From IMG/VR virus record IMGVR_UViG_2690316068_000002: DNA of 64,000 nt; one strand, given 5' to 3'. This document shows, piece by piece, positions 1-64,000 of this stretch. This stretch comes from a virus (Duplodnaviria; Heunggongvirae; Uroviricota; Caudoviricetes). Made by a program: the position numbers and the translations under genes. The notes under the pieces were generated by a model. It saw only the letters and a list, made by a program, of their open reading frames with translations, searched no databases and had not been told where the DNA came from. Positions within the stretch are counted from its first letter, which is position 1. Every line of letters starts with the position of its first letter.

Positions 1-243
1 ATTGGTGGTGCTATGAAAACCATCTGAGAACTCGCGTTCCTCACCACGATACTGGAGAACGATACCGTAACCGCCCGGGCCACCCGGATTTTTAAGGCAA
101 GAGCCATCACTAAAGATTTTCACGGTTTTGAGCTGGGGATTGAACTCTACGACAGGCGTTGTGGGATTGGTGCGGGGAGATTTTTTGTTTTTGGCTTTTT
201 TGCGAGTTTTTGCTTGCGATCGGGCTGGTGTCTTCGTCGTCAT
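1..243 (-). CDS. rnhA: RNase H (RnhA-like); N-terminal part only, gene continues past the window edge
   Basis: Minus-strand translation from ATG at 241-243 gives [81 protein letters not shown]; the [19 protein letters not shown] block matches the RNase HI N-terminal signature; AGGAG upstream. Confidence 0.7.
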
Positions 244-825
244 ATAAACTCCTGAATCAAGCGCCGCGCCGATTTTTTCCTCGCGCGTGCGCACACGCGT
301 GCGTGTTAATAATTATTAAAATAAACAAATTACTTCCCAGAACAGGTTTTTATAAACCTGAACTGAACGAACGAAGTGAGTGAAGTTCACCTCGAACGAA
401 GTGAGAGGTTGTCTTTTCAGGTAATACTCTCCCAGGGAGGTGAGTATAAAATTCCTCACCAACCTGGTCGTTTCATAACCTGAAAAGCTATGGTCTAAGT
501 CTACTGCCAGCTTAGACTTGGGAAGTTATGGATGACAGCACCCCAGAACCGAGATCTTCCCACACTTTATGAAGGGGAGTACTGGATTCAACCTCTCGAA
601 ACACCCCAGACTCGACAATCATAAAGTGACCCTTGTCTCTGCTCACTTTGGTTCCCCCTTCCCCGACACCTAAACGGCACCGGTTCTACGCTGGTAGTGA
701 GCTTTTTTAAACCTGACGCCAGTGACGCTTACCCCCACCCATCAGGTCGAGTCTCCAGTCTACGACTGGAAACTATCAGATCTTAGCACTTACAATTCAC
801 TTTATAAATAGTTTGTACTTATCTA

Positions 826-1056
826 TCATTGTGATTGATTATTTTCTCGACCATGTAGTTGAACATTCAAGGCAAACACCTCATTGATCAACTCACCTAA
901 AAGCTGTTCAACAAGTTCGCGATGCTCGCCAAGATGCAAGCACTTAATTGCCCACTCGTACAAGTTGAAAGCCTGCTCACGATCTTTCATCATTTCACGA
1001 GCCTGGGCCAGAAAATCGCTCTCTACGAGCGCAACGACATTAGTCGGGTATGACAT
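826..1056 (-). CDS. hypothetical protein
   Basis: ORF 826..1080; internal ATG at 1056 is preceded by AAGGAA, so preferred start. Confidence 0.45.
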   Translation of the reverse strand: MSYPTNVVALVESDFLAQAREMMKDREQAFNLYEWAIKCLHLGEHRELVEQLLGELINEVFALNVQLHGRENNQSQ

Positions 1057-1162
1057 GTTGGTTTCCTTAAAGTGGTTCATAAAATCGATTTTAAAGCGTC
1101 TGGGAAGGGGTTCTAGTGGATTCTGTAGTGATGTTCAGGTCTGGAGTCTCTGATACAAAACA

Positions 1163-1220
1163 GCCTGCTTCCGTATATTAATAATTAATATGTAGTTATT
1201 TATATATACAGAAGCAGGCT
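1163..1220 (-). terminator. large hairpin (10-15 bp stem, AT-rich loop) downstream of methyltransferase gene
   Basis: agcctgcttc...gaagcaggct inverted repeat followed on minus strand by GTTTTGTAT; near-identical element at 48235-48290. Confidence 0.4.
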
Positions 1221-1241
1221 AATTACAGACGCCAGAACAAA

Positions 1242-1835
1242 CTAAGCAGCCTTCTTTGATGGTCTTTTTTTCCTGATCACATTCGCAGGATCATACCCTC
1301 CCAGACTTTTCATGACGTCCAAAGGGATCTTGCTTATAGAGTGCCCAGCGTCCTGACAGAATCCTCGAAAAACAACGAGCATACTGCCACCGGGGTTGAT
1401 GTTTACTTCTACCTGACCCAAATTGACGTCAGGCTCGACAAACGCTACGCGGCCACCAGACAGAATAATCGTCTCATTCGCATACTCTGTTGCACGCTCA
1501 TACCACTTTGTATCGAGGGATTGAGGAATTAGCATCACTGTTGTAACTCCGCGAGCCTGCTCACGTATAGCAGCATCAATCCAGGGGGAGATTTTGGAGT
1601 AGGGTGGATTGAGGAAGGCAATTGTACCTGGCTGTCCCCATTCAGATTTCAAAGCATCACGCTCAATGCCTATGAAATTAGGCAGCTTTGCGTTGTCCTT
1701 GTTGCAGGCAACGTCAACATCAAATGTCACTCCAAGATAACGTTGAATGGCAGAAAACAGCCAATCAGGTGTTCTCCAGAGGTCACGAAGAGAGTTGTCG
1801 CGCTTTCGCTGTTTGATTTTTTCGGCTGCAATCAT
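1242..1835 (-). CDS. DNA N6-adenine methyltransferase (phage Dam-like)
   Basis: FLNPPYS motif (NPPY/DPPY catalytic motif IV of N6-adenine MTases); 197 aa. Confidence 0.7.
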   Translation of the reverse strand: MIAAEKIKQRKRDNSLRDLWRTPDWLFSAIQRYLGVTFDVDVACNKDNAKLPNFIGIERDALKSEWGQPGTIAFLNPPYSKISPWIDAAIREQARGVTTVMLIPQSLDTKWYERATEYANETIILSGGRVAFVEPDVNLGQVEVNINPGGSMLVVFRGFCQDAGHSISKIPLDVMKSLGGYDPANVIRKKRPSKKAA

Positions 1836-1898
1836 CTTCTTTCTCGATAGGTAAGTGATTACCTATTTTTGCATTTGATTTTATGTCTGGCAATCAAA

Positions 1899-1945
1899 TA
1901 AAACGCGCCAGAAATGCAAACGAGAAGCTCTCTGGCGCGTTTTTG
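1899..1945. terminator. bidirectional rho-independent terminator candidate
   Basis: acgcgccag...ctggcgcgt stem with T-runs on both sides. Confidence 0.45.
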
Positions 1946-2018
1946 TGGTGCTGGATATGTGATTGGCTTACCCAGCACTATAAAGCTCTCTATGGGCTTT
2001 ATTTTCAGTAGGGGGACG

Positions 2019-2828
2019 TCATCCAATAGTGTACTCCGCTACAAACTTCTTAACGATCGGTGATTCTTCGTTCAATGTTAGATTTCCACCGTCTCTAACG
2101 GCAACTCCTGTCGCTGGAAATACAGCCATCATTTGCCCAGCCTGAGTTGACGCAGTGTTAAGCGGATACGGTTTTTCTGGATTGCTCATTAAAGCAATCT
2201 TAATACTATTACTTGTAGCCTTCTTTTCTGTGAGAAGGTGTCTCATGGAAATTACCGTGTAAACACTAATATCTGGACCTCCGCTAAACCAATTAAGAAG
2301 GTTTAATATCTTATCCTTTGCTTTGACAGGCGCGTTTTCGTAAGCGTCTAAGAAAATATCTGTTTCTAATCCTGCTTTATTGAAAAACGAATCATCTTTA
2401 TCACTTAAAGTAAAACGAGGACCTCTTGCAGTACGCGCTTTTTTATTTGTGTTGCTATCATTTGACTGTTGAACTTTTAATTCATCATTAACATCAACAC
2501 ACTCTTCAACCTCAATCAATCCCAATTGTTCTGGCTCGTTTTCGGCAGATTCAACACTTTCAGCGTTAATTACGTTTATAGGCTCATGCGCTAACTCCAA
2601 CTCATTTAAAGCAGAGCTGAAATCACCTGCTTTTTCTTCATTGAACAGTTCTTCGGCAACATCATCAGAACTCATGGCTACGCCAGCATCGAGGCCGAGC
2701 AGCAGATCGTCAATATCATCAGTATTTTCAACCTGTGCGGCTTTTTTTACTGGTTCATCAAGTGATTGCAACATGGCTGTCAGCTCGTCCAGATCATCAT
2801 TTGTCATTACATTTTCAACCGAACTCAT
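2019..2828 (-). CDS. hypothetical protein with strongly acidic N-terminal half
   Basis: 269 aa ORF; N-terminal ~130 aa very rich in D/E. Confidence 0.5.
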   Translation of the reverse strand: MSSVENVMTNDDLDELTAMLQSLDEPVKKAAQVENTDDIDDLLLGLDAGVAMSSDDVAEELFNEEKAGDFSSALNELELAHEPINVINAESVESAENEPEQLGLIEVEECVDVNDELKVQQSNDSNTNKKARTARGPRFTLSDKDDSFFNKAGLETDIFLDAYENAPVKAKDKILNLLNWFSGGPDISVYTVISMRHLLTEKKATSNSIKIALMSNPEKPYPLNTASTQAGQMMAVFPATGVAVRDGGNLTLNEESPIVKKFVAEYTIG

Positions 2829-2942
2829 GTAAGTCTCCTTCTGCTTGGTTACATTTGCGTTTCGATAGCTACATTTTGACTAAACCTATCAGGCGGAAAA
2901 GTATTAAATACAGGCAGGAAATGATTGAAAGGCGGCTGTTCT

Positions 2943-2983
2943 TTAAAAGAAAGCCTGCTTTAAACTCTCTTTAAAGCAGGCTT
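2943..2983 (-). terminator. rho-independent terminator candidate after exonuclease gene
   Basis: aaagcctgctttaaa...tttaaagcaggcttt stem followed by T-rich tract. Confidence 0.45.
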
Positions 2984-2988
2984 TTGTT

Positions 2989-3543
2989 TTACACAATTTC
3001 AGAGGGTAATTTAAAAAATCCGTACTTATTACGTGCCTTAAAGAAGCATTGCATCATTAAGTTTGTGTCATATAAGGCACTATGTGCTTTAGTATGATCG
3101 TACATAAAGCCAAGAGAGAAGGCCAACTCTTCAAGGCGGGGACGTTTACCGTCTTCTGTGGCCCACAGGGAAAATATAGTGTCAATCAATGGGATGTCTG
3201 GAAGCGAAAAACCGTAACTTTTCAGCTCATGCCTAATAAACGGAATATCGAACGCTTCGCCGTTGTGGGCTATCCAAATATCGGAAGAAGAGAGATACGA
3301 AGCGACAGATGAAGCGTGATCGGCTAGTAACGGCTCGGCGGCTAAATCTTCAAGACTGATGCCGTGTACCGCTTGCGCTTTCGGATCGATACTGCGACGC
3401 GGGTTGAACCGCATTACAAAACTATCAACCATTGTCTGTGTCTCCAGTTCATAGCGGGTAATTGCGATTTCAATAATTTTATGACCAGCAAGGAAATCCA
3501 GTCCCGTAGACTCGATATCGATGCCTGCAACAATCGTTGTCAT
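2989..3543 (-). CDS. DnaQ-like 3'-5' exonuclease (DEDDh family, Pol III epsilon-like)
   Basis: Exo I motif VAGIDIESTGL near N-terminus; H-x4-D motif (HSALYD) near C-terminus; 184 aa. Confidence 0.75.
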   Translation of the reverse strand: MTTIVAGIDIESTGLDFLAGHKIIEIAITRYELETQTMVDSFVMRFNPRRSIDPKAQAVHGISLEDLAAEPLLADHASSVASYLSSSDIWIAHNGEAFDIPFIRHELKSYGFSLPDIPLIDTIFSLWATEDGKRPRLEELAFSLGFMYDHTKAHSALYDTNLMMQCFFKARNKYGFFKLPSEIV

Positions 3544-3552
3544 CAGAACTCC

Positions 3553-3972
3553 TTACAACTTCTTAGCGCCCTTAAGTAGTGCGCTACGTACAAATTGAGC
3601 CGCTTTTTTCAAAGTTTCTTCACTGGTTTCACAGACAATCGGATCTTTCCACTTACCTGACGCAGTGTTGAGAATATTGATTTGGTTGCTATCCAGACAA
3701 ACAGAGATATAAAGCACCGTGCCACCAGCCAGCATCAAATGCATAGGAAACAGAGGCTTTTTACTGTCTTCACTGAACTGAGACATGGCGATGTTAATGG
3801 CTTCACCTACTTGTGCGCCAACAAGCCCTTGCGCAATTTCGAATACGGTACGAATAGCCAGACGAGCCTCTCGATCGCTCATAAGCGACCGGGAATGTTC
3901 GTCCGCTACACGAATCAAAGCCTCTGTTGTTTTCCGATCCAGTTCATCTTCAAGTAACATTTCACTAAACAT
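3553..3972 (-). CDS. hypothetical protein
   Basis: 139 aa ORF in operon context. Confidence 0.5.
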   Translation of the reverse strand: MFSEMLLEDELDRKTTEALIRVADEHSRSLMSDREARLAIRTVFEIAQGLVGAQVGEAINIAMSQFSEDSKKPLFPMHLMLAGGTVLYISVCLDSNQINILNTASGKWKDPIVCETSEETLKKAAQFVRSALLKGAKKL

Positions 3973-4033
3973 TTTTTATCCTTAACCCATTTTGAGAGTT
4001 TTATTGTCGCAATGTCGAAGAGGCGAACAATTT

Positions 4034-4678
4034 CTAATGAACGGTTACTCGGCCACAGAACCGGTTTTCTATCTTTTCTACAGCGTTATCTAGCATTCTC
4101 ATCACTGATCTGGCTCTTGCTTCAACCGTGCGATATCGGTTGGAAACGACGAAGGTTTGCAGATCTCCCCTTTGCGGATGCAGGTGAATTTTTGTCAGTT
4201 CCCCGCACATCAACGCATCAATACGAGCGACATACAGACGGTCTAATGATGCTCGTTGTGATCGCAAGTAATCTCGCTCTGAGAGAGCGACCCCCGGGCG
4301 TAGGCCAGCAATGGCGTTAAAGTTTGAAATAGCAGTTTTGTGGCAAAACTTTTCGATATCGAGGGCTAACTCAATACACCGATCTTCATTTGTATGGCCA
4401 ACCAAATCCAACGTGTAGGCCATAACATCAGCAGGTGTGCGATCGATAACAAAGCCTTCAACACCACGTGTAAGTAGCTCTATATGCTTTGCTATTTCCA
4501 TTTGAATCTGAAGCCGCTCATATAGAGGCATAGACTCACCTACTCGAACACCGAGGCGGCTCATCAAACTTCCGACACCAGCATCCACGTAAGGGATTCC
4601 GTAATGTTTGTCGATATATTTAGCCAGGGTTGTTTTCCCACTGCCCTGAGCACCAGTGATCCCAATCCGGTAATCCAT
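4034..4678 (-). CDS. P-loop nucleotide kinase, putative deoxynucleoside monophosphate kinase
   Basis: Walker A GITGAQGSGKTTLAKY at N-terminus; sits in nucleotide-metabolism cluster next to DHFR/ThyA. Confidence 0.55.
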   Translation of the reverse strand: MDYRIGITGAQGSGKTTLAKYIDKHYGIPYVDAGVGSLMSRLGVRVGESMPLYERLQIQMEIAKHIELLTRGVEGFVIDRTPADVMAYTLDLVGHTNEDRCIELALDIEKFCHKTAISNFNAIAGLRPGVALSERDYLRSQRASLDRLYVARIDALMCGELTKIHLHPQRGDLQTFVVSNRYRTVEARARSVMRMLDNAVEKIENRFCGRVTVH

Positions 4679-5154
4679 TACGACCTTCTGTATACGATCT
4701 GCGAAAAGCCAGGCTCTTCCTCGCTGGCTCGTTGGGTATAAGCTGTTTCAACAGGCACAAAGCCTAAGTTACGCATCATGCTTGCCGGGAAGAATGCATC
4801 GGCGTTTGGTACATCAACGCCGATGTGGGAGAGCCAAATCTCTTCAACATGCGGCATGAATAGCGAGTAAATTTGTTCCCCGCCAATCACCCACACAGGC
4901 TCTGGTAATCGCAACACATCATCCACACCAGCAGGGTAGAATCCATTTGGTACAAAGCCATGAGAGCGCGTCAAAACGAGGTTATGACGCTCTGGAAGAG
5001 GGCGTTTGAGACTTTCCATCGTTTTACGCCCCATAACGACAGTGGCGTTTTTGGTGAGTCTCTTAAATAGCTTCAGATCGGTAGAACAACGCCAGGGCAG
5101 TTCGTTCGCTATGCCGATCTCATAGTTACGGCCAACAGCAGCGATCATCTTCAT
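4678..5154 (-). CDS. folA: dihydrofolate reductase
   Basis: N-terminus MIAAVGRNYEIGIANELPW resembles DHFR; GRKTMESL and VIGGEQIY motifs; 158 aa. Confidence 0.8.
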   Translation of the reverse strand: MKMIAAVGRNYEIGIANELPWRCSTDLKLFKRLTKNATVVMGRKTMESLKRPLPERHNLVLTRSHGFVPNGFYPAGVDDVLRLPEPVWVIGGEQIYSLFMPHVEEIWLSHIGVDVPNADAFFPASMMRNLGFVPVETAYTQRASEEEPGFSQIVYRRS

Positions 5155-5552
5155 TTGCTCACCTCATAGATGACCGGTCGATGGTGAGAGTCGGCTAAAG
5201 CGGCACGGAGTCGAGGATCGTGCACCAGCGCAGCGATAAGCAGATCGCCTTTATGCTCCGCTAATGTGCGCTTAATATGCTTCTCATAACTGGTGCCATT
5301 CGGTACGAGATGAAGCCAGTCATAATCAACGCCAAAATCTTTCAGCCATCGTTTAGTTGGCGCTTCAAGAGTTTCAGAGCGGCTACTGATAAGCACCACT
5401 TCAGCCCCTGAGCGAGCAAAACCACGCAACATACGGCTGGTGGGGAAAATGAGTTCATCACCGGCAATGAGCTGGCCTGCATCCGCGTCAGATACTGATT
5501 TACGATGGCTGGCATTTGCCAGCACACCTTCAATTTCGCATAAGACATACAT
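5151..5552 (-). CDS. hypothetical protein, possible HAD-like phosphatase
   Basis: ORF 5151..5612; ATG at 5552 has GAGG RBS and avoids overlap with thyA; degenerate CEIEGVL N-terminal motif. Confidence 0.4.
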   Translation of the reverse strand: MYVLCEIEGVLANASHRKSVSDADAGQLIAGDELIFPTSRMLRGFARSGAEVVLISSRSETLEAPTKRWLKDFGVDYDWLHLVPNGTSYEKHIKRTLAEHKGDLLIAALVHDPRLRAALADSHHRPVIYEVSK

Positions 5553-5565
5553 ACCTCTTGCCATA

Positions 5566-6669
5566 TCACACCGCCACTGGAACCTTGATCCACGGTAGAG
5601 GGTCATAGCCAAGAATTAAAACCTCGTCCCATTTGAAATCATCCAACTCTGACCATTCATGAGGGAAAATAACGACCGGATCTGAATGCTCTGGAGCCTG
5701 TCGTTTCATTAGCTCACACACACCTTCCATGTGGTTGTTGTACAAATGCACGTCAAAGCCAAAATGCACAAATGCACCGGCCATGTGACCCGTAATCTTC
5801 GCGAGAAAATGAGTGAGAATGCCATAGCCAGCAATATTGAATGGCATACCAACAAAAGTGTCTACGCTACGCTGTACGAGGCAGGAGTTGAGGATGCGTT
5901 TGGGGATTCCAAGTTCATCCAGTTCAGCTTCAGTAACACTGCCGTCCATCTCCAGATCGTATAGCATCTTGGTGTAGATAGACTCGTAACCGAGGCGACT
6001 GTGTTGAAGACCAATGTCAGTTGCCATCGTTAAACGGGTTTCAAAATCCAGCTCACGACTCCACAAAGAGAAGACAAAGTGGCAAGGTGGCAGTTTCATA
6101 TCCTCAAGCTCGCCTACGTTCCATGCGTTAAGCATGATGCGACGATCGGTAGGGTTCGTGCGCAGTGTATCGACAATACGCTGTAGCTGATCGATTTCAC
6201 GGGACAGCACTACGCGATCTTCACTGATACCCAGGTATCCCTCGACTTTGTACCCGCGTTCACGGAAAGTAGCGATCTTGCTCAGATATTCACTATGGCT
6301 CACGATGCGGGTATCTTCCCATCGACGCCACTGCTTACCGTAAACCGGCCCCAAATCGCCATTCTCATCGGCCCATGCATCCCAAATCTTAACGCCGTTA
6401 TCCTTGAGAAATTGGATGTTGCCCGTGCCTTTCAGATACCACTCAAGTTCGACAAGTAGTGGCTTAAGATTTACCGCCTTTCCAGAAATAAGCGGCACAG
6501 TCCCACCAGTAAGCATGTAGTAAGAGGGAACGTAGCAGGTGCTTAAAGTGCCAGTGCCTGTGCGATCATCAGCCTGCACGCCGCTTTTAAGCACCGTCTC
6601 AATAACTTTTGCATACGATGCGTTTGTTACCTGACCGTTCGTATGCTCTCGATTCAAAAGGAGTGACAC
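5566..6669 (-). CDS. thyA: thymidylate synthase
   Basis: DRTGTGT motif, catalytic PPCH motif; 367 aa; non-ATG (GTG) start at 6669 with GAGG RBS. Confidence 0.9.
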   Translation of the reverse strand: MSLLLNREHTNGQVTNASYAKVIETVLKSGVQADDRTGTGTLSTCYVPSYYMLTGGTVPLISGKAVNLKPLLVELEWYLKGTGNIQFLKDNGVKIWDAWADENGDLGPVYGKQWRRWEDTRIVSHSEYLSKIATFRERGYKVEGYLGISEDRVVLSREIDQLQRIVDTLRTNPTDRRIMLNAWNVGELEDMKLPPCHFVFSLWSRELDFETRLTMATDIGLQHSRLGYESIYTKMLYDLEMDGSVTEAELDELGIPKRILNSCLVQRSVDTFVGMPFNIAGYGILTHFLAKITGHMAGAFVHFGFDVHLYNNHMEGVCELMKRQAPEHSDPVVIFPHEWSELDDFKWDEVLILGYDPLPWIKVPVAV

Positions 6670-6684
6670 AAAAACCTCACAAAG

Positions 6685-6700
6685 ATAAGTAATTACTTAT
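6685..6700. promoter_or_regulatory. promoter-proximal palindrome ATAAGTAATTACTTAT (member of recurrent operator-like family)
   Basis: Perfect 16-bp palindrome 16 nt upstream of thyA start. Confidence 0.4.
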
Positions 6701-6744
6701 TCATCGTGTGAGTTTACATTCATTGAGAGAACAAGACCAGACAG

Positions 6745-6768
6745 ATAAAAAAATGGTGGCCATAGGCC
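6745..6768 (-). terminator. rho-independent terminator
   Basis: GGTGGCC-ata-GGCCACC stem followed on minus strand by TTTTTTT. Confidence 0.55.
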
Positions 6769-6839
6769 ACCAAAACGAATAGTCATTCCAGAGTTTTATT
6801 ACGCATGTTAAATATACACAGATAGATAACTACCTACAA

Positions 6840-7709
6840 TTATTTTTTGATCATTCCGTACATTGCTGAGGCTTTAGCTTGCTCAACAAAGGAGGATAAA
6901 TCGACATCACTATAGGTTGGAGACTTCAGAATCTTTCCATCGGAAATTCGAAAACCGATCATCTTATCGGTGCCATCAGCATGGCGGAATCCCAGATCTG
7001 AAGAGTCGTATTTGCAGTTGGCCACAGCCTGGCGACGTTCCTCAACATCAGCAGGCCATAATTTTGTCATGTTAGACCGATGAATTTCGCCAACCAGCTC
7101 GACGACATTGATACCGAGGAAATCAGCCAGTCGATAAGTCATCATGCACGCCACATAGATTTTGTTCATTACACGGCGCAGTTCCTGAATCAGCTCAGAA
7201 TCCTTAACAGTCTTCTTCTCAAGTTTATCTGCCAGCTCTTCGAGCATACATGACGCCTCACGAGCTTCCTGAAATGGCATTGCCATATCATCGAAAACAG
7301 TGTTACCGGGCACAAAAATTGTCTGCATAAAGCGATCAATGCTCTGTTCCTGCGTGTAATAGGTCATGCCGGTAGAAATACCACCTTTGATGGAGACCAT
7401 CGTACCAACACCAACGTATAAAAAGTCGGCCATTGCATCCAGCAGTTGCTCAATATCCCCATTCATTGCGGCTGGAATACCTTCCACTACAGCTTCTTCA
7501 TGAATCAGGCTTGCACGGAGACGAAGCAGCTCTGGTGTCGGCATAACGCGTCTCGGATGCTGGAAGAGTTCATGAAACTGATCGACCATCTTGTAAATAC
7601 TTTCAGTGGCTACACCATGGCCTTCATGCAACTCATATGGTTCTGGCTTAAATCCAATGAGTCGATCGGTGGCAAGTTTCAGGTGGTCAGTCAGTTTGGT
7701 AAAGTTCAT
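6840..7709 (-). CDS. hypothetical protein, possible MazG-like all-alpha NTP pyrophosphohydrolase
   Basis: ORF 6840..7907 trimmed to ATG at 7709 (AAGGAAC RBS; avoids overlap with nrdB); EE-x-D-x-LLDA-AD-LY acidic helical motif resembles MazG/HisE. Confidence 0.4.
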   Translation of the reverse strand: MNFTKLTDHLKLATDRLIGFKPEPYELHEGHGVATESIYKMVDQFHELFQHPRRVMPTPELLRLRASLIHEEAVVEGIPAAMNGDIEQLLDAMADFLYVGVGTMVSIKGGISTGMTYYTQEQSIDRFMQTIFVPGNTVFDDMAMPFQEAREASCMLEELADKLEKKTVKDSELIQELRRVMNKIYVACMMTYRLADFLGINVVELVGEIHRSNMTKLWPADVEERRQAVANCKYDSSDLGFRHADGTDKMIGFRISDGKILKSPTYSDVDLSSFVEQAKASAMYGMIKK

Positions 7710-7786
7710 GCTAGTTTTGTTCCTTCTTAATTCTTGTGATCCATTGTGGCCCAGCGTTGCCAGGCCACATAATGCTTTGTATCGGT

Positions 7787-8929
7787 TTACAGGTCTGCAA
7801 ACTGGCTTAGAGAAGCCTTGTCCACGGTAGAATCGATCTGACCTACCAGATATGTGCTTTGCTCTGCCTCTTGTGGTGCAATTTGCAGTGTGTCGGTTAA
7901 CAACCACTTGTTCATCCAGACCAGCGGATCAGTGGTAACTTCTGGAAATAAAGCCTTCAGGCCAAGACGATTCATAGCCAGATTGGTTCGGTATTTTACA
8001 TAGGTCTTCAGAATATCCGCGTTTAAACCAATCATCGAACCGTCTTTGAAGAGATAGTCTGCCCAGTTCATTTCTTGTTCGGCGACTGATTTCATGGTGT
8101 CGTAAATGACGTTTTCTTCATCAGCAGCAATCTCTTTCCACAATAAACCTTCGCGACCGGTACGCATGAAGCGGATCATGCGTTCAGTTCCTTCGCAATG
8201 CAGAGCTTCATCACGGGCAATAAAGCGCATAATTTTGGTGTTACCCTCAAGCAACTTCCGTTCGCCAAAGGCAAACGTACATGCAAAACTTACATAGAAA
8301 CGGATCGCCTCAAGCGCATTAATGGACACTAACGTGCGGAAAAGCTGACGGTGCAAAGGATATGGCTCCCAGCCATATTCATTTACGTACAGACGCTCAA
8401 ATTCCTTCTCGCCTAACGACTGGCGATCGCAGGTCATCCCATAAAGCCTGTCATATTCAGCAGAGATACTGATGGCTCGGTTGATGATTTCTTCATCCGT
8501 AACAATACCGTCAAAAACAATACTCGGATCGTCCACCATGCCACGAATAATGTGGGTGTAGCTGCGGCTATGGATAGTCTCAGAGAAAGACCACGTTTCA
8601 ACCCACGTTTCCAGTTCAGGAATAGAGATAAGCGGCAGCAGAGTTGCGTTTGGGCTACGTCCCTGAACTGAATCGAGCAACGTTTGATAACGGAGATTAC
8701 TCAGGAAAATGTGGCGTTCGTGGTCCCGCAGCTTCGTATTGAAGTCGATGCGATCGCTCGAAATATCAACTTCTTCCGGCCGCCAGAAGAAAGACAATTG
8801 ACGTTCAATCAACTTTTCAAAATCACGGTATTTTTGTTGATCGTAACGAGCCACGTTGACAGATTGTCCGAGGAACATAGGCTCTTTGGTTGCATCATTA
8901 GCACCCAAACGGAACGTTGAATATGACAT
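7787..8929 (-). CDS. nrdB: ribonucleotide reductase class Ia small subunit
   Basis: N-terminus nearly collinear with E. coli NrdB ([41 protein letters not shown]); 380 aa. Confidence 0.92.
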
Positions 8930-9007
8930 GTGTTTTTCCTTTTTTGATGTGTTTAAACAAGTTGTTATCTTATGTGTTTAAACAAGGCTTACAAATCAAA
9001 GATAAGG

Positions 9008-9027
9008 TGGGGATATACCCCACCATA
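9008..9027 (-). terminator. rho-independent terminator after nrdA
   Basis: GGTGGGG-atata-CCCCACC followed on minus strand by TTATCTTTGATTTG. Confidence 0.5.
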
Positions 9028-9029
9028 TG

Positions 9030-11345
9030 TCAGATTTTGCAGGCTCCGTCGCACTCATCTTCTGGCTCGACGGCTACAGCTTGCGTAAGTGGATTCTGCG
9101 CTTCGTCGTCATCACGCTTTCCTGCACCATCTCTGGTGTTGTGGTAGTAAAGCGTTTTAACTCCCATCTTGTAGGCGAGAAGCAAATCTGACAGTAGCGT
9201 CATCATTGGGACTTTATCGCCTTCAAAGCGAGAAGGGTCATAGTTGGTATTAGCTGAAATAGCCTGGTCAAAGAACTTCTGGATGATCGCCACCTTTGTC
9301 AGATAGCCGCGGTTGTCCGGCATATCCCACAGGTATTCATACTGTTCCTTCAGTTTTTCAAACTCAGGCACGACCATCTTAACGATGCCGTCCTTAGAAG
9401 ATTTCACCGACACCGGGCCACGAGGCGGTTCGATGCCGTTGGTGGAATTAGTGATCTGGCTGGAAGTCTCGCATGGCATTTGTGCCGTCAGAGTGGAGTT
9501 GCGAAGGCCGTATTTTGCAATACGTTCACGCAGTTCTTCCCACGGCATCTTTAACTCAAAGTTGGTTTCGCCGCTTTCGTCTAATGAAGAACGGTAATGG
9601 TCGATCGGCAACTGACCAATTGCGTATTTGGTCTGCTCAAACCAGTCACACTCACCTTTTGCTTCAGCAAGTCGGCAGCTGGCGTCAAGAAGGTAATACT
9701 GGATAGCTTCGAACGTTTCATGCACCAGTTTATTGCCAGCGGTATCAGAATAACGAACGCCATTCTTTGCCAGGTAATAAGCAAAGTTGGTTACACCAAT
9801 TCCCAGGCTACGACGAGCTTTGGCAGGCACTTCGGCTGCCTCCATCGGATAGTCTTGATAATCCAGTAACGAATCCAGTGCAGCAACGGCATAGAACGCC
9901 ACCTCTTTAAGAGACTCCAGTGAACGGATGGCTCCGAGGTTAAAAGCGGATAAAGTGCATAGCGCGATCTCACCGTTCGGGTCGTCGGTAAATGCCAGTG
10001 GACGGGTGGGTAGAGTGATCTCCATGCACAGGTTTGACTGGCGAACAGGTGCAAGAGCAGGAATGAAAGCGCCATGCTCGTTAATATGATCGACGTTCGC
10101 AATATAAATTCGGCCCGTGGACGCTCGTTCCTGCATCAGAGATGAGAACAGCTCAATGGCAGGTACTGACTTCTTGCGAATTGAATCATCGGCTTCGTAT
10201 TTATGGTACAGCTTTTCAAACAGATCCTGGTCTGTGAAGAAGGCTTCGTACATATCAGGCACATCATGCGGGCTGAACAGAGTGATGTTCTCGCTTCTGA
10301 CGAGTCGACGGTACATTAGACGGTTACTCATGACGCCGTAATCAAGATGGCGAACGCGGTTTTCATCAATACCACGGTTATTTTTCACCACCAGCAGACT
10401 TTCAACCTCAAGATGCCAAATCGGGTAAAACGCTGTTGCTGCGCCACCACGAACACCACCTTGCGAACAAGATTTAACAGCCGTCTGGAAATGCTTCAGG
10501 AATGGAATAACTCCGGTATGGGTGGCTTCACCATTGCGGATCTCGCTGCCCAGCGCACGGATACGGCCAAAACCAATACCAATTCCAGCACGACGTGAAA
10601 CGTAGTCGATAATTGCGGCTGAAGCTGCACTAATCCCTTTCAGACTATCGCCAGACTCAATCAGCACACAACTGGAGAACTGACGGGTTGGAGTACGGAC
10701 GCCGGCCATGATTGGTGTGGGCAGAGACAGTTTGAACGTACTTGTAACGTCATAGAAACCTTTGACCATCTCCATACGTGTTTTGCCAGCGCAGTCGTCT
10801 TCCCAATTCTGGAACAGACACATGCCTACCAGCATATAGATATGTTGCGGCCCCTCATGAATCTCACCAGTAACACGGTTTTGAACGAGGTATTTGCTTT
10901 GCAACTGCACCGTAGCTGCATAGCCAAAAAGATCGTCACGTTTCGGCTTAATGTAATTGCCGAGTTCTTCGATCTCTTCAAACGAATAATGTGTCAGCAA
11001 ATCCTTGTCATAAACGCCCTTGTTAACGTTCTTGACAATGTGTTGGTAGAAGTTCGGATAGTCGTAACGACCGAAGGCATCTTTGCGGATTTTAAAAATG
11101 TTCAGGCGGGCAGCCACCTGTGAGTAATTTGGTGCTTCTGGTGAGATCAAATCAGCGGCAGATTTAACCAAAGCCTCATGCAACTGGCTGGTGGTAATCC
11201 CATCAAAAATGCTGGCCGCAGCTCCCATTGCTACAGCGGATGCGCTTACACCACGAATGCCTTCTACGCCATACATTACGACGCGGTTGTATTTTTCTTC
11301 GGATAACGGCTCTGTTTGGCCGTTACGTTTTACGATGCTTATCAT
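9030..11345 (-). CDS. nrdA: ribonucleotide reductase class Ia large subunit
   Basis: 771 aa; RNR catalytic-core motifs including C-terminal cysteine pair; adjacent to nrdB. Confidence 0.92.
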   Translation of the reverse strand: MISIVKRNGQTEPLSEEKYNRVVMYGVEGIRGVSASAVAMGAAASIFDGITTSQLHEALVKSAADLISPEAPNYSQVAARLNIFKIRKDAFGRYDYPNFYQHIVKNVNKGVYDKDLLTHYSFEEIEELGNYIKPKRDDLFGYAATVQLQSKYLVQNRVTGEIHEGPQHIYMLVGMCLFQNWEDDCAGKTRMEMVKGFYDVTSTFKLSLPTPIMAGVRTPTRQFSSCVLIESGDSLKGISAASAAIIDYVSRRAGIGIGFGRIRALGSEIRNGEATHTGVIPFLKHFQTAVKSCSQGGVRGGAATAFYPIWHLEVESLLVVKNNRGIDENRVRHLDYGVMSNRLMYRRLVRSENITLFSPHDVPDMYEAFFTDQDLFEKLYHKYEADDSIRKKSVPAIELFSSLMQERASTGRIYIANVDHINEHGAFIPALAPVRQSNLCMEITLPTRPLAFTDDPNGEIALCTLSAFNLGAIRSLESLKEVAFYAVAALDSLLDYQDYPMEAAEVPAKARRSLGIGVTNFAYYLAKNGVRYSDTAGNKLVHETFEAIQYYLLDASCRLAEAKGECDWFEQTKYAIGQLPIDHYRSSLDESGETNFELKMPWEELRERIAKYGLRNSTLTAQMPCETSSQITNSTNGIEPPRGPVSVKSSKDGIVKMVVPEFEKLKEQYEYLWDMPDNRGYLTKVAIIQKFFDQAISANTNYDPSRFEGDKVPMMTLLSDLLLAYKMGVKTLYYHNTRDGAGKRDDDEAQNPLTQAVAVEPEDECDGACKI

Positions 11346-11362
11346 GTATCACCAAATAAAGA

Positions 11363-11384
11363 GGGCCACTAAATATAGTGGCCC
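11363..11384 (-). terminator. rho-independent terminator
   Basis: GGGCCACT...AGTGGCCC stem followed on minus strand by TCTTTATTT. Confidence 0.55.
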
Positions 11385-11418
11385 ATGTTAATAGATAAGC
11401 ACTTACCTATCAATGAAA

Positions 11419-11988
11419 TCAAATGAGAGACTTAAGAACATCGCGCACCTGGCGGAACTGATCTGTTTGCATACCGGTATGGATGGCAGCCACCGCATCA
11501 GCCAAATGTTCGTTTTTGTTCACGAGAACATCCTGTCCAGATTGCTTACGACGCAGCCACGGTGCTTTAGGGTGTTTTTTCGTAGCCCACTGGATAATCT
11601 CTTCTTTCGATGTAGTAAGTTTATTGCCGACAAAATGCTTGATTTCGTTTGGAGTAACCTGGATCAATGGCTTATCCACACACGCAAGTACACCGATACA
11701 AATACCGTAAGACGTCTGCGAACGAGAGTTTTGGCTCCCAACCGGTAGCTCACAAAAAACCATATTTGCCTTATCAATGATTGGCTTCGCAACACGCCAT
11801 ATTTCACTGGCGCGGCGCAGATCGTCACTGTTCACACGAACGGTCTTTTTGTTACTCCCCGCTTTAGTCTCAACAAGAGTAAGGCCGTGAATCTCAAGTT
11901 CGTCCGTCTCAAGGTCTAAAGTGCCCACAGCAAGCCCAAAGTTGCTCATTGAGGGATCAACACCAACTACGCTGATTTTTTTACTCAT
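11419..11988 (-). CDS. RuvC-like Holliday junction resolvase
   Basis: N-terminal VVGVDPSMSNFGLAV and C-terminal EHLADAVAAIHTG resemble RuvC catalytic motifs; 189 aa. Confidence 0.55.
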   Translation of the reverse strand: MSKKISVVGVDPSMSNFGLAVGTLDLETDELEIHGLTLVETKAGSNKKTVRVNSDDLRRASEIWRVAKPIIDKANMVFCELPVGSQNSRSQTSYGICIGVLACVDKPLIQVTPNEIKHFVGNKLTTSKEEIIQWATKKHPKAPWLRRKQSGQDVLVNKNEHLADAVAAIHTGMQTDQFRQVRDVLKSLI

Positions 11989-11997
11989 ATAGTCTCC

Positions 11998-12741
11998 TTA
12001 CCATGTTCCCCATATAGGGTTTTCCAATAATCTCGCCTCCAACGAATTGGCTACTATTGCCGTTTGCAACGTTGGTTGGGGATAGTTTGCAAAGTCTGAA
12101 TACTCATTTTCCTGCGTGACACGTTTATCTGCGGCATGTTTAACACCACTTGCTATGAAATGACGCATGATGCCCAATAGCCTCCGACTGTCTGCACTAT
12201 CGTTTGCTAAAACATGAGGGAGCTGAAGTTCGATTTCTACCATTTCTCCATACTTACCAACAAACTGTAGTTTGTCCGCACTGTACTTTTTATCCCTCCT
12301 TTGGATAAGGAAACCAGTAAAAGCATCACCTGGCGATGCCAAACTATCCACCCGCTTATTGGCAAGTCGAATAAGGTTCGTGAAAGCCATACAGTGATGC
12401 GCACCCATTCCCCCAAAGAACCCTTCGCTATTAATGTTAAGATCTTCAGTTTCATGGGATGCAATAAACCCAGGCCCGACGTTGGGAAGATATCCCCCCT
12501 CAACAAAAGGATTAATCAGGATCGGCGCAATACATCCAGGTGGTAGTGATTTCAAACTTTGCATCAATGGCGTCTCGGATATTAGACCAAGCAACGCGGC
12601 GAATTGTACTCCGTCAATATTGTTGCTGCCCCACAGAATACGTGGAGCCGCACCATTGGAAGTATGCCCATTGATCAGTTTTATCGACTGCATCACTGCA
12701 AATACCTGCAAAAACTGCGAGCGGCTTAATTTAAACGACAT
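11998..12741 (-). CDS. hypothetical protein
   Basis: 247 aa ORF between resolvase and SbcC-like gene. Confidence 0.5.
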   Translation of the reverse strand: MSFKLSRSQFLQVFAVMQSIKLINGHTSNGAAPRILWGSNNIDGVQFAALLGLISETPLMQSLKSLPPGCIAPILINPFVEGGYLPNVGPGFIASHETEDLNINSEGFFGGMGAHHCMAFTNLIRLANKRVDSLASPGDAFTGFLIQRRDKKYSADKLQFVGKYGEMVEIELQLPHVLANDSADSRRLLGIMRHFIASGVKHAADKRVTQENEYSDFANYPQPTLQTAIVANSLEARLLENPIWGTW

Positions 12742-14647
12742 AGCTGCGCCCCTCTTTAACTTCCAGCGTAATAGTTTCCCGGAACCATGACTTCATCTCT
12801 TTATGGGAGATAATCAGCACAGTACCTCGCTCGCGAGCTTTGGACTCCAGAATACCCATGAGACGTTCAAGACCGGCTGTATCGAGTGCATCGTCAATTT
12901 CGTCGCCGATAAACAAATCGATGTTTTTACTCGCCCGGTTACTAACCAGATCCTGCAATGCCAAAGAACACGCAATGCGAACCTTCCGCTTCTCACCACC
13001 AGAGAGGGTTTGGAACGACTTACTTGAACCTTTCTTCTGCACACTAATGTTGAATTTGTCGCGATACTCACCTTTTTTAGTGACATCCATCGTCGACCAC
13101 TCAGCAGTAATATTCCCGTCAGACAACGTATTGAGATACTCGGCAGTGCGTGTATTCAGGAAAGGCGTAACAGACGTCAAAATATGAGAACGCACCCCGG
13201 CAGGAGAGTAGACCTGACGAGCTTTTTCCAATAGCAACGTTTGTTCCTGAATAGCCTTTAACTCATCTTTTAAGGACTTGAAGGTAGACTTACTGGATAC
13301 CAAGTTATCTTCGTGTCTGGCGATAAGAGCAATAAACGGATTAATCTCTTTTGATATACGATCGACCTCAGTACGAGCACGAGTCACAAGAGACTCAATA
13401 GCAACAACCTCCTTCTCACGATGACGCAAAGATGAGAGTTGTTTCGTAAGCTCTTCAATCCGGGCAATGATAGCCGTTACATCAGGTGTCGTTTTAACAA
13501 GGGCAGACTCAATGCTTAACGCTTTCTCAAGATTCGTTTTGTGTTTAGCCATTGCCTCTGCAAGTGTCTTCGCCTGACCAATTTCCTGACGTGCTTGTTC
13601 AATGAAATTCTCCTTCACCGTTGATAGATCTTCTTCGCAGTAGGCTTTGCCACAAGTAGGGCATGGTGATCCCACTTTAGTACCAACCTCTTCTGCTTTG
13701 GTCTTAAAATTACGCGCGCGGTTCATTGCATCAGCCTGACTATTTTCTGTAGCTTTGATGCTTGCCCGAATATCAGTTATCGCACCACGAACTTTGAGCA
13801 ACTTGGCGTCATGTTCTTCTTTTGAGGCTAACTTTTTGCGCTCACTTTCGATTGCCTTCTCGGTATCACGTATCTGTTCGGGAAGAGTGCGGATCTCAAG
13901 TTCAACTTCCGTTAACTCAACTTCGGCACTGGCCAGCCCAGCCAGGGCATCGTCATAACGTTTAGAACGCTCTTGCTCCCATGATTCAGAGGAGGCTTTC
14001 GCTGACTCAATTTCTGACTGTGTTGCCTCAATGGTCGAGATTGTCGACTCCAATTTGGTTTTAACCACATCCATACGTGCGGCAGCTGCATTAGCTCGCT
14101 CACGAGCAATAGCGTAGGCGCGTGTCAGTCTGTCAACGCCAGCGGCTTCTTCTACGATGGTTTTGAGGTTTTTGTCGGACATTCCAGGTAAATCTGGCAT
14201 AGCTTCTTGGCTCGCATAGATGGAAGCCATGAAAACCTCTTTAGATGCACCGATCAGACGCTCGACGAACTCCTGCGTCAGCGCATCTTTGCCTTTCGTC
14301 ATATCGCCATCTTCACCACGAACGATAAGACGATTTTTGAACTCTTTGTGTTTACGGTGACGAATGATTGCGTATCTCTTGCCTTCATCCTCGATGGTTA
14401 CTGCAACACGACAGTTCTTTTCATGGTCGGTAGACAACACATCGTCACCCTTCACACCATGAGCTGTTTCGCCATAAAGACACCACATCAGGCTATTCAT
14501 TAGAGTTGACTTTCCAGAGCCATTACTTGATGCGGAACTATCATCACTATTAACACCCTGAATGAGCACTAAACCACGCTGATCTAACTCGACCTCCGCG
14601 CTGGCGATAGCCATAAAATTCTCAACCTGGAGTTTTAAAAACTTCAT
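12731..14647 (-). CDS. sbcC: SbcC/Rad50-like recombination ATPase
   Basis: Walker A NGSGKST at N-terminus, central coiled coil with CPTCGK zinc hook, C-terminal LSGGEKRK signature and DEIDDALD Walker B. Confidence 0.8.
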   Translation of the reverse strand: MKFLKLQVENFMAIASAEVELDQRGLVLIQGVNSDDSSASSNGSGKSTLMNSLMWCLYGETAHGVKGDDVLSTDHEKNCRVAVTIEDEGKRYAIIRHRKHKEFKNRLIVRGEDGDMTKGKDALTQEFVERLIGASKEVFMASIYASQEAMPDLPGMSDKNLKTIVEEAAGVDRLTRAYAIARERANAAAARMDVVKTKLESTISTIEATQSEIESAKASSESWEQERSKRYDDALAGLASAEVELTEVELEIRTLPEQIRDTEKAIESERKKLASKEEHDAKLLKVRGAITDIRASIKATENSQADAMNRARNFKTKAEEVGTKVGSPCPTCGKAYCEEDLSTVKENFIEQARQEIGQAKTLAEAMAKHKTNLEKALSIESALVKTTPDVTAIIARIEELTKQLSSLRHREKEVVAIESLVTRARTEVDRISKEINPFIALIARHEDNLVSSKSTFKSLKDELKAIQEQTLLLEKARQVYSPAGVRSHILTSVTPFLNTRTAEYLNTLSDGNITAEWSTMDVTKKGEYRDKFNISVQKKGSSKSFQTLSGGEKRKVRIACSLALQDLVSNRASKNIDLFIGDEIDDALDTAGLERLMGILESKARERGTVLIISHKEMKSWFRETITLEVKEGRSYVV

Positions 14648-14876
14648 ATAACACCTCTGATACCGTGTGTTAGTTTTTGGCCTTCTTTCAATCTGAACTC
14701 CGTATGCGCCGGGAAGGATCTGCGCCTCAATACGCCTTTTCTGGTTAACCTTCCAAGATAAAACGCTACGGGATTTCCTTGTGGCGGGTAGGGCTTGTGA
14801 AACATCACCGTCTGGCCTCGTTCAAGTCTTTTCATCGTGATGGCAAAGTCTCGAAAGCTCCCATAACGACTTTGCC

Positions 14877-15962
14877 TCACACAGCCTCCGAACTCTCCGC
14901 TTCGGTGAGGATTTCCTGACACAAAATATCCAACTTGCTCAGATCAAATCCGCCGTCAGTATCGTGGACAATCTTGCAATAAGCAGATACCGACTCTCCC
15001 AGGCTATCGATTTTGCTGGTTTCCGTTGTGCTTGCTGTCCCTTCCATCATTGATGACTTACGGATGAAGTTGCACACAACACCTTTTGCACCCATTGTTT
15101 TGAGGATGTTCTGGTACTTAATGCCTTCTTCGTCGTTCTCGATTACGGCGCGGAAACGCACGTAGTTGCCGCGAATTTGGTCATCAGCAACATAATCTTC
15201 CAGGTTAATGAATTTAGGCGCACTAGTTTCGTAGTGACTAAAACTGCCGTCCGGGTTTACGATCATGTAACCAGCCAGAGAGCCAACATCCCCCCAATTT
15301 TGATGGGTCAGTGCACCGACACTGATAACTCCAGGAATGACCTCTTTGTGGTTGTGGTAATGCCCACTAAGCACGAGACGAAAGCCGATATCCTTTAACT
15401 CCTGCGCATCAATACCGACGTCAGGCATTGTTGGAATGGCTTTGTTGATGGATGTATGGATAACAACGTCATGGTTATCACCTTCTACGCTCTTACGTAA
15501 CGTTTTCAGATCGCTGATAAGCTCCGCATGATTGTTACGCCAGCTAATCAGGTGGACAGTGACATCACCAATTTTTATTGAGTGTGGGCGTTTTCCACAT
15601 ACGATTACCACGCCGATAGAACTCAGCGATGCTGCTGCGTTGGCGCTATATACTGAATCGTTGGTTTCAAGATCGTGATTACCGGCCAGCATTACTACTG
15701 TCAGATCAAGCTCGTTGATAATCCACTTGTACGTTTCAGTTACGTAATGCAGAACAGAAGGGGACACAGTTCCTCGGACGTGAAATGTATCACCGGCAAC
15801 CAACATGTACTTACAACCAGCCTTCTTCATGGCGATGGCGGCTTCTTTCGTTGCTTCCAACTGTATTTCAAGTCTGGAGTTAAGCCCCTCAGCGTTCGTC
15901 GTGGAGAACGCATCCCATTTGTGGTAGTGGCAGTCAGAAATGACGCCGTATGGCAAAGTCAT
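14877..15962 (-). CDS. sbcD: SbcD/Mre11-like metallophosphatase nuclease
   Basis: ORF 14877..16058 trimmed to ATG at 15962 (AAAGGAAAAACAC upstream); DCHYH, GDTFH and GNHD phosphoesterase motifs. Confidence 0.75.
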   Translation of the reverse strand: MTLPYGVISDCHYHKWDAFSTTNAEGLNSRLEIQLEATKEAAIAMKKAGCKYMLVAGDTFHVRGTVSPSVLHYVTETYKWIINELDLTVVMLAGNHDLETNDSVYSANAAASLSSIGVVIVCGKRPHSIKIGDVTVHLISWRNNHAELISDLKTLRKSVEGDNHDVVIHTSINKAIPTMPDVGIDAQELKDIGFRLVLSGHYHNHKEVIPGVISVGALTHQNWGDVGSLAGYMIVNPDGSFSHYETSAPKFINLEDYVADDQIRGNYVRFRAVIENDEEGIKYQNILKTMGAKGVVCNFIRKSSMMEGTASTTETSKIDSLGESVSAYCKIVHDTDGGFDLSKLDILCQEILTEAESSEAV

Positions 15963-16075
15963 GTGTTTTTCCTTTGTGGTTATTTTGATACAGATATTAA
16001 GTGTGTTTGAGAGGCGAACAATCCAGATAACACGGCCATTAAGAATGTTCACAGACACATGATTATGGCAAATTC

Positions 16076-16095
16076 ATAGGTAAGTGAATACCTAT
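16076..16095. promoter_or_regulatory. promoter-proximal palindrome ATAGGTAAGTGAATACCTAT
   Basis: Member of recurrent palindrome family; ~115 nt upstream of sbcD start. Confidence 0.4.
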
Positions 16096-16188
16096 TTTTA
16101 TGGGCAGCAAAGATTTCTAGATGTTACAAGCCACTCTATAATCGCAGTCACTTAATGATGACAACCAAACGAAAAAGGAGAACTGACG

Positions 16189-16692
16189 GTGAAACGCGTA
16201 ATTATAGGGACGATGGCCATTGCTCTGATCGGATGCGTACCAAAACCACCTCAAGATGAAAAGTCAGCTGGCGGGTACGTTGATATTTACTCCACTTCAA
16301 GCGTAGCAATTGCCCAAGACAGAGCCGACAAATTGTGTGGAAGCCATGCCTATTATGTCTCTAACGACAATGATTTAACCAAAGTCATGGGTAGATACGC
16401 GCCTTCATTCCCAAAAATCAGGTTCAACTGTGATCTTGAAATGGCCGCTTATCTGGGCAGCAAAGAGGCAAAGGAGATCAAAATGAAACGCATAGAGGAA
16501 GCCTACAAGGAGATGTACAAGGCCCAATATGAGCTGAAAGAAGTGCGCCGTAAGAACGCTGATCCGAAGAAGCTGGAGTCTTACACAGAACGCGATCCGG
16601 ACGGTACTATTCGCAGCTACAGCTTCTTGAATGGCAAGTCGTGCGAATCAATCGTGTACCCAGACGGCACGGGCAAAACGACTTGTGATTAA
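16189..16692 (+). CDS. putative lipoprotein
   Basis: Signal peptide with lipobox LIGC; plus strand amid minus-strand genes; followed by terminator. Confidence 0.6.
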   Translation: MKRVIIGTMAIALIGCVPKPPQDEKSAGGYVDIYSTSSVAIAQDRADKLCGSHAYYVSNDNDLTKVMGRYAPSFPKIRFNCDLEMAAYLGSKEAKEIKMKRIEEAYKEMYKAQYELKEVRRKNADPKKLESYTERDPDGTIRSYSFLNGKSCESIVYPDGTGKTTCD

Positions 16693-16701
16693 TTCTTCAG
16701 G

Positions 16702-16733
16702 AGCACCTCGTATGGGGTGCTTTTTATTTTGGG
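16702..16733 (+). terminator. rho-independent terminator
   Basis: AGCACC-tcgtatgg-GGTGCT followed by TTTTTATTTT. Confidence 0.6.
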
Positions 16734-16735
16734 TC

Positions 16736-17164
16736 GCGAAACAGCATGTCGGCCATTTGCGAGGATTTGACGTAGCACTTTGCCATCATCGGCTGACTAG
16801 GGTTTGATGCGATCATGTCGGACACCAGCATTGACCCATAGCCTTTTCCGCGAAGCTCTTTGACAATACTGACGGCACGGAGTTCAAGTCAAGGTGCGCC
16901 AGTCGGATCGAGTGCGGCACAGAACCAGATTAGTCCTACTTTTTGTCATCAGAACGATGCAGCAGGATGTAGATAAAATGCCCGGAGTATTGGCCCCGCT
17001 CGTTCGTCTTGATTGCCAGTCTGGTCTGCTGCTCAAAGGTTTTACCCCCCCTTTGATGTGAGGATCTCTTCGTAGAAGTGACCTTTGCGTGCGCCGTCCT
17101 CGAACTCAGCCATGATAAAAGGCATGTCTGTCACAGTTGCTGCCCTTGAATAAAATTCACTCAT
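16736..17164 (-). pseudogene. disrupted GNAT-family N-acetyltransferase
   Basis: Minus-strand fragments in three frames: MSEFYSRAATVTDMPFIMAEFEDGARKGHFYEEILTSKGG*, FEQQTRLAIKTNERGQYSGHFIYILLHRSDDKK*, ELRAVSIVKELRGKGYGSMLVSDMIASNPSQ...; the RGKGYGSML block is GNAT motif A; no intact ORF. Confidence 0.45.
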
Positions 17165-17239
17165 GTATTAATCCTAAAAGCCCTCAGTGTCTTTCTAATG
17201 CACCATATTTTATGCCTCGGTTAAACCCTGAGATTACGT

Positions 17240-17884
17240 TTAAAACGTCTCAGTGGGCTTTTTACGCGCTGCGTTTATGCTTATGACGCCAGCTTTTGGA
17301 CGTGGGTCAACAAGGTTAAGCTCTTCTTCACTGTGGTATTCGAGGTCGAACTCACGTTTTACATGTCTGATGTAGATTGCGGTGAGCAGGCTATCTTTGG
17401 TCAGAAAGTGTCCGTAGGATTTGCGGATCACTTCTTCTACCTTCTCGATTTTCTCACCACCCATACAGAGATGATTAAACCGGCTGTGTTTCCGCAACAT
17501 TTCGTCTACTGGGCCTGAGTAAACCTTGTCTACTTTCCCAAAACGGATGATTTTCCCTGTGTCTGCGGATACGAGGCAAATCAGCTTGTCTGGTGATAAA
17601 CGATCTCGCCACGTCACACCTGAACGGAGTGTGTTGAAGTAGGGAGCATCCAATCCGATGATCGGTTTACGAAATGCGAGTAATGGAACGTACCTGATGC
17701 AACTGTTTAAATGAAAATTCACACCAGCCTTATCAAGTTTAATTCTGGTTTCGTAGATCGGGCACTTCGCCGCTATACCGCAGATGTCACAAAGCAACTT
17801 CTGCTTATTCAGGTTGGAATTCGATTCGATAGTGTAGGAGCCGTCTTCAAGACGACGAACCCAGCGCGTGCGTTTTAGATCCAT
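17240..17884 (-). CDS. hypothetical protein
   Basis: 214 aa ORF divergent from the replicon. Confidence 0.5.
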   Translation of the reverse strand: MDLKRTRWVRRLEDGSYTIESNSNLNKQKLLCDICGIAAKCPIYETRIKLDKAGVNFHLNSCIRYVPLLAFRKPIIGLDAPYFNTLRSGVTWRDRLSPDKLICLVSADTGKIIRFGKVDKVYSGPVDEMLRKHSRFNHLCMGGEKIEKVEEVIRKSYGHFLTKDSLLTAIYIRHVKREFDLEYHSEEELNLVDPRPKAGVISINAARKKPTETF

Positions 17885-17971
17885 ATGTCATTTTTCTGTG
17901 ATTGTTAGCCGAGGCAACGATAACCCACCAGGTGCGCCGAAGGTAGTAAATGCCTGTTTTAATTATTCACA

Positions 17972-18044
17972 TTATCCACAGGATAGATCCTAATAAAGAG
18001 ATCCATAGATAGATCCTTGTATAGATCAAATAAGATCCCCGATC
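17972..18044. promoter_or_regulatory. origin-associated DnaA box plus GATC cluster
   Basis: TTATCCACA (17972-17980) matches DnaA box consensus; six GATC sites at about 17986, 18000, 18012, 18024, 18034, 18041. Confidence 0.6.
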
Positions 18045-18084
18045 GCTGTAAGCCGCGCCACGACTGGTCTGAAGCCATGTTCAT

Positions 18085-18186
18085 GTATGCTGTCAGCGGT
18101 AATTGATAGTCTGTCAGCGGTTCACCGTATGCTGCCAACTGTTTTTGGTATTCTGTCAGCGGCAAATCAAGTATGCTGTCAGCGGT
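18085..18186. repeat. iteron array upstream of repA (5 copies)
   Basis: GTATGCTGTCAGCGGT-like 16-mers at about 18085, 18107, 18127 (degenerate), 18148, 18171. Confidence 0.8.
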
Positions 18187-18206
18187 TGAATGACAAAGGT
18201 GTCCAC

Positions 18207-19301
18207 ATGTCCACAAAAAATAAAAAAGGTAAAAATAACAAAGAAGTAGAAGATAACATCGACAACTTTGAAGAAGGTTCCCTTGAATTGTACACAGGGG
18301 AACTTGTCCCTAATAGCAACAATACAGTCCAACCAATTGCGTTGATGCGACTGGGGTTGTTCGTCCCCACGCTTAAGGGAACAAAATACAGTAAACGTAA
18401 CAAGCCAAATGAGATCGATGCTTCAAAGGAGCTTGTCCAGCTCGAAGTAGCCCGTTCTGAAGGCTATTCCGATATCAAGATAACCGGCCCTCGCCTGGAC
18501 ATGGATCATGATTTCAAAACGTGGGTGGGCGTTGTGCGTTCGCTGGCAGAATACGGCGAACCTAATGGTCGTGTCGAGTTAAGCATCACGAAATTTGCGA
18601 AGTTTTGTGGCTATCCATCGTCACAGATCCGCAAAACACTCCGCGACCGGCTTACAAACAGTCTTTTGAAGATCATGCGTACAACTCTGTCTTTCCAGAG
18701 AACGTATGAAGAAAAGAACGTCGACGGCTCTAACAAGATCTCGCTTCTGATGGTGCACCTCATCAATAGCGTGGACTACAACGAGCAGAAAGATACGGTG
18801 GTGTTCTATGCAGAACCGAAGCTGGCCGAACTATATCGCTTTGACCATAAGGTTCTTTTGCAGTTAAAGGTTATCAATAAGCTACCACGCAAAGAAACAG
18901 CACAGGCTCTGTACACCTTCATCGAAAGTCTTCCAACCAAGCCTGCGCCGGTATCGCTTGCTCGATTGCGTGCGCGACTCAATTTGAGTAGCAGGAATGT
19001 CAGCTCGCAGAATCAGACTATACGTAACGGCTTAAAAGCTCTCCAAGATTTGGGCTATCTCGAATACAGCGAGATTAAGCGTGGGCGGTCGATCTATATC
19101 CAGATTCACAGCCGCAATCCAAAACTCAAAGTCGCACCGCCAAAACCTGAAGACATCGAACCCAAAAAACCAGATGAGAAAGCTGGGGAAATTGATGCCA
19201 AACAGAACATTATCAACAAGATAACCGAACTTTCGCAGAATTTGACGCCTGAAAATATCAAGATGATTGAGATCCTTTCCAATAGTCTCAAACTGCTTTG
19301 A
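18207..19301 (+). CDS. repA: plasmid-type replication initiator (RepA-like)
   Basis: ORF 18087..19301 trimmed to ATG at 18207 (AAAGG RBS; longer ORF would run through the iterons); assignment rests on flanking iterons, DnaA box and GATC cluster, not on recognised protein motifs. Confidence 0.6.
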   Translation: MSTKNKKGKNNKEVEDNIDNFEEGSLELYTGELVPNSNNTVQPIALMRLGLFVPTLKGTKYSKRNKPNEIDASKELVQLEVARSEGYSDIKITGPRLDMDHDFKTWVGVVRSLAEYGEPNGRVELSITKFAKFCGYPSSQIRKTLRDRLTNSLLKIMRTTLSFQRTYEEKNVDGSNKISLLMVHLINSVDYNEQKDTVVFYAEPKLAELYRFDHKVLLQLKVINKLPRKETAQALYTFIESLPTKPAPVSLARLRARLNLSSRNVSSQNQTIRNGLKALQDLGYLEYSEIKRGRSIYIQIHSRNPKLKVAPPKPEDIEPKKPDEKAGEIDAKQNIINKITELSQNLTPENIKMIEILSNSLKLL

Positions 19302-19418
19302 TATGCTGTCAGCGGTGAAATGTATGCTATCAGCGGCTATTTTTCTGAAAAGTATGCTGTGAACGGTTAAAGATATGCTACCAGCGGTATAGTGAGATAA
19401 ACGTATGCTGTGAGCGGT
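19301..19418. repeat. iteron array downstream of repA, cluster 1 (5 copies)
   Basis: 16-mers (G/A)TATGCT(G/A)(T/C)(C/G)A(G/A)CGG(T/C) at about 19301, 19322, 19342, 19373, 19403. Confidence 0.8.
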
Positions 19419-19577
19419 AAATCATCTATCACCACTCAATGCTCTGGCATACCTCCCCAGTGGTTACTAACCTCGAAGAGTGCATTCCATATAGGTTTGC
19501 GCTCACTAACATTCTATTGCCGTTGCGCTGATTGCTTGTAGTGAAAGGCATTTATTGCCTGCTGCTCCCTGATAGAA

Positions 19578-19832
19578 CGTATGCTGTCAGCGGTGTTTTA
19601 TTGAGGAATTTTTGTTTGGATATGCTATCAGCGGTAATTAATGGTATATGTCAGACCTTCGTATGCTGCCAGCGGTAATTTTGTTCTGGTTATACCCATA
19701 CCGGTACACATTATTCATGCAATGTCTTAAGTATGCTGTCAGCGGTAAAAAATCGAGTAAAGTATGCTGTGAGCGGTGAGATAAACTCTCGATATGCTAT
19801 CAGCGGTAATTGATTGTGTATGCTGTCAGCGG
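19578..19832. repeat. iteron array downstream of repA, cluster 2 (7 copies)
   Basis: Same 16-mer family at about 19578, 19619, 19660, 19730, 19761, 19791, 19817. Confidence 0.8.
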
Positions 19833-19845
19833 TGACGACTATGAA

Positions 19846-19867
19846 ATATGACTGCGGCACGTGCCGC
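19846..19867. repeat. perfect 22-bp palindrome GACTGCGGCACGTGCCGCAGTC
   Basis: Seen directly; sits at end of iteron field between convergent units; hairpin or protein-binding site. Confidence 0.6.
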
Positions 19868-19880
19868 AGTCAGTTTGCAT

Positions 19881-20093
19881 TTAGTGTATTTTCTTTAACA
19901 GACCCCAAAGTGTTCCGGCTTTTGTAGTCAGTTTTCCTGTTTCTGGATCGTACATACGCCATTCACGCCGCTGGTGGACGATATACCCATCTTCACGTTC
20001 CAGACGCTCAAGAATGCCAGGCTGCTTGAAACCCTTAGCACGCCAGTAGCCGCTTGTTTTCTCGATTTCCAGACCTGCCAGTGTTAATGCCAT
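19881..20093 (-). CDS. hypothetical protein
   Basis: 70 aa ORF. Confidence 0.4.
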   Translation of the reverse strand: MALTLAGLEIEKTSGYWRAKGFKQPGILERLEREDGYIVHQRREWRMYDPETGKLTTKAGTLWGLLKKIH

Positions 20094-20428
20094 TATCCAA
20101 CCTCCTTGCAGTCATCGAAAAGGTAGCTTTGCTGAGAAGCGTGAACGCCATAGAAGCCCTTGTATTTGTTGTATACGAAGTGGTCTTCTCCTACGCCGGT
20201 TAATTTGCCATTACGGTTTGTGAGATATGGGGATGACAATACTCGATCGTCACGCACTACATAGAACTGGTCGCCGCTGTCTACGACCATCGCGCCATAT
20301 GGTGCTTTTATGACGTCGGTAAAAGCGCCATTCTTAATGTCGGCTACAGACATTTCACACTGATAAACAGTGGTGTCGGCCACAACGATCGAAGAAAGGA
20401 ACAACAGAGCGAATGGGATGGCCTTCAT
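20093..20428 (-). CDS. hypothetical secreted protein
   Basis: N-terminal signal peptide MKAIPFALLFLSSIVVA. Confidence 0.5.
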   Translation of the reverse strand: MKAIPFALLFLSSIVVADTTVYQCEMSVADIKNGAFTDVIKAPYGAMVVDSGDQFYVVRDDRVLSSPYLTNRNGKLTGVGEDHFVYNKYKGFYGVHASQQSYLFDDCKEVG

Positions 20429-20604
20429 GCTGCCACCTCTTTGATTACATCAAATGCTGAATTAAATACGAGCACGATAGCCAAAGCGTTTATGACTACT
20501 TCGTTCACCGGGGAAAAGACTTTACGAATGACACCAGTGAAAATGCAGTCGATGACAAAAGCTATTGACACGATGAGTAACAAGTATTCAATAAAAATCT
20601 TCAT
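20425..20604 (-). CDS. small hydrophobic membrane protein (59 aa)
   Basis: Below the 60-aa ORF cutoff, found by manual translation: MKIFIEYLLLIVSIAFVIDCIFTGVIRKVF...; ATGA overlap with downstream gene. Confidence 0.35.
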   Translation of the reverse strand: MKIFIEYLLLIVSIAFVIDCIFTGVIRKVFSPVNEVVINALAIVLVFNSAFDVIKEVAA

Positions 20605-20643
20605 GATAGGTAGATACTAACTTATATAAATTTTACTGTAAAC

Positions 20644-20919
20644 TCACTCAAAAGTGCTGATGCTTAAAATACGCTCAAGATGTGCGGCATCTTCATCACT
20701 GATTTGTTGAGTCTCTTCTACGTACCAACAGTTGCCGTTATGCCAACAAACACCATCATCATCAACCATCACTGAATCAGCGTCATGACCTGTATATTCA
20801 ACGAGAATGCGCTGGATCAGCGCGTCAGTTTCTTCGTCGTTAAGGCCATCGGCTTTGACCATAAAAAGCGGAAACACGTCATAGACAGTGCTGGTAACGA
20901 TTCGAACTAAAACTCTCAT
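20644..20919 (-). CDS. hypothetical acidic protein
   Basis: 91 aa ORF; conserved TIR AAAGGAAAAACAC before ATG. Confidence 0.5.
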   Translation of the reverse strand: MRVLVRIVTSTVYDVFPLFMVKADGLNDEETDALIQRILVEYTGHDADSVMVDDDGVCWHNGNCWYVEETQQISDEDAAHLERILSISTFE

Positions 20920-20974
20920 GTGTTTTTCCTTTTGTGGTTAGTGTTTACTTATTTTGTTAGTTATGAATAGGCGA

Positions 20975-21400
20975 TCAATCTTCTTGTTTAGGGAAAAACT
21001 GTTCAATAACTCTGTCAACGGCTGTGTCTATATGGAGTAGATGCCACACAACCATATCTTTGCTTCCCATGCCTTGTGTGAATATCACGTCATACTTACG
21101 CCATGCGCAGTGGAACCAATATGCTGAGTCATCAATTGGTAAATCCTCTCCCGCCTCTTTGAAGTATTTCAGCAGCATTGCCTGCTCTGCCGTTGGCGTT
21201 GGACCTATTTCCTGAGCGTACATACGGATGAATCGCTGCCAGTCTGTCTCGTCGGGGGTTGGATCTGGTGGGGTCATTTCTGCGATAGCGTTTCGTAGCT
21301 GATGCGCCCAATCAGGTTCAGGAAAGCCTTTTGCTACTTCATCATCAATAACATCCAGAGCCACGTTTGCGGCATCGTAGAGTTTCTTAATAGCTGTCAT
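20975..21400 (-). CDS. hypothetical protein
   Basis: 141 aa ORF. Confidence 0.5.
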   Translation of the reverse strand: MTAIKKLYDAANVALDVIDDEVAKGFPEPDWAHQLRNAIAEMTPPDPTPDETDWQRFIRMYAQEIGPTPTAEQAMLLKYFKEAGEDLPIDDSAYWFHCAWRKYDVIFTQGMGSKDMVVWHLLHIDTAVDRVIEQFFPKQED

Positions 21401-21450
21401 GTTTTCTTATCCTTTTAAACAAATTGTTTTCTTAATAAGATAATTGCGAT

Positions 21451-21476
21451 AAAAAAGGCGTCCAACTGGACGCCTG
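21451..21476 (-). terminator. rho-independent terminator (AGGCGTCC...GGACGCCT family)
   Basis: Stem AGGCGTCC/GGACGCCT followed on minus strand by TTTTTTAT. Confidence 0.6.
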
Positions 21477-21491
21477 AACTTTTTAGGGGAG

Positions 21492-22322
21492 TTATTTCAC
21501 TGTAATGAAAGGAGTGTTAGCCCCTTGAGTCATGTACTGCGGTAACTGGCCATTCCATTTATTGATGGCTTCCAGTTCCATAACGTTCGGGTTTTGACGC
21601 AGAGCTTCACCGCGCAGACGAATGGCGTCTGCTTCTGCTTGCGCACGAGCACGGATAGCATCAGCTTCACCATTAGCCTGTTCACGTAGCATATTCGCCT
21701 CAGCTTTACGCTGTTCAACTTCCTGCTGACGTTGCAGAGTACGCTGGTTAGCCGTTACTTTGGCGTTAATAGATTCAATGACGGTTTTTGGGTAATCAGG
21801 CTTTCCAACCCATGACAGGCTCAGTACCTCAATACCAACCGGAGACATCTCTTTCTGAATATCTTTCAGTGCGTTGTCCAGCAATTGTGCCTTACCACCG
21901 TCGATAAATGAGTCAGTGGTCATACGGCTGGCCAAACGGTTTAGAGAGTCGGCAATTTTCTGACGCAGATCTGATTCGGTGATATCGTCTACGCCTTTGC
22001 GATAGGTCTGGAACACCGTCGTTACCTTGTCACGATTAACCAGATACGCAACGCCAATTTTGTGACCAATAGCAGTACCGTCACTCATCTGGAATGTGAA
22101 CGGCTCGTCGTAGGTCTTCATTTGTTTGAAGGTCGGGAATACGTAAAGTTCGGTGTTAAGACCTGTCCATTGGCGACCAACGCCAACCACTTCACCAATC
22201 CCTTTGTCTTCACCTAATTTGTTTACTTTGATGCCAACGTATCCAGGCTCCACGCGATCACAGCCAGTAAGACCCATTGTGCAAATAGCCGCCAGAGCAA
22301 CTGCAAGTAAACCTTTCTTCAT
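21492..22322 (-). CDS. SPFH (band-7/stomatin/prohibitin-like) domain lipoprotein
   Basis: Lipobox LTGC after signal peptide; SPFH-like core with C-terminal coiled-coil Ala/Glu/Arg-rich tail. Confidence 0.55.
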   Translation of the reverse strand: MKKGLLAVALAAICTMGLTGCDRVEPGYVGIKVNKLGEDKGIGEVVGVGRQWTGLNTELYVFPTFKQMKTYDEPFTFQMSDGTAIGHKIGVAYLVNRDKVTTVFQTYRKGVDDITESDLRQKIADSLNRLASRMTTDSFIDGGKAQLLDNALKDIQKEMSPVGIEVLSLSWVGKPDYPKTVIESINAKVTANQRTLQRQQEVEQRKAEANMLREQANGEADAIRARAQAEADAIRLRGEALRQNPNVMELEAINKWNGQLPQYMTQGANTPFITVK

Positions 22323-22325
22323 TAC

Positions 22326-22526
22326 TTATTTCCCCTTTGCTTTGATTAATGAGTTGATAAACTTACGACCAGCAATAAGACCGATTACAGGAGCACCAAA
22401 ACCAACGATAACTCCAAACATGACGGCTAAATCACTCTTGGTAGAAATCAGCGACGGAACCAGTAAACCGTAGATGAGAGCCACTGAAAGGCCTGTGGCT
22501 ACTGCCAATAGATAGATTTTGATCAT
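22326..22526 (-). CDS. small two-TM membrane protein
   Basis: 66 aa, two hydrophobic helices; immediately upstream of SPFH gene. Confidence 0.45.
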   Translation of the reverse strand: MIKIYLLAVATGLSVALIYGLLVPSLISTKSDLAVMFGVIVGFGAPVIGLIAGRKFINSLIKAKGK

Positions 22527-22590
22527 GTGTTTTCCTATGTGGTTGTTATGCGAAAATAATAAGTAAGTGCTTATATATTTTCAAGAGATA

Positions 22591-22615
22591 AAAAAGGCGT
22601 CCTGTGGACGCCTTG
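22591..22615 (-). terminator. rho-independent terminator (AGGCGTCC...GGACGCCT family)
   Basis: AAGGCGTCC-acag-GACGCCTTTTTTA on minus strand after recA-like gene. Confidence 0.6.
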
Positions 22616-22618
22616 TGT

Positions 22619-23692
22619 TTACTCTTCTACTGACTCGGTGGGGTTGTCTTTTGCTCTTCGGTCGTCGATTGCCTGCAAAGCCGCAATGATTTCAGCCAGT
22701 GGCTTCTCCCGATACATCTCGACGATCTGCGATTTGGTGTATTTCTTGTCACCAATTTCAACTCGCCCGCTGGCGTTCTTTGGCAGGTATCCTTCTTCCA
22801 GCATGTACTCGACGAGCGATTCGATAACGTCGAGGCCACGAGTAGGATCGAAGTAGAATTTCCAGGTGCATTTGCCATACGGTGGTGCAACTTTGTTTTT
22901 GATGCATTCTGCGCCTACGTCCTGGCCGATCTTCTCTTTACCATCCTTCATCACCGATGCACCAAGACGGATACGTACAGAAGCGTAGAACTTCGGTGAA
23001 TCTCCACCTGGCGACGTAGTAGGGTCGCCAAACATTACACCGATTTTTGTGCGAACCTGATTCAAGAAGATGATGCAGGCGTTGTATTTGCGTGCCCACA
23101 AAGCCAGAGTAGGGAAGTTCGCACTCGTCGCACGAGCCAGTGCCGTATTGTCGTTCATGTTTAGCTGATCTTTGTCTTTGGCAGTGCCTTCAGCCATCTT
23201 TTCGAACTTCTCGGCTTTGGAGTTCGGAACCATAGACGCAAGAGAGTCAGCCACGATACAGATTGGTGCTGATTCGGGGATAAGCTCTTCATCACGAACC
23301 AATTTAAGTATTGTGCCGATCAACTCTACAGAGTCTTCGAAGGTATCTGGCTGCTTGTATACCCACTGACCGTCATCCTCATCTGCGTTCAGGCCATTGG
23401 CGACAGCCAGGCCAACGTCAAAACTGTTTTCATGATCGAGGAATACCGCCAGACCATCTTGTTTTTGAGCGGAGATCATCGCTGCTGTTGCAAGGAACGT
23501 TTTCCCTGCACTTGGAGGACCGAATACTTCGACGATACGACCACATGGGAAGCCGCCATCGTAACGACCAGAAATAGCTTTGTTTAACGGTGGAAAGCCT
23601 GTATCAATCCAATGAGTTACTTTCTGAATTTCGTCGTTGCTACCGATTTTCTTTTTCAGAGCAAGTGCCAGTGCGGATTTTCCTTTTGCCAT
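22619..23692 (-). CDS. recA: RecA-like recombinase
   Basis: Walker A GPPSAGKT; block LIFLNQVRTKIGVMFGDPTTSPGGDSPKFYASVRIRLG nearly collinear with E. coli RecA L2-loop region. Confidence 0.85.
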   Translation of the reverse strand: MAKGKSALALALKKKIGSNDEIQKVTHWIDTGFPPLNKAISGRYDGGFPCGRIVEVFGPPSAGKTFLATAAMISAQKQDGLAVFLDHENSFDVGLAVANGLNADEDDGQWVYKQPDTFEDSVELIGTILKLVRDEELIPESAPICIVADSLASMVPNSKAEKFEKMAEGTAKDKDQLNMNDNTALARATSANFPTLALWARKYNACIIFLNQVRTKIGVMFGDPTTSPGGDSPKFYASVRIRLGASVMKDGKEKIGQDVGAECIKNKVAPPYGKCTWKFYFDPTRGLDVIESLVEYMLEEGYLPKNASGRVEIGDKKYTKSQIVEMYREKPLAEIIAALQAIDDRRAKDNPTESVEE

Positions 23693-23694
23693 GA

Positions 23695-23967
23695 TCAGGC
23701 TCCTTTTGTTTCGTTGATTCGTTTTAAAGCGGCGGATTCATCGAATACAATCGCATCGTGGTTAAGGAGTCTGGATACACGAGCGAGGATTTTTACGACC
23801 TGCTCGCTGACTAATCCAAACTCGCGATCTGTCGCTTTCATTCCGGCAGCGCCTAGAATTGACGGCAGTGCGATGACAGCGTACTCACCGTGATAAAAGA
23901 CAATCTCTTTTGCCAGTTGGGCAGGGGTGGTTGTAGCGCCATTGATAATCGATTTAAGCATTAGCAA
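23695..23967 (-). CDS. hypothetical protein
   Basis: 90 aa ORF. Confidence 0.4.
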   Translation of the reverse strand: MLMLKSIINGATTTPAQLAKEIVFYHGEYAVIALPSILGAAGMKATDREFGLVSEQVVKILARVSRLLNHDAIVFDESAALKRINETKGA

Positions 23968-24905
23968 TACCTTTCGAATGGAAGAACAAACACTTCAAGG
24001 TCTTCAAGGAACGAACGGAAATTCAGCTCGTAGCACAGTTGCTCGAATGCTTTCACGTCACGATTGCCTTTGATTGTTTCGATTTCGGTAGGCGGAAACT
24101 TCGTCTCAATCAGGTTCATTAGCGTGATGTTTCTCTTGAACGCTTCGAGCATTCGACAGCCTGTTTTCTCGTTGAAGGCATTCTTCGCTAGTTTGTTGAA
24201 GGCGGTCTTATGACGCCCTTTATTAACCACGATTGAGCCGTCGTTGATGCCGCGTACCATCGTTGCGACACTTCCCCATTCATGCAGCAGCTCTTTCGCA
24301 CCGCCAGCACCAATGCCACCAACACCGCTAATGTTGTCCGAGTTATCGCCTTGTAATGCTTTTGCTTCCAAAAATGCGCGAGGCGTGGCGAATCCTGTCA
24401 GCTCCGCAAATTGCTCAAAATTAACCTGCTTGTTTTTGGCGTCTTCACGCAGGCTTACCCAGCTTACGTTTTCACGAACTAACTGAAGCCAGTCGCTATC
24501 GCCTGTTAACAGATAGATGTGTTCAACGGTTGGCTGCGGTGCCATGCGGGATACCAGCAGCCCGGCCAGATCATCCGCTTCTGCATCTTTTGCAATGAGT
24601 TGGGTAACTCCAAGCGCGGTCATCATTTTGAGGATGTATGGCTTCTGGATAGCAAAGCCTTCCTTCATCTTTTTCATATCAGGATCGTCGTCGCGATTTG
24701 CTTTGTAGTCCGGGTAAAAGTCGCGACGCTTGTCACTAAATCCATCCCAAAGAATCATAGGTCGGGCATGGAGGATGGAGGCATAACGACGGACGTTCTT
24801 AACAAAGCCGAAAGCAGCCTGTACTTCCATTTCGCCGTTGTGCAATTTGTCAGATTGTTGATGGTAATAACCCAGGCTATTGCCATCTACGAAGAGATAA
24901 TTCAC
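23961..24905 (-). CDS. flap endonuclease / 5'-3' exonuclease (FEN, T5 D15-like)
   Basis: VDGNSLGYY N-terminal motif and GVGGIGAGGAKEL helix-hairpin-helix motif; ORF begins with GTG at 24956, but GTG at 24905 with GGAAGGAA RBS leaves the upstream terminator outside the CDS. Confidence 0.75.
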   Translation of the reverse strand: MNYLFVDGNSLGYYHQQSDKLHNGEMEVQAAFGFVKNVRRYASILHARPMILWDGFSDKRRDFYPDYKANRDDDPDMKKMKEGFAIQKPYILKMMTALGVTQLIAKDAEADDLAGLLVSRMAPQPTVEHIYLLTGDSDWLQLVRENVSWVSLREDAKNKQVNFEQFAELTGFATPRAFLEAKALQGDNSDNISGVGGIGAGGAKELLHEWGSVATMVRGINDGSIVVNKGRHKTAFNKLAKNAFNEKTGCRMLEAFKRNITLMNLIETKFPPTEIETIKGNRDVKAFEQLCYELNFRSFLEDLEVFVLPFERYC

Positions 24906-24924
24906 CGGTACATTCCTTCCAAAA

Positions 24925-24950
24925 AGTAAGGCGTCCGTAGACGCCTTACT
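24925..24950 (-). terminator. rho-independent terminator (AGGCGTC...GACGCCT family)
   Basis: TAAGGCGTC-tacg-GACGCCTTAC followed on minus strand by TTTTTGG. Confidence 0.55.
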
Positions 24951-24965
24951 GGTCACGTAATGGGA

Positions 24966-25994
24966 TTACAGAGAGTCCAGCTCTCTCAGTAGGTCATCCA
25001 GACCTTCATCTTCCGTCGCAGATGCGGTTGCTACAGATGTCGCTGCGACTGCTTCAGACTCTTTGACTGATACGGCAACGGCAGCGGAACTTGCCTCTGG
25101 TTTAAATTCAGTTTCAACGGCACGGAGGATTTCTTCATCAACCAGACTGGTTGGTTCAGAAGCCGGTGTGTGCGCGGTTGCTACAGCCGTCGCTCCTTCT
25201 GTATGACCAGTGACAGAGCCAAATCCAGGTAGTGCCGCAGCCGATGTTTTCGCGGTTGAGGAAATTGCTGGTGCAGATGCTGCGGCAGTTGGTGCAGCGA
25301 TGCCAATCAGACGACCCATAGTGCGAACTGTCGACAGAAGACGAGTTTCATCAGCCTGATTTGCGTATGCGATCAGATCATGCTGGGTGTTCCAGAATTT
25401 ATCTTCGATATCGCCTTTGTAGACTTTACGCTTAGGCGAGACGTCATATTTGGTATCGCGACCAGAGCCAGTACGTTTAATCAGGAATGCGTAGCCTTCC
25501 TCTTTGCTCAGTGGATTGCCGATATCATCAGCGATGTCTTCGGTGATTGCTTTGCAGATATCATCGAATACAGTAGACGGCAGCTCGATTAACTGGCATT
25601 TCTCAGCATCTGCGAAATCCTCACGAGCAGAAAGAATGCCGTTGACCAGGTAGCGAGGAGTGGCACGCATTTGACCGATGCGTTCTTCCATTGCTTTGTT
25701 ACCCTTGTGACGAGCGCGACCTTCCATAACCATTTCGCATAGCTGACAAGCGCGACCGTGAGTATGTTGCTCACAAATATAAGCGTTGGTTGCTTCTTTA
25801 CCTTCCTCGTTCTGATACTTAACGTAGTGCATACCGAAAGTCTGGAAGAACTTACCGTTTGGGTCGTCTTTATTCGGGAAGATGCGGATATAGTTGACGC
25901 CGTCTTTTAAGCGAGTCAGATCAACGTTGTTGCCACGTTTGGCGGCAATGTCTTCACGAGTTTTGTTAAGCAAATCAAGTAATGTCTTAGACAT
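24966..25994 (-). CDS. putative ssDNA-binding protein (gp32-like)
   Basis: Cys/His cluster CEQHTHGRACQLCE, Ala/Ser/Thr-rich linker and acidic C-terminal tail EDEGLDDLLRELDSL typical of SSBs. Confidence 0.5.
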   Translation of the reverse strand: MSKTLLDLLNKTREDIAAKRGNNVDLTRLKDGVNYIRIFPNKDDPNGKFFQTFGMHYVKYQNEEGKEATNAYICEQHTHGRACQLCEMVMEGRARHKGNKAMEERIGQMRATPRYLVNGILSAREDFADAEKCQLIELPSTVFDDICKAITEDIADDIGNPLSKEEGYAFLIKRTGSGRDTKYDVSPKRKVYKGDIEDKFWNTQHDLIAYANQADETRLLSTVRTMGRLIGIAAPTAAASAPAISSTAKTSAAALPGFGSVTGHTEGATAVATAHTPASEPTSLVDEEILRAVETEFKPEASSAAVAVSVKESEAVAATSVATASATEDEGLDDLLRELDSL

Positions 25995-26111
25995 GTGTTT
26001 CTCCTTGTTGTGATTTGGCCGATGGCGCTATGCGCGTTGGGCTTTCGTTCATTCGTGGCTCTTTCGAGCTGTTAAATGATAGATCAGTACTTACTTATTA
26101 TCTATCAAAAA

Positions 26112-26543
26112 TCAACGGGGAGTAATAAAGCGTTCAGAGCCTAATCGCTCTAATTCAACGATGGCCATCTTTGACGCCTGAACGATCATGTCTCGGCGAT
26201 GCGAAAAGGCGGCGACAGCATGTTTGTATATGTCTGCGATGTGCCGTGCTTCATCCAACTTCTGCCGTTTAGACAGATACTGTGGGTTTGTTTTAACCTT
26301 AGCGTCCAGTACAGACTCGTTGAACTTAATGCCGTTCATACTCAAGTTCTTACGCTCTGTGTCGTATAGCTTTGCTTCAACAGCTTCAAGGTTAAGTTTT
26401 GCCTCTGCGACATCTCGATCTGCCTGCGCTAGTTTTGACCCATACTCCATTAAAAGCCGTGGCTGTTTACGCCATACTTCCTCAAGGTTGTCGCGGTCGA
26501 ACTCCAGATCGGCCATGATTTTAGAAAAAATATCAGTGTTCAC
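26112..26543 (-). CDS. hypothetical protein
   Basis: 143 aa ORF. Confidence 0.5.
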   Translation of the reverse strand: MNTDIFSKIMADLEFDRDNLEEVWRKQPRLLMEYGSKLAQADRDVAEAKLNLEAVEAKLYDTERKNLSMNGIKFNESVLDAKVKTNPQYLSKRQKLDEARHIADIYKHAVAAFSHRRDMIVQASKMAIVELERLGSERFITPR

Positions 26544-26797
26544 TCTAATAGGTTCCTACTTATAAAATCTGTATCAATTATATCAAACAGAGAACGGGTT
26601 TATGGCGTCATGTCAACTTTGTTCAGGGGAAAATATTGAGATCACCGAAGATAATTAGTTGTCTTATTTTGGTAAGCTGTGCTGACCATCTTTAGGTCAC
26701 ATACATGAGATGGATGGGGGTGTGGCATGAACGGATGAAATTCAGTCGCCGTTGACAGATGTCAACACTGTGAATAGAATACTATTATCGGAGGCGA

Positions 26798-27022
26798 ATG
26801 AAGCAACATCCGAATAAGCATATTCAAGCAGCCATTGACTATGCATTAAGTAAAGGCTGGATCTGGGTAGCTGCTGGTGGTGCTGCACATTGTTTTTGCA
26901 GACTGCGATGCGGTAATCCAGAAGGTGAACACAAAACTCACCAAATGAGCGTATGGTCGACTCCGGGTAATCCCGAAAACCATGCCAAACAGATCAAACG
27001 AATGGTTGATCGTTGTAAATGA
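26798..27022 (+). CDS. small Cys/His-containing protein, possible HicA-like toxin
   Basis: 74 aa; KGW-x-GG-x-H...H-x-MSVW-x-PG pattern loosely resembles HicA/YcfA fold; followed by hairpin. Confidence 0.4.
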   Translation: MKQHPNKHIQAAIDYALSKGWIWVAAGGAAHCFCRLRCGNPEGEHKTHQMSVWSTPGNPENHAKQIKRMVDRCK

Positions 27023-27028
27023 TTTCAA

Positions 27029-27050
27029 GGCGGCATTAGCCGCCTTTTGC
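27029..27050 (+). terminator. hairpin with T-run between the two plus-strand genes
   Basis: AGGCGGC-atta-GCCGCCT-TTTG. Confidence 0.4.
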
Positions 27051-27082
27051 AGAAACTGTCCAACTATCTTCAAAGGAAAACT

Positions 27083-27646
27083 ATGGCGCTTTATAACTTC
27101 ACTCTGACGCTCTCAGGCGTATCGTATGAGACGGAAGGACTGGAAGACGCGCTGTACCAAAACGGCTGTGACGATGCGCTAATTTGCGCATATGGAAACT
27201 CCGTCTATGTAGAATTTGACCGCGAAGCACAATCACTTGATGCAGCTATCGCATCTGCGGTCGACAATATTGAATCAGCCGGTATCGGTGCAATTGTTGA
27301 ATCCGTCGACTCGGCTCTTGTGGGCTTAAGCGATATCGCGGAACTGACAGACCTGTCTCGCCAGGCAGTGGCGTTGCTCAAAGACGGTAAGCGCGGAAGC
27401 GGCGACTTCCCTTGCCCTGTACAACGCATAAAAGGCCAGTCTCCTCTCTGGGATTGGGCTGATGTGGCTGAATGGCTCATGAATAACGGACGACTTAAAG
27501 AGGGCGATCAAATTGTCCAAAATGCCCGAACTTTGAGTAAATGGAATCTGGCGCTTCGAAACAGCGTCTCGAAAGATTTCAACGAAATAGAGCAAATTGC
27601 GGAGAAACTGATTAAACGCCGCAAAGATATTGCGAAATGCGCATAA
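27083..27646 (+). CDS. hypothetical protein with C-terminal helix-turn-helix, possible HicB-like antitoxin
   Basis: ORF 27047..27646; ATG at 27083 preceded by AAGGAAA; HTH-like IAELTDLSRQAVALLKDG. Confidence 0.4.
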   Translation: MALYNFTLTLSGVSYETEGLEDALYQNGCDDALICAYGNSVYVEFDREAQSLDAAIASAVDNIESAGIGAIVESVDSALVGLSDIAELTDLSRQAVALLKDGKRGSGDFPCPVQRIKGQSPLWDWADVAEWLMNNGRLKEGDQIVQNARTLSKWNLALRNSVSKDFNEIEQIAEKLIKRRKDIAKCA

Positions 27647-27975
27647 TGATGCCCGCCAATTGGCGGGCATCTGTTCTCTGTAAAGGTGTCTGGCATCGTC
27701 TGGTTCGTTAACGTTTACTAAACCAATGGTGACAAAAATTAGTTATCTTTGAAAAATAAAGGTTGCATGAAAAGAAGGGGTATGCGTTAATAGCATCGTT
27801 GGTTTGCAAGACAGACCTTATGTAAGCAGTTTTAGTAAAGCAGTCTCAGTTCAGTGTTATCTTCTGATTTCCCTTCTTCGTGAGTCTCCTCCTTAAGTGC
27901 CTAAGTAAGTCCCAATCTATACAGATCAAATTCTCGCCGCACTATGTGGCTCACAAAATTAAGAAGGTAATATCT

Positions 27976-28191
27976 ATGTCTAATAAAATGACTGGTTTAG
28001 TAAAATGGTTTAACTCTGATAAAGGCTTTGGCTTTATTTCTCCTGCTGATGGCAGTAAAGATGTTTTTGTACATTTTTCGGCAATTCAGAGTAATAATTT
28101 CCGCACTTTGGAAGAAGGCCAGCAGGTCGAATTCTCTATCGAGAATGGGGCTAAAGGCCCAGCAGCAGCAAATGTCGTTGCTCTAAGTTGA
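27976..28191 (+). CDS. cold-shock protein (CspA family)
   Basis: [71 protein letters not shown] is near-identical in pattern to E. coli CspA/B/G; RNP1/RNP2 motifs present; AAGAAGG RBS; long leader. Confidence 0.9.
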
Positions 28192-28461
28192 TTCAACGCT
28201 GATGATCCTCATTTCTACAATAACGAAGACGGTGTAAGCCTGAGTGGATAGATTTGTAGGATTGTACAAGTTGAATAAATTAGCATGGTAAGGCCATGCT
28301 AATTAAATCGACACAACGGCCAGTTTATTCCATAAAAGTGAATTGCCCATTGTGGCGAAATGCGGGGTTGCCGCATGAATAGTCAAAGGCAGAAGCTAAC
28401 TGCCGGCATGGCAAAACAAAGTGCGTAAGAGGAGTGACTTCCTCAACAAGCGCCATAATTC

Positions 28462-28490
28462 TTTATAAACCCGCCAACAGGCGGGTTTTC
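28462..28490. terminator. bidirectional terminator
   Basis: CCCGCC-aaca-GGCGGG with T-rich tracts on both sides. Confidence 0.6.
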
Positions 28491-28494
28491 TTTA

Positions 28495-31400
28495 TTACTT
28501 ATTTATTGTCTCCGCGATATCAGCCAGAATGGCCTCCAGTCGCTCTCCTTCTTCCGGTCGGAAGTACAGGATATTCGGGTTAAATCCGTAGAAGACGGTT
28601 GCATCAAGCTCTGGGAAGTACTCCTTACGACCAATCAGATCTGATGGTTTACTCTTATTGTTAAATAGTGCGGTTGAACGACTACCACACGTCAAAATGT
28701 AGGTCGGACGCACCAGATTGATCTCTTCACGCATAAAGTCGGTGAACTGGCCGATCTCGTCTTTGGTGTAGTCTTTTTCTTTGTCTTTAACCTTCTTGCA
28801 AACGCCTGTGACATAGAGATCGCCCATGCGTAAATCTCCAGCCGTCAATAGCTTGGCCTTAAAGTCGTCGTATCCGTTCTCCATGAAGTAACCGGTTCGA
28901 GCATCATTGCCGTTCGCATTGTCCAGAATGATCATGATTTTCGGCTTAATACCAATGTTGGGGCGGATTAGTTCATCACCTAAGCCCATTTCAGCCGCCA
29001 TCCGTGTCATGAGCACGTTAATCTCAGCCGAACGTTTGGGGTTCATCTCAAACGGACGTGAGGCTTTAACTGCGTCTATGACAAGGTTTCCCATCAATTC
29101 AGCCTGGTCGCGTAGGCGCTCTGGATCAGTTGCTGGCAGACTACCTGGCTCGATGGATGCAAACGCCCCTACTTTTTGCAGCGATTCGCGCACTCGACTA
29201 TTACAGGCACGTTTCTCGACAGCTTCTTCGAATTGCGCCAGTGACTCGAATTTGCCGCCAACTTTTTCTCGCGCTCTCATGATGGCTTGGCAGCCATTCT
29301 CAGAACACCCCTTCACAGCAGAGAAGGGCGCATACAGCACCTGGCTGCCATCTTCAAGCGTGCGGATCTCGATTCGGTTAGATGACACGTTAACGTCTGG
29401 TGGCAATACGCGAATACCATAGGTCAGCGCATCTTTAACCAGCCCCTGGTGTTTATCTTCGCCAAGAATAGTGAGAGCAGCAGCGAAAAACTCTGCGGGA
29501 TAATGAGTTTTCAACCACATAGATTGATAACTGATTAAGGAGTAGGCAACAGAGTGTGATTTATTGAACTGGTAGGCACCATTTTTTTCGAATGCGGTCC
29601 AGATCTCCTTCGCTTTCATCTCTGATAGCCCTGGATGTGACGCTGTAACGCGTACTGCGTTTATAGGTAGTTTTGCGCCGTGCTCAAGTGCCTCTTCGAC
29701 AGTTTTCAGAGTTCCGTCTTCGCATTTAAAATGTTCCGCACGGTGAATGCGCTGTGTAGTGCCATCTTCCAGCTCAACGTCTATCCAGCCAGCTTGAGCC
29801 TGAACGATGAACTTCTCGCCCATGCTCTTCATTTTTTCCATGTTCTTCTTACCGATTGCGGAACGCACACCGTCAGCTTCAGCCATTGTGAAGCCGGCAA
29901 GCAATCGAGTCGCGTTCATCGTCTGTTCCTGATAGAGAATCACGCCATTTGTTTCCGCGGTAAGTTCATCAAGAACGGGGTGTAATGATTCCGGCGTCAT
30001 AAAGCCTTTGGCGACAGAAACATAGTCGTCCAACATGCCGGATTGGATCGGGCCAGGTCGGAAGAGTGCGGTCGTGGCGACAACGGTTTTAAAGCTCATT
30101 GGCTCAATGCCACCGCCTAGATCTTTAAGCAGCTTGCGCATGGGGCCGGACTCCAGCTGGAATACGCCCTGTGTATACCCTGCAGCAAAACCATCCAGCA
30201 CCTTGCGATCTTCAAGAGAAATGGCATCAAGATTGATATCTTCACCTGTGTTCTCTTTTATGTAGCGTTTTGCACTATCGAGCAAATCGAGAGTTGCCAG
30301 GCCAAGCACGTCCAGCTTAATTAGGCCCATAGCCTCGCAGTAACGCTTGTCAAATGCGATACAACGCGCGTCACCACGGCGCTCAACCGGTGTACGTTCT
30401 GTCAGAGGAACACCTGCTACAATCATCCCTGCCGCATGTCTACCAAAGCCACGCATAAGGCTTTGTAACTTGCAGGCTGCATTGAATGCATCAGGATATT
30501 TTGTTGCGTATTTGTCGAGACTTGCCAGTTGTTCGCGCAGCTCTTCCAATGGAAGGCTATCATCCTCGACGTTCTTCAGTTCTTTTGATACCGCCATATC
30601 TGCGGACTCCACACCATAAATACGAGCGGTGTCACGTAGTGCAGAGGCTGCGCCCAGGTAGGTGAAGTTCGGAATGCCTGCAACGTAATCTTCGCCGTAG
30701 CGTTCATTCAGATACTCGATCACCTCATGGCGACGTGCCTGGCTGAAGTCCAAGTCCGCATCCGGCAAGTCGAGACGCTCAGGGTTGATGAAACGCTCAA
30801 ACAGAAGACCGTGACGGATTGGGTCGACGTTGGTTATGCCTATGCACCACGCCACCAGAGAACCGGCAGAGGAACCACGACCAGGCCCGACAGGAATGCC
30901 AGTTTCACGGCTGTGATTCATCAGATCGCGTACCATCAGGAAGTAACCACAAAATCCCAGGCGAGTCAGCGTGTTCATTTCGTACTTTAGCCGCTCAACA
31001 TAAACCCTGTTCTCAGAAGCAGGTGGTGTGTATCCAAACTCTTTTGTGGTAAGACGTTTACGCAGCCCTGCAACAGCCAGTTTCATCAGCGTTGCAGGTT
31101 CGTCGTCTGCCATCTTGGGCAGTGCTGGTGGCAATTCATGCCAGCGCCATGTGCAGGCATCGATAATGGAGTCCTGCGTTGTTGAGGCCATTGCAGCTGT
31201 TACCGGCACATCCATGCGAACGGAGAAGGCTTTAAGCGCCTCAAGGAGATGGCGACGACCATTGATGGCGTTATCTCGCTGGTGGGGGATACGCAGACGA
31301 TGCGGCTGGTCGATTTTTATGTTGTTCGTAACCATGTGCGCAATGTCTTTAATGTCTGCATCGTCGATCGATTCGTAATAAGCGGGATAGAACGCTACTG

Positions 31401-32013
31401 GCTCTATTTTCAGTGCGCTGGCTACTTTCATCGCTCGGACGTTAATCTGGTCGTAGAATGGGGTAGGGTGCGGATAAACCACGCTATAGAAGTTGTCTTT
31501 CCCGCCCGCTGTAATCAGTGAGCTTATGATTTTTGCAAAATCGTTGCGTTGGAACACGCTACCGATGTCGGAAGTGAGCAGGATGATGTTGCCTTTGGCA
31601 TATGTAGAAACCAACTGTTCGAGCGAGAGACGCGGTACAAAGTAGAACTGTTCTCGTGTGTTGGCCACCGTCATTAGTTCGCAGATGTCGCGATATCCTT
31701 GCTCATTTTTAATTAGAGCGGTAAACGAGTAGTTACGTCCCCGCTCTAATGATTCCATACATCTCATAGATTCTTTAGCAAGTTTAGCCCGGTGCTCGTA
31801 TGTGGGATCATCAACGATATTTAGTTTCACACCACAAATAACCGCCATGTCGTCACCAGCGGCACGTTGTAGTGGAATAACGCTCGCAATATTCATGCTA
31901 TCTGCTGAAATTACAGCGGTGTAGCCAGCTTCTCTGGCAATCTTCACCGCGTTTTCTGCTTTTAGAGCCGACTCCCCAAGTGAGAAGTCAGTTCGAACCA
32001 TCAGTGCCTTCAT
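28495..32013 (-). CDS. dnaE: DNA polymerase III alpha-like replicative polymerase (DnaE family)
   Basis: 1172 aa; block GYFLMVRDLMNHSRETGIPVGPGRGSSAGSLVAWCIGITNVDPIRHGLLFERFINPER matches the DnaE palm-domain signature; N-terminal PHP-like region. Confidence 0.85.
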   Translation of the reverse strand: MKALMVRTDFSLGESALKAENAVKIAREAGYTAVISADSMNIASVIPLQRAAGDDMAVICGVKLNIVDDPTYEHRAKLAKESMRCMESLERGRNYSFTALIKNEQGYRDICELMTVANTREQFYFVPRLSLEQLVSTYAKGNIILLTSDIGSVFQRNDFAKIISSLITAGGKDNFYSVVYPHPTPFYDQINVRAMKVASALKIEPVAFYPAYYESIDDADIKDIAHMVTNNIKIDQPHRLRIPHQRDNAINGRRHLLEALKAFSVRMDVPVTAAMASTTQDSIIDACTWRWHELPPALPKMADDEPATLMKLAVAGLRKRLTTKEFGYTPPASENRVYVERLKYEMNTLTRLGFCGYFLMVRDLMNHSRETGIPVGPGRGSSAGSLVAWCIGITNVDPIRHGLLFERFINPERLDLPDADLDFSQARRHEVIEYLNERYGEDYVAGIPNFTYLGAASALRDTARIYGVESADMAVSKELKNVEDDSLPLEELREQLASLDKYATKYPDAFNAACKLQSLMRGFGRHAAGMIVAGVPLTERTPVERRGDARCIAFDKRYCEAMGLIKLDVLGLATLDLLDSAKRYIKENTGEDINLDAISLEDRKVLDGFAAGYTQGVFQLESGPMRKLLKDLGGGIEPMSFKTVVATTALFRPGPIQSGMLDDYVSVAKGFMTPESLHPVLDELTAETNGVILYQEQTMNATRLLAGFTMAEADGVRSAIGKKNMEKMKSMGEKFIVQAQAGWIDVELEDGTTQRIHRAEHFKCEDGTLKTVEEALEHGAKLPINAVRVTASHPGLSEMKAKEIWTAFEKNGAYQFNKSHSVAYSLISYQSMWLKTHYPAEFFAAALTILGEDKHQGLVKDALTYGIRVLPPDVNVSSNRIEIRTLEDGSQVLYAPFSAVKGCSENGCQAIMRAREKVGGKFESLAQFEEAVEKRACNSRVRESLQKVGAFASIEPGSLPATDPERLRDQAELMGNLVIDAVKASRPFEMNPKRSAEINVLMTRMAAEMGLGDELIRPNIGIKPKIMIILDNANGNDARTGYFMENGYDDFKAKLLTAGDLRMGDLYVTGVCKKVKDKEKDYTKDEIGQFTDFMREEINLVRPTYILTCGSRSTALFNNKSKPSDLIGRKEYFPELDATVFYGFNPNILYFRPEEGERLEAILADIAETINK

Positions 32014-32197
32014 GTGTTTTTACCTTTCTGGTTTTTTTGATTTTGTCATTTGGGAAGCCTACGAACTTCCCATGCATCGAAATCGCAACTTCTTTTGCTG
32101 ATTGGTGACAATCGGGCTTGTCTGGACACACCAGACAAGCCTTACCAGTTTCAGAAGCAGCGATAAGAGAGCCGAAACATCCTTTACGCACGATCAA
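31988..32197 (-). CDS. small Cys-rich hypothetical protein
   Basis: 69 aa; CLVCPDKPDC motif; ATGA overlap with upstream AAA ATPase gene. Confidence 0.35.
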   Translation of the reverse strand: MIVRKGCFGSLIAASETGKACLVCPDKPDCHQSAKEVAISMHGKFVGFPNDKIKKTRKVKTHEGTDGSN

Positions 32198-33429
32198 CCA
32201 AATATTTTTTGAACAACTTCACGAGCCGCTTGTGCAGAAGCTGAAGGGAGTTTGTTAATGAAAGAACGCTCAATACCTGTCACAAAGTCGCCTCGCATCA
32301 TTCCAATCTTGGCCGACAACAAAAGTTCACGAGGGCCAATTGGCTGACTGATAAGGTGTTCTTCGTATCCATCGCGAACGATACCGGCAAACTTAACCAT
32401 CTTTTCTGCGTATTCATCCACGATACCGGCATTTATCAACATGTTGATCTCTGCCTCTTTGCTCATGTATTTCACATTCGAAACGATGCCAAAACGCGAA
32501 AAGTTCGCGGCGTTCTGGATGTTTGTACCCTGGTACAAGCCGGTTTCATCACCAGATCCGTTCGTGTTGCCAGTGCCAATGAAAGCAAACCGTTCATGCG
32601 GAGTAATGCGACGCCATTCTGGAGTCGCCTCTTTGATGACCAACGCTTCACCTTCCAGCACTGGCTGATACACGCCAAGAATCTGTGGAAACGCAAAGTC
32701 GTATTCATCCGCGAGGTAAACCCAGCCATGCTTCATTGCGAGCGCAAGCAAGCCAGGCTCGAAATACGTAGAGCCATCACGCGCCAGAATTTGTCCCGTA
32801 ACATGAGCCTCTTCCATTGATGCTGTATGTTGGGCACGGATTAACGGACGATTGAGCAAAGCACATAGTTGTGTAGGCAATGAAGATTTGCCTGTTCCTG
32901 CATGACCCCACAAATAGCCAGGTATGCCAAGTTCAAGCATCATGAAAATGTCTTTGATCAGTTCGAAGTCGCCATATACGTATCCCTTCTTCACTTCTGG
33001 AACGAACTCTGGAAACGGCGTATTGACGTTGACGCTAACCATGAGCGGCGTCCCACGTTTTGTTCCGAGTTCTTTCACCGTTACATTTAGCAGTTCGTGA
33101 GCTGCGACCAGATCTGTCTTGTACTCAACTGTGCCTGTGTAGCCTGGGCTACTGGTCACGCCAGATGATTTGGCCATTTCGCTTTTTTGCTCGGCACGTT
33201 TAGCTTGAATTGCATCAAGTGCCTTTTTCGATAGCGTTGGCTCATCTGGAAACTGTGTTGTGTACATTTTCAGTACGGTGTCAGGATCGGCATCTTTTAC
33301 TGACTCAGGAATGCCCTCGCAATTACCATTGGCAACATGGGACTTAAAATAGTGAAATGATTTTCCGCACCACTTGCAAACAAGGTAATCAGAAGGATTT
33401 TTTTCATTTTGCAGTGCAGTAGTAGTCAT
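32194..33429 (-). CDS. MoxR/CbbQ-type AAA+ ATPase (CobS-like)
   Basis: Walker A GHAGTGKSS and Walker B VYLADEYD in MoxR-like arrangement. Confidence 0.7.
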   Translation of the reverse strand: MTTTALQNEKNPSDYLVCKWCGKSFHYFKSHVANGNCEGIPESVKDADPDTVLKMYTTQFPDEPTLSKKALDAIQAKRAEQKSEMAKSSGVTSSPGYTGTVEYKTDLVAAHELLNVTVKELGTKRGTPLMVSVNVNTPFPEFVPEVKKGYVYGDFELIKDIFMMLELGIPGYLWGHAGTGKSSLPTQLCALLNRPLIRAQHTASMEEAHVTGQILARDGSTYFEPGLLALAMKHGWVYLADEYDFAFPQILGVYQPVLEGEALVIKEATPEWRRITPHERFAFIGTGNTNGSGDETGLYQGTNIQNAANFSRFGIVSNVKYMSKEAEINMLINAGIVDEYAEKMVKFAGIVRDGYEEHLISQPIGPRELLLSAKIGMMRGDFVTGIERSFINKLPSASAQAAREVVQKIFG

Positions 33430-33524
33430 GCGTTTTTCCTTTGTTTTCTAATGAGCGTTCAACTTCTTATATAAATATATCATTATCTATCGTAAGTGGT
33501 TACTTATCATTAAGGCTGTTTTAT

Positions 33525-35633
33525 TCACTTCAAAATGATACGAGATAGTTCAGTAACTACAGATGAACCAAGACTATCAACGCTCGTTACCAGGGCATGA
33601 TTTGAGTAAAATCTCTCCGGTGCGTCAGTCATGATGCCAATTGCCATCAAATCAATGTCAGTCTGCGTTTCAATTTGCTTCGCAACCGAACGCAAATGAG
33701 CGTCAAAACCTCTCCCAACAGCCCACGGCTCGCCATCGCTCAGAACAAGCATGATCTTCCTGTCCTCCATGCGACCGGAAAATAACGATGCAAGGCTGGC
33801 TATGCTTTCACCATCCACGTTATTAAGAAGTGGGAATGTGTAGCCTACGCACCCCATACGTGAGCGAACTTCGCGAGAATTTACCTTTTCATTCCAATTT
33901 TTGATGATAGGTAGCATTAAAGATTCAAAGCGAGAGAACTCATACTTGACAGCCTTAAGTTCTCCTGCCGCCATATGACTACCAAATGTAGTGAAGCCGG
34001 TGATAATGTTGGGAACATTTATTCGATCAAGGGCATCGGCGATGGTATATGCACTTGCAAGAGCCAATTGTATCGTTATACCCCTCATTGAACCTGATAA
34101 ATCAATCACTTGTTGAACACAGGCGTTAACGGCTTTAGATTCTTCTTTTTTACGAAACACGCGATCATCATTCATTGCTAATCTGTAGATACTAGAACCA
34201 TGAATGCGCCCCCGACGCTGGCCCGGTATAAACTGAACTCTGTTTCTGCTTGCTATTGCTCGCTCCAGGTCTTTTGCCAGCGTCGACGAAACACCTGACG
34301 AAAGATGCTTTTCAATATATTTGTCGAAGAGCTGGTTGCCTTCAGGAACGATGCGATAGCGGCTGATTGGACATCCTCCTAAATCAATATCGGAGAATGT
34401 TTTAATAAGCCGTTTGATATGGGCTTCTGCCTGATCAATCGAGCCGATGAAGTCGTATGAGCGATTGTATGGCCTGTATTCGCTTTTCGAGCTTTCTGTT
34501 AACTCGCTTTTAATCGTTTCGGATAGAGCATCTTCTGTCATGCCTCCGACTTCATCTTCTATGCTATCCAGCTCCTCTAAAGCCTCTTCCAGACTCATTT
34601 TTGACGGAGTTGGAATATCTGAAGAGCCGTCTTCTGTCGTTTTTCTTTTTTCGTGGTCAGCGGTTAATGATTCTGACGCCGCGTTATCAGAAGCATCAGA
34701 ATCTGATACCTCTTTATCATTTTCTGTATCATCGAATATTGTTTCTGATGATTCAGAATTATCTGAATCATCACTGTCGTTATTATCATGTTTGTGCTTA
34801 CTGTGTGATTCTGATTTGATAGATTTGTGATTATCTAACGATGAGGGTGTCTCATGATCTTCGTTGTCTTCATTGTTTTCTCCAGAGGCATCCGTCTGGT
34901 CAGCGTCTGAAGGATCGGAAGTTTTTCCCGGAGCTGACTCCTTACCTTTGCTTTCACTTTCAGTGTCTTTGAGGATCTTAGCTATGGTCGCAGCCACCTT
35001 TACACAATCCTCGGTGCAAGACATGTTACGCACGGCCACATCGATACCATGTTCTTTTAATAATGAAATTGGTTTCTCAATGACAGGCCAGTATTCATCC
35101 ATGAAATCTACGAACGGTGCTTGGCCATCCCAGGCTCTTACAACCGGACAGAGAAAGAAGTTTAGAAAAAGCGCGCGCTGATCTTTGCCACAATAAGCAA
35201 TAGCCTCTGAAGCCTTTGGTTTAAAGACTTTTTCGATTATAAGGCGCTGAGTTGCCATCAGATTACGTCTTGTTCCGTTAAAGACCTGACCCATTTTTCG
35301 CTCGATGAACACGTCTTCTAAGGCATTCCATAGCGACCAGGAAGGAACGCGTCCTTTTTCTCTCATTTTGTTGGACACACGAATATCGGTAAACAAAATG
35401 TGAGCAACCTCATGATCGAGAAATCCGCGCACAGCATTCATCAATGCCGGTGTTGCGTTATCCGGGATTGATGGGATGTTTACGAGAATTGGCTCTCCAT
35501 CATCGTTATAGCGTACATAAGCGTCGTCCCCTCGTTCTGCAACAGGGATGTTTTTACCTGAAAGGAGAGCGACTACTCGTTTTACACTGTCACGGAAGTC
35601 CTGAACCTCTTTGATGGAACGTTTTTTAGACAT
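33525..35633 (-). CDS. von Willebrand factor A domain protein (CobT-like)
   Basis: C-terminal vWA with VIDLSGSMRG motif; central Ser/Asp/Glu-rich low-complexity acidic region. Confidence 0.65.
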   Translation of the reverse strand: MSKKRSIKEVQDFRDSVKRVVALLSGKNIPVAERGDDAYVRYNDDGEPILVNIPSIPDNATPALMNAVRGFLDHEVAHILFTDIRVSNKMREKGRVPSWSLWNALEDVFIERKMGQVFNGTRRNLMATQRLIIEKVFKPKASEAIAYCGKDQRALFLNFFLCPVVRAWDGQAPFVDFMDEYWPVIEKPISLLKEHGIDVAVRNMSCTEDCVKVAATIAKILKDTESESKGKESAPGKTSDPSDADQTDASGENNEDNEDHETPSSLDNHKSIKSESHSKHKHDNNDSDDSDNSESSETIFDDTENDKEVSDSDASDNAASESLTADHEKRKTTEDGSSDIPTPSKMSLEEALEELDSIEDEVGGMTEDALSETIKSELTESSKSEYRPYNRSYDFIGSIDQAEAHIKRLIKTFSDIDLGGCPISRYRIVPEGNQLFDKYIEKHLSSGVSSTLAKDLERAIASRNRVQFIPGQRRGRIHGSSIYRLAMNDDRVFRKKEESKAVNACVQQVIDLSGSMRGITIQLALASAYTIADALDRINVPNIITGFTTFGSHMAAGELKAVKYEFSRFESLMLPIIKNWNEKVNSREVRSRMGCVGYTFPLLNNVDGESIASLASLFSGRMEDRKIMLVLSDGEPWAVGRGFDAHLRSVAKQIETQTDIDLMAIGIMTDAPERFYSNHALVTSVDSLGSSVVTELSRIILK

Positions 35634-35731
35634 GGCTAATCCTTTGTTATGAAAACAAATTATTTACTAGTGTGTTTAATGTAGCACTGCGCGAACAGGG
35701 AACTAAGCCATTCGCGCAGGGAGAAGAGGGG

Positions 35732-35944
35732 TTAACAGATTCTGACGGCTAAAGACCAGGAGCCGGTATTGAGAAGCGTGAAGCGTTTGTTGTTAAGTTC
35801 GAATATAAAGCCAGTTGTGTCATTCACACCAACCTGAATCTGCTCATTCGGTAGATCGGTGAGGATGTCAGCTACACACTCATCAGCTAATTTCTGTACG
35901 TGTCCGATCTCAAGAGCGATTAGGCTGGAAATAGTGGTGTTCAT
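35732..35944 (-). CDS. hypothetical protein
   Basis: 70 aa ORF. Confidence 0.4.
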   Translation of the reverse strand: MNTTISSLIALEIGHVQKLADECVADILTDLPNEQIQVGVNDTTGFIFELNNKRFTLLNTGSWSLAVRIC

Positions 35945-36122
35945 TCAATCAATCCATTCTAACTTATACTATGGTAAGGAATACTACTAAAATTTGTATC
36001 AATACTGAATACATTCATATCATATGCAAGTTGATTTTCTTACCTGTTTTGGGCTAATTTTTCTCCGTGCAATGGCCTTTAACCGGTCTTTTAAGTGCCT
36101 ATCGAAAAAAATGATAATAGCT

Positions 36123-36164
36123 TTACAACCCTAACCTTTGATGTAATATCGGTAAGCACTTACC
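36123..36164 (+). promoter_or_regulatory. sigma70-like promoter with operator-like palindrome at the predicted start site
   Basis: TTTACA-16 nt-TAATAT followed directly by GGTAAGCACTTACC (36151-36164), upstream of the HTH regulator. Confidence 0.5.
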
Positions 36165-36195
36165 AGAGAGAATTGAACGCGCAAAGGTTGTAACC

Positions 36196-36582
36196 ATGTC
36201 TGATAACAAGATTGAATTTATAGAAAGTCGCTACGCTGCTTTTATCGCAGGGTTGATTGAATCCTCACCTATGAGCCAGGCCCAGATAGCCAAAACAATT
36301 GGGTATAAAAACGCCAACAACCTTTCTTTAATTAAAAGCGGCAAAATTCCTTTGCCTATCGATAAGGTTCGTCCGCTGGCGCTGGCACTGGGCATTGAGC
36401 CAAGTCGTCTTATGATGATGGTGCTGGAAGAACGCCAACCCGAACTCGCAGCATTTTTATACAAAGAAGGCACTGCTCCTCTTAACGAGGACGAAAAACA
36501 GGTTCTTGCTGCATATAACGAGCGATTCGGTAAAGAGAAAGGCGCATCACAAAAGGTTGTTGAGGCCATAAAGTCTCTATGA
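36196..36582 (+). CDS. helix-turn-helix (XRE-like) transcriptional regulator
   Basis: HTH-like segment SQAQIAKTIGYKNANNLSLIKSGK; 128 aa; convergent with recombinase gene. Confidence 0.6.
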   Translation: MSDNKIEFIESRYAAFIAGLIESSPMSQAQIAKTIGYKNANNLSLIKSGKIPLPIDKVRPLALALGIEPSRLMMMVLEERQPELAAFLYKEGTAPLNEDEKQVLAAYNERFGKEKGASQKVVEAIKSL

Positions 36583-37680
36583 AAAATTTACACGAATAAG
36601 CTCTGTTGATAGACGATCTCCCTTAAATTTGTGGTCAATTTCGTCTAAATCCGGTTGCTCTACGATTGATGCGATGTACGTCGAGAAACTTTCTAAGGCG
36701 TCTCGCATCTCGTCCATATAATCGTGCCGGTCGTAGACCCGATCTATCCCCTCAAGACTGTGGTTCATGATTTTACGTGATACCTCCTGGCTTATGCCTA
36801 ATGCTGGGAAGTAACTACGCGCAGTACGGCGCAAATCTCGGGGTGTAAATGGCTCAAGCTCCATCAGTTCTGGTCGTTCCAGAATACGACGTAATGCCTG
36901 GGCTATTGCCACTTTAGACATAGGAAGGTCTTTCCCGATTTTTTTATTCGAAGGCACGAGCCACTGGCTGTCTTTACCATATTCGAACAACTCTTCAATA
37001 CAAGTGCGCATTAATGAGCTTAAAGGCAGAGAATGCTCACGGGCAGATTTGTTCCTCTTGCCTTGATTCCAAACCCCACGCTTAAGATTGAACTCACTTT
37101 TTTTAGCCCGCAGTACTTCGTCAGGTCGTCTTGCGGATACAAGACATAGCCTGGCCGCCCATTTTGTACCAGCACACACATTGAAGTAGTCCCATATATT
37201 CCAGAACACCCATACCTCTGCGTCGGTCAGCTTCCGCTCGCGAGGTGTGGGCTTTGCGCCACCGGCAACTTTGTTAAGTGACATATCGTTTAACGGTGAC
37301 ACGTCTATCATCCCCTGGAAGGCGCACCAGCTAAGGAACTGCTTCATCAGAGAGAAAACGCGGCGGCCCATAACAATTTTGCCATCCAGTATTAGTGGGT
37401 TGACCAGTTGGTTCACCATGAACCTATTAATGTCACTTACTTTTACATCGGCAATGTGCGGCAAAACATGTATCAAAATACAATGAACAGCGATCTCTGG
37501 CCGACGTCTGGTTATCAGCAGAGATAAGCGAGTGAATAACATGAATGCGTCCGAGAATCTCATGTCATTGCTGACCTGGGAGATCATAACGGCCTGCATT
37601 TGAGATGCTCTTTCGAGATACTCTATCGCCTCTTTTGAGGTGTTCTCCGCAGCGCGTGCTCTGTCAAAGCTATTTTTCAT
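36577..37680 (-). CDS. tyrosine site-specific recombinase (phage integrase family)
   Basis: C-terminal catalytic domain with RPDEVL (Arg I), box II variant FTPRDLRRTA, and HSLEGIDRVYDRHDY containing candidate Tyr nucleophile. Confidence 0.8.
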   Translation of the reverse strand: MKNSFDRARAAENTSKEAIEYLERASQMQAVMISQVSNDMRFSDAFMLFTRLSLLITRRRPEIAVHCILIHVLPHIADVKVSDINRFMVNQLVNPLILDGKIVMGRRVFSLMKQFLSWCAFQGMIDVSPLNDMSLNKVAGGAKPTPRERKLTDAEVWVFWNIWDYFNVCAGTKWAARLCLVSARRPDEVLRAKKSEFNLKRGVWNQGKRNKSAREHSLPLSSLMRTCIEELFEYGKDSQWLVPSNKKIGKDLPMSKVAIAQALRRILERPELMELEPFTPRDLRRTARSYFPALGISQEVSRKIMNHSLEGIDRVYDRHDYMDEMRDALESFSTYIASIVEQPDLDEIDHKFKGDRLSTELIRVNFS

Positions 37681-37778
37681 ATGACAATCACCGAGTTACG
37701 CCGATGCACTGTATAAGTAAACAGTATATTAGGCATAGATTCTTATAGGATCAAGAGTAAAAGTAACTCATTTTCAGC

Positions 37779-37811
37779 AATGATTCCATACATAGTAGGT
37801 ATGGAATCATT
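37779..37811. other. candidate recombination site: perfect 13-7-13 inverted repeat
   Basis: AATGATTCCATAC-atagtag-GTATGGAATCATT, ~100 bp upstream of the recombinase gene; architecture like loxP/dif/FRT. Confidence 0.55.
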
Positions 37812-37892
37812 TAGACGTCGTTTTTTAAATTTTAAGGTAAACAGGAGTGAGTTTGGTGGGGAATAAAAAACGGCTCCTGTGAGCCGTTAAAA

Positions 37893-38141
37893 TCAGAGGG
37901 TGCTGACGTATGCAGCCAGTTCTGTGTATCCGCCAATCGGCTGGCCATCGATCAGCACCTGGGGGATAGTCTCTACCGGTTTATCAACAATTTCACTTAG
38001 TTTTTCCTTGTCGATACCGGCAGTGGTGATGTCGATGTACTCATAATCACCGTAGCCATGTCCCTTTAGTTGCTTCGCCAGCTCAACCGCACGTTTGCAG
38101 TATGAGCAGTTATCTCGTCCGTAGATAACGACTTTCATCAC
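37893..38141 (-). CDS. glutaredoxin-like protein (NrdH/Grx)
   Basis: CSYC redox motif after VVIYGRDN beta strand; 82 aa. Confidence 0.75.
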   Translation of the reverse strand: MMKVVIYGRDNCSYCKRAVELAKQLKGHGYGDYEYIDITTAGIDKEKLSEIVDKPVETIPQVLIDGQPIGGYTELAAYVSTL

Positions 38142-38263
38142 TTCACCTCGTGCAACTGCTGTTCATTAACGATGATTGTGTCAATTTCGTAGCCGTGGAT
38201 GCGTGGCTTTGGCTTCACTGCCTGACGAGCTGCGCGACGCGCCTGTTTACGTTTGTTTCCCAT
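38138..38263 (-). CDS. small basic protein (41 aa)
   Basis: ORF 38138..38323 trimmed to ATG at 38263 (AAAGGA RBS); the longer ORF would start inside the upstream palindrome; ATGA overlap with grx. Confidence 0.35.
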   Translation of the reverse strand: MGNKRKQARRAARQAVKPKPRIHGYEIDTIIVNEQQLHEVK

Positions 38264-38310
38264 ATAGAGTCCTTTCAAGTGAGTAAGTGTCGTGACTATA
38301 GCTAAAATGA

Positions 38311-38330
38311 ATAGGTGAGTCATTACCTAT
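38311..38330. promoter_or_regulatory. promoter-proximal palindrome ATAGGTGAGTCATTACCTAT
   Basis: Member of recurrent palindrome family. Confidence 0.4.
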
Positions 38331-38469
38331 TTAATGTGTTTGGTTACTAAGCAGAAATGGCTTTGTGAGGTTGACACATTAGAAACGGCAAGACAGCTTT
38401 AAACTAGCTGAAATGGTATGGTCGATTAGGTATCATTCAGTTTCAAAATTAACCAAAGACACTGATAAA

Positions 38470-39702
38470 ATGCCTGTTTTGTTAATCCTCATACTTGGGA
38501 CAGTGATGATTATTTTCTGGGATACCGTCAAGGAAAACGTAGAGGTCATAGGTACACTTGCCACTTCACTTGCATTTTTCGCCACAGCATGGGCCGCTTA
38601 CGAGGCAAGGCATAGTGCAAAGGCAGCAATGAGGGCCACTAGGCTGACGGCAGCTTCACTCCTTGAAATGAAAAAAGCCTCTTTTAAGGAATGGTACGGC
38701 ATATTACTTGAACAGCATAATAGATTACTTGAGGATGTTAACAAGACCTTGCAGGATGATAGGGAACTTAATGCAAAACTGGGAACGAATCTCATCAAGG
38801 CTATTTATTACCATGTAACCAAAAACTCCGTTTACATTAAATATATTAACCACATAGTTTTAATTCTTGATTATTTAGATAAAGACTTCTATTCGCCGTC
38901 ATCAGCCGATTATGAAAAGAGAGCTTACATAGAACAGCTGCGCAACAGCATTAGTCCTAATGTAAGCCTGCTGATAGCTACATTCGGCCTTAATATTGAC
39001 ACTAATAAAACCTATGACGCAAAGAGGCTTTACAGCCTGCTAAGCAAGTATAACTTCTTCGAAGGCCAACTTTTTTTTGAAGAAGCAATATCGAAAGTTC
39101 ATTATTTGGACTCTTATGCTGCTGTGATATTTGATAACGAATACCGAAAAGATGTAGAGTTTTATGTTGAAGAAATGGTTCGAGGTCGTGAGACCCCTAA
39201 AATCGATTCAAGATATCGTCATTTAAGGGCTACGTTCGCAATTCTGTGGTCTTACAACAACCCCTGCCGACAACATTTGCTTCAAAGATTTAATGACCTA
39301 CCTATGCATATGCGAAACAGCATTGAGCTGAGGATGGAAAATGCAGCCGATAAAGTAGCTGAGTTCAACTCTTTGTTACTTGGTTTTATAGGCTGGGAGC
39401 TTAGAATCGCAGGTAATAAAGTGAGGGTGATCAAGGATGAAAAACATTTAAAGAGGCTAATAAAACTCAACGATAAGTATCCAATTCCCCCCCGAGAGAA
39501 AGGTATTCTGTTAACCAATGGTTTCACCAATAGATTCGCTGATGAGATTAAAAATAGTCTGTCTATGTATAAGTTAGAAAATGCCTATTTAGCACTCAAC
39601 TCTAATCAACACAAAGAAAAGGTGATTGATGAAATTGTTGTTGAAGTTGAGAAAATTGTCGATAAATTTAAAGCAGAACTTGATTCTTTGGATTTCAACT
39701 AA
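38470..39702 (+). CDS. low-GC membrane-anchored protein of unknown function
   Basis: ORF 38413..39702; two N-terminal TM helices; K/N/I/Y-rich composition unlike neighbours; plus strand; followed by terminator. Confidence 0.55.
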   Translation: MPVLLILILGTVMIIFWDTVKENVEVIGTLATSLAFFATAWAAYEARHSAKAAMRATRLTAASLLEMKKASFKEWYGILLEQHNRLLEDVNKTLQDDRELNAKLGTNLIKAIYYHVTKNSVYIKYINHIVLILDYLDKDFYSPSSADYEKRAYIEQLRNSISPNVSLLIATFGLNIDTNKTYDAKRLYSLLSKYNFFEGQLFFEEAISKVHYLDSYAAVIFDNEYRKDVEFYVEEMVRGRETPKIDSRYRHLRATFAILWSYNNPCRQHLLQRFNDLPMHMRNSIELRMENAADKVAEFNSLLLGFIGWELRIAGNKVRVIKDEKHLKRLIKLNDKYPIPPREKGILLTNGFTNRFADEIKNSLSMYKLENAYLALNSNQHKEKVIDEIVVEVEKIVDKFKAELDSLDFN

Positions 39703-39707
39703 GCAAA

Positions 39708-39737
39708 AAGGGGCCGAAGCCCCTTTAATTATTTGCG
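39708..39737 (+). terminator. rho-independent terminator
   Basis: AAAGGGGC-cgaa-GCCCCTTT followed by AATTATTT. Confidence 0.6.
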
Positions 39738-39881
39738 CTGAAAAAAGTGTTGCTAGGATGTTAGCAAGCTATGGTTAAGAACGTCTGCCGCAATTGTCTA
39801 TCACAGCGTTGAGCGGTCTGGTTTATGTTAGCGGAGTCTTAATCTGGGTGATTAAAAGGCCAAACCGCTCAACGCTGTGTC

Positions 39882-39968
39882 TGGCGGAGAGTAATGGAAT
39901 CGAACCATCATCGCTTGCGCAATGGGACGGTTTTCAAGACCGCTTGAGCACCATGCTCCCTACTCTCC
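39882..39968 (-). tRNA. tRNA-Ser (anticodon UGA), type II with long variable arm
   Basis: Minus-strand GGAGAGT...CTTGAAA...GGTTCGATTCC...ACTCTCCGCCA; 7-bp acceptor stem, T-loop TTCGATT, anticodon loop CUUGAAA; D-arm atypical. Confidence 0.6.
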
Positions 39969-40181
39969 AGTTGTTGTGGTGCCGGGGGCTTCCCGGTGTC
40001 CTTTGGCTGGTTATCCACCGTGGACGGAGCCAATAGTCATCACAAAGGATCAATATAACCATTTCCCCGCGTGCGCTTAGCCGCATTCACCACAACGAAA
40101 AGAGCACTGTATGACGTTTGCACGGACTTACGCTTAAAACAGGGCAGTCTCGGCGGTTCTCAATGCTCTTTCCTGTTGTGT

Positions 40182-40257
40182 TGGTGCCGGTTAACGGATT
40201 CGAACCGCCGACCATTCGCTTACAAGGCGACTGCTCTACCAACTGAGCTAAACCGGC
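40182..40257 (-). tRNA. tRNA-Thr (anticodon UGU)
   Basis: GCCGGTTTAGCTCAGTTGGTAGAGCAGTCGCCTTGTAAGCGAATGGTCGGCGGTTCGAATCCGTTAACCGGCACCA; perfect acceptor stem; canonical D and T loops. Confidence 0.8.
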
Positions 40258-40261
40258 AATT

Positions 40262-40348
40262 TGGTGGGGAGTGATGGAGTCGAACCACCCGAGTCGCAAT
40301 GACAGTAGATTTACAGTCTACACCGCTACCTCTACGGACTAACTCCCC
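40262..40348 (-). tRNA. tRNA-Tyr (anticodon GUA), long variable arm
   Basis: GGGGAGT...GTAGACTGTAAATCTAC...GGTTCGACTCC...ACTCCCCACCA; anticodon loop CUGUAAA. Confidence 0.7.
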
Positions 40349-40353
40349 TAAAT

Positions 40354-40428
40354 TGGCGATGGTGGGTGGATTCGAACCACCGACCAGTTGGTTAACAGCC
40401 AACTGCTCTACCGCTGAGCTACACCATC
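40354..40428 (-). tRNA. tRNA-Asn (anticodon GUU)
   Basis: GATGGTGTAGCTCAGCGGTAGAGCAGTTGGCTGTTAACCAACTGGTCGGTGGTTCGAATCCACCCACCATCGCCA; perfect 7-bp acceptor stem. Confidence 0.8.
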
Positions 40429-41206
40429 AATTCGGCACTGCCAGTATTTATTACTCAACAGTGCCAATCGCGACGGTTTAGTTTCTGCCAGGAAACGCAC
40501 CGCTACTTGCACTTTTCGTTAGTGCCAGACGCTTTCGACTTCGCTCAATAGTAGAAGGCAAAATCTTTAAGTAGATGATGTTTCTGAGGACAGCACCTAC
40601 TTTGTAATTTATACAATGTGATGTATGGAATCATTTGTTGTGAAAACAGGCACCAATGGCAACAGTGGTTAAACCTACACAACAATCCTGTCTTCACAAC
40701 GTTGAGGCCACTACTCCGATTGAATGTTTGCCCAACATGTTACATATCAACGCTCGCCGGTATCTCTGTGAATAGAACCTTAGAATTGATAAAAATGTAA
40801 TGGCCTCAACGTTGTGTGCTGGCTAACCATACCAGCCGGGCTACGTCGCCGCTTTTTAACCCAGTATAAACGACATAATTGAACAAAATGACGTAACAGG
40901 ATGGGCGGTCAGTGGCTAAGAATCCGGGAGTCATATGGAGTTGAAAATATACCAACCGCCCATTCTGTTACTTCATCGGAGGGAACATGAATGTTCCCTC
41001 CTGCGTTCTGCAATCACACTCGCTCAGTGTGTCCCATTTCGGTAACGAGGCTGGAAACTGACCTCGCTGGTGTTTGGCTTATTAGGCTACTGCCAGATAG
41101 ACTTCTTCGTTTGCACTTGTATTTAAGTTCAAACAGTCGCGTCTCAACGAAAACAAAGTCATCTTATACATAAAAGATAAGTAAGTAAATACTTATTATT
41201 GTATTT

Positions 41207-41497
41207 TTATTCGGTTGTGACTTTTTTGATCAAGGCCACTCTACGACTAGGTGTTCTTGTGATGGTGGCAGTGAATCGTTTCGCTTGGATAGTAATGGTT
41301 TCGTTCTCCTTAAGTTGCCCGTAGCGAGTTTCCACCAGGGTGCCAAGACGCCACAGACCATCATCGATACGTTTATGACTAGCAAATTTAATCAGCAACA
41401 GTTTTACGACTAACTGACCTACGTAAAAGGCGAATGCGACTCCGGCCGCTAAGCAATAGGTGGCCAACCACCAGTCCCAAGAAGTTAAATTGCTCAT
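41207..41497 (-). CDS. hypothetical membrane protein
   Basis: 96 aa; N-terminal TM helix WWLATYCLAAGVAFAFYVGQLVV. Confidence 0.5.
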   Translation of the reverse strand: MSNLTSWDWWLATYCLAAGVAFAFYVGQLVVKLLLIKFASHKRIDDGLWRLGTLVETRYGQLKENETITIQAKRFTATITRTPSRRVALIKKVTTE

Positions 41498-41646
41498 TTT
41501 CTAACCTTTGTTTCATGAACTACCCGATACACACGCTTTCCGATGCACAGTGTTTTGGTTTTAAGTTCCTGCTTAATTAAATCACGACAGATGCCGAAGC
41601 CGATAAGGAAGCCACTCATAAAAGCTAATGAGATGTATGGAATCAT
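41494..41646 (-). CDS. small membrane protein (50 aa)
   Basis: Below ORF cutoff, found manually: MIPYISLAFMSGFLIGFGICRDLIKQELK...; AGGAG RBS; ATGA overlap with downstream gene. Confidence 0.35.
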   Translation of the reverse strand: MIPYISLAFMSGFLIGFGICRDLIKQELKTKTLCIGKRVYRVVHETKVRK

Positions 41647-41858
41647 TTTAACACTCCTGATTCTACTAATTGCTGTAGCAATACTTTCCCTTTATCAGTT
41701 AACTGGTAGTTGGCCGAACACTTCGTTTCAGAAACGTTTGCAACCAACCCTAACCGCTCTAACTTAGCCCGCGTTTTAGGCTTCCAGTACTCAGGGAACT
41801 CTGACCACTTACTGATTTCATGAAGCGTTTCCTTCTCCCGCTTACTTAATACGATCAT
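41643..41858 (-). CDS. hypothetical protein
   Basis: 71 aa ORF. Confidence 0.4.
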   Translation of the reverse strand: MIVLSKREKETLHEISKWSEFPEYWKPKTRAKLERLGLVANVSETKCSANYQLTDKGKVLLQQLVESGVLK

Positions 41859-42017
41859 CCTTAATCTCCTTCACTGTGTGGGTTATTTCTACAATGCGAT
41901 AAATACGACCGCGTCGTTCTATAACACCGCTTTTAATGTAGTCATTGATGCAACTGGACATCACCACAATACCGATTAAAAAACCAACCGCTAAAAATGC
42001 AATCATCCAGCCGAGCA

Positions 42018-43340
42018 TCATTCTTTATCTCCGATTCGATCTTCTGTATCGCGTAAGCAACGCGGCCATTTCAGTCGTGGGTGGCGTAAGCTGCCGTCCG
42101 GTGTTTTCTCGTGACAATGAACCTCGACAATACGACCACGGTACTTCTCTTTGTTGTTCCAGATCTCGTCCAGATATTTATGCTTAATGCCGCTCGCACG
42201 AACGATGACGCCGTTTTCAAGACGAATAACAATTTTTCCAAGTGTGTTGGCAAAACCAGAGTCCGGGTCGCCCGGCTCAAAGTCGATAATTTCACCATCT
42301 TCTGAATCTTCGTCTTTTAACTTCCACCAGCTGCGGGTACGTTTAAACTCGTAAACAGAGTTCGGATCTTTGCCCATCTCCCCTTCTTCGTTATCGTCCA
42401 GGCGTTTCATGAAGCGTTCGATGAAGTCTTCGTGGCTATGGATGATGTAGAACGGATGTAGGTGAATGTCTTGCGCGTAGTCTTCACTGCGATCGTTTTT
42501 GAACAACGCCACGAGAATAGCCAGGCGCTCTTTCAGCTTCATACCTGTCTTTGCATACTCTTTGGATTTAGCCTGTGCCCGCCATTCCGGTAGGAAGAAG
42601 TCGAAAACATGATAAATAGCGCCAATTGCCTGCACGTTCTTTTTGCGCAATGCAGATACGGACTGGTTAAATGAACCGGCTGTTCCTTCACCATCGAAGA
42701 AGATGTGTTTGTGGCCTGAAAGTTTGCCTAATTCGAGCATGGCTGGCTTTAGGTGATCGAGAGACGTGATTGGATTACCAGTACGAGAAAGGAAGTTCAC
42801 CTCTTCCTCGTCAACAATAACCTCACAAATTACTCGCAAACCATCGAGCTTAAGGCTGCCAATCATCGGCCATTTGGCTTTAGGATTTGGCTTGAAGGGG
42901 TATTTGTCGCCTTTTTCTTTATACGGTGACGCCAGCTGCACCTCAAATTTCGGAATGGGATTTTCAAAAACCTTGTTGCATAGGCTAATCCCAACGCCAG
43001 CTTTCGGATCTTTTAAGAGGAAACGACGGAACACGTCCTGCCCATCGGCGCACATTGACGCCACGATAGACTCAACAGCAGCTATTGCTGCGTTCCCCGT
43101 CAGCTCGCGAGAGGCCAGCTTATTCAGTATATCAATGGCTTTTTCGTCACTTGGGACGGACTCACTAAGCGGCTCTGCCACTTTGTATTTCTTTACCCCA
43201 AAACGGATGAAAGGGTTGAGCATCAATGAAACCATGCTTTGCTCGAAGTCATCCATGTTGGCCAATGCCTCTTTTTTTGCATTGGTTCCCATAGCTTTCA
43301 TTTCGTCCAGCTTATGCTTAAGTGCGATCAACTTTTTCAT
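42018..43340 (-). CDS. ATP-dependent DNA ligase
   Basis: Nucleotidyltransferase motif I SLKLDGLRV (KxDGxR) with active-site lysine; 440 aa. Confidence 0.7.
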   Translation of the reverse strand: MKKLIALKHKLDEMKAMGTNAKKEALANMDDFEQSMVSLMLNPFIRFGVKKYKVAEPLSESVPSDEKAIDILNKLASRELTGNAAIAAVESIVASMCADGQDVFRRFLLKDPKAGVGISLCNKVFENPIPKFEVQLASPYKEKGDKYPFKPNPKAKWPMIGSLKLDGLRVICEVIVDEEEVNFLSRTGNPITSLDHLKPAMLELGKLSGHKHIFFDGEGTAGSFNQSVSALRKKNVQAIGAIYHVFDFFLPEWRAQAKSKEYAKTGMKLKERLAILVALFKNDRSEDYAQDIHLHPFYIIHSHEDFIERFMKRLDDNEEGEMGKDPNSVYEFKRTRSWWKLKDEDSEDGEIIDFEPGDPDSGFANTLGKIVIRLENGVIVRASGIKHKYLDEIWNNKEKYRGRIVEVHCHEKTPDGSLRHPRLKWPRCLRDTEDRIGDKE

Positions 43341-43819
43341 TGTTGTTTTGCCTCCATATGTTGATCGATTTGCTCATGTGTTTCTTTTGTTGTTTCTTCA
43401 AGCAACGCCGCATACACGTCAGTGATCGCTGTTTGTGATGTGGTGCTCTTCTTAACCATGCCATTAATCGTTACACTGTCACGTTTTCGTTTTATAGTTC
43501 TGGCTTGTTTATTCCGTTCTTCAACCTCCTTAATGAGCGCGGTCATATCTTCGAAATACAGAGATTCTCCTTTACGAATCTCTTCAACCATCATTTTTAA
43601 CGCCTTGCATTTGCCTGCTTTGATAGCGGTTGCGCACGACTGGAATGAAGTTCGAGGAAGACGGTTTTCTTTGAAGGCAAGAATGGTGTGCTGGCAAACG
43701 GAGTAGCTGCAATATGCCGACTCACCGTTTATCTTTACTTCCTCACAACGAAGTGAATAACCATTATTTCCTGAAATAGAGGGGATTTTTGACAAATCAG
43801 CTTTCACAACTACCGCCAT
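43337..43819 (-). CDS. hypothetical protein
   Basis: 160 aa ORF. Confidence 0.5.
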   Translation of the reverse strand: MAVVVKADLSKIPSISGNNGYSLRCEEVKINGESAYCSYSVCQHTILAFKENRLPRTSFQSCATAIKAGKCKALKMMVEEIRKGESLYFEDMTALIKEVEERNKQARTIKRKRDSVTINGMVKKSTTSQTAITDVYAALLEETTKETHEQIDQHMEAKQQ

Positions 43820-43873
43820 AAATAATCTTGTACTTACCTATCGTTATTTGCGTAAAAACGACGCACGGAGAGA

Positions 43874-44656
43874 TTACCAACTTCCCCAGCTAACCATCTT
43901 GCGCTGATTGCTTTCTAAGCGATAGGGGACAAGAAGCTCTGTGACATGATTGGTGGCGTATGATTTAGCCTCTTGCTCTATCATCGGTAATTCGTTAGCA
44001 ATCCTGACCATCTTCCCAGCAAATTCCGCCATTACGCCATCACATGCCTTCCCAGCATCAATAACGATATGCACCAGATCCAACTGGCTTTTGCACATGT
44101 CGCAAAGAGACGCATACTCACTCTCTCTGATTACATTTACGGCATCATTAGCCCCTTTATTAAGCAAGACTTCCAACAGGTTTGTCGGGGTAACGAAATC
44201 GGCTTTAAGTGACAATGTTCTCTCACCTTTTATCGACCGTAAGTACTCTTCGTAGTTTTGCTTGTCTTCCAGCAAAACTAAGCTATGCATAGTTAGAAGT
44301 GATTCCTGAATAGCCTCTTCAATAATACTGTCGTTTGGCGCACAAAAAACGGTATTTGTGTAGATCACTTTGCCATCCATCCATGCACCAACCTGCACTT
44401 TAAGACTGAGCGGGTTTTCTTTGCTAATAAAAACAACTAATGCAGAACGCCGTGCACAAGAAGGTTCACCCCATACGTGTAACTCAACTTTCAGATAAGG
44501 TAGCCCTGGTAGCGGGATCTCAACCAAACGAGTGGCGATATGATCCATTGCTGTTTTTACCGCTTTTTCAATGATGTCTAGTCGATTGCTCTCGCTGATT
44601 TCTAAACCAGTTTTATCAATGATGTCGCAGGCTAATTTCTGAATTTCGTCTTTCAT
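43874..44656 (-). CDS. hypothetical protein
   Basis: 260 aa ORF. Confidence 0.5.
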   Translation of the reverse strand: MKDEIQKLACDIIDKTGLEISESNRLDIIEKAVKTAMDHIATRLVEIPLPGLPYLKVELHVWGEPSCARRSALVVFISKENPLSLKVQVGAWMDGKVIYTNTVFCAPNDSIIEEAIQESLLTMHSLVLLEDKQNYEEYLRSIKGERTLSLKADFVTPTNLLEVLLNKGANDAVNVIRESEYASLCDMCKSQLDLVHIVIDAGKACDGVMAEFAGKMVRIANELPMIEQEAKSYATNHVTELLVPYRLESNQRKMVSWGSW

Positions 44657-44731
44657 ACCAACTCCTAGCTAACAGATGAAAGTATTCTCACAGAAAGATA
44701 AGTAATCATCTACTTATTTTAAAGGTGATTG

Positions 44732-45913
44732 TTATGATAGAGCCTTAATGCCCAAAACCTTGCTTTGCAACTCCAACTGTTTGGTATACGGTTTTGCCCG
44801 ATAATAGGCTTTGATAATTTGTTCTGGCGTTGCACCGCCCGGGTCGAGTCCTTCCTCACCCAAACACGCAACTTTGACATTAAGACCGATACTGGTCAGT
44901 CGCCTGGCTGCGGCCATAGTGTTGCGTATAGCTTGCTTTTCACTATCCCACATCATGATCACATTACGTAACCCACGCGCCTTGAGCGTCAGGAACGCGC
45001 CTAACTGATCTTCTGCATCCTGAGTGGTGTTACCAGATAGATGCATCCCGAACGTTCCTATTGGTTCCACGTAATCACGTAATGTTTCTTCGTCAAAAAT
45101 AGCTCGTTTAACCCCCATAACATCGAACGCCCCCTCACAGACAACTACAGTCTGTTTGCCGACTGCATTATGGCCGTTGTAGAGAAACTTACCTGAAGCT
45201 GGAAGTTGCATAGGAAAGAGGTAGCGGCGTTCTGCTGTACCGGTAATGTCTCGTCCCTGAAATGTCTTCATTACCCCATCCAGATCGTAAACCGGTATCA
45301 GTATTCGCATATCGAATATCTGTCCTTTAACCTGATCTGTATACGGATCTACATAAGCGTGCTTGCCTTCGACGCAGTATCGTAGGTCAAAATACTTTGC
45401 CATTTCAGGTGATATGTTTCGTTCAACCAGATAGTCTGGAAGACGGCCATCTATAGGAAGTTCGTAATGACGAGGGAGTGCAAGTGGTCCCTCTAACTCG
45501 ACTGTGCTTGCAAGCACTATCTCTTCTTTCTTTGGTGCCCACCCCTGGGAAAGAAGGGCGTTCTGCACATATTCCTCGAACTGTCGTCGTGATTTGCCGC
45601 TGTAGTGCTTGAGGAAGACCAGCTTATTGAACTGAATCTCTTCGGGATGATCACCAGCAAAGCATTTGCCGACGCCACTGGTCAGATTGAAATATACCTT
45701 CCAGTTGGAGCTGCCGCATACCGGACATTCCTTGATATTCACTTCACGACCGCGAGCACTCACGCCTCCACGTCGATAAACGATACCTTCAGTATCCAAC
45801 CATTGTTCAAAATCTAATTCGGCAATTAGCTCTTTCAGCTCGCTCACGATAATTCCACTTTTAACAGGCAATATTGTGACCAACCTAAATGTTGATATAA
45901 CATAAAGGCTCAT
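44732..45913 (-). CDS. DNA primase (zinc finger plus TOPRIM)
   Basis: ORF 44732..45985 trimmed to ATG at 45913 preceded by conserved AACCACAAAAGAAAAACAC leader; CPVCGSS...C zinc ribbon; TOPRIM VVVCEGAFD. Confidence 0.7.
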   Translation of the reverse strand: MSLYVISTFRLVTILPVKSGIIVSELKELIAELDFEQWLDTEGIVYRRGGVSARGREVNIKECPVCGSSNWKVYFNLTSGVGKCFAGDHPEEIQFNKLVFLKHYSGKSRRQFEEYVQNALLSQGWAPKKEEIVLASTVELEGPLALPRHYELPIDGRLPDYLVERNISPEMAKYFDLRYCVEGKHAYVDPYTDQVKGQIFDMRILIPVYDLDGVMKTFQGRDITGTAERRYLFPMQLPASGKFLYNGHNAVGKQTVVVCEGAFDVMGVKRAIFDEETLRDYVEPIGTFGMHLSGNTTQDAEDQLGAFLTLKARGLRNVIMMWDSEKQAIRNTMAAARRLTSIGLNVKVACLGEEGLDPGGATPEQIIKAYYRAKPYTKQLELQSKVLGIKALS

Positions 45914-45961
45914 GTGTTTTTCTTTTGTGGTTTGGCAAAAGAAAAGTTGTTTCACAAATGA

Positions 45962-45994
45962 ATCAAGCGTGGAGGTGTTCTCCACGCTTATTTT
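45962..45994. terminator. hairpin terminator candidate
   Basis: AAGCGTGGAG-gtgtt-CTCCACGCTT followed by ATTTTTT on plus strand. Confidence 0.45.
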
Positions 45995-47335
45995 TTAGGT
46001 AACGTCTAAGATTCGCTCAATGAAACGCATTTGTTCGAGGTTTTGTTTAACGCGAATGCTGATCCCACCCTGCTGGTTACGTGAACCAGCAAAGTAGAGA
46101 CGAGCCTCTCCTTTCGCTTCTTCTTCTTCGGTTTTGTTGATCGTTATTACCAGGTCAGCAATACGTACTTTTTCGATGTTATCGGCGGCGTGCATCATTG
46201 TGGCAACTTCTGACGCGCCACCTTCACGGTTTGTCTGCGATGCCGTGATCCCAGCAACGTTATGCTTGTCATAAAGAGCACGTAAATCGGTGTAGATACT
46301 ACGAATGTTGGCGCGATCATCACGAAGGTCATAACTGGCACGCATCAAATCTGCGTAGTCGACAACAACCATGTCAGGCACCATGCCGTTGGCTTTCATG
46401 CTGTTAAGCATACGGTCCAGATCTGCCGGTGACATACTTCCTGACGGACGCTCAACAACCCACAAACTACCAATCCCCTTAGAGGCTCCCAACTCTGCCA
46501 ACTTACGATGAACTTCATCGCGCCGTTCCACCAACTTGGACATTTCCGTCTCCGACAATCTTGCATCAAAACGGTCGGACAAAATGTTGGTGTGAACCTC
46601 CAGCGAGAGATACAGAACATTGTAGCCAGCAAGCGTTGCGTTTATGGAAAACTCACCCATTGCGGTCGATTTACCGGATTTAGCGAACCCCATGAAGAGC
46701 ACCATTTCACGCTTCGCCCAGCCTTTTTGGTACAGCAACCTATCGAGCAGAGGGAGTCCAGTTGTAATGCTGTTTGGCACATACTCCTCTGAGGCCTCAT
46801 ATTCACGCGCTTTCAGTCGCTCACTTGCTGAGGTGTAGTAGTCATAGATTCCGGTTGCTTCGTTCGAGCCTATCTGCTGAACCTTGGCCATGATTGCCAT
46901 CGCCCCCTGAAAGTCGCCCTTCTCTTTCAGTTCAGCAGCCTTAATCAGAGCATCATCAAACGCTACGCTTTTTGCGAAGGTTGATACCTGGTCAACCATG
47001 TACGAGGTATCGGACAATTTTTCTGCAAGGATGCGCTTAAACGCAGCAACAACATCGGCGAATAGTTCCTCACGGATAGTCTTATCGCGTTTCGCACGCT
47101 TAAGCATATCCAGAATTGCAGATGAAGAGGGCGCGCTCTTGTACATACGGTAATAGCCCGAAACCATATTAACCAATATGGCATTGGCCGCATTGGCAAA
47201 TTGGTTAGGCACAACCAGATCTCCCGCACGAGTAAGAAACTCGTGATCACGACAAAAATATGCCGTCAGTCTGTTCTGGAAATCTTCATCAAACTCTTCG
47301 GACAGCCCGCGTCCTGTATGGCAAAGTTCGGTCAT
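45995..47335 (-). CDS. DnaB-like replicative helicase
   Basis: Walker A GFAKSGKST in RecA-like C-terminal domain; 446 aa; adjacent to primase. Confidence 0.75.
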   Translation of the reverse strand: MTELCHTGRGLSEEFDEDFQNRLTAYFCRDHEFLTRAGDLVVPNQFANAANAILVNMVSGYYRMYKSAPSSSAILDMLKRAKRDKTIREELFADVVAAFKRILAEKLSDTSYMVDQVSTFAKSVAFDDALIKAAELKEKGDFQGAMAIMAKVQQIGSNEATGIYDYYTSASERLKAREYEASEEYVPNSITTGLPLLDRLLYQKGWAKREMVLFMGFAKSGKSTAMGEFSINATLAGYNVLYLSLEVHTNILSDRFDARLSETEMSKLVERRDEVHRKLAELGASKGIGSLWVVERPSGSMSPADLDRMLNSMKANGMVPDMVVVDYADLMRASYDLRDDRANIRSIYTDLRALYDKHNVAGITASQTNREGGASEVATMMHAADNIEKVRIADLVITINKTEEEEAKGEARLYFAGSRNQQGGISIRVKQNLEQMRFIERILDVT

Positions 47336-47378
47336 GTGCTTTCCTTTGTTTTTTAAACAAATTGTTTTCTAGTATTAG

Positions 47379-48128
47379 TTAATTAGATAGGGGATCAATA
47401 AACCGCCGTGCTTCTTCCAGTTCTTCTGGAAAGTGGGCGGAAATAAGGCGTTCTGGAACGATTTCCATTAGCCAGATAGCGGAGAAAATTGCGCGTATGC
47501 GCTTGCTGCGAGGGATGGTGCGCAAACGCTCCAGAATCCACTCAAAATAGCTTTCCTGAATCGGGTTGAACTGCATGTCTCCCATATGCTTAAAGCTAAC
47601 CAGAGAGTCATCCAGACGGGTTGTTGCGCGTCTGGCTAATTTCTCTTCAAATATCTCAATCAGTTCTGGCTGCCACAAATGCTGTGGGCGCGGCAGCTTG
47701 TCCCACAGCCGTCGTGCAGCTGCGGAAAGAACGGTGGAGATAAAGTAGTCGTATGAGCAGCAATAGCGATCCGCAAACTGGCGTGCTTTCCATAGCGACG
47801 TTTTATTGGCAGTCGACAACTCCTGATAAGGCAGGCGTTTTAACCCGGTGGTGAACGGAGCTGTTTCAAAGTGTTCGCGACCGTGCGTCAGCATGATATT
47901 TGAGTACTGACGTTTGTATGCCTCCGTAAAAAGACAGGTGGCCATGAGAGGATGCATGTCGCGGTAATCAAACCACTTCGTCTCGAAGAGTTCAGCCTCG
48001 TCTTTACAGCGCGACAAACCAATGTTTTCAGCGACCCACTTGTCCATAACAGCGGTATTCCACTCTGTCATGAAGTCGTACTGGTCGTTGTCGATGGTAT
48101 CGAAAAAGATTTGGCTCATGTGGCTCAC
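47379..48128 (-). CDS. hypothetical protein
   Basis: 249 aa ORF. Confidence 0.5.
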   Translation of the reverse strand: MSHMSQIFFDTIDNDQYDFMTEWNTAVMDKWVAENIGLSRCKDEAELFETKWFDYRDMHPLMATCLFTEAYKRQYSNIMLTHGREHFETAPFTTGLKRLPYQELSTANKTSLWKARQFADRYCCSYDYFISTVLSAAARRLWDKLPRPQHLWQPELIEIFEEKLARRATTRLDDSLVSFKHMGDMQFNPIQESYFEWILERLRTIPRSKRIRAIFSAIWLMEIVPERLISAHFPEELEEARRFIDPLSN

Positions 48129-48234
48129 CTGGTAGGTAGTTACTTACTTATCACAATGAGCGGATGATAGCGACTGGTGGCAGTTTTTGGAAGTGGAAAC
48201 GGAAGGGACTTGTTCTGGTGGGTGTCTTTAAAAG

Positions 48235-48290
48235 ACCTGCTTCTGTATATATATAAATACTAATTTACTTATTATATACAGAAGCAGGTC
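48235..48290 (-). terminator. large hairpin with AT-rich loop, paralogous to element at 1163-1220
   Basis: GACCTGCTTC...GAAGCAGGTC followed on minus strand by TCTTTTAAAG. Confidence 0.45.
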
Positions 48291-48312
48291 ATAATTGTTG
48301 ATACTACCAATA

Positions 48313-49116
48313 CTAGTATCCAAGAAAATCAGTATCTTTCTCTAATCTTATTTTTTCCAGCTTATACGATCCTGGAGGGCACTTCATTTTGTAGATTTCG
48401 ATACCTGAATCAAATAGTTGATGAACATAATTTTGAAGTTGACTGCTAGCCTTACAACCTATTGTTATTTCCTTAATTAAGGATTTATCAAATAATTTCA
48501 CGCCACAATTCTCGGTTACGATTCTAACCTCCTCTTCATATTCCCAGACATCGCTTTTATTTAGGCAAAGAGCCGCTGCAATCTCTTTATCTGAGTCGGT
48601 AAAAAAATTTACAACCGGAACATCAGAGGAATATTTGACCTCACCGCGAACAAAAAAACCATCATCAAACGCATTTATAAAACCATCATCAAATCCGATG
48701 CAAAAACCAGAGTGAGAATGCGCATAATGCGACCACATAAGATAATTATCTGGTCTTTTTGTCAAACAAATAACTCCCCGACACTGCAGAAAAGTTGTTC
48801 TAATCATATAGTTATCAAAACTGCGACTATGTTCTGTTTGACTCAATAACCAGCGTTCAAATTCATCATTGTGATGATTAGGCCAAAGCTCAAAAAATCT
48901 TTTCTTAATGGCGTCTATATCAGCATCATAATCAAAATTAACTTTAAACTCGGCAGGATCGTTGAAATCATTCGGACGAGTTGCTCGAATTTTCCCATCT
49001 TCTAAGTAATACTTTAAATACTTTATTGTGTCTTCCGGGACGCTACTTCCAACATATTTGTAAAGCATAAATATACCTTTTAAGAGAAGGCGTCTAATCA
49101 CGCCTTCTCTTATCAA
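48313..49116 (-). CDS. hypothetical protein, DUF2971-like pattern, low GC
   Basis: 267 aa; YLKYYL...NDFNDPAEF...W-HYA-H-G-C-GF resembles DUF2971 as I recall it; AT-rich codon usage. Confidence 0.45.
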   Translation of the reverse strand: MIREGVIRRLLLKGIFMLYKYVGSSVPEDTIKYLKYYLEDGKIRATRPNDFNDPAEFKVNFDYDADIDAIKKRFFELWPNHHNDEFERWLLSQTEHSRSFDNYMIRTTFLQCRGVICLTKRPDNYLMWSHYAHSHSGFCIGFDDGFINAFDDGFFVRGEVKYSSDVPVVNFFTDSDKEIAAALCLNKSDVWEYEEEVRIVTENCGVKLFDKSLIKEITIGCKASSQLQNYVHQLFDSGIEIYKMKCPPGSYKLEKIRLEKDTDFLGY

Positions 49117-49472
49117 CCTTTCTTCATCAACTCGCGTTTGATTTCATCGGTACGCATCGTTACGTCGGCAGCTGTGATCGCCTCGTTAAGTTTCACGATG
49201 TCCTCGATTTCCTGCGGTGACTTCTCTGCCAGATGGAAAATGGCTGCTCGAATCACGTCAGAACGAGTGAACTTCTCGAAGCGAGGGATGAACTTCATCA
49301 TCTCCAGCAGTTCGAAGTATTCGTCCTCCAGTGACATTGTGCGGCTTTTAATTTTCTCTTTGCCACGAGTCGGGCGTCCCTGTGGTCTGACTGGTTGGCG
49401 CAAAGGAGTTGTGTTCTTAGCCGGTGCATCAGGCTCTTTGCGCTTTGCTAGGTCACCCATTTTCATGGACAT
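49113..49472 (-). CDS. putative partition protein (ParA partner, ParG/ParB-like)
   Basis: 119 aa basic N-terminus; translationally coupled downstream of ParA-like gene. Confidence 0.45.
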   Translation of the reverse strand: MSMKMGDLAKRKEPDAPAKNTTPLRQPVRPQGRPTRGKEKIKSRTMSLEDEYFELLEMMKFIPRFEKFTRSDVIRAAIFHLAEKSPQEIEDIVKLNEAITAADVTMRTDEIKRELMKKG

Positions 49473-50140
49473 TATTCTTCTTCCTCCAGACTCAACAGAT
49501 AATCTACAAATTCTTCAAACTCGGCTTCCGCCTTTTTGTCGCGCTCGCTACCGGTCATTTCAAAGATAGAACGACCAGACTCTTCCGCATCATCATAGAC
49601 GTTGCGGTTATATAGATTGACTGGCGCAGACTCGATTCCAAACGTCTCAACAATCTCTTTAGCCGCCAGAATGCGAGACACTTGTGATGGCAAAGCCGGG
49701 CACTGGTTCATGACCGCGCGGACCTTCACTTTATCGTTTACATTGCGAACATTGTCGATAATAGGATCGATGTCACGTAAAGATTTCAAATCACGACGCT
49801 TAGGACGCAGCGGGATAATGATAACGTCAGCCATCAGCATCGCTTGTCGCTGAATTTCGGAGTCGAAGCCACCAGCATCTACCACTACAAACTCAGCTCT
49901 ACCCTGAAGCGATTTTAGGTGCTTAATGATGTCATCCTGAACGTATGCAAAAGGAATCAGCTCAAGGTCTTCGTTCTGTCGACGGTCTTCACACCAGCTC
50001 GTTGTCGTGCGCTGAATATCTATATCGGTAATATAAACCTTCTTCTTCTTTTTGACTTTCAGGCAAACGGCAATTTGCTGGGCAACGGTGGATTTGCCAG
50101 GCCCGCCCTTTGTGCCGCCAACCACAAAGATCTTGGTCAT
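49472..50140 (-). CDS. parA: ParA/ParF-type partition ATPase
   Basis: Deviant Walker A TKGGPGKST (KGGxGK[ST]T with signature lysine); VVVDAGGFD; 222 aa. Confidence 0.7.
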   Translation of the reverse strand: MTKIFVVGGTKGGPGKSTVAQQIAVCLKVKKKKKVYITDIDIQRTTTSWCEDRRQNEDLELIPFAYVQDDIIKHLKSLQGRAEFVVVDAGGFDSEIQRQAMLMADVIIIPLRPKRRDLKSLRDIDPIIDNVRNVNDKVKVRAVMNQCPALPSQVSRILAAKEIVETFGIESAPVNLYNRNVYDDAEESGRSIFEMTGSERDKKAEAEFEEFVDYLLSLEEEE

Positions 50141-50321
50141 TGGAGAGTTCCCTTTGCGTATATAATTATCGTCTGAAACAACTTGTTTTCTTATATGTGA
50201 TATAGCCTAAATGCCTACGGCTGCGGTGTAAAGGTTAAATGGTAGGTTGTGATTAACAATTGGCAATCATAGCTTGTATTTGTCTGTTGAAAAAAGTAAC
50301 AATGACCTCTATATTACAAGT

Positions 50322-50340
50322 ACGGTGATATGCCGTACAC
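50322..50340. promoter_or_regulatory. palindrome GTACGG-tgatatg-CCGTAC upstream of toxin-antitoxin operon
   Basis: Inverted repeat in the promoter region, candidate antitoxin operator. Confidence 0.35.
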
Positions 50341-50458
50341 AATTTGATAATGCACACGTAATGGGCTATAGCCTTTTAAAGTAATTTTTGAGTCGAAAAC
50401 TCAGTTTGAACAGAGGAGATTGATGGCCTTCCTACATCACGGCCATCAGGAGGAATAC

Positions 50459-50728
50459 ATGTCAGCACTAAAAAAGCAGCGCATCGATTTGAGATTAACC
50501 GATGACGATAAAAGCATCATCGAGGAAGCTGCCGCAATGTCTAACCAGAGCATTACTCAGTTTATGGTTAGCAGTGCATCTGAACGTGCCGTGAAAGTTA
50601 TAGAGCAACACCGTAGACTAGTTCTGAATGAAGAATCCTGGAATCTGGTTATGGACGCTATAAGCAATCCTCCGGCACCGAACGACAAGCTGAAACGAGC
50701 TGCTGATCGTCTGAAAAGCATGGAGTAG
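50459..50728 (+). CDS. DUF1778-family antitoxin (TacA/KacA-like, RHH)
   Basis: ORF 50420..50728 trimmed to ATG for MSALKKQRIDLRLTDDDKSIIEEAA (AGGAGG RBS), a typical DUF1778 antitoxin N-terminus. Confidence 0.75.
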   Translation: MSALKKQRIDLRLTDDDKSIIEEAAAMSNQSITQFMVSSASERAVKVIEQHRRLVLNEESWNLVMDAISNPPAPNDKLKRAADRLKSME

Positions 50729-50735
50729 TTTACTC

Positions 50736-51257
50736 GTGAGCAATACAACGATAGAGATTTTCTCTGGAGAGAAAGATTATGATCTAAACGGTTTTGATTG
50801 CGGCGAAGAGTCACTAAACGCCTTTTTAGCCAACCACTTAAAAAGGCAGCATGAGGGAAAAATTCTTCGTGCTTATGTGCTTTGCACTCAAGAAGAAAGG
50901 CCAAAAGTGTTAGGATATTACACTTTGTCAGGTAGTTGTTTTGAAAAGGAGTCCTTACCTTCAAGAAGCAAACAAAAGAAGGTTCCTTATCGGAATGTTC
51001 CAAGTGTTACTTTGGGTAGGCTGGCTTTGGACAAGTCCCTTCAAGGTCAAGGATTTGGCTCAATGCTTGTAACACATGCAATGCGCGTTGTGTACAATGC
51101 ATCTCTTGCTGTAGGCATTCATGGACTTTTCGTTGAGGCGTTAAATGACAAAGCCAAGGCGTTTTATAAAAGTTTAGGCTTTATCCAGCTGGTTGGTAAC
51201 AACGAGCGTTCTTTGTTCTATCCTACAAAATCTATCGAAAAATTGTTCGAAGAATAA
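50736..51257 (+). CDS. GNAT-family acetyltransferase toxin (TacT/KacT/AtaT-like)
   Basis: 173 aa, 8 nt downstream of antitoxin; GNAT motif A LQGQGFGSMLV; C-terminal AFYKSLGF; non-ATG start. Confidence 0.75.
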   Translation: MSNTTIEIFSGEKDYDLNGFDCGEESLNAFLANHLKRQHEGKILRAYVLCTQEERPKVLGYYTLSGSCFEKESLPSRSKQKKVPYRNVPSVTLGRLALDKSLQGQGFGSMLVTHAMRVVYNASLAVGIHGLFVEALNDKAKAFYKSLGFIQLVGNNERSLFYPTKSIEKLFEE

Positions 51258-51258
51258 T

Positions 51259-51281
51259 GTGTTCCCCTCATTTGAGGGGAA
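51259..51281. terminator. hairpin terminator between convergent toxin and spanin genes
   Basis: GTTCCCCTCA-ttt-GAGGGGAAC. Confidence 0.5.
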
Positions 51282-51289
51282 CTTCGACA

Positions 51290-51475
51290 TCACCAACCAC
51301 AAACCCTCTCTCCCATCGTATTGTGAAAAAGGATTTGGCGTTCGGTTTCTTCAGTCATTACATCATTATTGCTGATATAGATAGGCTCAGCCCCATCGCA
51401 GAACAACACGCTGGCTGTTTGTGGTTTAATGACGCACCCACTTATCATACAACTCACGATGAACGGCAGAAGCAT
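51290..51475 (-). CDS. putative o-spanin (Rz1-like lipoprotein)
   Basis: Lipobox ISGC after hydrophobic N-terminus; starts inside the 3' end of the upstream gene in another frame. Confidence 0.35.
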   Translation of the reverse strand: MLLPFIVSCMISGCVIKPQTASVLFCDGAEPIYISNNDVMTEETERQILFHNTMGERVCGW

Positions 51476-51677
51476 CTTTCTGACGTATTTTACTGCTCGT
51501 CTCATTCACCACTTTCACTGTGTTTTGAAGTCGTTTTCTGTCTTCCTGTTTTGCCTTCTCTTCCATTGCTCGTCGCGCCGCATTCCCGCCCATCGTGTAA
51601 GCGCCGACAAGAACGAAAAGAACGGCAGCCAGCGTAATCAAAGCAACTTTTAGCTTTGTCATCAGGCTGCCTAGCAT
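51426..51677 (-). CDS. putative i-spanin (Rz-like)
   Basis: N-terminal TM anchor followed by charged coiled-coil segment; downstream of endolysin candidate. Confidence 0.4.
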   Translation of the reverse strand: MLGSLMTKLKVALITLAAVLFVLVGAYTMGGNAARRAMEEKAKQEDRKRLQNTVKVVNETSSKIRQKDASAVHRELYDKWVRH

Positions 51678-51678
51678 A

Positions 51679-52371
51679 TTAGACCATCCCTTTCTGGTGT
51701 TTTCTTACCTGCGACCAGGCAATGAATCCTGCCACAACAATAGTGGCAATACCGAAGATGATGCGTACTGTATCCCCGCTAGAGATATGACCTTGTGCTT
51801 TATCCATAGCAGCGGAAACCTGCGGCATAACATCGGCCAGCTGCGCCAGACCAATACCTGCTGTAACAGTTGCGCCTGCGGTTTCTTTAGTTACAGGAAC
51901 AGCCTTCACGGTTTTCACCGGCTTAACAACGCCAGCTCGACGCAGACCTTCCTCAATAACTTCTGCCGCATACCAGGTGTTCAGCGTTTTTAGCGGGCCT
52001 CGGCCATTCTCGTGGCGAATGATTGCCTCAACCAAAGGTCGAAGGATGTCGTAATCATGCAGATCGATGATCATGTCTGCGGTTACACCAACGGCTTTAG
52101 ACACCTCATTAATGTAGGCGTCAGTATTGTTTTCATTCGGCGGTGCCCAGCGTTCAATAACTTCACGAATGGTATCGATACTTGTGCCGTCTTTTGCGCG
52201 ACGTTTATCGTGGTAGGTAATTAGAGTCACCGCCAGCGCACGAATCCCCCAAACAGGGTCTTTAAACGTGCAAAAGCGCGGTTCGTCTGGATTCGCAACC
52301 AGACCTTGCCACGGTGATCCTTTATCAAGATTACCGGGGTTATTATTACGAATGCCTCTCGGAGTCTTCAT
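51679..52371 (-). CDS. putative peptidoglycan hydrolase (endolysin candidate) with C-terminal hydrophobic segment
   Basis: ORF 51679..52398 trimmed to ATG at 52371 (AGGAG RBS); N-terminal RGIRNNNPGN motif; position between holin-like and spanin genes. Confidence 0.4.
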   Translation of the reverse strand: MKTPRGIRNNNPGNLDKGSPWQGLVANPDEPRFCTFKDPVWGIRALAVTLITYHDKRRAKDGTSIDTIREVIERWAPPNENNTDAYINEVSKAVGVTADMIIDLHDYDILRPLVEAIIRHENGRGPLKTLNTWYAAEVIEEGLRRAGVVKPVKTVKAVPVTKETAGATVTAGIGLAQLADVMPQVSAAMDKAQGHISSGDTVRIIFGIATIVVAGFIAWSQVRKHQKGMV

Positions 52372-52384
52372 CCTTGATCTCCTG

Positions 52385-52720
52385 TTATTGCAGTCCACTT
52401 TTTACGCCATACGCGGCTAACCCCAAAAGCAGTGCGGTAATAATGAACGACGTTATTTTAGAAACAATGCCGCCAAAGAACCCACTTGAGATGGAATCTA
52501 ACCGGTTAAGGAGTTTGTCCAGATTGGAGTGTTGAATACTATGTTGCGCCGGGGTCATATCACCAAAGTAGGTTTTCAGCTGATCATTGACCTCCTGGCC
52601 AATTTCTTCACGTAGCTCTTTACCTAATTTGCCAACAACCTCCCGAGCAACGATCGCGGCAATACGCTCAACTTGCTCTGTTGTAACGCCCGCCATCTCG
52701 TTCGACATGTTTTCCTCCAT
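52385..52720 (-). CDS. putative holin or lysis membrane protein
   Basis: 111 aa with single C-terminal TM helix; first gene of lysis cluster. Confidence 0.35.
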   Translation of the reverse strand: MEENMSNEMAGVTTEQVERIAAIVAREVVGKLGKELREEIGQEVNDQLKTYFGDMTPAQHSIQHSNLDKLLNRLDSISSGFFGGIVSKITSFIITALLLGLAAYGVKSGLQ

Positions 52721-52910
52721 GAAAAGTCAAATCGGGATGGCGGATTTATATCACACTTCTCCTTTCAATTATAGGTATATACTTACCTACCTATGCATAT
52801 ACCGTTTAACGGCTGTTCAAATTCGTATCTAGTAACTCACTAATATATCCCTATGATTGCGGCTGTGAGATCGCATTTTAAACCTCACAGCCATATAAAT
52901 AATGTCTAAA

Positions 52911-55900
52911 TCAGTTACTTGTTGCCCCAACAGTACCTGCAAATTTCAGCCATTGACCTGACGGACTTCTATTACTACGGTAGTGATAAACGAGGATTGC
53001 GTTTGTAACTCCACCGTAGTCAGCTTTATGTGACGTTGTTAAACGAATTGTATAATCACCGTTAGGTAGATTAAAAACTTCGATTATAGATTCTGCTAAT
53101 TCTACAGCACCAAATCCCGTTATATTGTTGATACTGCCAGCATTGAATCCCATAGCATCGCCAAAGCCAATCCAATAACTTTTGCTAAACGCCCCATTTG
53201 ATTTTAGGTGGCTAATGAATGTGGACAAACTCATGCCCATATCCCCACCTGAAACAGAGGAAGTTCGCACAGTCATACTTGGAAGAGCACTGCTCTTCAC
53301 ATAGGAACTTAGAAGGTTTGTTACCTCTGTTTTCGTATAGGCATTAAGGTTAGCCGCAGTCAAAGTAATATCGGCAGAGCCATCAAACGCCACACCAGCA
53401 ATTTTCCTTGCTGTCTGCAATTTTGTGGCGGTGGCAGCATTACCAGTAGTGTTCTGATTACCGGTTGTATTCACACCAGGTATTGAATCCTTAGCGGTAT
53501 ATACCTGCGCCCACGCTGACCATGCCGCATCAGTGGTATCTCTTCGGGAGCGAATGAAAACCGGCGCATGTGCACCGCTCGTACCACTCCAGCCAATAAG
53601 CAACTCGCCCTCACCAGCAGCACTCGCACCTTTCATGTGCAATACGTTGCCATACGTGGTCGGGTAGCTATTGCTGTACGCCTCGTACATTTGAATGCCA
53701 GCAGTACCTTGAGCAGAACCGCTTAACGCCGTAACTCGGCCACGAGATACCAATGTATTAATGTTGATATCGCCTGAGCCATCAAACTTAACACCATTGA
53801 TGTTTCTCGCTGTTTGCAACTTCGTAGCTGTTGAAGCATTACCGTTCAAACTACCATTTACGCCACCAGTCACATTTAGTCCATTACCAATTGATACAGC
53901 ACCGCTGGTATTATTAATTGTAATAGGTCGCAAACCGTTCCATGAACCTAATGTGTCTCCTGATGCTGTTAGCATGAAATATGTGTTCGATCCATCATTA
54001 CGGATAAAGAACCCAAAGCTACCGTAAGCAATGCGGAAACCATTTGCATATTTTGAAATGATCTCGCCAGAAGATGTCAAACCTCCAGATAATGTACCAC
54101 CGGTAAGAGGTAATGCACCGACATCAGAGGCTGTTGGTTTGTTTTTCGTGTTATATACTCTTCGCCATCCTGGAGAATAATCTGTGCCATTAAATACATA
54201 GATAAACTCCGCATTAGTGAGAGCACCAGAGACACTCGTCGTTGTGGCCGTTGTTATACGGATCGTATAATTGTTTGAGCTACTACCGTTATTAAATACC
54301 TCTATAACAGCTCCTGCCAATGGAATAACGCCACAACCAGTTTCACTATTTGGTATGGTTGCACTATTGGCATAGGCCCACGCACATCGAGCAATCCATG
54401 ACTTTGTGTTAAATGCTCCATTATTTTGCAATAACGTCACTAACTGTGCTGTTGTTATTGCTCCGCCATTACTTCCTGTAGTTAACCAACCAGTAGGAGA
54501 TGCCGGGCAACCTATATTTGCTGGCGACAAGGAAATATTTGCCGAGCCGTCAAACGACACCCCATTAATAGTACGCGCAGTCTGCAACTTCGTAGCAGTA
54601 GCCGCGTTGCCCGTTGTATTCTGATTACCAGTCGTATTAACACCTGGCAAATTAATATTCGCAGTACCATCAAAGCTCACGCCGCCGATAGTTCTTGCCG
54701 TCTGAAGTTTTGTAGCAGTTGCAGCATTACCAGTGGTGTTCTGATTACCCGTAGTATTTACACCTGGAAGGTTGATATTTGCAGAACCGTCGAAACCAAC
54801 TCCACCGATAGATCTTGCCGTCTGCAATTTCGTTGCTGTACTTGCATTACCATTTAATGTTCCGGTGATCCCACCAGTAACAGACAACGGACCTGAAACT
54901 GTTCCTCCGGTTGTTGGCAGTGCACCAATATCTAACGGCGTCGGTTTCTGATGTGTGCTATACATCGTATAAACAACACCATCGGTAACGCTGGAAGGCT
55001 TACTCGCTGAATATGTTGGCGATGTATAAATAGAAACTGTCGCATTTGCAGTACAATCCCAATGGATATTTACACTCGTCGCATAATTGCCAATCTCAAC
55101 GTAAATATCATATGTATCGCCGGATGTGTTGATCCAGGCGAAATTCGTTAATCCGACAGCTGTACGCTTCCACAAAGCACCTGTAATCCCTTTGGGGTTT
55201 CCATTGCCTGCTCGTAGAACCAGTTCTGAAATGCCTGCCTGATGTGGGGAGCCGACGTTGTAACCAGCGCCACCAATCAATGCGATGTAAACGATGGAAC
55301 TCGCTTGTGGCATGGTAACCGTAGCCAGTTTGAACCACCCAGCCCCGCCAGAGAAAGACATCGTTACTGAATTTAAAGTACCAATATCTTTCGGCGTTAA
55401 TGTGATATCCGCAGTCAGTGCTTTACCGTTAACTTTTCGGTTAGATGGCACCCTGCTATTCGCATTGTCATTGGCTGCTTTAACTGCTTTTGGCGTTGCG
55501 GCCAGCGATTCACTGGTGCTGTCGACAGCACTGCTAAGTTTCACAACACCTTTAGTTGTAAGGCTTGCGTCTTCCATCGCAACTGCACCGGCAATCTCTT
55601 CAGCACGATCAGCAGCAGCTTCCGCACGGGTCGCAGCGGATTCAGCAGCAGTTTTGCTCTGAGATGCTGCCGTCGCACTGCCTGCCGCCTCTGTTGCTTT
55701 CGTGGATGCCGTCGTGGCACTGCCCTTCGCTGCTGACGCCTGTCTGGTCGCCTCATCTTTTGAAGCAGACGCAGATGATGCCGATGACGCTGCCGAACTG
55801 GCGGACGATGCGGCTGCCGTTTTTGAGGATTCTGCACGGGTTTCCGACGCTTTCGCGTTCGTTTCGGATGTCTTCGCTGCGGAAGCAGACCTCGCTGCTG

Positions 55901-56939
55901 CGCTGGCCTGTTCAGTGGCTTCGCCAGCCTTCGTTGTGGCTGTTGAAGCAGACGATGCGGCACTTTCTGCCGATTTTCCGGCGGCGGTGGCACTGGCTGA
56001 GGCCTGCCCGGCACTTGTTGACGCGGCACTGGCAGACGACGCAGCCGCTGTTTTTGAGCCTGCCGCAGCTGAGGCGCTCTGTCCCGCTGCCGTCTCAGAA
56101 GACCTGGCGTTCGTCTCGGACGTTTTTGCCGCCTTCGCGGAATTTCCTGCCGCCGTTGCCGAGGAAGCTGCGCTACTGGCGCTCAAGGATGCGTTCGTTT
56201 CTGATGATTTCGCTGCCTCTTTTGAGGCCGCCGCATCCCGGGCTGAGGTGGCAGCTTCTGACGCTTTCGTGGTCGCGGTGGATGCAGAAGTGGCTGCTGA
56301 TTGTTGTGACGCTGCGGCATTCGTTTCAGATTTTTTCGCAGCAGTTGCACTCGCACTTGCGGCACTTTGTGAGGATGCCGCAGCGGATGCACTTTGAGAC
56401 GCTTGAGAGGCTTTTTCTCCAGCGGTATTGGCGCTTTCTGCTGCTGCGGCAGCACTGGCCGCCGCCTCACGAGCTTTGTCGCCAGCAGCATCAATCGCGT
56501 CAGTGTTATTTTTATACCACTCAACGTTTTCGTTGTGCTCGTTGACGATCTGCATTAGCGGCTTAACGGTTACTTCTGTACCGTCTTCACGCTCGATTGT
56601 CACCTCATCCAGAGCAGTCAACCAACTGCGCATAGACTTGGAATCAGCCGACATACGCGACATTAGTGCTGTAAAGCGCGCGCTAAACTGTGTTAAGTCG
56701 CCTTCATAGGTCGTAATGATTCGGCACGGAACTTCAGACTGAGTTTCGCCGGTATAAGGTTCTGAGAGAACAATGTTCGTATCACTGGTTACGCGCTTGA
56801 TCTCATACAGCTTATTGTCGGGGCCAATGACGATCATCCCCGGCAACACACCATTAGCTGTTACGTTCCAGGCTGTCCCTGCCCCAACCAGAGTATTGCT
56901 ACCCTGTGTAAATGTGATAGTACCTTCCCTGTACCACAT
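52911..56939 (-). CDS. side tail fiber protein
   Basis: 1342 aa; long Ala/Ser/Thr-rich SETNA-type heptad low-complexity region; C-terminal tandem tail-fiber repeats GVNTTGNQNTTGNAATATKLQTAR-x-GVSFDGSANI. Confidence 0.8.
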   Translation of the reverse strand: MWYREGTITFTQGSNTLVGAGTAWNVTANGVLPGMIVIGPDNKLYEIKRVTSDTNIVLSEPYTGETQSEVPCRIITTYEGDLTQFSARFTALMSRMSADSKSMRSWLTALDEVTIEREDGTEVTVKPLMQIVNEHNENVEWYKNNTDAIDAAGDKAREAAASAAAAAESANTAGEKASQASQSASAAASSQSAASASATAAKKSETNAAASQQSAATSASTATTKASEAATSARDAAASKEAAKSSETNASLSASSAASSATAAGNSAKAAKTSETNARSSETAAGQSASAAAGSKTAAASSASAASTSAGQASASATAAGKSAESAASSASTATTKAGEATEQASAAARSASAAKTSETNAKASETRAESSKTAAASSASSAASSASSASASKDEATRQASAAKGSATTASTKATEAAGSATAASQSKTAAESAATRAEAAADRAEEIAGAVAMEDASLTTKGVVKLSSAVDSTSESLAATPKAVKAANDNANSRVPSNRKVNGKALTADITLTPKDIGTLNSVTMSFSGGAGWFKLATVTMPQASSIVYIALIGGAGYNVGSPHQAGISELVLRAGNGNPKGITGALWKRTAVGLTNFAWINTSGDTYDIYVEIGNYATSVNIHWDCTANATVSIYTSPTYSASKPSSVTDGVVYTMYSTHQKPTPLDIGALPTTGGTVSGPLSVTGGITGTLNGNASTATKLQTARSIGGVGFDGSANINLPGVNTTGNQNTTGNAATATKLQTARTIGGVSFDGTANINLPGVNTTGNQNTTGNAATATKLQTARTINGVSFDGSANISLSPANIGCPASPTGWLTTGSNGGAITTAQLVTLLQNNGAFNTKSWIARCAWAYANSATIPNSETGCGVIPLAGAVIEVFNNGSSSNNYTIRITTATTTSVSGALTNAEFIYVFNGTDYSPGWRRVYNTKNKPTASDVGALPLTGGTLSGGLTSSGEIISKYANGFRIAYGSFGFFIRNDGSNTYFMLTASGDTLGSWNGLRPITINNTSGAVSIGNGLNVTGGVNGSLNGNASTATKLQTARNINGVKFDGSGDININTLVSRGRVTALSGSAQGTAGIQMYEAYSNSYPTTYGNVLHMKGASAAGEGELLIGWSGTSGAHAPVFIRSRRDTTDAAWSAWAQVYTAKDSIPGVNTTGNQNTTGNAATATKLQTARKIAGVAFDGSADITLTAANLNAYTKTEVTNLLSSYVKSSALPSMTVRTSSVSGGDMGMSLSTFISHLKSNGAFSKSYWIGFGDAMGFNAGSINNITGFGAVELAESIIEVFNLPNGDYTIRLTTSHKADYGGVTNAILVYHYRSNRSPSGQWLKFAGTVGATSN
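53340..54900 (-). repeat. tandem ~123-bp repeats inside side tail fiber gene
   Basis: Four or five copies of the ~41-aa tail fiber repeat visible at DNA level. Confidence 0.6.
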
Positions 56940-56983
56940 GTTGAATATGCTCCTTGATTTGGCGGGCTATCCTTGCCCGCCAT

Positions 56984-57002
56984 TAGGTAAATACTTACCT
57001 AT
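56984..57002. promoter_or_regulatory. promoter-proximal palindrome TAGGTAA-atac-TTACCTA
   Basis: Perfect inverted repeat between J-like and side tail fiber genes. Confidence 0.4.
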
Positions 57003-57032
57003 TTTTACCGATATAAAAATTTTTTTCCACCA

Positions 57033-60000
57033 TCACAGACGGCCAATTCTTACTCGTAGGACGTTGTTATCGTCATAAACGTCAATCCGCTGACCATTTA
57101 TAACCAATCGCCCATTGCCGCCGCTATTACCGTTGATCTCAAGCGTTCCATTTTTGCCGAACCGCCATCCAGATCTACCGCTAACAAAATTGGTAGATTG
57201 CAGATCGCCTACTTTTGCATTGGTGATTGTGCCATCCTTGATATACGCTCCATTCATATAGGCGATACTGTTTTCGATAACAAATGGCGTTGTGATCTTC
57301 CCGTTAACAGAGTTGACCAAACCAAACCTGTCCGCCTGAACCAAAAACTGAGATAGCCCAGTGGTGTCAATACCAAGCGCAATACCGGCAACATACTTCT
57401 GCCCTCCGCTCGTTGAAGTCTCCATTTTCAACGTCCACGCGGTTGATACTTTTTTGTTGGTATCAGCAATAGCTGTTGCCTGCTGTTGAATTATCGCGGT
57501 ATTTCCATCCACCTCTGCTTTCAGAGTATCGATTCGCCCACTCAGAGCATTATCTGCCTGCGTTCTCGCTGTCGTTTCAGTTGTTACCGCCGCGGAAATG
57601 TTGGCTGCCGTTTGAGACTCTAAGTTTGTGATTTGAGTCGCCAATGCAGCATCTTGCTCTGTACGCGTTTTCGTTTCGGTTGCTACAGCCGCTTTAATAT
57701 CCTCTTTGTATTGAGAGGTCAGCTTGGTGATCTGAGATGACAACGCCGAGTCAGCATCAGTTCGAGCCTGCGTTTCAACTGCAACGGCCGCACTAATATC
57801 TTTCGCAGTCTGTGCTTTTAAACTTGAAACCTCTTTTGTTAAAGCGGTATCACCATCTGCACGAGCCGTTGTTTCTCTGGCAAGAGATGCCTCGAGATCA
57901 TTAGCTTTTGCTGTAAGAGACGTAATCTGAGTGGACAATGCACTATCGGCATCAGTCCTTGCCTTTGTCTCTACAGCAACCGCTGCGGCAATATCAGTTC
58001 CGGTCTGTGCTCGCAGGCTGTTAATTTCTCGTGAGAGCGCCTGGTCAGCACTTGCCCTGGCCTCCTGCTCCTGAGTGATGGCGGCGGATATATCACCGTC
58101 AACCTTTGCTTGAAGCTGGTTTATTTGTTTGGCTAAGGCAGAGTCCCCGCTTGCTCGAGCCTCCTGCTCACTACGTATTGCAGCAGAAATATCATCATCA
58201 ACCTTTGCCTGAAGTTGGGTGATCTGGCTTGCCAGAGCCGAATCTTCCGTTGCTCGGGCTTCTTGCTCCTCCTTAATAGCTGCGACGATATCGTTGCTTA
58301 CTTTCGACTCAAGCTGAGTGATCTGTGTCGTCAGAGCTTCATCGGCAGATGTACGAGCCTCCTGCTCTGTACTAATCGCCGCGCTGATATCTCCTTCAAA
58401 CTTAGATTGCAGCTGAGTGACACGCTTTGCCAACGCTTCATCGCCATCGGCACGAGCGGTGGACTCTTCCAGAATACTGGCCTTAATGTCTTCGCCAATT
58501 TCTACGCGAATTTCCTCAACCTTCGTGGCCATTGCAGACATATCATCAGCAAAGGTTTTCTGTGTTGTTGCGATCTTCGCGTTATTGACCATCTGCTTGT
58601 GCTGGTCTTCATCTTGACGAAGAGCCAGGTCAATATTTGTTTTGGCTAACGCCTCAATGTTCGTAGTCAGTTCTGCACTGGCACGATCGACCTCTGCAAC
58701 CGTCTTTTTCATTTCTTCAACGGCAGCGGAGCTTTCCTCTACCGTTGACTGCAACACTTCCAGTTGTTTAGCGTTTGCAGCATCGCCTTCAACACGAGCC
58801 TCGCTTTCCTTAGCAATAAGAGCCGCCGCTTCATCTCTTGCAGCCTTTATTGCCTCGACTGTATTAGCGAGAGCTTTATCGTGTTCAGATACGGTGTTTT
58901 CGATTTCAACAATTGCAGCATCAGTAGCATCAATTTTTTCAAACGCTTCATTGACCTTGTCGATCGTTGCCGAAACCTCACCTTTAAGCTCGGTTTGTGC
59001 GTTCTCCAAAGCATCGCTACGCTCGTTGAATTTTATTTCAAAATCCGCGAGGTTATCGCTGAACTGCTTATCTAATTCAGCTATATCTTCCTTAACGTCG
59101 TTTACCGCCCCCTCCAAAGATTCGACGCTCTGGTTGATATGCTCATTTAACTCGTCAACTGCCTCTTGAGAGGCTTTGCTGTTGATGTCCTCAAGCAGAG
59201 CCTGACCAAGCTCGGAAGATGTAATTTTGCCAGTCAGGAACGACAGTACATCGCGAGTTGTCGCCTCTGTACCCAAGTTTGAGTTCGGAGGACTTAACAT
59301 GCCGCGCTTGTTCGATGCTCGAACCCAGTAATACCACGTTTCACTATCCCCAAGACCAGCATGTGTAAAGGTGGTGCTTGCAGACTCTGCGATCAGTTTC
59401 GCCGTATCCAGATTGTTGGTCTGGGATGCGTAAACATTAATGTGATCAAGGTCTACCGAATCTGGATTAACCCAATTCAGTATCACATTACGATAGTCTC
59501 CAACGGCCGTTAATGACGTTGGTGCATCCGGCGGTGTCATTGTGCCCAGCACCTGATAAACGGTACTGATAATCTCTGTTTTTTTACCGTTGAATGAAAC
59601 CGCATACAGTTGGAAGTCGTAGCGTCCATTCTCCGCGACATTAACGATTTCGTATTGCTCTTCGGTTACACGCGCCGATTGCCAGTTCGATACATTGTTT
59701 TCATCAGAACGTCGCCAACTGATCCAATACTCTGGAGATTTCCCTTCCCATGTTGCAGTCAGTTTTACTGACAGGTTGCCCGGGCTTGAGAGATAAGTCC
59801 CTTCAGTGATTTGCAGATTAGATGGCTTGGAGTAAGTTGGGTCCAATACCGTCGTATTCTGCGGGATCAGCGTTGCACCATTGTCGATTGCCTCATATTT
59901 AGACGGATTGTTCTCAACAGCGGTGATGTCAAAGCTACCCGGCGTTTCCCCCTGCGCGATGTTAACGATGCGAACGCGCATAGGTTCGAGGTCTGGTTCT

Positions 60001-61766
60001 GTAATAGTCCAGACGCCGTTCAAAACAGGCGTTTCCGCTGACGACAGAGCTTTTGAAAACGTAACCTTTGTTATGCTTTCGCCAGTTTCAAGAACATCGC
60101 GTTCAACGATTTTGCCTTCCTGATTCAATATCCGAATAAAGCTGCCGCTTTTAGCTAACGACACAGGCGCATCGAGAGTGATGCTGTTTTTGGTAAACTC
60201 CACAATTCGACCGGAGTTACGTTTACCTGCACGATATTTGTTCTGAATCAGAACGGTTTCACCGGGCATCAGAAATGAGGCGTCTAAACCGGCAGTAAAT
60301 GTAATTACATCCGACTCCATTCTGGCGGTATACAAAAGCCACAAACCAACTCGGTGAGCTTGGCCTCGACTTGTACATCCAAATGCTACGACTTCTGTTT
60401 TACGCTCACCATAACGGCGCATTGCGTCCTGATCTTCAACGTACTCAATGTTTTGCTTATAACCGTCCTCCTTGTTGTTGTAGGTTACGAGCGCAACGGA
60501 TGGGCGATCTTTACGCGCAGAACCTTTATAGGTAAACAATCCATCTTTGACGTTCGAGTTGGTAAACATCATTACCGGATCTGATGGGCTATCCTGCATG
60601 ATGTTAACCATGCCACCAGCCCAAAACACCATACCGCGGAATGCACCGGCAATATCCTGAATTAATCGGTATGCGTCCTGTCGACTGGTGATCTGCGTAT
60701 TGATTGCAAAGCGTTTCTCTTTACTACCAAAGCCATCATCAACCTCTTCGTCACAATATCGACCGATCTGGTATAGCTGGCCGAGGTCAATCATAGATTC
60801 CGACACATACTGACCAAGGCCATATCGAGCATTGGTAAGCAAATCAAAGAGAATCCACGCGGGGTTTGAAGAAGACAACAGCTTAAAAGTGCCATCCCAT
60901 ACACCATCATAAGTGTTGCTGGCCTCGTTGTAGTTTGACGGCACGCGAATTTTTAATCCACGTACCAAATACGAACGAGATGGCATGGTGCTACCAAACT
61001 GCTCAGAATTAACCTTCAGACCCACCAGCACAGAGTTTGGGTAGTTCATCGGTGTATCTACAATCTCACCTATTGAGTCCACCCATGTATCGTTATAGAG
61101 ATACTGGCTGCTGTTATCATCGGTAATACGGACTACACGAACCTTGTACGCGCGTCCAGGCTTAGGCAGCTTCAGCTCATAGCTACGGTAATAAACACCT
61201 GTCTTCTTTGCTGTTAGCTTAATGCCAACGCTTTTTTCACCTTCCGCGACCACATCTACAAATGTTGAGTCGCCATTTGCTATCTGGAACTTGTACTCAA
61301 CAGTCGTACCGTTCGTGTCACCAGTTTTTTTATCTATGCTTCGCAAAGAAGGAAACTTCATGATGACACGAACCCGATCAGCTTCATCGTTATCGATTGA
61401 AACCGTTACATAATGTGTTTTTTTTAACTGGATATTGACGGATTTAGGCGTTTCAACGAAATCAAAGCCAGACATTGGAGTCTGGTCTTGTGAACCGTCG
61501 CGAAAATCCCATGTGATTCCGCTGAAGTTGGAGGAACCGTCTTCATTTACAATCGGCAGATCGTCGATAAAAATAGATCTTGCGCCATTTACTAAGCCGC
61601 CAATTACCCCTTCCCCAAGAAGATCGAGGATAGCGGCCATTGCACGAGAATTTACGGTATCGTCGGCTTCAACCGGTGTACGGCTGGAGCTTTTGCTGCT
61701 TTTTTTACCACCCGCACCGGCAATAAACAGCGGTAGCTTTTTCTTCTTGAACTGTTCCATGTTCAA
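57033..61766 (-). CDS. lambda gpJ-like central tail fiber / host specificity protein with long coiled-coil insertion
   Basis: 1577 aa; FGCTSRGQAHRVGLWLLYT and N-terminal region collinear with lambda J; C-terminal SQFLVQADRFGLVN resembles lambda J. Confidence 0.85.
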   Translation of the reverse strand: MNMEQFKKKKLPLFIAGAGGKKSSKSSSRTPVEADDTVNSRAMAAILDLLGEGVIGGLVNGARSIFIDDLPIVNEDGSSNFSGITWDFRDGSQDQTPMSGFDFVETPKSVNIQLKKTHYVTVSIDNDEADRVRVIMKFPSLRSIDKKTGDTNGTTVEYKFQIANGDSTFVDVVAEGEKSVGIKLTAKKTGVYYRSYELKLPKPGRAYKVRVVRITDDNSSQYLYNDTWVDSIGEIVDTPMNYPNSVLVGLKVNSEQFGSTMPSRSYLVRGLKIRVPSNYNEASNTYDGVWDGTFKLLSSSNPAWILFDLLTNARYGLGQYVSESMIDLGQLYQIGRYCDEEVDDGFGSKEKRFAINTQITSRQDAYRLIQDIAGAFRGMVFWAGGMVNIMQDSPSDPVMMFTNSNVKDGLFTYKGSARKDRPSVALVTYNNKEDGYKQNIEYVEDQDAMRRYGERKTEVVAFGCTSRGQAHRVGLWLLYTARMESDVITFTAGLDASFLMPGETVLIQNKYRAGKRNSGRIVEFTKNSITLDAPVSLAKSGSFIRILNQEGKIVERDVLETGESITKVTFSKALSSAETPVLNGVWTITEPDLEPMRVRIVNIAQGETPGSFDITAVENNPSKYEAIDNGATLIPQNTTVLDPTYSKPSNLQITEGTYLSSPGNLSVKLTATWEGKSPEYWISWRRSDENNVSNWQSARVTEEQYEIVNVAENGRYDFQLYAVSFNGKKTEIISTVYQVLGTMTPPDAPTSLTAVGDYRNVILNWVNPDSVDLDHINVYASQTNNLDTAKLIAESASTTFTHAGLGDSETWYYWVRASNKRGMLSPPNSNLGTEATTRDVLSFLTGKITSSELGQALLEDINSKASQEAVDELNEHINQSVESLEGAVNDVKEDIAELDKQFSDNLADFEIKFNERSDALENAQTELKGEVSATIDKVNEAFEKIDATDAAIVEIENTVSEHDKALANTVEAIKAARDEAAALIAKESEARVEGDAANAKQLEVLQSTVEESSAAVEEMKKTVAEVDRASAELTTNIEALAKTNIDLALRQDEDQHKQMVNNAKIATTQKTFADDMSAMATKVEEIRVEIGEDIKASILEESTARADGDEALAKRVTQLQSKFEGDISAAISTEQEARTSADEALTTQITQLESKVSNDIVAAIKEEQEARATEDSALASQITQLQAKVDDDISAAIRSEQEARASGDSALAKQINQLQAKVDGDISAAITQEQEARASADQALSREINSLRAQTGTDIAAAVAVETKARTDADSALSTQITSLTAKANDLEASLARETTARADGDTALTKEVSSLKAQTAKDISAAVAVETQARTDADSALSSQITKLTSQYKEDIKAAVATETKTRTEQDAALATQITNLESQTAANISAAVTTETTARTQADNALSGRIDTLKAEVDGNTAIIQQQATAIADTNKKVSTAWTLKMETSTSGGQKYVAGIALGIDTTGLSQFLVQADRFGLVNSVNGKITTPFVIENSIAYMNGAYIKDGTITNAKVGDLQSTNFVSGRSGWRFGKNGTLEINGNSGGNGRLVINGQRIDVYDDNNVLRVRIGRL
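57450..59200 (-). repeat. tandem ~84-87 bp repeats encoding ~28-aa coiled-coil units within J-like gene
   Basis: Repeating units D-x-ALA-x-QITQLQAKVD-x-DISAAI-x-EQEARA, more than 12 copies; boundaries approximate. Confidence 0.6.
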
Positions 61767-61777
61767 AAAATCCTTGT

Positions 61778-62371
61778 TTACATTAGCTGGTCAATCGTGA
61801 TTGAAGAACTCACAACCTGTGAGCCAACCAGAATTTCCTCGCCATAGATAAGTTGTACTGGGTTGCCCTGGTTTTCTGTATTTTGAGGGCCGTCGAAATA
61901 ATAAGAGTTCGAGTTATCTGCCTGTCTCACACTTTCGTTAGTGGCTTGCGGCGATATGATTTGTGATATGCCGCCCATCATCAGTGACAAACCGAGAGGT
62001 GCTAAAGCAGGCATCACTACCGCCGATACAACCAACAAAGCGGCCCCTACTACCGTCTGAAACCACCCAAAAGCAGATCCACCGCTTCCTCGCGGAACAG
62101 GTGTAATGCGGATTTTGGCAATGTTGTCAGACTGCCCCATCATCTGATATTCACTTTCGTCAACAGACCACTTGTGGCCCTGTTTATTGGTGATCTGGAT
62201 GTGGTAACGGTCATAGGTTTTGATATTGCGCTTCATCCATGCTTTAAACCCAGGCTTGTTGGCCTCAATTAAATCCAGAGCCTGTTTTGTATTGCGCACC
62301 TTTAGATGCCAGTGGCGGCCAAAATGTTTGGCCATAGGGCCGCCAAGCTGCACATGAACTAACTCAGACAC
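61778..62371 (-). CDS. lambda gpI-like tail assembly protein
   Basis: 197 aa; hydrophobic Gly/Ala-rich segment VVGAALLVVSAVVMPALAPLGLSLMMGG and C-terminal LIYGEEILVGSQVV resemble lambda I. Confidence 0.7.
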   Translation of the reverse strand: MSELVHVQLGGPMAKHFGRHWHLKVRNTKQALDLIEANKPGFKAWMKRNIKTYDRYHIQITNKQGHKWSVDESEYQMMGQSDNIAKIRITPVPRGSGGSAFGWFQTVVGAALLVVSAVVMPALAPLGLSLMMGGISQIISPQATNESVRQADNSNSYYFDGPQNTENQGNPVQLIYGEEILVGSQVVSSSITIDQLM

Positions 62372-63117
62372 GTCTCATCTCCCTTGAGCAAGTCTCTGTG
62401 ACGCAAGTGATGCGTCGTATGTTTCTGATACATTCCGCCGTAATAAGCACGACAACTAAGGCGGTCGATCTGGTGATGAAGAATCATTCCATCGCCGATA
62501 TAAACCGCGCAGTGGTCGGGCATTTTCCCGTATTGGATAAAGAAGATGTCCCCACGTTGAGGCTCTGTTCCGGGCGCAAGACGCACCAATCCTTCGTTAC
62601 GGTAGTTCTGATCGAGAATGTCGTTATCGCCGGTGTACCACGATGGAATATGCAGGTGTGCGTTCGGGTTTAGTTCGACGTTAAACTCACGCTTCAAATA
62701 GTCCCGACACAACATCCAGCAATCGAATACGCCAAATACATACGGTCTGCCCAGGTATGGCATTTCGAAACCATCAGGTGTGATCACATTCATCTCGCTA
62801 AAATGGAAAGGGGCATCTCCCTCAACATTCTTGCGAATAGCCAGAATCATCCACGGAACTTCCGTCGCTTCGCAGCCTGCACGATCGGCATCAGATGCTT
62901 CTGCTGATTCATCAGTATGTGAATGCCAGATTGCGATAACATCACCCGCATCCTCTGCCGCCATAATGTCGTCAACGTGCATTACAAAAGTGTTCTGCGG
63001 GTTCTCCGAAACATTCCGCGCTTCCATAAAGCGATATTTGTCGCCATTAGTTCTAACCAGAAAGCCACACGCTTCATTAGGGTAGCGATTTATGGCGCAG
63101 AGATAGATTTGCTGCAT
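62359..63117 (-). CDS. lambda gpK-like tail assembly protein (MPN/JAMM plus NlpC/P60 domains)
   Basis: ORF 62359..63183 trimmed to ATG at 63117 by alignment to lambda K N-terminus; JAMM-like HSHTDES motif. Confidence 0.7.
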   Translation of the reverse strand: MQQIYLCAINRYPNEACGFLVRTNGDKYRFMEARNVSENPQNTFVMHVDDIMAAEDAGDVIAIWHSHTDESAEASDADRAGCEATEVPWMILAIRKNVEGDAPFHFSEMNVITPDGFEMPYLGRPYVFGVFDCWMLCRDYLKREFNVELNPNAHLHIPSWYTGDNDILDQNYRNEGLVRLAPGTEPQRGDIFFIQYGKMPDHCAVYIGDGMILHHQIDRLSCRAYYGGMYQKHTTHHLRHRDLLKGDETCLS

Positions 63118-63148
63118 AACGTCAGAGCCAAGCTCAGGGATTGCTTTA

Positions 63149-63847
63149 TTACCCATACCGCGTAGCTCCAATAAATCCGCCAAAATGGATCACACCGTCG
63201 GCAAAATAATTCCGACGCGCATTACAGGCGTCATAACGTTTTGTGCAGTAATCCGCACCAGACATAGACGTCTGCTGGTTATTTTTGTCGAAATATGGAC
63301 CGGTATAGCCGCATTCTGGCCCTCGGTATTTCCACGGGCAGGTGTTTTTAATGATCTGACGATACGGCAGTTGCACCCCCATCAAATCGAACACACTGGA
63401 CAATTCAAACTCGACAACCTTATGAGTTTCGAGAGTTTTCTGTTCGATAAACCACATTTCATCCGGGAAATGTTGGTTTGGATCTGCTGTTGGGTTGCCG
63501 TCTTTAAAATTAACGGCATCGAGGAAGCGAGCCAGCGTCATCTTGCGAATAATGCGGCAGCCAACAAGATCGTCGTTCGCCTGAACTTCCGCAGAGACGG
63601 TTCCGGCAAAGTTCGATACCTGAATTTTTGGACGTGGCAACGTTCCCTGGCCCGTTTTGTCAAAACCTGATGCTTTGATTGGCCACGGCTCGTATGTCAC
63701 TCCTTGCCAGACGACCGGTTGCATCAGTTCGTTTGTTCCGGCGTGGAAGAATAGCTTCCCCCCTGAAGTTGTGTTCGACATATCCAGTACGAACAACTCA
63801 ATGAGTGCAGAGGGAGATAAGCTCTGAATATCAGCTTTAATTCCCAT
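63149..63847 (-). CDS. lambda gpL-like minor tail protein
   Basis: ORF 63149..63880 trimmed to ATG at 63847 (AAGGA RBS); ARFLDAVNF and C-W-YRG-ECGY-GP cysteine motif as in lambda L. Confidence 0.75.
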   Translation of the reverse strand: MGIKADIQSLSPSALIELFVLDMSNTTSGGKLFFHAGTNELMQPVVWQGVTYEPWPIKASGFDKTGQGTLPRPKIQVSNFAGTVSAEVQANDDLVGCRIIRKMTLARFLDAVNFKDGNPTADPNQHFPDEMWFIEQKTLETHKVVEFELSSVFDLMGVQLPYRQIIKNTCPWKYRGPECGYTGPYFDKNNQQTSMSGADYCTKRYDACNARRNYFADGVIHFGGFIGATRYG

Positions 63848-64000
63848 TGTTTCATCCTTGAAATAAGTAGGCGCTAACATCCTGTCAGCGCCACAATGAT
63901 AGTAAATTAGTACTTACTTATCCAGATACTTAAGCCTCAAATACTTGTCTGAATGTAGCAGTTAAGACACAGTACCCCTGATATCGCTTGACCGTATGAC

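Follow-up and report, generated by a model that had tools for sequence, protein, structure and literature searches.

The cold-shock gene at positions 27976-28191 of the window, a 64,000-nucleotide stretch of viral DNA (Caudoviricetes; IMG/VR record IMGVR_UViG_2690316068_000002), is followed on the same strand by a compact 3' element in which a long imperfect hairpin, P0, competes with the first helix of a four-helix-junction module. This module is very probably a real conserved structured RNA. Together, P0 and the four-helix junction constitute a candidate new RNA family, both the helices and the competition with P0 being recovered in the analyses described below. Taken as a gene alone, csp is ordinary and adds little, the carriage of csp genes as morons by temperate phages being already known. 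The novelty resides in the conserved, covarying, two-state 3' RNA, and the hairpins downstream of the gene are the most interesting part of the locus. In E. coli K-12, the same RNA lies without annotation beside cspB of the Qin prophage and is therefore directly testable in the best-studied bacterium. To our knowledge, the post-transcriptional control of csp genes has been studied almost solely for the 5' UTR. If true, a 3' element dedicated to these genes would represent a second layer of csp control and might account for the very abundant orphan 3' end observed behind K-12 cspB. It also provides a compact and testable model of a 3'-UTR RNA switch or of a 3'-derived sRNA, and bears on how the physiology of a lysogen is tuned by its phage-plasmid away from the warm host.

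The csp gene and its phage-plasmid residence

The csp coding sequence extends on the plus strand from an ATG at 27976 to a stop codon at 28189-28191 and encodes 71 aa. It is preceded by the Shine-Dalgarno sequence AAGAAGG (27961-27967) and carries a downstream box at about 27988-28002, located by alignment with K-12 cspA, cspB, cspG and cspI. A 103-aa ORF starting with GTG at 27880 is a mechanical extension of the same gene. The initial annotation described a host-like member of the CspA family and the family searches bear this out. The protein matches the Pfam cold-shock domain (CSD) with E=1.4e-33 (PF00313, 115 bits against a cut-off of 27, residues 5-69), which places it in the CspA family. 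It passes the NCBIfam CspA subfamily model (140.2 bits, cut-off 130) and, marginally, the CspG equivalog model NF007378 (146.6 bits, cut-off 144). A single cold-shock domain with RNP1 (KGFGFI, residues 16-21) and RNP2 (VFVHF, residues 30-34) is present, as in the E. coli proteins CspG, CspB, CspI and CspA of about 70 aa, and the closest PDB structure is that of E. coli CspA (E=1.4e-32; 2l15 and 1mjc both about 1e-32). Homology makes it plausible that the protein serves as an RNA chaperone in the cold.

The description of the product as matching its relatives almost residue for residue was overstated. The protein is just 81-83% identical to CspG (82.9%), CspB (81.7%) and CspI (81.4%) and 73% identical to CspA (72.9%), the corresponding coding-sequence identities being 75-82% for cspB (82%), cspG (80%) and cspI (75%) and 71% for cspA. 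The proposed proximity to CspB and CspG holds at about 82-83% identity, but CspI is equally distant, and csp is best regarded as equidistant from the three, with cspB the closest at the nucleotide level. Neither a clear closeness to CspG nor the cspH-cspG-ymcF-ymcE-gnsA neighbourhood of a CspG orthologue was found; unlike E. coli cspG, the gene is phage-plasmid-borne and lacks cspH, ymcF, ymcE and gnsA around it. A CspA-family paralogue belonging to the phage-plasmid lineage is a better name for it than CspG. Its tie to the CspB type concerns the 3' region only, which is homologous solely to that type. RefSeq plasmids name the gene cspG, and it is left without annotation in the record of Escherichia phage Cyrano.

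The 5' end of the unit is that of a cspA-type gene. A promoter of this type, recognized from columns common to the alignment of K-12 cspA, cspB, cspG and cspI, would function at 27749-27791 (plus strand). It comprises an A/T-rich UP-like stretch read from the sequence (27749-27759), a -35 TTGCAT (27763-27768), a 17-nt spacer and an extended -10 made of TG (27783-27784) and GTTAAT (27786-27791). This promoter was not called by a generic sigma-70 scan because its -10 lacks an A at position 2. The transcription start was placed at about 27798 by analogy with the starts of cspB and cspG constructs, GTCGGTTTGAA... (PMC7815308), close to the position (27800) where a long csp-type leader had initially been noted. 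That leader is confirmed as a 178-nt 5' UTR of the cspA thermoregulator type (27798-27975), by both Rfam and alignment. The match to RF01766 (27798-28215) reaches 187 bits against a gathering score of 78 (E=5e-51), spans the whole model (positions 1-428 of 428) and scores above K-12 cspB (159 bits) and cspI (113 bits). Leader alignment located a cold-box hairpin at 27801-27817 and an upstream-box hairpin at 27936-27950. The -35, the TG-extended -10, the cold box, the upstream-box hairpin and the downstream box are all common to the four K-12 genes, which also have a long 5' UTR; unlike theirs, the window leader is longer and the loop of its upstream box is enlarged. Membership in RF01766 suggests a temperature-dependent switch acting on translation and stability.

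The window derives from an SSU5-like phage-plasmid and is 99.8% identical to Escherichia phage Cyrano (= pLF82), a phage-plasmid that was demonstrated to be inducible (PMC9928086). Over the csp region, about 90 E. coli plasmids reach an identity of at least 99%, and E. coli plasmids of 95-120 kb are 99.9-100% identical to it. The gene lies between a T4-like recombination module and dnaE, among genes annotated in Cyrano as gp32-like SSB, UvsY-like, exonuclease, RecA and DnaE, with a hicB-like gene and dnaE as its immediate neighbours. Klebsiella and Citrobacter phage-plasmids carry the cassette in the same position. Between these elements, identity amounts to 78-81% for the cassette, 79-81% for dnaE and 75% for the SSB and UvsY genes; judged from these alignments, the divergence of the cassette is as large as that of the backbone. 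The dN/dS of csp is 0.037 against the Citrobacter copy, and comparison with the Klebsiella copy shows differences at 36 of 45 synonymous and 4 of 168 non-synonymous sites. Saturation at synonymous sites, together with a dN/dS of about 0.04, marks csp as an old resident under selection. The alignment with E. coli paralogues that had been recommended was carried out: coding-sequence identity is 71-82%, so that csp is not a chimera, and the best chromosomal matches to the whole cassette are 71-73% identical. Assembly chimerism or recent capture is ruled out by this divergence, by the saturated synonymous sites and by the backbone-like divergence, so that the initial view of a phage-borne gene stands. 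The csp unit is almost certainly a genuine, selected CspA-family cassette of the phage-plasmid.

Structure and conservation of the 3' RNA

The csp unit is insulated from upstream transcription by the intrinsic terminator of the preceding HicB-like/PDC-M06B gene (27648-27671, plus strand), which displays a 10-bp stem with 8 G-C pairs and a T-rich tail. The only other site called by the terminator scan has its stem at 28467-28488, 276 nt past the csp stop; no terminator-like site (hairpin and T run) was called directly after the stop. The terminator initially attributed to csp does exist, but it does not adjoin the gene and is common to csp on the plus strand and the convergent dnaE on the minus strand (28467-28495, the stem being followed by TCTTTATT on the plus strand). 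The dnaE ORF (28495..32013, minus strand) has its stop at 28495-28497. The several hairpins initially noticed in the 300 bp downstream of csp are real features of this interval: the 309 nt following the gene fold with z=-4.6 and the hairpins are evolutionarily conserved. The interval begins with a weakly conserved proximal 3' UTR (28192-28277, 56-66% identity in the alignments) carrying the short common motif ACGAAGAnGG...GCCYGAGTRGA. A U-less 12-bp hairpin follows at 28278-28304 (-19 kcal/mol, z=-7.2), and hairpins of different sequence occupy the same position in K-12 cspB, in the Citrobacter and Klebsiella copies and in PHB10.

P0 was identified at 28309-28357 by folding and covariation, with a 5' arm at 28309-28327 and a 3' arm at 28339-28357. 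In the window it consists of 19 pairs with bulges and C.A and C.C mismatches. The basal part of P0 pairs with the 5' strand of P1, the first helix of the module, and sequesters it, so that basal P0 and P1 are mutually exclusive. Single-sequence folding predicts P0 in every clade. On the alignment, 85% of its cells are paired, with compensatory changes in 7 of 18 pairs. Slid controls pair at 23-46%, and the pairing and covariation scores were reached by none of 500 shuffles. In energy, the P0 and P1 states lie close together, differing by -4 to +7 kcal/mol in nearest-neighbour calculations that leave out tertiary contacts.

The four-helix-junction module itself occupies the 111 nt at 28349-28459 on the plus strand, before the terminator, and was defined by covariation, folding and a covariance model. 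P1 pairs 28349-28357 with 28451-28459 and P2 pairs 28360-28365 with 28371-28376. P3 (28387-28392 with 28400-28405) is closed by the invariant loop AAGCUAA (28393-28399), and P4 pairs 28429-28433 with 28440-28444. An invariant junction, AAAGUGCGUAAG, extends over 28418-28429. A candidate tertiary pairing links J2/3 (GUC, 28382-28384) to the P4 loop (GAC, 28436-28438); all its cells are paired, the changes being one-sided (wobble) only, with no compensatory one. Identity to the Qin, Klebsiella and Citrobacter copies is 84-87% in the module and 42-74% in its flanks, a conservation above that of the flanks and equal to that of the csp coding sequence. In the module alignment, pairing covers 98.1% of the cells. 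Compensatory changes occur in 7 pairs and represent few independent events, since they are drawn from few clades; the pairing and covariation scores were again reached by none of 500 shuffles. RNAalifold independently recovers the same helices with 9 compensatory pairs. The minimum-energy fold of the single sequence (-38.2 kcal/mol) contains the same four helices and one small extra stem, and the covariance model detects one copy in the window, at 122 bits. The base pairs include 59 G.U cells versus about 9 A.C cells, and this excess assigns the module RNA to the csp strand. When the scan was anchored on P1 and P2 alone, the exact loop and junction sequences were present in 49 of 49 instances, all from one clade, which partly relieves the circularity arising from a first search pattern in which P3 and the junction were fixed.

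No known family covers this region. Rfam 15 returned only chance-level matches in 28192-28500, to the hairpin at 28278-28304 (mir-2187, at 27 bits where the gathering score is 67) and to the hairpin of the terminator. Rfam searches at permissive E-values on three clades likewise yielded no family for the 3' region, and ARAGORN reported no tRNA or tmRNA in it. In the literature consulted, from which subscription papers were mostly absent, no description of the 3' element was found, an absence that is not proof. A tRNA-like cloverleaf was rejected, as the linker lengths are unfit, no T-loop motif was seen and the P3 loop lacks U33. A hammerhead-like core (UGAUGA...GAA) was rejected as well: no Rfam ribozyme is matched, and the stretch lies partly in P1 instead of forming a fixed core, varying by clade (GAUG, GGUG, GGCG) with its partner strand covarying. 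Pairing of the module with csp mRNA was also discarded, RNAduplex energies against seven csp mRNAs being no better than those of shuffled controls, with no consistent site; the loop pairs with the RNP1-coding sequence in 4 of the 7 mRNAs, as do 17-35% of shuffles.

Distribution and related systems

The module follows CspB-type genes in prophages, phage-plasmids and other islands of many genera of Enterobacteriaceae. Wherever the available sequence extended at least 560 nt upstream, the module pattern match is preceded by a CspB-like gene ending 115-220 nt before it, in all but two rearranged loci. This linkage holds in E. coli, Shigella, Enterobacter, Kluyvera, Kosakonia, Phytobacter, Raoultella, Superficieibacter and Pseudescherichia, in lambdoid phages and in PHB10. 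One Klebsiella phage-plasmid lineage has kept csp and lacks the module, which is therefore dispensable for csp expression.

The only known csp type displaying the whole layout of the window is represented by the cspB cassettes of the Qin cryptic prophage of K-12 and of the lambdoid phages 2H10, Tritos, HannyBb and PhiR42_1. Leader, coding sequence, proximal 3' UTR, hairpin, P0, four-helix module and terminator are common to both, and the Qin-type cspB is, like the window gene, a prophage moron. The Tritos cspB is expressed in LF82 lysogens (PMC9928086). The two kinds of cassette are 71% identical overall and 55% identical in the leader, and their hairpin sequences are unrelated. Unlike the window cassette, the Qin-type cassettes are located between the Q antiterminator and the lysis genes, and they possess an 11-codon mini-ORF that extends into P0, together with a Shine-Dalgarno sequence; the window has neither. 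A divergent cspF accompanies the cassette in Qin and 2H10 and is missing from Tritos and from the window. As for the leader family, RF01766 covers the leader and the coding region only, leaving the 3' module outside.

Published Term-seq data for K-12 list very abundant 3' ends at 1641226 and 1641224 (minus strand), 7-9 nt past the cspB hairpin (PMC7815308, supplementary file 1). They amount to 6.0e5 to 2.5e6 reads, versus 5.7e4 at the 5'-UTR attenuation site (PMC7815308), and map to the AU-rich spacer between the cspB hairpin and P0. By homology with K-12, the hairpin at 28278-28304 is the probable 3' end of mature csp mRNA in the window. A further K-12 end at 1641060 (plus strand) lies on the convergent ynfU side of the corresponding terminator hairpin, and no csp-strand 3' end is listed at 37 C at the terminator behind the module (PMC7815308); either most transcripts stop short of it or the module RNA is unstable. 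The Cappable-seq supplements contain nothing for the K-12 cspB locus.

Structured RNAs closed by an intrinsic terminator are found at 3' ends in lambda sib retroregulation, CpxQ and SdhX, where upstream processing decides the fate of the mRNA or frees a regulator. The likeness to the 3' module is one of function only, sequence and structure being unrelated, and these systems have neither a pair of exclusive, covarying helices like P0 and P1 nor a four-helix junction with invariant cores.

Proposed role and alternative explanations

Leaving any specific mechanism aside, the locus is probably a self-contained cold-shock cassette with a functional 3' RNA, and a long-standing part of the phage-plasmid. 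We infer cold induction, chaperone activity, processing and a function of the module, which could be combined as follows. The cspA-type promoter would drive a transcript whose 178-nt thermosensing leader, by homology with cspA, cspB, cspG and cspI, would destabilize csp mRNA and limit its translation at 37 C, and would let it persist and be translated in the cold. The product, presumably a single-domain RNA chaperone or antiterminator of the CspA family, would enlarge the host Csp pool in a chilled lysogen. Transcription would continue for about 280 nt beyond the stop codon and end at the intrinsic terminator (28467-28495), after crossing a 3' region acting as a functional RNA made of the U-less hairpin, the two-state P0/P1 module and the strictly conserved loop and junction. 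The primary transcript would be cut in the short single-stranded spacer between the hairpin at 28278-28304 and P0, leaving a hairpin-protected csp mRNA and releasing or exposing the P0/four-helix RNA. The choice between P0 and P1 might then decide, much as in retroregulation, how the 3' end is processed and decays; a host factor might bind the conserved single strands of the module, and the released RNA may also act in trans. The cassette with a functional 3' RNA does not depend on this particular cis-acting switch of processing and stability, which is put forward only tentatively.

A module acting mainly as a trans-acting sRNA, either cut from the csp transcript or made from its own unrecognised promoter, is compatible with the cassette reading and is, as the principal function, rather unlikely. 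The invariant AAGCUAA loop and the AAAGUGCGUAAG junction would in this case seed on host or phage targets. Such a role would agree with the strict conservation of these single strands across clades whose csp leaders differ by about 45%, with the intrinsic terminator and U tract that give the module an sRNA-type 3' end, with the abundant K-12 mRNA end just upstream of it and with the tolerated loss of the module where csp is kept. It is harder to reconcile with the lack of a listed csp-strand end at the K-12 module terminator at 37 C and with the MG1655 annotation, which holds nothing at the module locus and no sRNA in spite of many screens. No promoter proper to the module was found before it by the sigma-70 scan; as the same scan also missed the csp promoter, one may nonetheless be present. 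A TTGGCA...TATGCT arrangement in Qin has a 19-nt spacer and is absent from the window. The tight physical linkage of module and csp moreover suggests a cis role.

A bolder extension of the cassette reading would make the element a new class of 3'-terminal RNA switch for mobile CspB-type genes, sensing temperature, Csp level or a ligand through the P0/P1 competition, deciding the processing or decay of csp mRNA and perhaps cleaving itself; we regard it as speculative and quite improbable. The two properties at its heart, a sensor in which P1 is stabilised against P0 by a ligand, a protein or cold, and a self-cleaving RNA generating the csp 3' end, were also weighed as an explanation in their own right, which is judged very improbable. 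The invariant junction and loop cores, the covariation of two exclusive helices of nearly equal energy and the abundant K-12 end directly 5' of the structured unit are what such an RNA would display, and the element is located in prophage contexts, which are rich in self-cleaving ribozymes. However, no known ribozyme or riboswitch family matches, a competitor helix 5' of the aptamer is atypical of riboswitches, and the K-12 ends fall at two positions 2 nt apart, resembling nuclease trimming more than one precise cut.

That the downstream conservation does not reflect RNA at all, but the hitch-hiking of sequence in a cassette that spread recently, a site acting at the DNA level or a gene for a small protein, has very little probability. 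Several automatic annotations place short hypothetical ORFs over the module and many copies within E. coli are nearly identical. Protein coding was nevertheless rejected, since the ORFs are not the same from clade to clade and no reading frame survives the 1-2-nt indels that separate the clades. The strand-specific G.U bias, the compensatory changes in at least 9 base pairs and the retention of all four helices across clades whose flanks are only 55-70% identical all point to RNA, and the module remains 84-87% identical where the synonymous sites of the adjacent gene are saturated.

Finally, it is extremely improbable that csp is chimeric or very recently captured host DNA, or a cold-shock-domain defence effector of the retron Se72 type. 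The gene is host-like in appearance, but its coding sequence is only 71-82% identical to the chromosomal paralogues, and the cassette keeps its location in the Klebsiella and Citrobacter relatives and in about 90 E. coli plasmids, with backbone-like divergence. In favour of an effector, the candidate defence pair PDC-M06 lies directly upstream of csp and retron Se72 effector models are weakly matched, among them PADLOC CSD_V (E=9e-16). Another of these matches, at 53.6 bits, falls below its cut-off of 82, and in the two closest annotated records no gene within 6 kb of csp carries a reverse-transcriptase annotation, on which grounds the effector was rejected. The gene moreover possesses a full cspA-type leader, and its scores with the CspG and CspA models are far above that of the retron effector.

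The csp gene and its leader

The csp coding sequence was delimited from the sequence and the ORF list and extends on the plus strand from an ATG at 27976 to a stop codon at 28189-28191, with a Shine-Dalgarno motif (AAGAAGG) 8 nt upstream of the start. A 103-aa GTG-started ORF from 27880 is a mechanical extension of csp. The 71-aa product consists of a single cold-shock domain (Pfam PF00313, 115 bits), passes the NCBIfam CspG (146.6, cut-off 144) and CspA subfamily (140.2, cut-off 130) models, and has E. coli CspA as its best relative of solved structure (E=1.4e-32). Judged by its sequence, it is a clear CspA-family member, for which cold induction and chaperone activity would be expected by family membership. 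The initial annotation, which described it as almost residue-for-residue a protein of this family, overstated the likeness: the best host paralogue, CspG, is only 82.9% identical in pairwise comparison, followed by CspB (81.7%), CspI (81.4%) and CspA (72.9%). Nucleotide identity of the coding sequence is 80% to cspG, 82% to cspB, 75% to cspI and 71% to cspA.

The initial annotation had correctly recognized a csp gene carried by a phage and preceded by a long leader, as attested by the ORF at 27976-28191 and by a match to the whole Rfam model RF01766, the cspA thermoregulator (27798-28215, 187 bits versus a gathering score of 78). This score exceeds those of K-12 cspB (159) and cspI (113). Alignment with K-12 cspA, cspB, cspG and cspI revealed the following common elements, all on the plus strand: an A/T-rich UP-like stretch ahead of the -35 TTGCAT (27763-27768), a TG-extended -10 GTTAAT (27786-27791), a cold-box hairpin (27801-27817), an upstream-box hairpin (27936-27950) whose loop is bigger in the window than in the K-12 genes, and a downstream box 3' of the ATG. 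Since the cspB and cspG constructs of Adams et al. begin with GTCGGTTTGAA... (PMC7815308), transcription would by analogy start near 27798 and produce a 178-nt 5' UTR. According to the same authors, Rho-dependent termination takes place inside the 5' UTR or ORF of cspB and cspG (PMC7815308). An intrinsic terminator (27648-27671, plus strand) closes the upstream gene, and csp is therefore its own transcription unit. The 5' UTR (27798-27975) is 96% identical to that of Citrobacter plasmid pRHB20-C15_2, the coding sequence 83%, changes having occurred at 28 of its 45 synonymous sites; this reflects either very strong leader constraint or recombinational exchange. A long-leader csp gene is in itself ordinary, of a well-known kind and already annotated elsewhere; it is the 3' module, not the gene, that carries the interest.

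Residence in the phage-plasmid lineage

Over the csp region, Escherichia phage Cyrano shares 99.8% identity with the window, and about 90 E. coli plasmids (95-120 kb) share 99.9-100%. Cyrano is pLF82, the SSU5-like phage-plasmid of strain LF82, which yields virions and is induced by ciprofloxacin (PMC9928086). The gene (27976-28188, equivalent to Cyrano OV696614.1 50570-50782) is named cspG in RefSeq plasmids, which is only a label, and is unannotated in the Cyrano record. For the latter reason it is missing from the morons of the Cyrano genome paper, where CspB and CspI of Tritos are included and expressed in lysogens (PMC9928086). The top chromosomal matches, Qin-prophage cspB across the whole cassette and cspG across leader and coding sequence, are only 71-73% identical. 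Assembly chimerism, against which the initial annotation had weighed a genuine phage gene, is thereby excluded as the origin of csp.

On one side, csp is flanked by a HicA/HicB-like pair that comes after a gp32-like SSB/UvsY-like recombination module; on the other lies a convergent dnaE. The cassette occupies the same place in Klebsiella and Citrobacter SSU5-like plasmids, from which the E. coli element differs to a similar extent in the cassette (78-81% identity), dnaE (79-81%) and the SSB/UvsY genes (75%). Relative to the Klebsiella copy, synonymous differences in csp are saturated (36/45) and non-synonymous ones few (4/168); relative to the Citrobacter copy, dN/dS is 0.037. Backbone-like divergence, saturated synonymous sites and low dN/dS argue that csp is an old resident of the phage-plasmid lineage, maintained by selection. 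The cassette looks functional, belongs to the cspA type in its regulatory layout, and is a phage-plasmid resident under selection. Few phage records contain a CspA-family gene (77 of 50,697 at E<=1e-8, several being doubtful contigs), though the category is a known one (PHROG 729 'cold shock protein'; lambdoid phages 2H10 and Tritos).

Directly upstream of csp, the HicA/HicB-like genes (26798-27022 and 27083-27646, plus strand; names from the Cyrano record) gave no hit in a Pfam search but matches in PADLOC, to PDC-M06A (E=1e-19) and PDC-M06B (E=1e-32), a candidate defence pair; for the second gene, PHROG 2620 ('excisionase and transcriptional regulator') is a further match. The pair is missing in the Klebsiella and Citrobacter relatives, where csp directly follows a UvsY-like or lipoprotein gene; its distribution thus suggests an E. 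coli-lineage-specific insertion. In these relatives (sequences L004 and L005/L006), the csp unit and dnaE are separated by an additional hypothetical gene, 426-444 nt long. In Klebsiella pKp_SB617_1 (L004 3251-5751), a NUMOD4/HNH homing-endonuclease gene adjoins dnaE, which appears split.

A conserved two-state RNA at the 3' end of csp

Several hairpins had been announced downstream of csp, and the 309 nt following the stop codon do form an unusually stable fold (z=-4.6), comprising a 12-bp hairpin (28278-28304, plus strand, z=-7.2) at the position of the U-less hairpin of K-12 cspB, a helix termed P0 and a 111-nt four-helix block (28349-28459). Homology to Qin cspB spans the whole region up to the terminator, its last part, the block, being conserved more strongly than its surroundings. 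Identities of the window to the Qin, Klebsiella and Citrobacter copies are 84%, 87% and 86% in the block, versus 56%, 66% and 66% in the proximal 3' UTR, 42%, 66% and 66% in the hairpin and 62%, 74% and 72% in the linker; the coding sequence gives 82%, 81% and 83%.

In an alignment of 26 distinct sequences (A3), 98.1% of the cells of the four-helix junction are paired, with compensatory changes at 7 pairs; in 500 shuffles neither score, pairing or covariation, came up to the observed value, and 22-61% of cells pair in slid controls. RNAalifold independently retrieved the same helices with a two-pair P1 extension and 9 compensatory pairs, and the window block alone folds into these four helices plus one small extra stem (-38.2 kcal/mol). 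On the csp strand, P1 pairs 28349-28357 with 28451-28459, P2 28360-28365 with 28371-28376, P3 28387-28392 with 28400-28405 (loop AAGCUAA) and P4 28429-28433 with 28440-28444; the invariant junction AAAGUGCGUAAG lies at 28418-28429. G.U cells are frequent in the helices (59) and A.C cells rare (about 9), and the functional strand is therefore the csp strand. P3 and the junction were fixed by the first search pattern; a second scan anchored on P1 and P2 only found both unchanged in 49/49 instances (18 sequence variants, one clade). A candidate loop-linker contact of three pairs (28382-28384 with 28436-28438) is pairable throughout, with wobble changes only. A conserved reading frame in the block is excluded by 1-2-nt indels between clades.

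The sequence 5' of the block folds in every clade into a long imperfect hairpin, P0 (window arms 28309-28327 and 28339-28357 on the csp strand, by folding), whose 3' arm doubles as the P1 5' strand. Pairing amounts to 85% of cells with compensatory changes at 7 of 18 pairs (alignment A6), the observed pairing or covariation score was reached by 0/500 shuffles, and slid controls pair 23-46%. Covariation links two columns of the P1 5' strand to both the 5' arm of P0 and the 3' strand of P1. When either helix is enforced, the two states lie -4 to +7 kcal/mol apart (eight clades, 37 C and 15 C), and the apical half of P0 is compatible with both. Two mutually exclusive helices, both selected, are the signature of a switching RNA; the alternative is an RNA re-folded after processing. 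At its 3' end, the csp cassette has a conserved, strand-specific, two-state structured RNA.

The covariance model of the block (R1) matches the window exactly once (122 bits); R1 searches found no block after K-12 cspA, cspG and cspI or in a Klebsiella plasmid lineage having csp with different downstream DNA. The block also lies 3' of cspB-like genes in lambdoid phages 2H10, Tritos, HannyBb, PhiR42_1 and PhiR63_1 and in phage PHB10, and occurs in 1,717 of 5,426 complete E. coli genomes, once in each and annotated in none. A pattern scan located it in 26 species-representative genomes (Escherichia, Shigella, Enterobacter, Kluyvera, Kosakonia, Phytobacter, Raoultella, Superficieibacter, Pseudescherichia and others), in addition to >120 viral contigs. 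Wherever upstream sequence sufficed, a CspB-like gene ended 115-220 nt upstream of the match, two rearranged loci excepted, the proteins being as little as ~63% identical to that of the window. Across diverse mobile elements, the module accompanies CspB-type genes. Rfam searches returned no known RNA family and a literature search of incomplete coverage no description; the module looks like an undescribed RNA family of unusual bistable architecture. In Raoultella lignicola (L022 ~4494-4555), a tandem 8-nt unit, CTGAAAGC, replaces the 5' half (P1 5' strand and P2), with P3, junction, P4 and P1 3' strand retained; this is a disrupted copy. PHB10 (L009 3773-3974) also has a match to the Rfam sRNA STnc100 (52.7 bits, threshold 47), ~1.2 kb downstream of its csp cassette.

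Transcript 3' ends and the K-12 counterpart

Because the module is present in E. coli K-12 itself, it is testable at once. In their curated Term-seq table, Adams et al. record 'orphan' 3' ends at K-12 1641226 and 1641224 on the minus strand (PMC7815308, supplementary file 1), with 6.0e5, 1.2e6 and 2.5e6 reads in three 37 C growth conditions, compared with 5.7e4 for the cspB 5' UTR attenuation site (PMC7815308). These ends (2725-2727 of the K-12 cspB locus L158) are located 113-115 nt downstream of the cspB stop and 7-9 nt past the 10-bp U-less hairpin of the cspB 3' UTR, in an AU-rich spacer directly 5' of P0. In these data, the orphan end marks the boundary between cspB mRNA and conserved module. 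At the terminator behind the module, that 37 C table has no csp-strand 3' end, and one on the convergent ynfU side of the hairpin (PMC7815308). The RefSeq MG1655 record has no feature from ynfU to cspB.

Transcription of csp would read through to the terminator at 28467-28495, and the transcript may be cut in the spacer between hairpin and P0, leaving a hairpin-protected mRNA. The choice between P0 and P1, together with the invariant single strands, could set the fate of the 3' end via host-factor binding, or yield a trans-acting RNA. Comparison of the invariant strands with csp mRNAs gave no significant complementarity, and no promoter was found for the module.

One hairpin (within 28467-28497) is the terminator of both csp (plus strand) and the convergent 1,172-aa DnaE gene (minus strand), whose stop codon (28495-28497) is 7 nt from the stem, a bidirectional arrangement like that of K-12 cspB/ynfU. 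In Qin-type cassettes (L158 2743-2692, minus strand; also 2H10 and Tritos), the hairpin 3' arm is a perfect Shine-Dalgarno, AAGGAGGT. A mini-ORF of 11 codons (MKQWLAYLAKS*) begins 8 nt beyond it and traverses the 5' arm of P0; the window, Klebsiella and Citrobacter copies lack this ORF. Translation of this mini-ORF would open P0 and favour P1.

What the first reader, a model, noticed from the sequence alone, without database searches (positions are those of the whole stretch)
28495..32013. Bacterial-type replicase set: DnaE-family polymerase plus separate DnaQ-like proofreading exonuclease
The 1172-aa polymerase carries the DnaE palm signature, and a stand-alone DEDDh exonuclease lies at 2989-3543. 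Together with DnaB-like helicase, primase, ligase, RNase H, SSB-like protein and RecA, the element has a largely host-independent replisome of bacterial rather than family-A or family-B phage type. This rules out a T5-like identity, which the NrdAB/ThyA/DHFR/FEN cluster otherwise suggests.
Basis: partly seen in the sequence, partly recalled or inferred. Interest (0 to 1): 0.45.

Follow-up and report, generated by a model that had tools for sequence, protein, structure and literature searches.

The report
Phage-plasmid DnaE replicase and proofreader
This is the intact, already-annotated bacterial-type (DnaE) DNA polymerase of a common SSU5/pHCM2-like phage-plasmid of E. coli, together with a small epsilon-like proofreading nuclease; it is ordinary for this element family, and its one odd feature, a uracil-glycosylase-like tail in place of the usual C-terminal domains, was noted in 2014 but has never been tested.

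Summary
ORF 28495-32013 (-) encodes a 1172-aa DnaE-type polymerase with intact palm aspartates (D418/D420/D568). ORF 2989-3543 (-) encodes a 184-aa DEDDh exonuclease whose closest solved relative is E. coli epsilon.

The window is 100% identical to E. coli plasmid CP057251.1, an SSU5/pHCM2-type phage-plasmid. The gene occurs in 781 plasmid records and is annotated dnaE.

No clamp or clamp loader was detected in the ORFs scanned here, and none is annotated in the 110-kb element or in the replication regions examined in distant relatives, so the replisome is not host-independent. The SSB is T4 gp32-type and the ligase is ATP-dependent.

New detail:
- The PHP metal site is destroyed across the whole family, so proofreading must come in trans.
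- OB and tau-binding domains are replaced by a family-4-UDG-fold domain lacking the canonical His, Asn and Fe-S residues. This architecture was noted in one sentence in 2014.
- A conserved Q-x-E-L-[LM] motif follows the HhH domain, so host beta-clamp use is likely.
- Polymerase and exonuclease co-occur in exactly the same 31 phage genomes.

Verdict: already known, low-to-moderate interest.

The parts
28495..32013 (-). dnaE-type DNA polymerase gene, 1172 aa, uninterrupted
31144..32013 (-). PHP domain (aa 1-290). The fold is retained but the metal ligands are replaced (M5, R7, S39, K63, P210, Y212), so PHP exonuclease activity is predicted to be lost.
29794..31116 (-). Palm, thumb and fingers core (aa 300-740) with catalytic D418 (nt 30760-30762), D420 (30754-30756) and D568 (30310-30312)
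29635..29793 (-). 53-aa beta-rich insert (aa 741-793). It is absent from E. coli and Taq DnaE and from the nickie, RHEph10 and BUCTxx99 polymerases. It marks the site where homing-endonuclease ORFs split the gene in Klebsiella and Acinetobacter relatives.
29149..29634 (-). End of the fingers domain plus the (HhH)2 / beta-binding domain (aa 794-955)
29080..29118 (-). Conserved motif R966-L-R-D-Q-A-E-L-M-G-N-L-V978 (Q970-M974 = nt 29092-29106), a candidate internal beta-clamp-binding motif
28498..29061 (-). C-terminal UDG-fold domain (aa 985-1172) replacing the OB fold and tau-binding domain. Motif A reads D1031-N-A, motif B reads N1145-P1146, and there are no Fe-S cysteines.
2989..3543 (-). Stand-alone epsilon-like DEDDh 3'-5' exonuclease, 184 aa (D9, E11, D99, H154, D159), with a conserved C-terminal G-F-F-K-L-P motif at nt 3004-3021
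28467..28488 (.). GC-rich hairpin 7 nt beyond the dnaE stop codon, a likely terminator shared with the convergent cspG-like gene
32194..35633 (-). CobT-like (VWA) and CobS-like (MoxR AAA+) genes directly upstream in the same packed operon. Together with the 69-aa ORF 31988-32197, which overlaps the dnaE start by 26 nt, this arrangement is conserved next to dnaE in all relatives examined. Their role is unknown.
45995..47335 (-). DnaB-like replicative helicase
44732..45985 (-). DnaG/Toprim-type primase
24966..25994 (-). T4 gp32-type single-strand DNA-binding protein

Best explanation
The gene encodes the sole DNA polymerase of an SSU5/pHCM2-type phage-plasmid. It is a catalytically competent C-family (DnaE-like) enzyme and the core of the element's own replication module.

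Shown:
- The palm active site and the fingers and HhH domains are intact.
- The PHP domain keeps its fold but has lost essentially all metal ligands, in every family member.
- The OB fold and tau-binding C-terminal domain are replaced by a family-4-UDG-fold domain.
- The element encodes one epsilon-like DEDDh exonuclease with an intact active site.
- No clamp or clamp loader was detected in this element or in the relatives' regions examined.

Inferred:
- Because the PHP site is dead, 3'-5' proofreading is supplied in trans by the 184-aa exonuclease.
- Processivity comes from the host beta clamp, loaded by the host clamp loader. The polymerase would be tethered through the conserved Q-x-E-L-[LM] motif just after the HhH domain, the place where E. 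coli alpha carries QADMF.
- The exonuclease lacks epsilon's alpha-binding tail. It may be held in the complex by its own conserved C-terminal G-[FL]-F-x-L-P peptide, which lies where epsilon has its clamp-binding QTSMAF.
- The UDG-fold domain most likely acts as a non-canonical DNA-binding or base-sensing module taking the place of the OB fold, rather than as a classical uracil glycosylase.

Overall, the replisome is semi-autonomous, not host-independent.
For: - Domain architecture and active site. Family-wide invariance of LPDADLDF and GLxKxDxLGL. Fold match to Taq, Mtb and E. coli alpha.
- Sole polymerase: no other polymerase appears in the PGAP annotation of the full plasmid or in the 49-kb replication region of nickie that was examined.
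- Dead PHP: the HxH, H, E and DxH ligand positions are M/R, S, K and P..Y here and non-His in all 12 aligned family members down to 37% identity.
- Exonuclease: DEDDh residues conserved. Best PDB hit is epsilon at 2.8e-11. Best NCBIfam hit is DnaQ.
- Co-occurrence: the 31 phage records with a full-coverage HhH+UDG polymerase part are exactly the 31 records with strong exonuclease hits, spanning phages of Enterobacteria, Pseudomonas, Rhizobium, Stenotrophomonas and Xanthomonas. The apparent exception, pMT1, has a dnaE broken by IS100.
- No clamp or clamp loader. The one 'clamp loader' PHROG hit (ORF 4034-4678) is a nucleotide kinase.
- Clamp motif: in 88 representatives, Q is 86%, L 76% and [LM] 80% conserved. 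The motif is an island of conservation in a variable linker. RHEph10 QLELL and the Acinetobacter form QMRLL fit the canonical Q-phi-x-[LM]-[FL] consensus of PMC11139829.
- UDG fold: AF2 pLDDT 91; Foldseek gives 4zbx at 1.5e-11 with TM 0.75, plus UdgX. NCBIfam UDG_fam4 scores 1.9e-8.
Against: - No physical or biochemical evidence exists for any interaction.
- The exonuclease gene lies 25 kb from dnaE and its product lacks the epsilon C-terminal segment that binds the PHP domain.
- All 31 phages share the entire ~40-kb module in the same order. Co-occurrence therefore reflects common descent as much as functional coupling.
- The window's own motif QAELM has Met, not Phe or Leu, at the last position. 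MAFFT does not align it exactly to E. coli QADMF (offset of 5 residues). AF2 places it at the end of a short helix with pLDDT about 85, not in a disordered loop.
- Several conserved proteins of unknown function (247-269 aa and 429 aa) could be an unrecognised processivity factor.
- The UDG-like pocket is under constraint (Asp 85%, Pro 77%, T 98%, K 90%, [NST]-P 97%), so a catalytic role cannot be excluded.
Confidence: 0.7

Rival explanations
1. Clamp-independent replicase. The UDG-fold domain is itself the processivity device, a DNA-tracking module tethered to the polymerase. This would be functionally analogous to vaccinia D4 (a UDG) acting with A20 as the processivity factor of polymerase E9 (the analogy is from my own knowledge). 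The host clamp would then not be needed.
For: - No clamp or clamp loader was found in any of the family members examined.
- The domain is always at the C-terminus of a DnaE or of its split C-part, in 137 clusters out of 1.84 billion representatives.
- The canonical catalytic His, the uracil-reading Asn and the Fe-S cysteines are lost, while the conserved Y/T/K/K positions remain.
- It replaces the DNA-binding OB fold.
Against: - A clamp-binding-like motif is conserved right next to the domain, which is hard to explain if the clamp is irrelevant.
- No DNA-binding data exist.
- The D4 analogy is a resemblance recalled from memory, not a tested homology of function.
Confidence: 0.2
2. The UDG-fold domain is an active, non-canonical DNA glycosylase or base sensor. 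It would couple removal or detection of uracil or another aberrant base to replication, comparable to read-ahead uracil sensing by archaeal B-family polymerases.
For: - An acidic residue (D1031) is 85% conserved at the position of the family-4 motif-A Glu and is followed by a conserved Pro.
- Motif B is [N/S/T]-P, reminiscent of MUG-type 'NPS' (a comparison from my own knowledge).
- The element invests heavily in dTTP supply: ThyA, DHFR, NrdAB, a MazG-like pyrophosphohydrolase and a dNMP kinase.
- NCBI names the split C-parts 'uracil-DNA glycosylase'.
Against: - The motif-B His is present in only about 1% of members.
- The uracil-specific Asn is always replaced by G, S, A or T.
- The uracil-stacking Phe is not conserved.
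- The four Fe-S cysteines are absent.
- TIGR00758 scores 34 bits against a cut-off of 125.
Confidence: 0.15
3. The 184-aa DEDDh protein is not the polymerase's proofreader. It would be an independent nuclease (for example in nucleotide salvage, RNA or primer trimming, or counter-defence), and the polymerase would either replicate without proofreading or borrow host epsilon.
For: - It lacks epsilon's alpha-binding tail.
- It lies 25 kb from dnaE, inside the nucleotide-metabolism cluster.
- It fails the NCBIfam DnaQ cut-offs (73 bits against 196; 55.7 against 71.5).
- Co-occurrence can be explained by shared ancestry of the whole module.
Against: - The best structural and sequence relatives are epsilon and the PolC proofreading domain.
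- The PHP site is dead in every family member, so a trans proofreader is expected (background in PMC3919608).
- The phyletic match is exact, 31 of 31, whereas about 880 other DnaE-encoding phages lack it.
- A conserved C-terminal peptide sits at the position of epsilon's clamp-binding motif.
Confidence: 0.15
4. The polymerase is a degenerate relic or an accessory error-prone (DnaE2-like) enzyme rather than the replicase.
For: - Timinskas et al. saw it only as an 'additional' unclassified copy (DnaEX) in host genomes.
- It fails the DnaE1 equivalog cut-off (676 bits against 1002).
- pMT1 carries a broken copy.
Against: - The catalytic motifs are invariant over a family diverged to 37% identity.
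- It is the only polymerase in the element and in the examined region of the Nickievirus phage nickie.
- It is embedded in a helicase-primase-SSB module.
- The DnaE2 model scores lower (400 bits) than the DnaE1 model (676 bits), and no imuA or imuB gene is present.
Confidence: 0.03

Closest known systems
DnaE-UDG variant of C-family polymerases ('DnaEX') described by Timinskas et al. 2014 (PMC3919608) in Yersinia pestis and Salmonella enterica plasmids
   Same: It is the same protein family. The window protein is 93% identical to the SSU5 enzyme, and the broken pMT1 CO92 copy is 90-94% identical over its two pieces. The architecture is identical: PHP-Pol3-(HhH)2 followed by a PF03167-type UDG domain instead of OB and CTD.
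   Different: Nothing differs in kind. That paper gave one sentence on the architecture. It did not recognise the phage-plasmid and phage origin, the dead PHP site, the partner exonuclease, the clamp-motif conservation or the split forms.
E. coli DNA polymerase III core (alpha-epsilon, with the beta clamp)
   Same: - C-family palm, fingers and HhH domains, with the same catalytic aspartates.
- A PHP domain without exonuclease chemistry.
- A separate DEDDh proofreader whose closest solved relative is epsilon.
- A Q-x-[DE]-[LM]-hydrophobic motif after the HhH domain.
   Different: - No OB fold, no tau-binding CTD and no C-terminal clamp motif.
- The exonuclease has no alpha-binding C-terminal segment and no theta partner.
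- No tau, gamma, delta or beta genes.
- It fails the DnaE1 and DnaQ equivalog cut-offs.
- It carries an extra 53-aa insert in the fingers region.
Family-4 uracil-DNA glycosylases and UdgX (PDB 4zbx, 1ui0, 6ioa)
   Same: Same alpha/beta fold (TM about 0.75, E about 1e-11), the same order of motifs, and a conserved T...K motif and motif-A Pro.
   Different: Motif A has Asp in place of the Glu of GE(A/G)PG. The motif-B His is replaced by Asn, Ser or Thr. The uracil-reading Asn is replaced by a small residue. There is no 4Fe-4S cysteine set. The domain occurs almost always fused or tethered to DnaE.
Vaccinia virus D4 (UDG)-A20-E9 polymerase holoenzyme (own knowledge)
   Same: A UDG-fold protein physically attached to a viral replicative polymerase in a genome that encodes no ring clamp.
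   Different: That system uses a different polymerase family (B) and a catalytically active family-1 UDG joined through a bridging protein rather than fused. The analogy is functional only and untested here.
Other phage-encoded DnaE-like polymerases (actinobacteriophages, Bacillus phages)
   Same: They are C-family polymerases encoded by phages. About 880 phage records match the fingers/HhH part.
   Different: Those matches cover only about 50% of the C-part. They lack the UDG-fold domain, and those phages lack a homologue of this exonuclease at E<=1e-5.
Genes split by free-standing homing endonucleases in phages, and the cyanobacterial split-intein DnaE (own knowledge)
   Same: In Klebsiella and Acinetobacter relatives the dnaE is divided into two ORFs by an HNH/NUMOD4 endonuclease gene, about 25 codons upstream of the conserved FNKSH motif. 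That motif is where the cyanobacterial DnaE split intein sits.
   Different: The window's gene is uninterrupted. No intein motifs were detected in the insert. Reassembly of the split halves would have to be non-covalent.

Membership tests
C-family DNA polymerase, DnaE type (Pol III alpha) | PHP - Pol3 (palm/thumb/fingers) - (HhH)2 core architecture | tested here: met
   Pfam PF02811, PF07733, PF17657 and PF14579 are all above their cut-offs. NCBIfam TIGR00594 superfamily scores 629 bits against a 434 cut-off. The AF2 model matches 2hpi, 7pu7 and 2hnh.
C-family DNA polymerase, DnaE type (Pol III alpha) | Three catalytic palm aspartates (E. coli D401, D403, D555) | tested here: met
   D418, D420 and D568, invariant across the family.
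DnaE1 (main bacterial replicase) | C-terminal OB fold and tau-binding CTD; score above the equivalog cut-off | tested here: not met
   There is no OB or CTD; a UDG-fold domain takes their place. NF004226 scores 676 bits against a 1002 cut-off.
DnaE2 (error-prone ImuC) | Score above the NF004225 cut-off; imuA/imuB neighbours | tested here: not met
   400 bits against a 939 cut-off. No imuA or imuB appears in the annotation.
PHP-domain proofreading exonuclease (as in Taq and M. tuberculosis DnaE1) | Nine metal-ligand residues (HxH, D, H, E, H, C, DxH) | tested here: not met
   The ligand positions are M5, R7, (E14), S39, K63, non-His, non-Cys, P210 and Y212. They are equally degenerate in all 12 aligned family members.
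DnaQ / epsilon proofreading subunit | DEDDh catalytic motifs ExoI, ExoII and ExoIII-epsilon | tested here: met
   D9, E11, D99, H154 and D159 align to epsilon D12, E14, D103, H162 and D167. Pfam RNase_T scores 4.9e-23.
DnaQ / epsilon proofreading subunit | Score above the NCBIfam equivalog or domain cut-offs | tested here: not met
   NF004316 scores 73 bits against 196, and TIGR00573 scores 55.7 against 71.5.
DnaQ / epsilon proofreading subunit | C-terminal segment that binds the alpha PHP domain (epsilon residues ~190-243) | tested here: not met
   The protein ends at residue 184. All 110 homologues are 178-204 aa or shorter fragments, apart from one weak 254-aa outlier.
DnaQ / epsilon proofreading subunit | Physical association with the polymerase and a contribution to fidelity | not testable with these tools
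   Only the phyletic co-occurrence (31 of 31 phage records) is available.
Family-4 uracil-DNA glycosylase | UDG alpha/beta fold | tested here: met
   Foldseek: 4zbx 1.5e-11 with TM 0.75; also 1ui1 and UdgX 6ioa.
Family-4 uracil-DNA glycosylase | Motif A GE(A/G)PG, motif B HP(S/A), uracil-reading Asn, four Cys of the 4Fe-4S cluster, score above the TIGR00758 cut-off | tested here: not met
   The residues are L-D-N-A-N, N-P-N and T-G. The cysteines are not conserved. The score is 34 bits against a 125 cut-off.
Family-4 uracil-DNA glycosylase | Uracil excision activity | not testable with these tools
   This needs a biochemical assay.
Beta-clamp ligand (canonical CBM Q-phi-x-[L/M]-[F/L], PMC11139829) | Motif match in an accessible position after the HhH domain | tested here: inconclusive
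   The window has QAELM, with Met at the last position. RHEph10 (QLELL) and the Acinetobacter form (QMRLL) are canonical. The motif is conserved in 76-86% of 88 representatives and forms an island of conservation. AF2 places it at the end of a helix followed by coil. Binding was not tested.
SSU5/pHCM2-type phage-plasmid (SSU5 supergroup, PMC7969092) | Nucleotide identity and synteny with SSU5-group phages and plasmids | tested here: met
   100% to CP057251.1, 96% to PhiR41_1 and CMS-2020a, and 85% to SSU5 over the gene. The gene order is the same.

The most novel reading that the evidence does not exclude
The DnaE-UDG polymerase, the tail-less epsilon-like exonuclease and the host beta dimer could form a minimal three-part replicase. 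In it the clamp, rather than a PHP-epsilon contact, would bridge the polymerase (through its internal Q-x-E-L-[LM] motif) and the proofreader (through its C-terminal G-F-F-x-L-P peptide). The UDG-fold domain would be a new kind of polymerase accessory: a DNA-tracking or aberrant-base-sensing module that replaces the OB fold and frees the enzyme from the tau/clamp-loader scaffold. The invariably adjacent MoxR-AAA+/VWA (CobS/CobT-like) pair might serve as an assembly or loading factor.
Probability: 0.2. Interest if true: 0.6.

Novelty: already known. Interest (0 to 1): 0.3.

Why it matters
SSU5-type phage-plasmids are very common in clinical Enterobacteriaceae. This polymerase gene alone matched 781 plasmid records, and the literature reports that such elements can carry resistance genes, so knowing which host factors their replication needs is useful for understanding host range and copy-number control.

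The DnaE-UDG polymerase is a natural experiment in rebuilding a bacterial replicase. It has a dead PHP site, no OB fold, no tau-binding domain, a glycosylase fold in their place, and a minimal proofreader without the usual tether.

Nothing here overturns current knowledge. The value of this check is threefold:
- It corrects the claim of a host-independent replisome.
- It identifies the element.
- It defines a clear and inexpensive set of biochemical tests for an uncharacterised polymerase variant that is widespread in phages of Proteobacteria.

Tried and rejected
Rejected: the catalytic residues are present and invariant.
- **ORF 4034-4678 as a clamp loader** (phrog_168, 3.8e-11). Rejected: its P-loop is at the extreme N-terminus; the Pfam, NCBIfam and PDB hits are nucleotide kinases; and the syntenic nickie gene is annotated as thymidylate kinase.
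- **Clamp or clamp-loader search.** Pfam, PHROGs and NCBIfam on about 45 ORFs of the window, plus the deposited annotations of five related genomes, found nothing. Single-sequence methods could miss a very divergent clamp.
- **pMT1 as a counter-example to polymerase-exonuclease co-occurrence.** Rejected: its dnaE is broken by IS100.
- **The 53-aa insert as an intein remnant.** There is no Pfam support; the only hit was a chance one at E=0.026. AF2 predicts a small structured beta domain instead.
- **Exact alignment of QAELM to E. coli QADMF.** MAFFT places it 5 residues off, so positional equivalence is argued from domain order and conservation only.
- **Literature.** Searches for 'DnaE' with 'UDG-like' or 'UDG domain' found no experimental work. 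Aravind & Koonin 2000 (PMC15025) is not held in the library. The phage-plasmid survey PMC7969092 does not mention the polymerase.

Full report
**1. The observation**

The minus-strand ORF 28495-32013 is a single 1172-aa frame. Pfam finds, in order, PHP (aa 6-175), DNA_pol3_alpha (309-571, 9.8e-74), the finger domain (574-740) and HHH_6 (866-955). PHROG 405 'DNA polymerase' matches over its full length. The best solved relatives are Taq, M. tuberculosis and E. coli Pol III alpha.

The palm aspartates align to D418, D420 and D568. A full-length AlphaFold2 model (pLDDT 85.8, pTM 0.74) superposes on those structures (2hpi at 1.3e-56; TM 0.81 normalised to E. coli 2hnh).

ORF 2989-3543 (-) is a 184-aa RNase_T-family DEDDh exonuclease. 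All five catalytic residues of epsilon are conserved: D9, E11, D99, H154 and D159. Its closest solved relative is E. coli epsilon (1j53, 2.8e-11), followed by the PolC exonuclease domain and TREX1.

**2. What the element is**

The gene is 100% identical to dnaE of E. coli plasmid pRHB31-C19_2 (CP057251.1, 110,652 bp). It is 96% identical to phages PhiR41_1 and CMS-2020a, 93% to Cyrano and 85% to Salmonella phage SSU5.

It occurs in 781 plasmid records: Klebsiella 312, Escherichia 221, Enterobacter 91, Yersinia 63 and Salmonella 49. This is the SSU5/pHCM2 supergroup of phage-plasmids described by Pfeifer et al. (PMC7969092). Direct identity to known elements is the stronger argument for it.

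**3. Replisome inventory**

Present in the window:
- DnaB-like helicase (45995-47335)
- DnaG/Toprim primase (44732-45985)
- ATP-dependent ligase (42018-43340)
- T4 gp32-type SSB (24966-25994, Pfam gp32 1.7e-66)
- FEN (23961-24956)
- RecA (22619-23692)
- Rep3-type initiator (18087-19301)
- SbcC/SbcD-like nuclease, a RuvC-like resolvase, NrdAB, ThyA, DHFR, a MazG-like pyrophosphohydrolase and a nucleotide kinase

RNase HI is truncated by the window edge.

No sliding clamp or clamp loader was found by Pfam, PHROGs or NCBIfam, nor in the PGAP annotation of the whole plasmid. The one 'clamp loader' PHROG hit (ORF 4034-4678) is a nucleotide kinase. Its syntenic counterpart in phage nickie is annotated as thymidylate kinase.

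'Largely host-independent' is therefore an overstatement. 'Bacterial type' applies to the polymerase, exonuclease, helicase and primase, but not to the SSB or the ligase.

**4. PHP integrity**

I compared the protein with M. tuberculosis DnaE1, whose PHP domain is an active proofreader, and with E. coli alpha. The ligand positions read as follows:
- HxH becomes M5/R7.
- The His of 'TDHGN' becomes S39.
- The Glu becomes K63.
- 'NDxH' becomes P210..Y212.

The same degeneration is present in all 12 aligned family members down to 37% identity, so it is ancestral to the family. By the reasoning laid out for bacterial DnaEs in Timinskas et al. (PMC3919608), such a polymerase must obtain proofreading from a separate exonuclease.

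**5. The C-terminus**

Residues from about 956 to 1172 have no Pfam hit in the full-length scan. On its own, this region gives weak hits only to family-4 UDGs (Pfam UDG 0.006; PDB 4zbx, 1l9g, 1vk2, 1ui0). NCBIfam UDG_fam4 scores 1.9e-8 but lies far below its cut-off.

An AF2 model of aa 985-1172 (pLDDT 91) matches family-4 UDGs and UdgX at E about 1e-11 and TM about 0.75. So the OB fold and the tau-binding domain of DnaE are replaced by a UDG-fold domain.

This architecture is already in the literature. Timinskas et al. [quoted passage not shown] RHEph10's GenBank record also notes 'uracil-DNA glycosylase-like' on its polymerase. I found no experimental study of it.

**6. Is the UDG-like domain an enzyme?**

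I profiled 88 diverse representatives. They come from an exhaustive search of 1.84 billion cluster representatives, which found 137 clusters with this domain, always at the C-terminal end. Forty-one of those proteins are at least 1000 aa and 31 are 350-460 aa.
- Motif A carries a conserved Asp (85%) followed by x-Pro (77%) where family 4 has G-E-A-P-G.
- A Y-x-T...K...K motif is 84-98% conserved.
- The uracil-reading Asn is always G, S, A or T.
- Motif B is [N/S/T]-P, with His in only about 1%.
- The stacking Phe and the four Fe-S cysteines are not conserved.

The pocket is constrained but is not that of a canonical uracil glycosylase. I favour a DNA-binding or base-sensing role that substitutes for the OB fold. 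Non-canonical glycosylase activity cannot be excluded.

**7. Clamp dependence**

Just after the HhH domain, in the region where E. coli alpha carries its internal clamp-binding motif QADMF, the family has a conserved motif: R-x-[KR]-D-Q-x-E-L-[LM]-[PG]-G. Q is 86% conserved, L 76% and [LM] 80%. It is an island of 2.3-4.0 bits at most positions in a linker otherwise around 1-2 bits.

RHEph10 (QLELL) and the Acinetobacter form (QMRLL) fit the canonical Q-phi-x-[L/M]-[F/L] consensus (PMC11139829). The window's QAELM is near-canonical. AF2 places it at the end of a short helix followed by 18 residues of coil.

Together with the absence of any clamp gene, this makes use of the host beta clamp the most economical model. 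Two caveats apply: MAFFT does not align the motif exactly to QADMF, and no binding data exist.

**8. Is the exonuclease the partner?**

In the phage collection, 31 records have a full-coverage match to the HhH+UDG part of the polymerase: 12 from the SSU5 group, 6 Pseudomonas nickie-like, 10 Rhizobium RHEph10-like, 2 Stenotrophomonas, and Xanthomonas JGB6. These are exactly the 31 records with strong matches to the exonuclease. The roughly 880 other phages with DnaE-like genes lack it.

Host distributions among plasmids also track each other. The apparent exception, Y. pestis pMT1, has a dnaE broken at about codon 1010 by an IS100 rearrangement and has lost the whole replication module.

The main caveat is that all these genomes share the same ~40-kb module in the same order, so the co-occurrence is not phylogenetically independent.

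The exonuclease family is uniformly 178-204 aa and lacks epsilon's alpha-binding tail. It does have a conserved C-terminal G-[FL]-F-[KQ]-L-P peptide at the position of epsilon's clamp-binding QTSMAF. This raises the untested idea that the clamp bridges polymerase and proofreader.

**9. Classification**

The polymerase passes the Pol III alpha superfamily model (629 bits against 434). It fails every DnaE1, DnaE2, DnaE3 and PolC equivalog cut-off, with DnaE1 the best at 676 bits against 1002 and DnaE2 at 400 against 939. That agrees with the 'DnaEX' label in the 2014 survey. It is the only polymerase in the element, and the catalytic motifs are under strong purifying selection. It is therefore the replicase, not a relic or a translesion enzyme.

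**10. Verdict**

The finding is real but already known. The gene is annotated dnaE in hundreds of records, and the exonuclease is annotated as 'DNA polymerase III epsilon subunit' in several related phages. The unusual domain architecture was published in 2014.

This check adds the following:
- The replisome is not clamp-autonomous.
- The PHP site is dead family-wide.
- A clamp-binding-like motif is conserved.
- The polymerase-exonuclease pair defines a wide clade of ~105-122-kb phages and phage-plasmids.
- The gene is repeatedly split by homing endonucleases at one site.

Interest is low to moderate. The function of the UDG-fold domain is a genuine, cheaply testable open question.

Noticed in passing
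L005 2918-7170; L011 3990-8233; corresponds to window ~29635-29665: In a large Klebsiella cluster (1,459 member sequences) and in Acinetobacter ~110-kb plasmids, dnaE is split into a ~785-aa N-part and a ~389-421-aa C-part. A free-standing NUMOD4/HNH homing-endonuclease ORF is inserted at the same site, about 25 codons upstream of the conserved FNKSH motif. The window and SSU5 carry the uninterrupted form.
   Followed up: partly
window 29635-29793 (pol aa 741-793): A 53-aa insert is present only in the SSU5 supergroup and the Acinetobacter group, the two lineages in which I saw split forms. It is absent from nickie, RHEph10, BUCTxx99 and bacterial DnaE. AF2 predicts a structured beta-rich mini-domain (pLDDT 81-90). 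Its last strand (aa 786-793) belongs to the separate C-part in the split enzymes, so it may hold the two halves together by strand complementation.
   Followed up: partly
window 32194-35633 and 31988-32197; L008 7982-11383; L009 1-3336; L010 311-3487; L011 1-2523: A CobT-like (VWA) and CobS-like (MoxR AAA+) gene pair sits directly upstream of dnaE in every family member examined. In the window it is in a tightly packed operon: cobS and the 69-aa Cys-rich ORF overlap by 4 nt, and that ORF and dnaE overlap by 26 nt. The 'porphyrin/cobalamin biosynthesis' labels look like annotation by homology only. A role linked to replication is possible but untested.
   Followed up: partly
window 3004-3021 (exo aa 175-180): The exonuclease family has a conserved C-terminal G-[FL]-F-[KQ]-L-P peptide. 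It is aligned with epsilon's beta-clamp-binding QTSMAF but lacks the usual Gln.
   Followed up: partly
L012/L013 (Y. pestis CO92 pMT1): 93170-96208 and 56781-57272: The pMT1 dnaE is a disrupted relic. Codons 1-1011 and 1009-1172 lie 39 kb apart on opposite strands next to IS100 copies. The exonuclease, helicase, primase and nucleotide-metabolism genes are absent.
   Followed up: yes
window 4034-4678: This 214-aa P-loop protein hits the PHROG 'clamp loader of DNA polymerase' (3.8e-11) but is a nucleotide (dTMP/dCMP-type) kinase by Pfam, NCBIfam, PDB and synteny. It is a trap for automated annotation.
   Followed up: yes
window 22619-23692; L006 12339-13176; L001 6862-9201; L011 11517-13715: RecA is intein-free here (357 aa). 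In L006 it carries an intein with a LAGLIDADG endonuclease (Pfam). It is enlarged to 779 aa in PhiR41_1 and 732 aa in the Acinetobacter plasmid, presumably for the same reason. The module is a hotspot for selfish endonuclease elements.
   Followed up: no
proteins P0116, P0122, P0137; L006 6001-7176: Odd chimeric ORFs occur in relatives: DnaE N-terminal parts fused to RecA domains, and an HNH endonuclease fused to a C-part that lacks the HhH domain. They are probably deletion derivatives in defective elements.
   Followed up: no
window 24966-25994, 26112-26543, 22619-23692: The SSB is T4 gp32-type (PGAP calls it 'regulator'). It lies between a weak UvsY-like hit (phrog_231, 1.9e-4) and, beyond the FEN gene, RecA. 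This suggests a T4-style recombination-mediator set inside an otherwise bacterial-looking replisome.
   Followed up: no
window 27047-28191 and 28467-28488: Directly downstream of dnaE, on the opposite strand, are an excisionase-like DNA-binding gene and a cspG-like cold-shock gene. PhiR41_1 has no genes in this slot, so it appears to be variable cargo. A strong GC-rich hairpin separates the convergent genes.
   Followed up: no
L003 14572-17863 (CP057251.1 76571-79862, outside the window): The same plasmid carries a full-length methionyl-tRNA synthetase (metG) and apbC, which is unusual cargo for a phage-plasmid.
   Followed up: no
Only its first 81 codons are in the window.
   Followed up: yes

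What the first reader, a model, noticed from the sequence alone, without database searches (positions are those of the whole stretch)
32194..35633. MoxR-type AAA+ ATPase plus vWA-domain protein pair (CobS/CobT-like) in operon with the polymerase
AAA+ MoxR plus vWA pairs act as chaperone or remodelling systems. Here the pair, with a small Cys-rich ORF between, lies immediately upstream of dnaE on the same strand. The vWA protein has a long acidic Ser/Asp-rich disordered segment. The function in phage biology is not established.
Basis: partly seen in the sequence, partly recalled or inferred. Interest (0 to 1): 0.45.

Follow-up and report, generated by a model that had tools for sequence, protein, structure and literature searches.

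The report
Phage CobS/CobT pair beside polymerase
A plasmid-like E. coli phage carries, in one operon with its DNA polymerase, the known phage versions of two vitamin-B12 "cobalt chelatase" subunits, which here look like an ATP-driven protein-remodelling or protein-cutting machine of unknown target, not a B12 enzyme.

Summary
The window is an SSU5-like phage-plasmid, 99.4% identical to Escherichia phage Cyrano. On the minus strand lie a CobT-like vWA protein (33525-35633), a CobS-like AAA+ ATPase (32194-33429), a 67-aa four-cysteine ORF (31988-32191) and dnaE (28495-32013). The last three genes abut or overlap.

The pair is the already described phage cobST cluster, so it is not new. What I add:
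- The phage CobT keeps an intact zincin motif (DHExxH...ED...E) in 144 of 147 diverse relatives. All 120 cellular CobT proteins checked read D[SA][MI]AL[RK] at that site.
- Both proteins fall far below NCBI's equivalog cut-offs for CobS and CobT.
- Neither the phage nor E. coli has the catalytic partner CobN.
- CobT>CobS>Cys4 protein>DnaE is conserved down to about 35% identity. All 48 viral loci with this DnaE type and enough upstream DNA have the pair.

Most likely this is a motor-adaptor machine that remodels or cleaves a protein during the replication phase. The client is unknown. Because the host is E. coli, the long-open cobS question becomes directly testable.

The parts
33525..35633 (-). 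cobT-like gene, 702 aa: zincin-fold N-domain, acidic disordered linker, then shaft-like segment and vWA/MIDAS domain
   Evidence: Pfam CobT_C E=4e-82 and CobT E=1.5e-27; phrog_1576 E=4e-301. PDB CobT 9uka E=6e-51 with a profile. AlphaFold model has mean pLDDT 83.
34938..35633 (-). CobT N-domain (aa 1-232), zincin/M48-like fold. D73-H74-E75-x-x-H78 is encoded at about 35400-35417; N103, E106-D107 and E111 follow.
34614..34937 (-). Acidic Ser/Asp-rich disordered linker (aa 233-340)
   Evidence: 31% D+E and 20% S; pLDDT below 50. The homologous linker is disordered in Brucella CobT.
33525..34613 (-). CobT C-domain (aa 341-702). It holds a segment homologous to the CobT shaft (about aa 464-503) and a vWA domain with MIDAS D511/S513/S515 (nt 34089-34103), N605 and D633.
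   Evidence: Residue alignment to Brucella CobT 347-616. Foldseek hits NorD vWA and the midasin MIDAS domain at E=3e-8. Invariant columns.
33430..33524 (-). 95-nt cobT-cobS spacer, with a ribosome-binding site (AAGGA) before the cobS ATG
   Evidence: Read from the sequence. One weak promoter-like match at 33510-33482, no better than chance.
32194..33429 (-). cobS-like AAA+ ATPase gene, 411 aa. The N-terminal extension (aa 1-140) carries a C18-x2-C21-x4-H26-x4-H31 knuckle. The AAA+ module is aa 141-411.
   Evidence: AAA_5 E=2e-15; phrog_249 E=2e-106. PDB CobS 9ujv E=2e-25 over aa 141-411. The knuckle is shared with SSU5 and Pseudomonas phage phiK7B1 and is absent from the cyanophage and Vibrio phage versions.
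31988..32197 (-). Small Cys4 ORF (67 aa from GTG 32191, or 69 aa from TTG 32197), motif GCFGS-x13-C-x2-C-x5-C. It is the short form of a 165-220-aa protein conserved between cobS and dnaE.
   Evidence: phrog_6337 E=2e-45. Four invariant Cys. The motif ORF lies between CobS and DnaE in 50 of 53 viral and 13 of 15 genome loci.
28495..32013 (-). dnaE, Pol III alpha-type polymerase (1172 aa) with an extra C-terminal domain of about 170 aa; last gene of the unit
   Evidence: Pfam PHP, DNA_pol3_alpha, finger and HHH_6; phrog_405. Its start overlaps the Cys4 ORF by 26 nt.
28467..28488 (.). G+C-rich hairpin just after the dnaE stop; probable two-way terminator
   Evidence: Terminator-like site. dG -16.7 kcal/mol, z=-2.5.
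35732..35944 (-). 70-aa ORF (phrog_2627) upstream of cobT on the same strand, present only in SSU5-like relatives; possibly the first gene of the leftward unit, divergent from the repressor gene at 36196-36582(+)
   Evidence: phrog_2627 E=1e-39. Found upstream of CobT in SSU5-like loci. Annotated in Cyrano as CYRAN_46.

Best explanation
The pair is a phage-specific branch of the CobS/CobT motor-adaptor family. In this host it does not insert cobalt. It most likely works as an ATP-driven protein-remodelling and probably proteolytic machine, made together with the phage replicase.

Proposed steps:
1. CobS-like subunits form an AAA+ ring. Homology is shown; ring formation is inferred from Brucella CobS.
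2. The CobT-like adaptor docks on the ring and pushes its conserved shaft segment (about aa 464-503) into the pore. Its N-domain holds a CobS small subdomain. This is inferred from the Brucella CobST structures.
3. The vWA/MIDAS face binds a client protein in place of CobN (inferred).
4. ATP hydrolysis moves the adaptor. The N-domain still has a complete zincin site, so it cleaves or grips the client (motif and fold shown; activity inferred).

The tightly packed cobS, Cys4 ORF and dnaE suggest that the client belongs to, or acts on, the replication apparatus, either phage or host. That last step is the weakest.
For: Homology and intact motifs:
- CobS and CobT homology with intact ATPase and MIDAS motifs.
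- The vWA domain is closest in structure to NorD and the midasin MIDAS domain, both adaptors of AAA+ motors.

Zincin site:
- H74, E75, H78, E106, D107 and E111 are kept in 98-100% of 147 representatives that are at most 50% identical to each other.
- The N-domain model matches Ste24, BepA and other zincins.
- 120 of 120 cellular CobT proteins lack HExxH. Brucella CobT reads GDSMALR where the phage profile reads lDhEvah.

Not a chelatase equivalog:
- TIGR01650 scores 84.8 against a cut-off of 558.55. TIGR01651 scores 68.7 against 759.05.

No CobN and no B12-dependent enzyme:
- Nothing of either kind is annotated in the near-identical phage Cyrano, which has a class I RNR (NrdAB), ThyX and DHFR.
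- E. coli does not synthesise B12 and Salmonella uses CbiK (PMC7689651).

Core gene of the replication module:
- Same order and strand in all CobS-seeded loci down to 35% identity and in 15 proteobacterial genome loci.
- Present in 48 of 48 DnaE-seeded loci with enough upstream DNA.
- Next to gp45/gp44 in cyanophages and upstream of the helicase and PolA in ICP2-like phages.

Gene packing with dnaE.
Against: - No experiment exists for any phage CobST.
- The DnaE-bearing phages may be one old lineage with a frozen gene order. If so, the synteny counts as about three independent observations (DnaE group, T4-like cyanophages, ICP2 group), not dozens.
- In Roseobacter phage CRP-810 and Gordonia phage Woes the pair is not next to recognisable replication genes.
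- Pseudomonas phage phiK7B1 has lost both His residues (SEISK), so proteolysis cannot be essential in every member.
- Position in a genome is weak evidence for the identity of a client.
- The cellular CobT set checked is limited to relatives of the Brucella protein (49-100% identity).
Confidence: 0.45

Rival explanations
1. Metal-cofactor chaperone. As NorQ/NorD, CoxD/CoxE and CobS/CobT do in cells, the pair inserts or matures a metal centre. Here the recipient would be a replication-linked protein, for example the four-cysteine protein encoded just downstream (possibly an Fe-S or Zn protein), the PHP domain of DnaE, or the phage ribonucleotide reductase. The HExxH site would bind metal and not cut protein.
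For: - The closest structural relatives of the vWA domain are NorD proteins.
- The family's characterised members insert metals (discussion in bioRxiv 10.64898/2026.07.21.739949).
- A conserved Cys4 protein lies between cobS and dnaE in 50 of 53 viral and 13 of 15 genome loci.
- Its Cys spacing equals the WhiB-type [4Fe-4S] motif, with weak WhiB and EndoIII Fe-S matches.
Against: - Cyanophage and ICP2-type pairs lack both the Cys4 protein and DnaE.
- The WhiB and Fe-S matches are below significance (E 0.004-0.35).
- A full HExxH...E site with the Glu base kept in 99% of relatives is more typical of a hydrolase than of a metal donor.
Confidence: 0.2
2. Virion-assembly chaperone and protease, as proposed for the MoxR plus metallopeptidase-vWA pair of T4-like jumbo phages: it helps fold or process structural proteins.
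For: - Published inference for the same architecture (Iyer et al. 2021, PMC7824862).
- That paper cites a MoxR-vWA system needed for tail development in an archaeal virus.
- The intact zincin motif fits proteolytic processing.
Against: - In Cyrano the structural genes lie at 135-26536. The pair lies at 43-46.6 kb among replication genes and is packed against dnaE.
- It is also placed in the replication module in cyanophages and ICP2 relatives.
- In no genome whose gene map I looked at is it next to head or tail genes.
Confidence: 0.15
3. True auxiliary metabolic genes. The phage CobS/CobT join a host CobN-type subunit and raise cobalamin synthesis, which helps B12-dependent nucleotide synthesis.
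For: - Clear homology to CobS and CobT, including the shaft region and MIDAS.
- This is the standard published reading (PMC3037004, PMC8651126).
- It may hold in hosts that have CobN, such as cyanobacteria and Rhizobium.
Against: - E. coli makes no B12 and Salmonella uses CbiK (PMC7689651).
- No CobN or B12-dependent RNR is annotated in the near-identical phage Cyrano.
- Both proteins score far below the equivalog cut-offs.
- The zincin site is kept in phages and lost in cellular CobT.
- The pair is a core gene regardless of host, unlike typical sporadic metabolic genes.
Confidence: 0.1

Closest known systems
Aerobic (class I) cobaltochelatase CobNST of Brucella melitensis and Pseudomonas denitrificans
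   Same: - Homologous AAA+ motor with all ATPase motifs.
- Homologous adaptor with an M48-like N-domain, a disordered acidic linker, a shaft-like segment and a vWA/MIDAS domain.
- The two genes are adjacent.
   Different: - No CobN in the phage or the host.
- Scores are 7 to 11 times below the NCBIfam equivalog cut-offs.
- The phage CobT keeps HExxH...E, whereas cellular CobT reads D[SA][MI]AL[RK].
- The phage CobS has an extra N-terminal part of about 140 aa with a CxxC...H...H knuckle.
- The pair is embedded in a replication operon.
Phage cobST cluster (ICP2 ORF41/42, the cyanophage core gene cobS with its neighbouring 'peptidase', haloarchaeal tailed viruses; PMC3037004, PMC8651126), which matches the architecture of the MoxR plus metallopeptidase-vWA pair of jumbo phages (PMC7824862)
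   Same: Same two proteins, same architecture and same families (phrog_249, phrog_1576). This window is a member. The proteins are annotated in thousands of E. coli and Salmonella phage-plasmids as 'porphyrin biosynthesis protein' or 'CobT-related'.
   Different: In the SSU5/Nickievirus/Rhizobium-phage group the pair is joined to a Cys4 protein and a DnaE-type polymerase. I did not find this four-gene module, or the contrast in the zincin motif between phage and cellular CobT, in the papers I read.
NorQ/NorD, CbbQ/CbbO, RavA/ViaA and midasin (MoxR-type motor with a vWA/MIDAS adaptor)
   Same: - An AAA_5-type ATPase works with a vWA/MIDAS partner that links motor and client.
- The vWA domain is structurally closest to NorD and the midasin MIDAS domain.
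   Different: Those adaptors have no zincin domain. Their clients (NorB, Rubisco, ribosome assembly factors) have no counterpart here.
Zincin proteases coupled to AAA+ motors or to DNA transactions (FtsH; Wss1/SPRTN with Cdc48/p97; IrrE; CapP)
   Different: There is no sequence-level relationship beyond the zincin core. No DNA-binding domain was detected. The resemblance is only an analogy.

Membership tests
Cobaltochelatase subunit CobS (TIGR01650 equivalog) | Score at or above the curated equivalog cut-off | tested here: not met
   84.8 bits against a cut-off of 558.55
Cobaltochelatase subunit CobS (TIGR01650 equivalog) | AAA+ module with Walker A/B, sensor-1, Arg finger and sensor-2, homologous to Brucella CobS | tested here: met
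   PDB 9ujv E=2e-25 over aa 141-411. G175-S182, D241-E242, N288, R312 and R367 align to G71-S78, D141-E142, N186, R210 and R271.
Cobaltochelatase subunit CobT (TIGR01651 equivalog) | Score at or above the curated equivalog cut-off | tested here: not met
   68.7 bits against a cut-off of 759.05
Cobaltochelatase subunit CobT (TIGR01651 equivalog) | vWA domain with MIDAS, preceded by the shaft segment, and an acidic disordered linker | tested here: met
   D511/S513/S515, N605 and D633 align to D422/S424/S426, N518 and D546. Aa 464-503 align to the shaft region. The linker is aa 233-340.
Class I cobaltochelatase CobNST holoenzyme | A CobN (or ChlH-type) catalytic subunit available in the element or the host | tested here: not met
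   No such gene among the 126 annotated features of the near-identical phage Cyrano. E. coli does not synthesise B12 and Salmonella uses CbiK (PMC7689651). I did not scan host genomes directly.
Class I cobaltochelatase CobNST holoenzyme | [quoted passage not shown] | not testable with these tools
   Needs a biochemical assay
MoxR-type AAA+ plus vWA partner systems | AAA_5-type ATPase gene adjacent to a gene for a vWA/MIDAS protein | tested here: met
   Pfam AAA_5 E=2e-15 and CobT_C vWA E=4e-82, with the genes 95 nt apart. Foldseek hits NorD and midasin MIDAS.
Phage cobST cluster / MoxR plus metallopeptidase-vWA pair | Membership of the phage families, and the CobT-CobS gene pair in a tailed-phage genome | tested here: met
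   phrog_249 E=2e-106 and phrog_1576 E=4e-301. 99.4% identical to phage Cyrano and 75% to SSU5. The same pair occurs in ICP2-like phages, cyanophages, Rhizobium and Pseudomonas phages.
Zincin (HExxH) metallopeptidases, M48-like | HExxH plus a downstream acidic third ligand on a zincin fold | tested here: met
Zincin (HExxH) metallopeptidases, M48-like | Bound zinc and peptidase activity | not testable with these tools
   Needs purified protein
WhiB-like (Wbl) Fe-S proteins (considered for the small Cys4 ORF) | Match to Pfam Whib above threshold; C-Xn-C-X2-C-X5-C cluster motif | tested here: inconclusive
   The Cys spacing fits (C-x13-C-x2-C-x5-C). The window ORF has no Pfam hit, and only 3 of 27 relatives hit Whib (best E=0.0096). 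Profile against PDB: WhiB4, WhiB and WhiB3 at E=0.23-0.35.
Known anti-phage defence systems (PADLOC) | Significant match of any of the four proteins | tested here: not met
   Only DrmE at E=0.0027 (14 bits) for CobT, and nothing else

The most novel reading that the evidence does not exclude
CobT, CobS, the Cys4 protein and DnaE form one functional unit. The motor-adaptor-protease would be a dedicated assembly, maturation or take-over factor of the phage replisome. It might process or load the polymerase or its Cys4 (possibly Fe-S, WhiB-like) partner, or strip or degrade host replisome proteins. That would make the widespread viral 'cobS' a replication factor and not a vitamin gene.
Probability: 0.15. 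Interest if true: 0.75.

Novelty: already known. Interest (0 to 1): 0.42.

Why it matters
Phage cobS has been called a vitamin-B12 auxiliary metabolic gene since the first cyanophage genomes. It is a core gene of marine myo-cyanophages and is used as an ecological marker, yet its function has never been tested (PMC9983427).

This window shows the same pair in a phage-plasmid of E. coli. That host makes no B12 and has no CobN, so the chelatase explanation fails here. The adaptor keeps a protease-type active site that true CobT has lost.

Cyrano, PhiR41_1 and SSU5 grow on laboratory E. coli and Salmonella strains. Simple deletions and point mutants could therefore settle what this very widespread viral gene pair does. 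If it proves to be a replication factor, many 'B12 metabolism' calls in viromes would need correcting.

Tried and rejected
- The first homologue search with CobT returned only near-identical SSU5-type proteins. I used the 50%-cluster representatives instead.
- The single-protein viral scan with CobS also gave only close relatives. An alignment query reached 29-68% identity.
The four-sequence alignment found only phage-plasmid-type loci and no cellular cobST. I therefore obtained cellular CobT by searching with the Brucella N-domain, read off an HMMER alignment.
- The afdb50 library was not available.
- Pfam and NCBIfam find nothing for the Cys4 ORF or ORF70.
- PADLOC finds no defence family, so I dropped a defence or anti-defence label.
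- Xanthomonas phage JGB6 is too fragmented by frameshifts to use.
- Roseobacter CRP-810 and Gordonia Woes gave uninformative contexts.
- I considered and rejected a link to B12-dependent ribonucleotide reductase, because Cyrano encodes NrdAB.
- I considered that the acidic linker might be phage-specific. It is a trait of the whole family.
Full report
WHAT IS THERE

The window is an SSU5-like phage-plasmid. Bases 31900-35700 are 99.4% identical to Escherichia phage Cyrano and 75% identical to Salmonella phage SSU5.

On the minus strand, in order of transcription, lie:
- a 70-aa ORF at 35732-35944;
- a 702-aa ORF at 33525-35633;
- a 95-nt spacer;
- a 411-aa ORF at 32194-33429;
- a 67-69-aa ORF at 31988-32197;
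- dnaE at 28495-32013.

The small ORF's probable GTG start (32191) lies 2 nt after the cobS stop. Its 3' end overlaps the dnaE ATG by 26 nt. No terminator-like site on the coding strand lies between these genes. A G+C-rich hairpin follows the dnaE stop. The unit diverges from a repressor-like HTH gene at 36196-36582(+), next to an integrase gene.

DOMAIN CALLS

The 411-aa protein hits Pfam AAA_5 (2e-15) and phrog_249 (2e-106). It aligns over aa 141-411 with Brucella CobS, PDB 9ujv, at E=2e-25. Walker A, Walker B, sensor-1, Arg finger and sensor-2 are all in place.

The 702-aa protein hits Pfam CobT_C (4e-82), CobT (1.5e-27) and phrog_1576 (4e-301). It aligns with Brucella CobT, PDB 9uka, over the shaft region and the vWA domain, with all five MIDAS residues.

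An AlphaFold model built from 91 sequences has mean pLDDT 83. It gives an N-domain (aa 1-232) with one helix, a three-stranded sheet and a helical bundle, which matches the description of Brucella CobT_N. Then come a disordered stretch (aa 233-340; 31% D+E, 20% S) and a C-domain. Foldseek places the C-domain closest to NorD vWA domains and the midasin MIDAS domain.

The acidic linker is therefore a family trait. Brucella CobT has a disordered linker of about 90 residues.

IT IS A KNOWN KIND

CobT/CobS pairs were noted in Vibrio phage ICP2 in 2011 (PMC3037004). Liu et al. 2021 described the cobST cluster as widespread in tailed viruses of eight host orders. They proposed that it hijacks host CobN, and they remarked that cyanophage cobT is usually annotated as a peptidase (PMC8651126).

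Iyer et al. 2021 described a MoxR ATPase plus a vWA protein fused to an N-terminal metallopeptidase domain in T4-like jumbo phages, and proposed a role in virion assembly (PMC7824862).

cobS is treated as a core gene of myo-cyanophages with untested function (PMC9983427). The proteins of this window are annotated in thousands of enterobacterial plasmids as 'porphyrin biosynthesis protein' or 'cobaltochelatase CobT-related protein'.

IS IT A COBALT CHELATASE HERE? FOUR TESTS SAY NO

1. NCBI's equivalog models. CobS scores 84.8 bits against a cut-off of 558.55. CobT scores 68.7 against 759.05.
2. The catalytic subunit CobN. Nothing like it is annotated in the whole Cyrano genome, which has a B12-independent class I ribonucleotide reductase, ThyX and DHFR. 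E. coli does not synthesise B12, and Salmonella inserts cobalt with CbiK (PMC7689651).
3. The adaptor's N-domain. In Brucella this domain resembles an M48 peptidase. A profile alignment puts Brucella 'GDSMALR' opposite the phage 'lDhEvah'.
   - All 120 homologues of the Brucella N-domain lack HExxH and read D[SA][MI]AL[RK]; those that carry a source name are called cobaltochelatase subunit CobT.
   - In contrast, among the 150 best representatives of 50%-identity clusters for the phage protein, 144 of the 147 that are full length have HExxH.
   - In the alignment, D73 is kept in 100%, H74 in 99%, E75 in 99%, H78 in 98%, E106 in 99%, D107 in 99% and E111 in 100%.
   - The motif is also present in Rhizobium phage, cyanophage P-RSM4 and Vibrio phage JSF27. 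It is lost in Pseudomonas phage phiK7B1, which reads SEISK.
4. Distribution. The pair behaves as a core gene whatever the host, as the next section shows.

SYNTENY

Annotated genomes show the following orders:
- SSU5 and Cyrano: CobT>CobS>small ORF>DnaE.
- Pseudomonas Nickievirus phiK7B1: CobT>CobS>180-aa ORF>DnaE.
- Rhizobium phage RHph_N1_10: CobT>CobS>sigma factor>176-aa ORF>two small ORFs>DnaE.
- Cyanophage P-RSM4: gp47, gp46, 'peptidase' (CobT), cobS, gp45, gp44.
- Vibrio phage JSF27, an ICP2 relative: CobT>CobS>six small ORFs>helicase>PolA.

I scanned viral contigs with a CobS alignment and classified six-frame ORFs with phmmer. Every locus with 35-100% CobS identity had CobT>CobS>DnaE>SSB>exonuclease>RecA on one strand. 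The T4-like loci (29-35% CobS identity) had cobS just upstream of gp45/gp44 wherever enough downstream sequence was present.

Fifteen loci from proteobacterial genomes, mostly on contigs of about 100 kb and including Yersinia pestis, show the same order.

The reverse test was seeded with DnaE. It gave 48 of 48 loci with CobT and CobS upstream when at least 4.5 kb of upstream DNA was available and the DnaE matched over its full length. The four loci without the pair have the most distant DnaE, at 28-35% identity and without the C-terminal part.

Caveat: the DnaE group may be one old lineage with a conserved layout. Independent support then comes from about three lineages. In Roseobacter phage CRP-810 and Gordonia phage Woes the context is uninformative.

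THE SMALL ORF

The small ORF is not filler. It carries GCFGS-x13-C-x2-C-x5-C with four invariant cysteines. An ORF with this motif lies between CobS and DnaE in 50 of 53 viral loci and 13 of 15 genome loci.

The protein is usually 165-220 aa with the motif at its N-terminus. The SSU5-like group keeps only the Cys4 domain.

The spacing equals the WhiB-type [4Fe-4S] motif. This observation rests on my own knowledge of that family. A profile search of PDB sequences returns WhiB4, WhiB and WhiB3 as five of seven hits, but at E=0.23-0.35. Pfam Whib and EndIII_4Fe-2S hit a few members at E=0.004-0.01. This is a lead, not a finding.

THE CobS N-TERMINAL EXTENSION

The phage CobS has about 140 extra N-terminal residues. 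They include a C18-x2-C21-x4-H26-x4-H31 knuckle. SSU5 and phiK7B1 share it. It is degenerate in the Rhizobium phage and absent from the cyanophage and Vibrio phage versions. Brucella CobS, at 328 aa, has no such extension.

MECHANISM

Shown:
- homology to a motor-adaptor pair whose assembly is known;
- intact ATPase, MIDAS and zincin motifs, the zincin motif under strong conservation;
- no CobN;
- tight packing with dnaE, and core status in the replication module.

Inferred:
- a CobS ring takes up the CobT shaft and drives the adaptor;
- the MIDAS face holds a protein client instead of CobN;
- the zincin domain cleaves or grips that client;
- the client is linked to replication.

I put 0.45 on this reading. 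The rivals are:
- a metal-cofactor chaperone for a replication-linked protein (0.2);
- a virion-assembly chaperone and protease, as in PMC7824862 (0.15);
- true help for host cobalamin synthesis (0.1 for this element, higher in hosts that have CobN).

VERDICT

The feature is an already known kind with an unknown function.

The added points are the contrast in the zincin motif between phage and cellular CobT, the failure of the chelatase membership tests in a host without CobN, and the conserved CobT-CobS-Cys4-DnaE module. Together they make the open question about viral cobS testable in E. coli.

Noticed in passing
window 31988-32197 (-); also L083 9317-9859, L084 9841-10371 and the loci listed: The small ORF is the short form of a conserved 165-220-aa protein with an N-terminal PGC[FY]GS-x11-13-C-x2-C-x5-C motif. 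It almost always lies between cobS and dnaE. The spacing equals the WhiB-type Fe-S motif, and there are weak sub-threshold matches to WhiB proteins and the EndoIII Fe-S domain. In the Rhizobium phage a sigma-70 gene sits just before it.
   Followed up: partly
loci L096, L105-L108, L116, L128, L130, L190, L191, L195, L198, L237, L239, L240, L242, L245, L247: In many relatives dnaE is split into two ORFs at about the same place (after roughly 790-800 aa). The gap ranges from 11 nt to about 760 nt. This suggests a truly split polymerase gene or insertions (intron or homing endonuclease) at a hot spot. The window's dnaE is continuous.
   Followed up: no
window 28495-29000 (-), DnaE aa about 1000-1172: The polymerase has an extra C-terminal domain (phrog_4335 and phrog_13175, unknown function; weak match to part of phrog_17 DNA polymerase) with no Pfam hit. 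DnaE relatives that lack CobST upstream also fail to match this part.
   Followed up: partly
window 33337-33378 (-), CobS aa 18-31: A C-x2-C-x4-H-x4-H zinc-knuckle-like motif lies in the N-terminal extension of the phage CobS. SSU5 and Pseudomonas phage phiK7B1 share it. It is absent from cyanophage, Vibrio phage and Brucella CobS.
   Followed up: partly
window 35687-35719 (-): A stable hairpin (perfect 9-bp inverted repeat CTGCGCGAA...TTCGCGCAG, 12 pairs in the predicted fold; dG -17.6 kcal/mol, z=-4.4, no U-run) lies between the 70-aa ORF and cobT. It could be an RNA processing, attenuation or protein-binding site.
   Followed up: partly
loci L113-L115, L123, L171, L226, L233: CobT is split into two ORFs (zincin part and vWA part) in several relatives, as reported for haloarchaeal virus HHTV-2.
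   Followed up: no
window 27973-28191 (+): A CspA-type cold-shock protein gene (Pfam CSD, E=1.5e-33) sits just beyond the dnaE terminator hairpin. No such gene is annotated at the matching place in Cyrano.
   Followed up: partly
window 38413-39702 (+): A 429-aa ORF with a predicted N-terminal hydrophobic segment and no Pfam match lies between the glutaredoxin gene and the tRNA cluster. Cyrano has a shorter hypothetical gene in this region, so this may be variable cargo.
   Followed up: no
window 39882-40428 (-): A cluster of four tRNA genes (Ser-UGA, Thr-UGU, Tyr-GUA, Asn-GUU). Cyrano is annotated with three (Ser, Thr, Asn).
   Followed up: no
window 22619-23692 (-), compared with L001 1467-3806: The RecA-like recombinase is 357 aa here but 779 aa in Cyrano and in some relatives (L093, L098, L099). 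This suggests an intein or another insertion in those copies.
   Followed up: no
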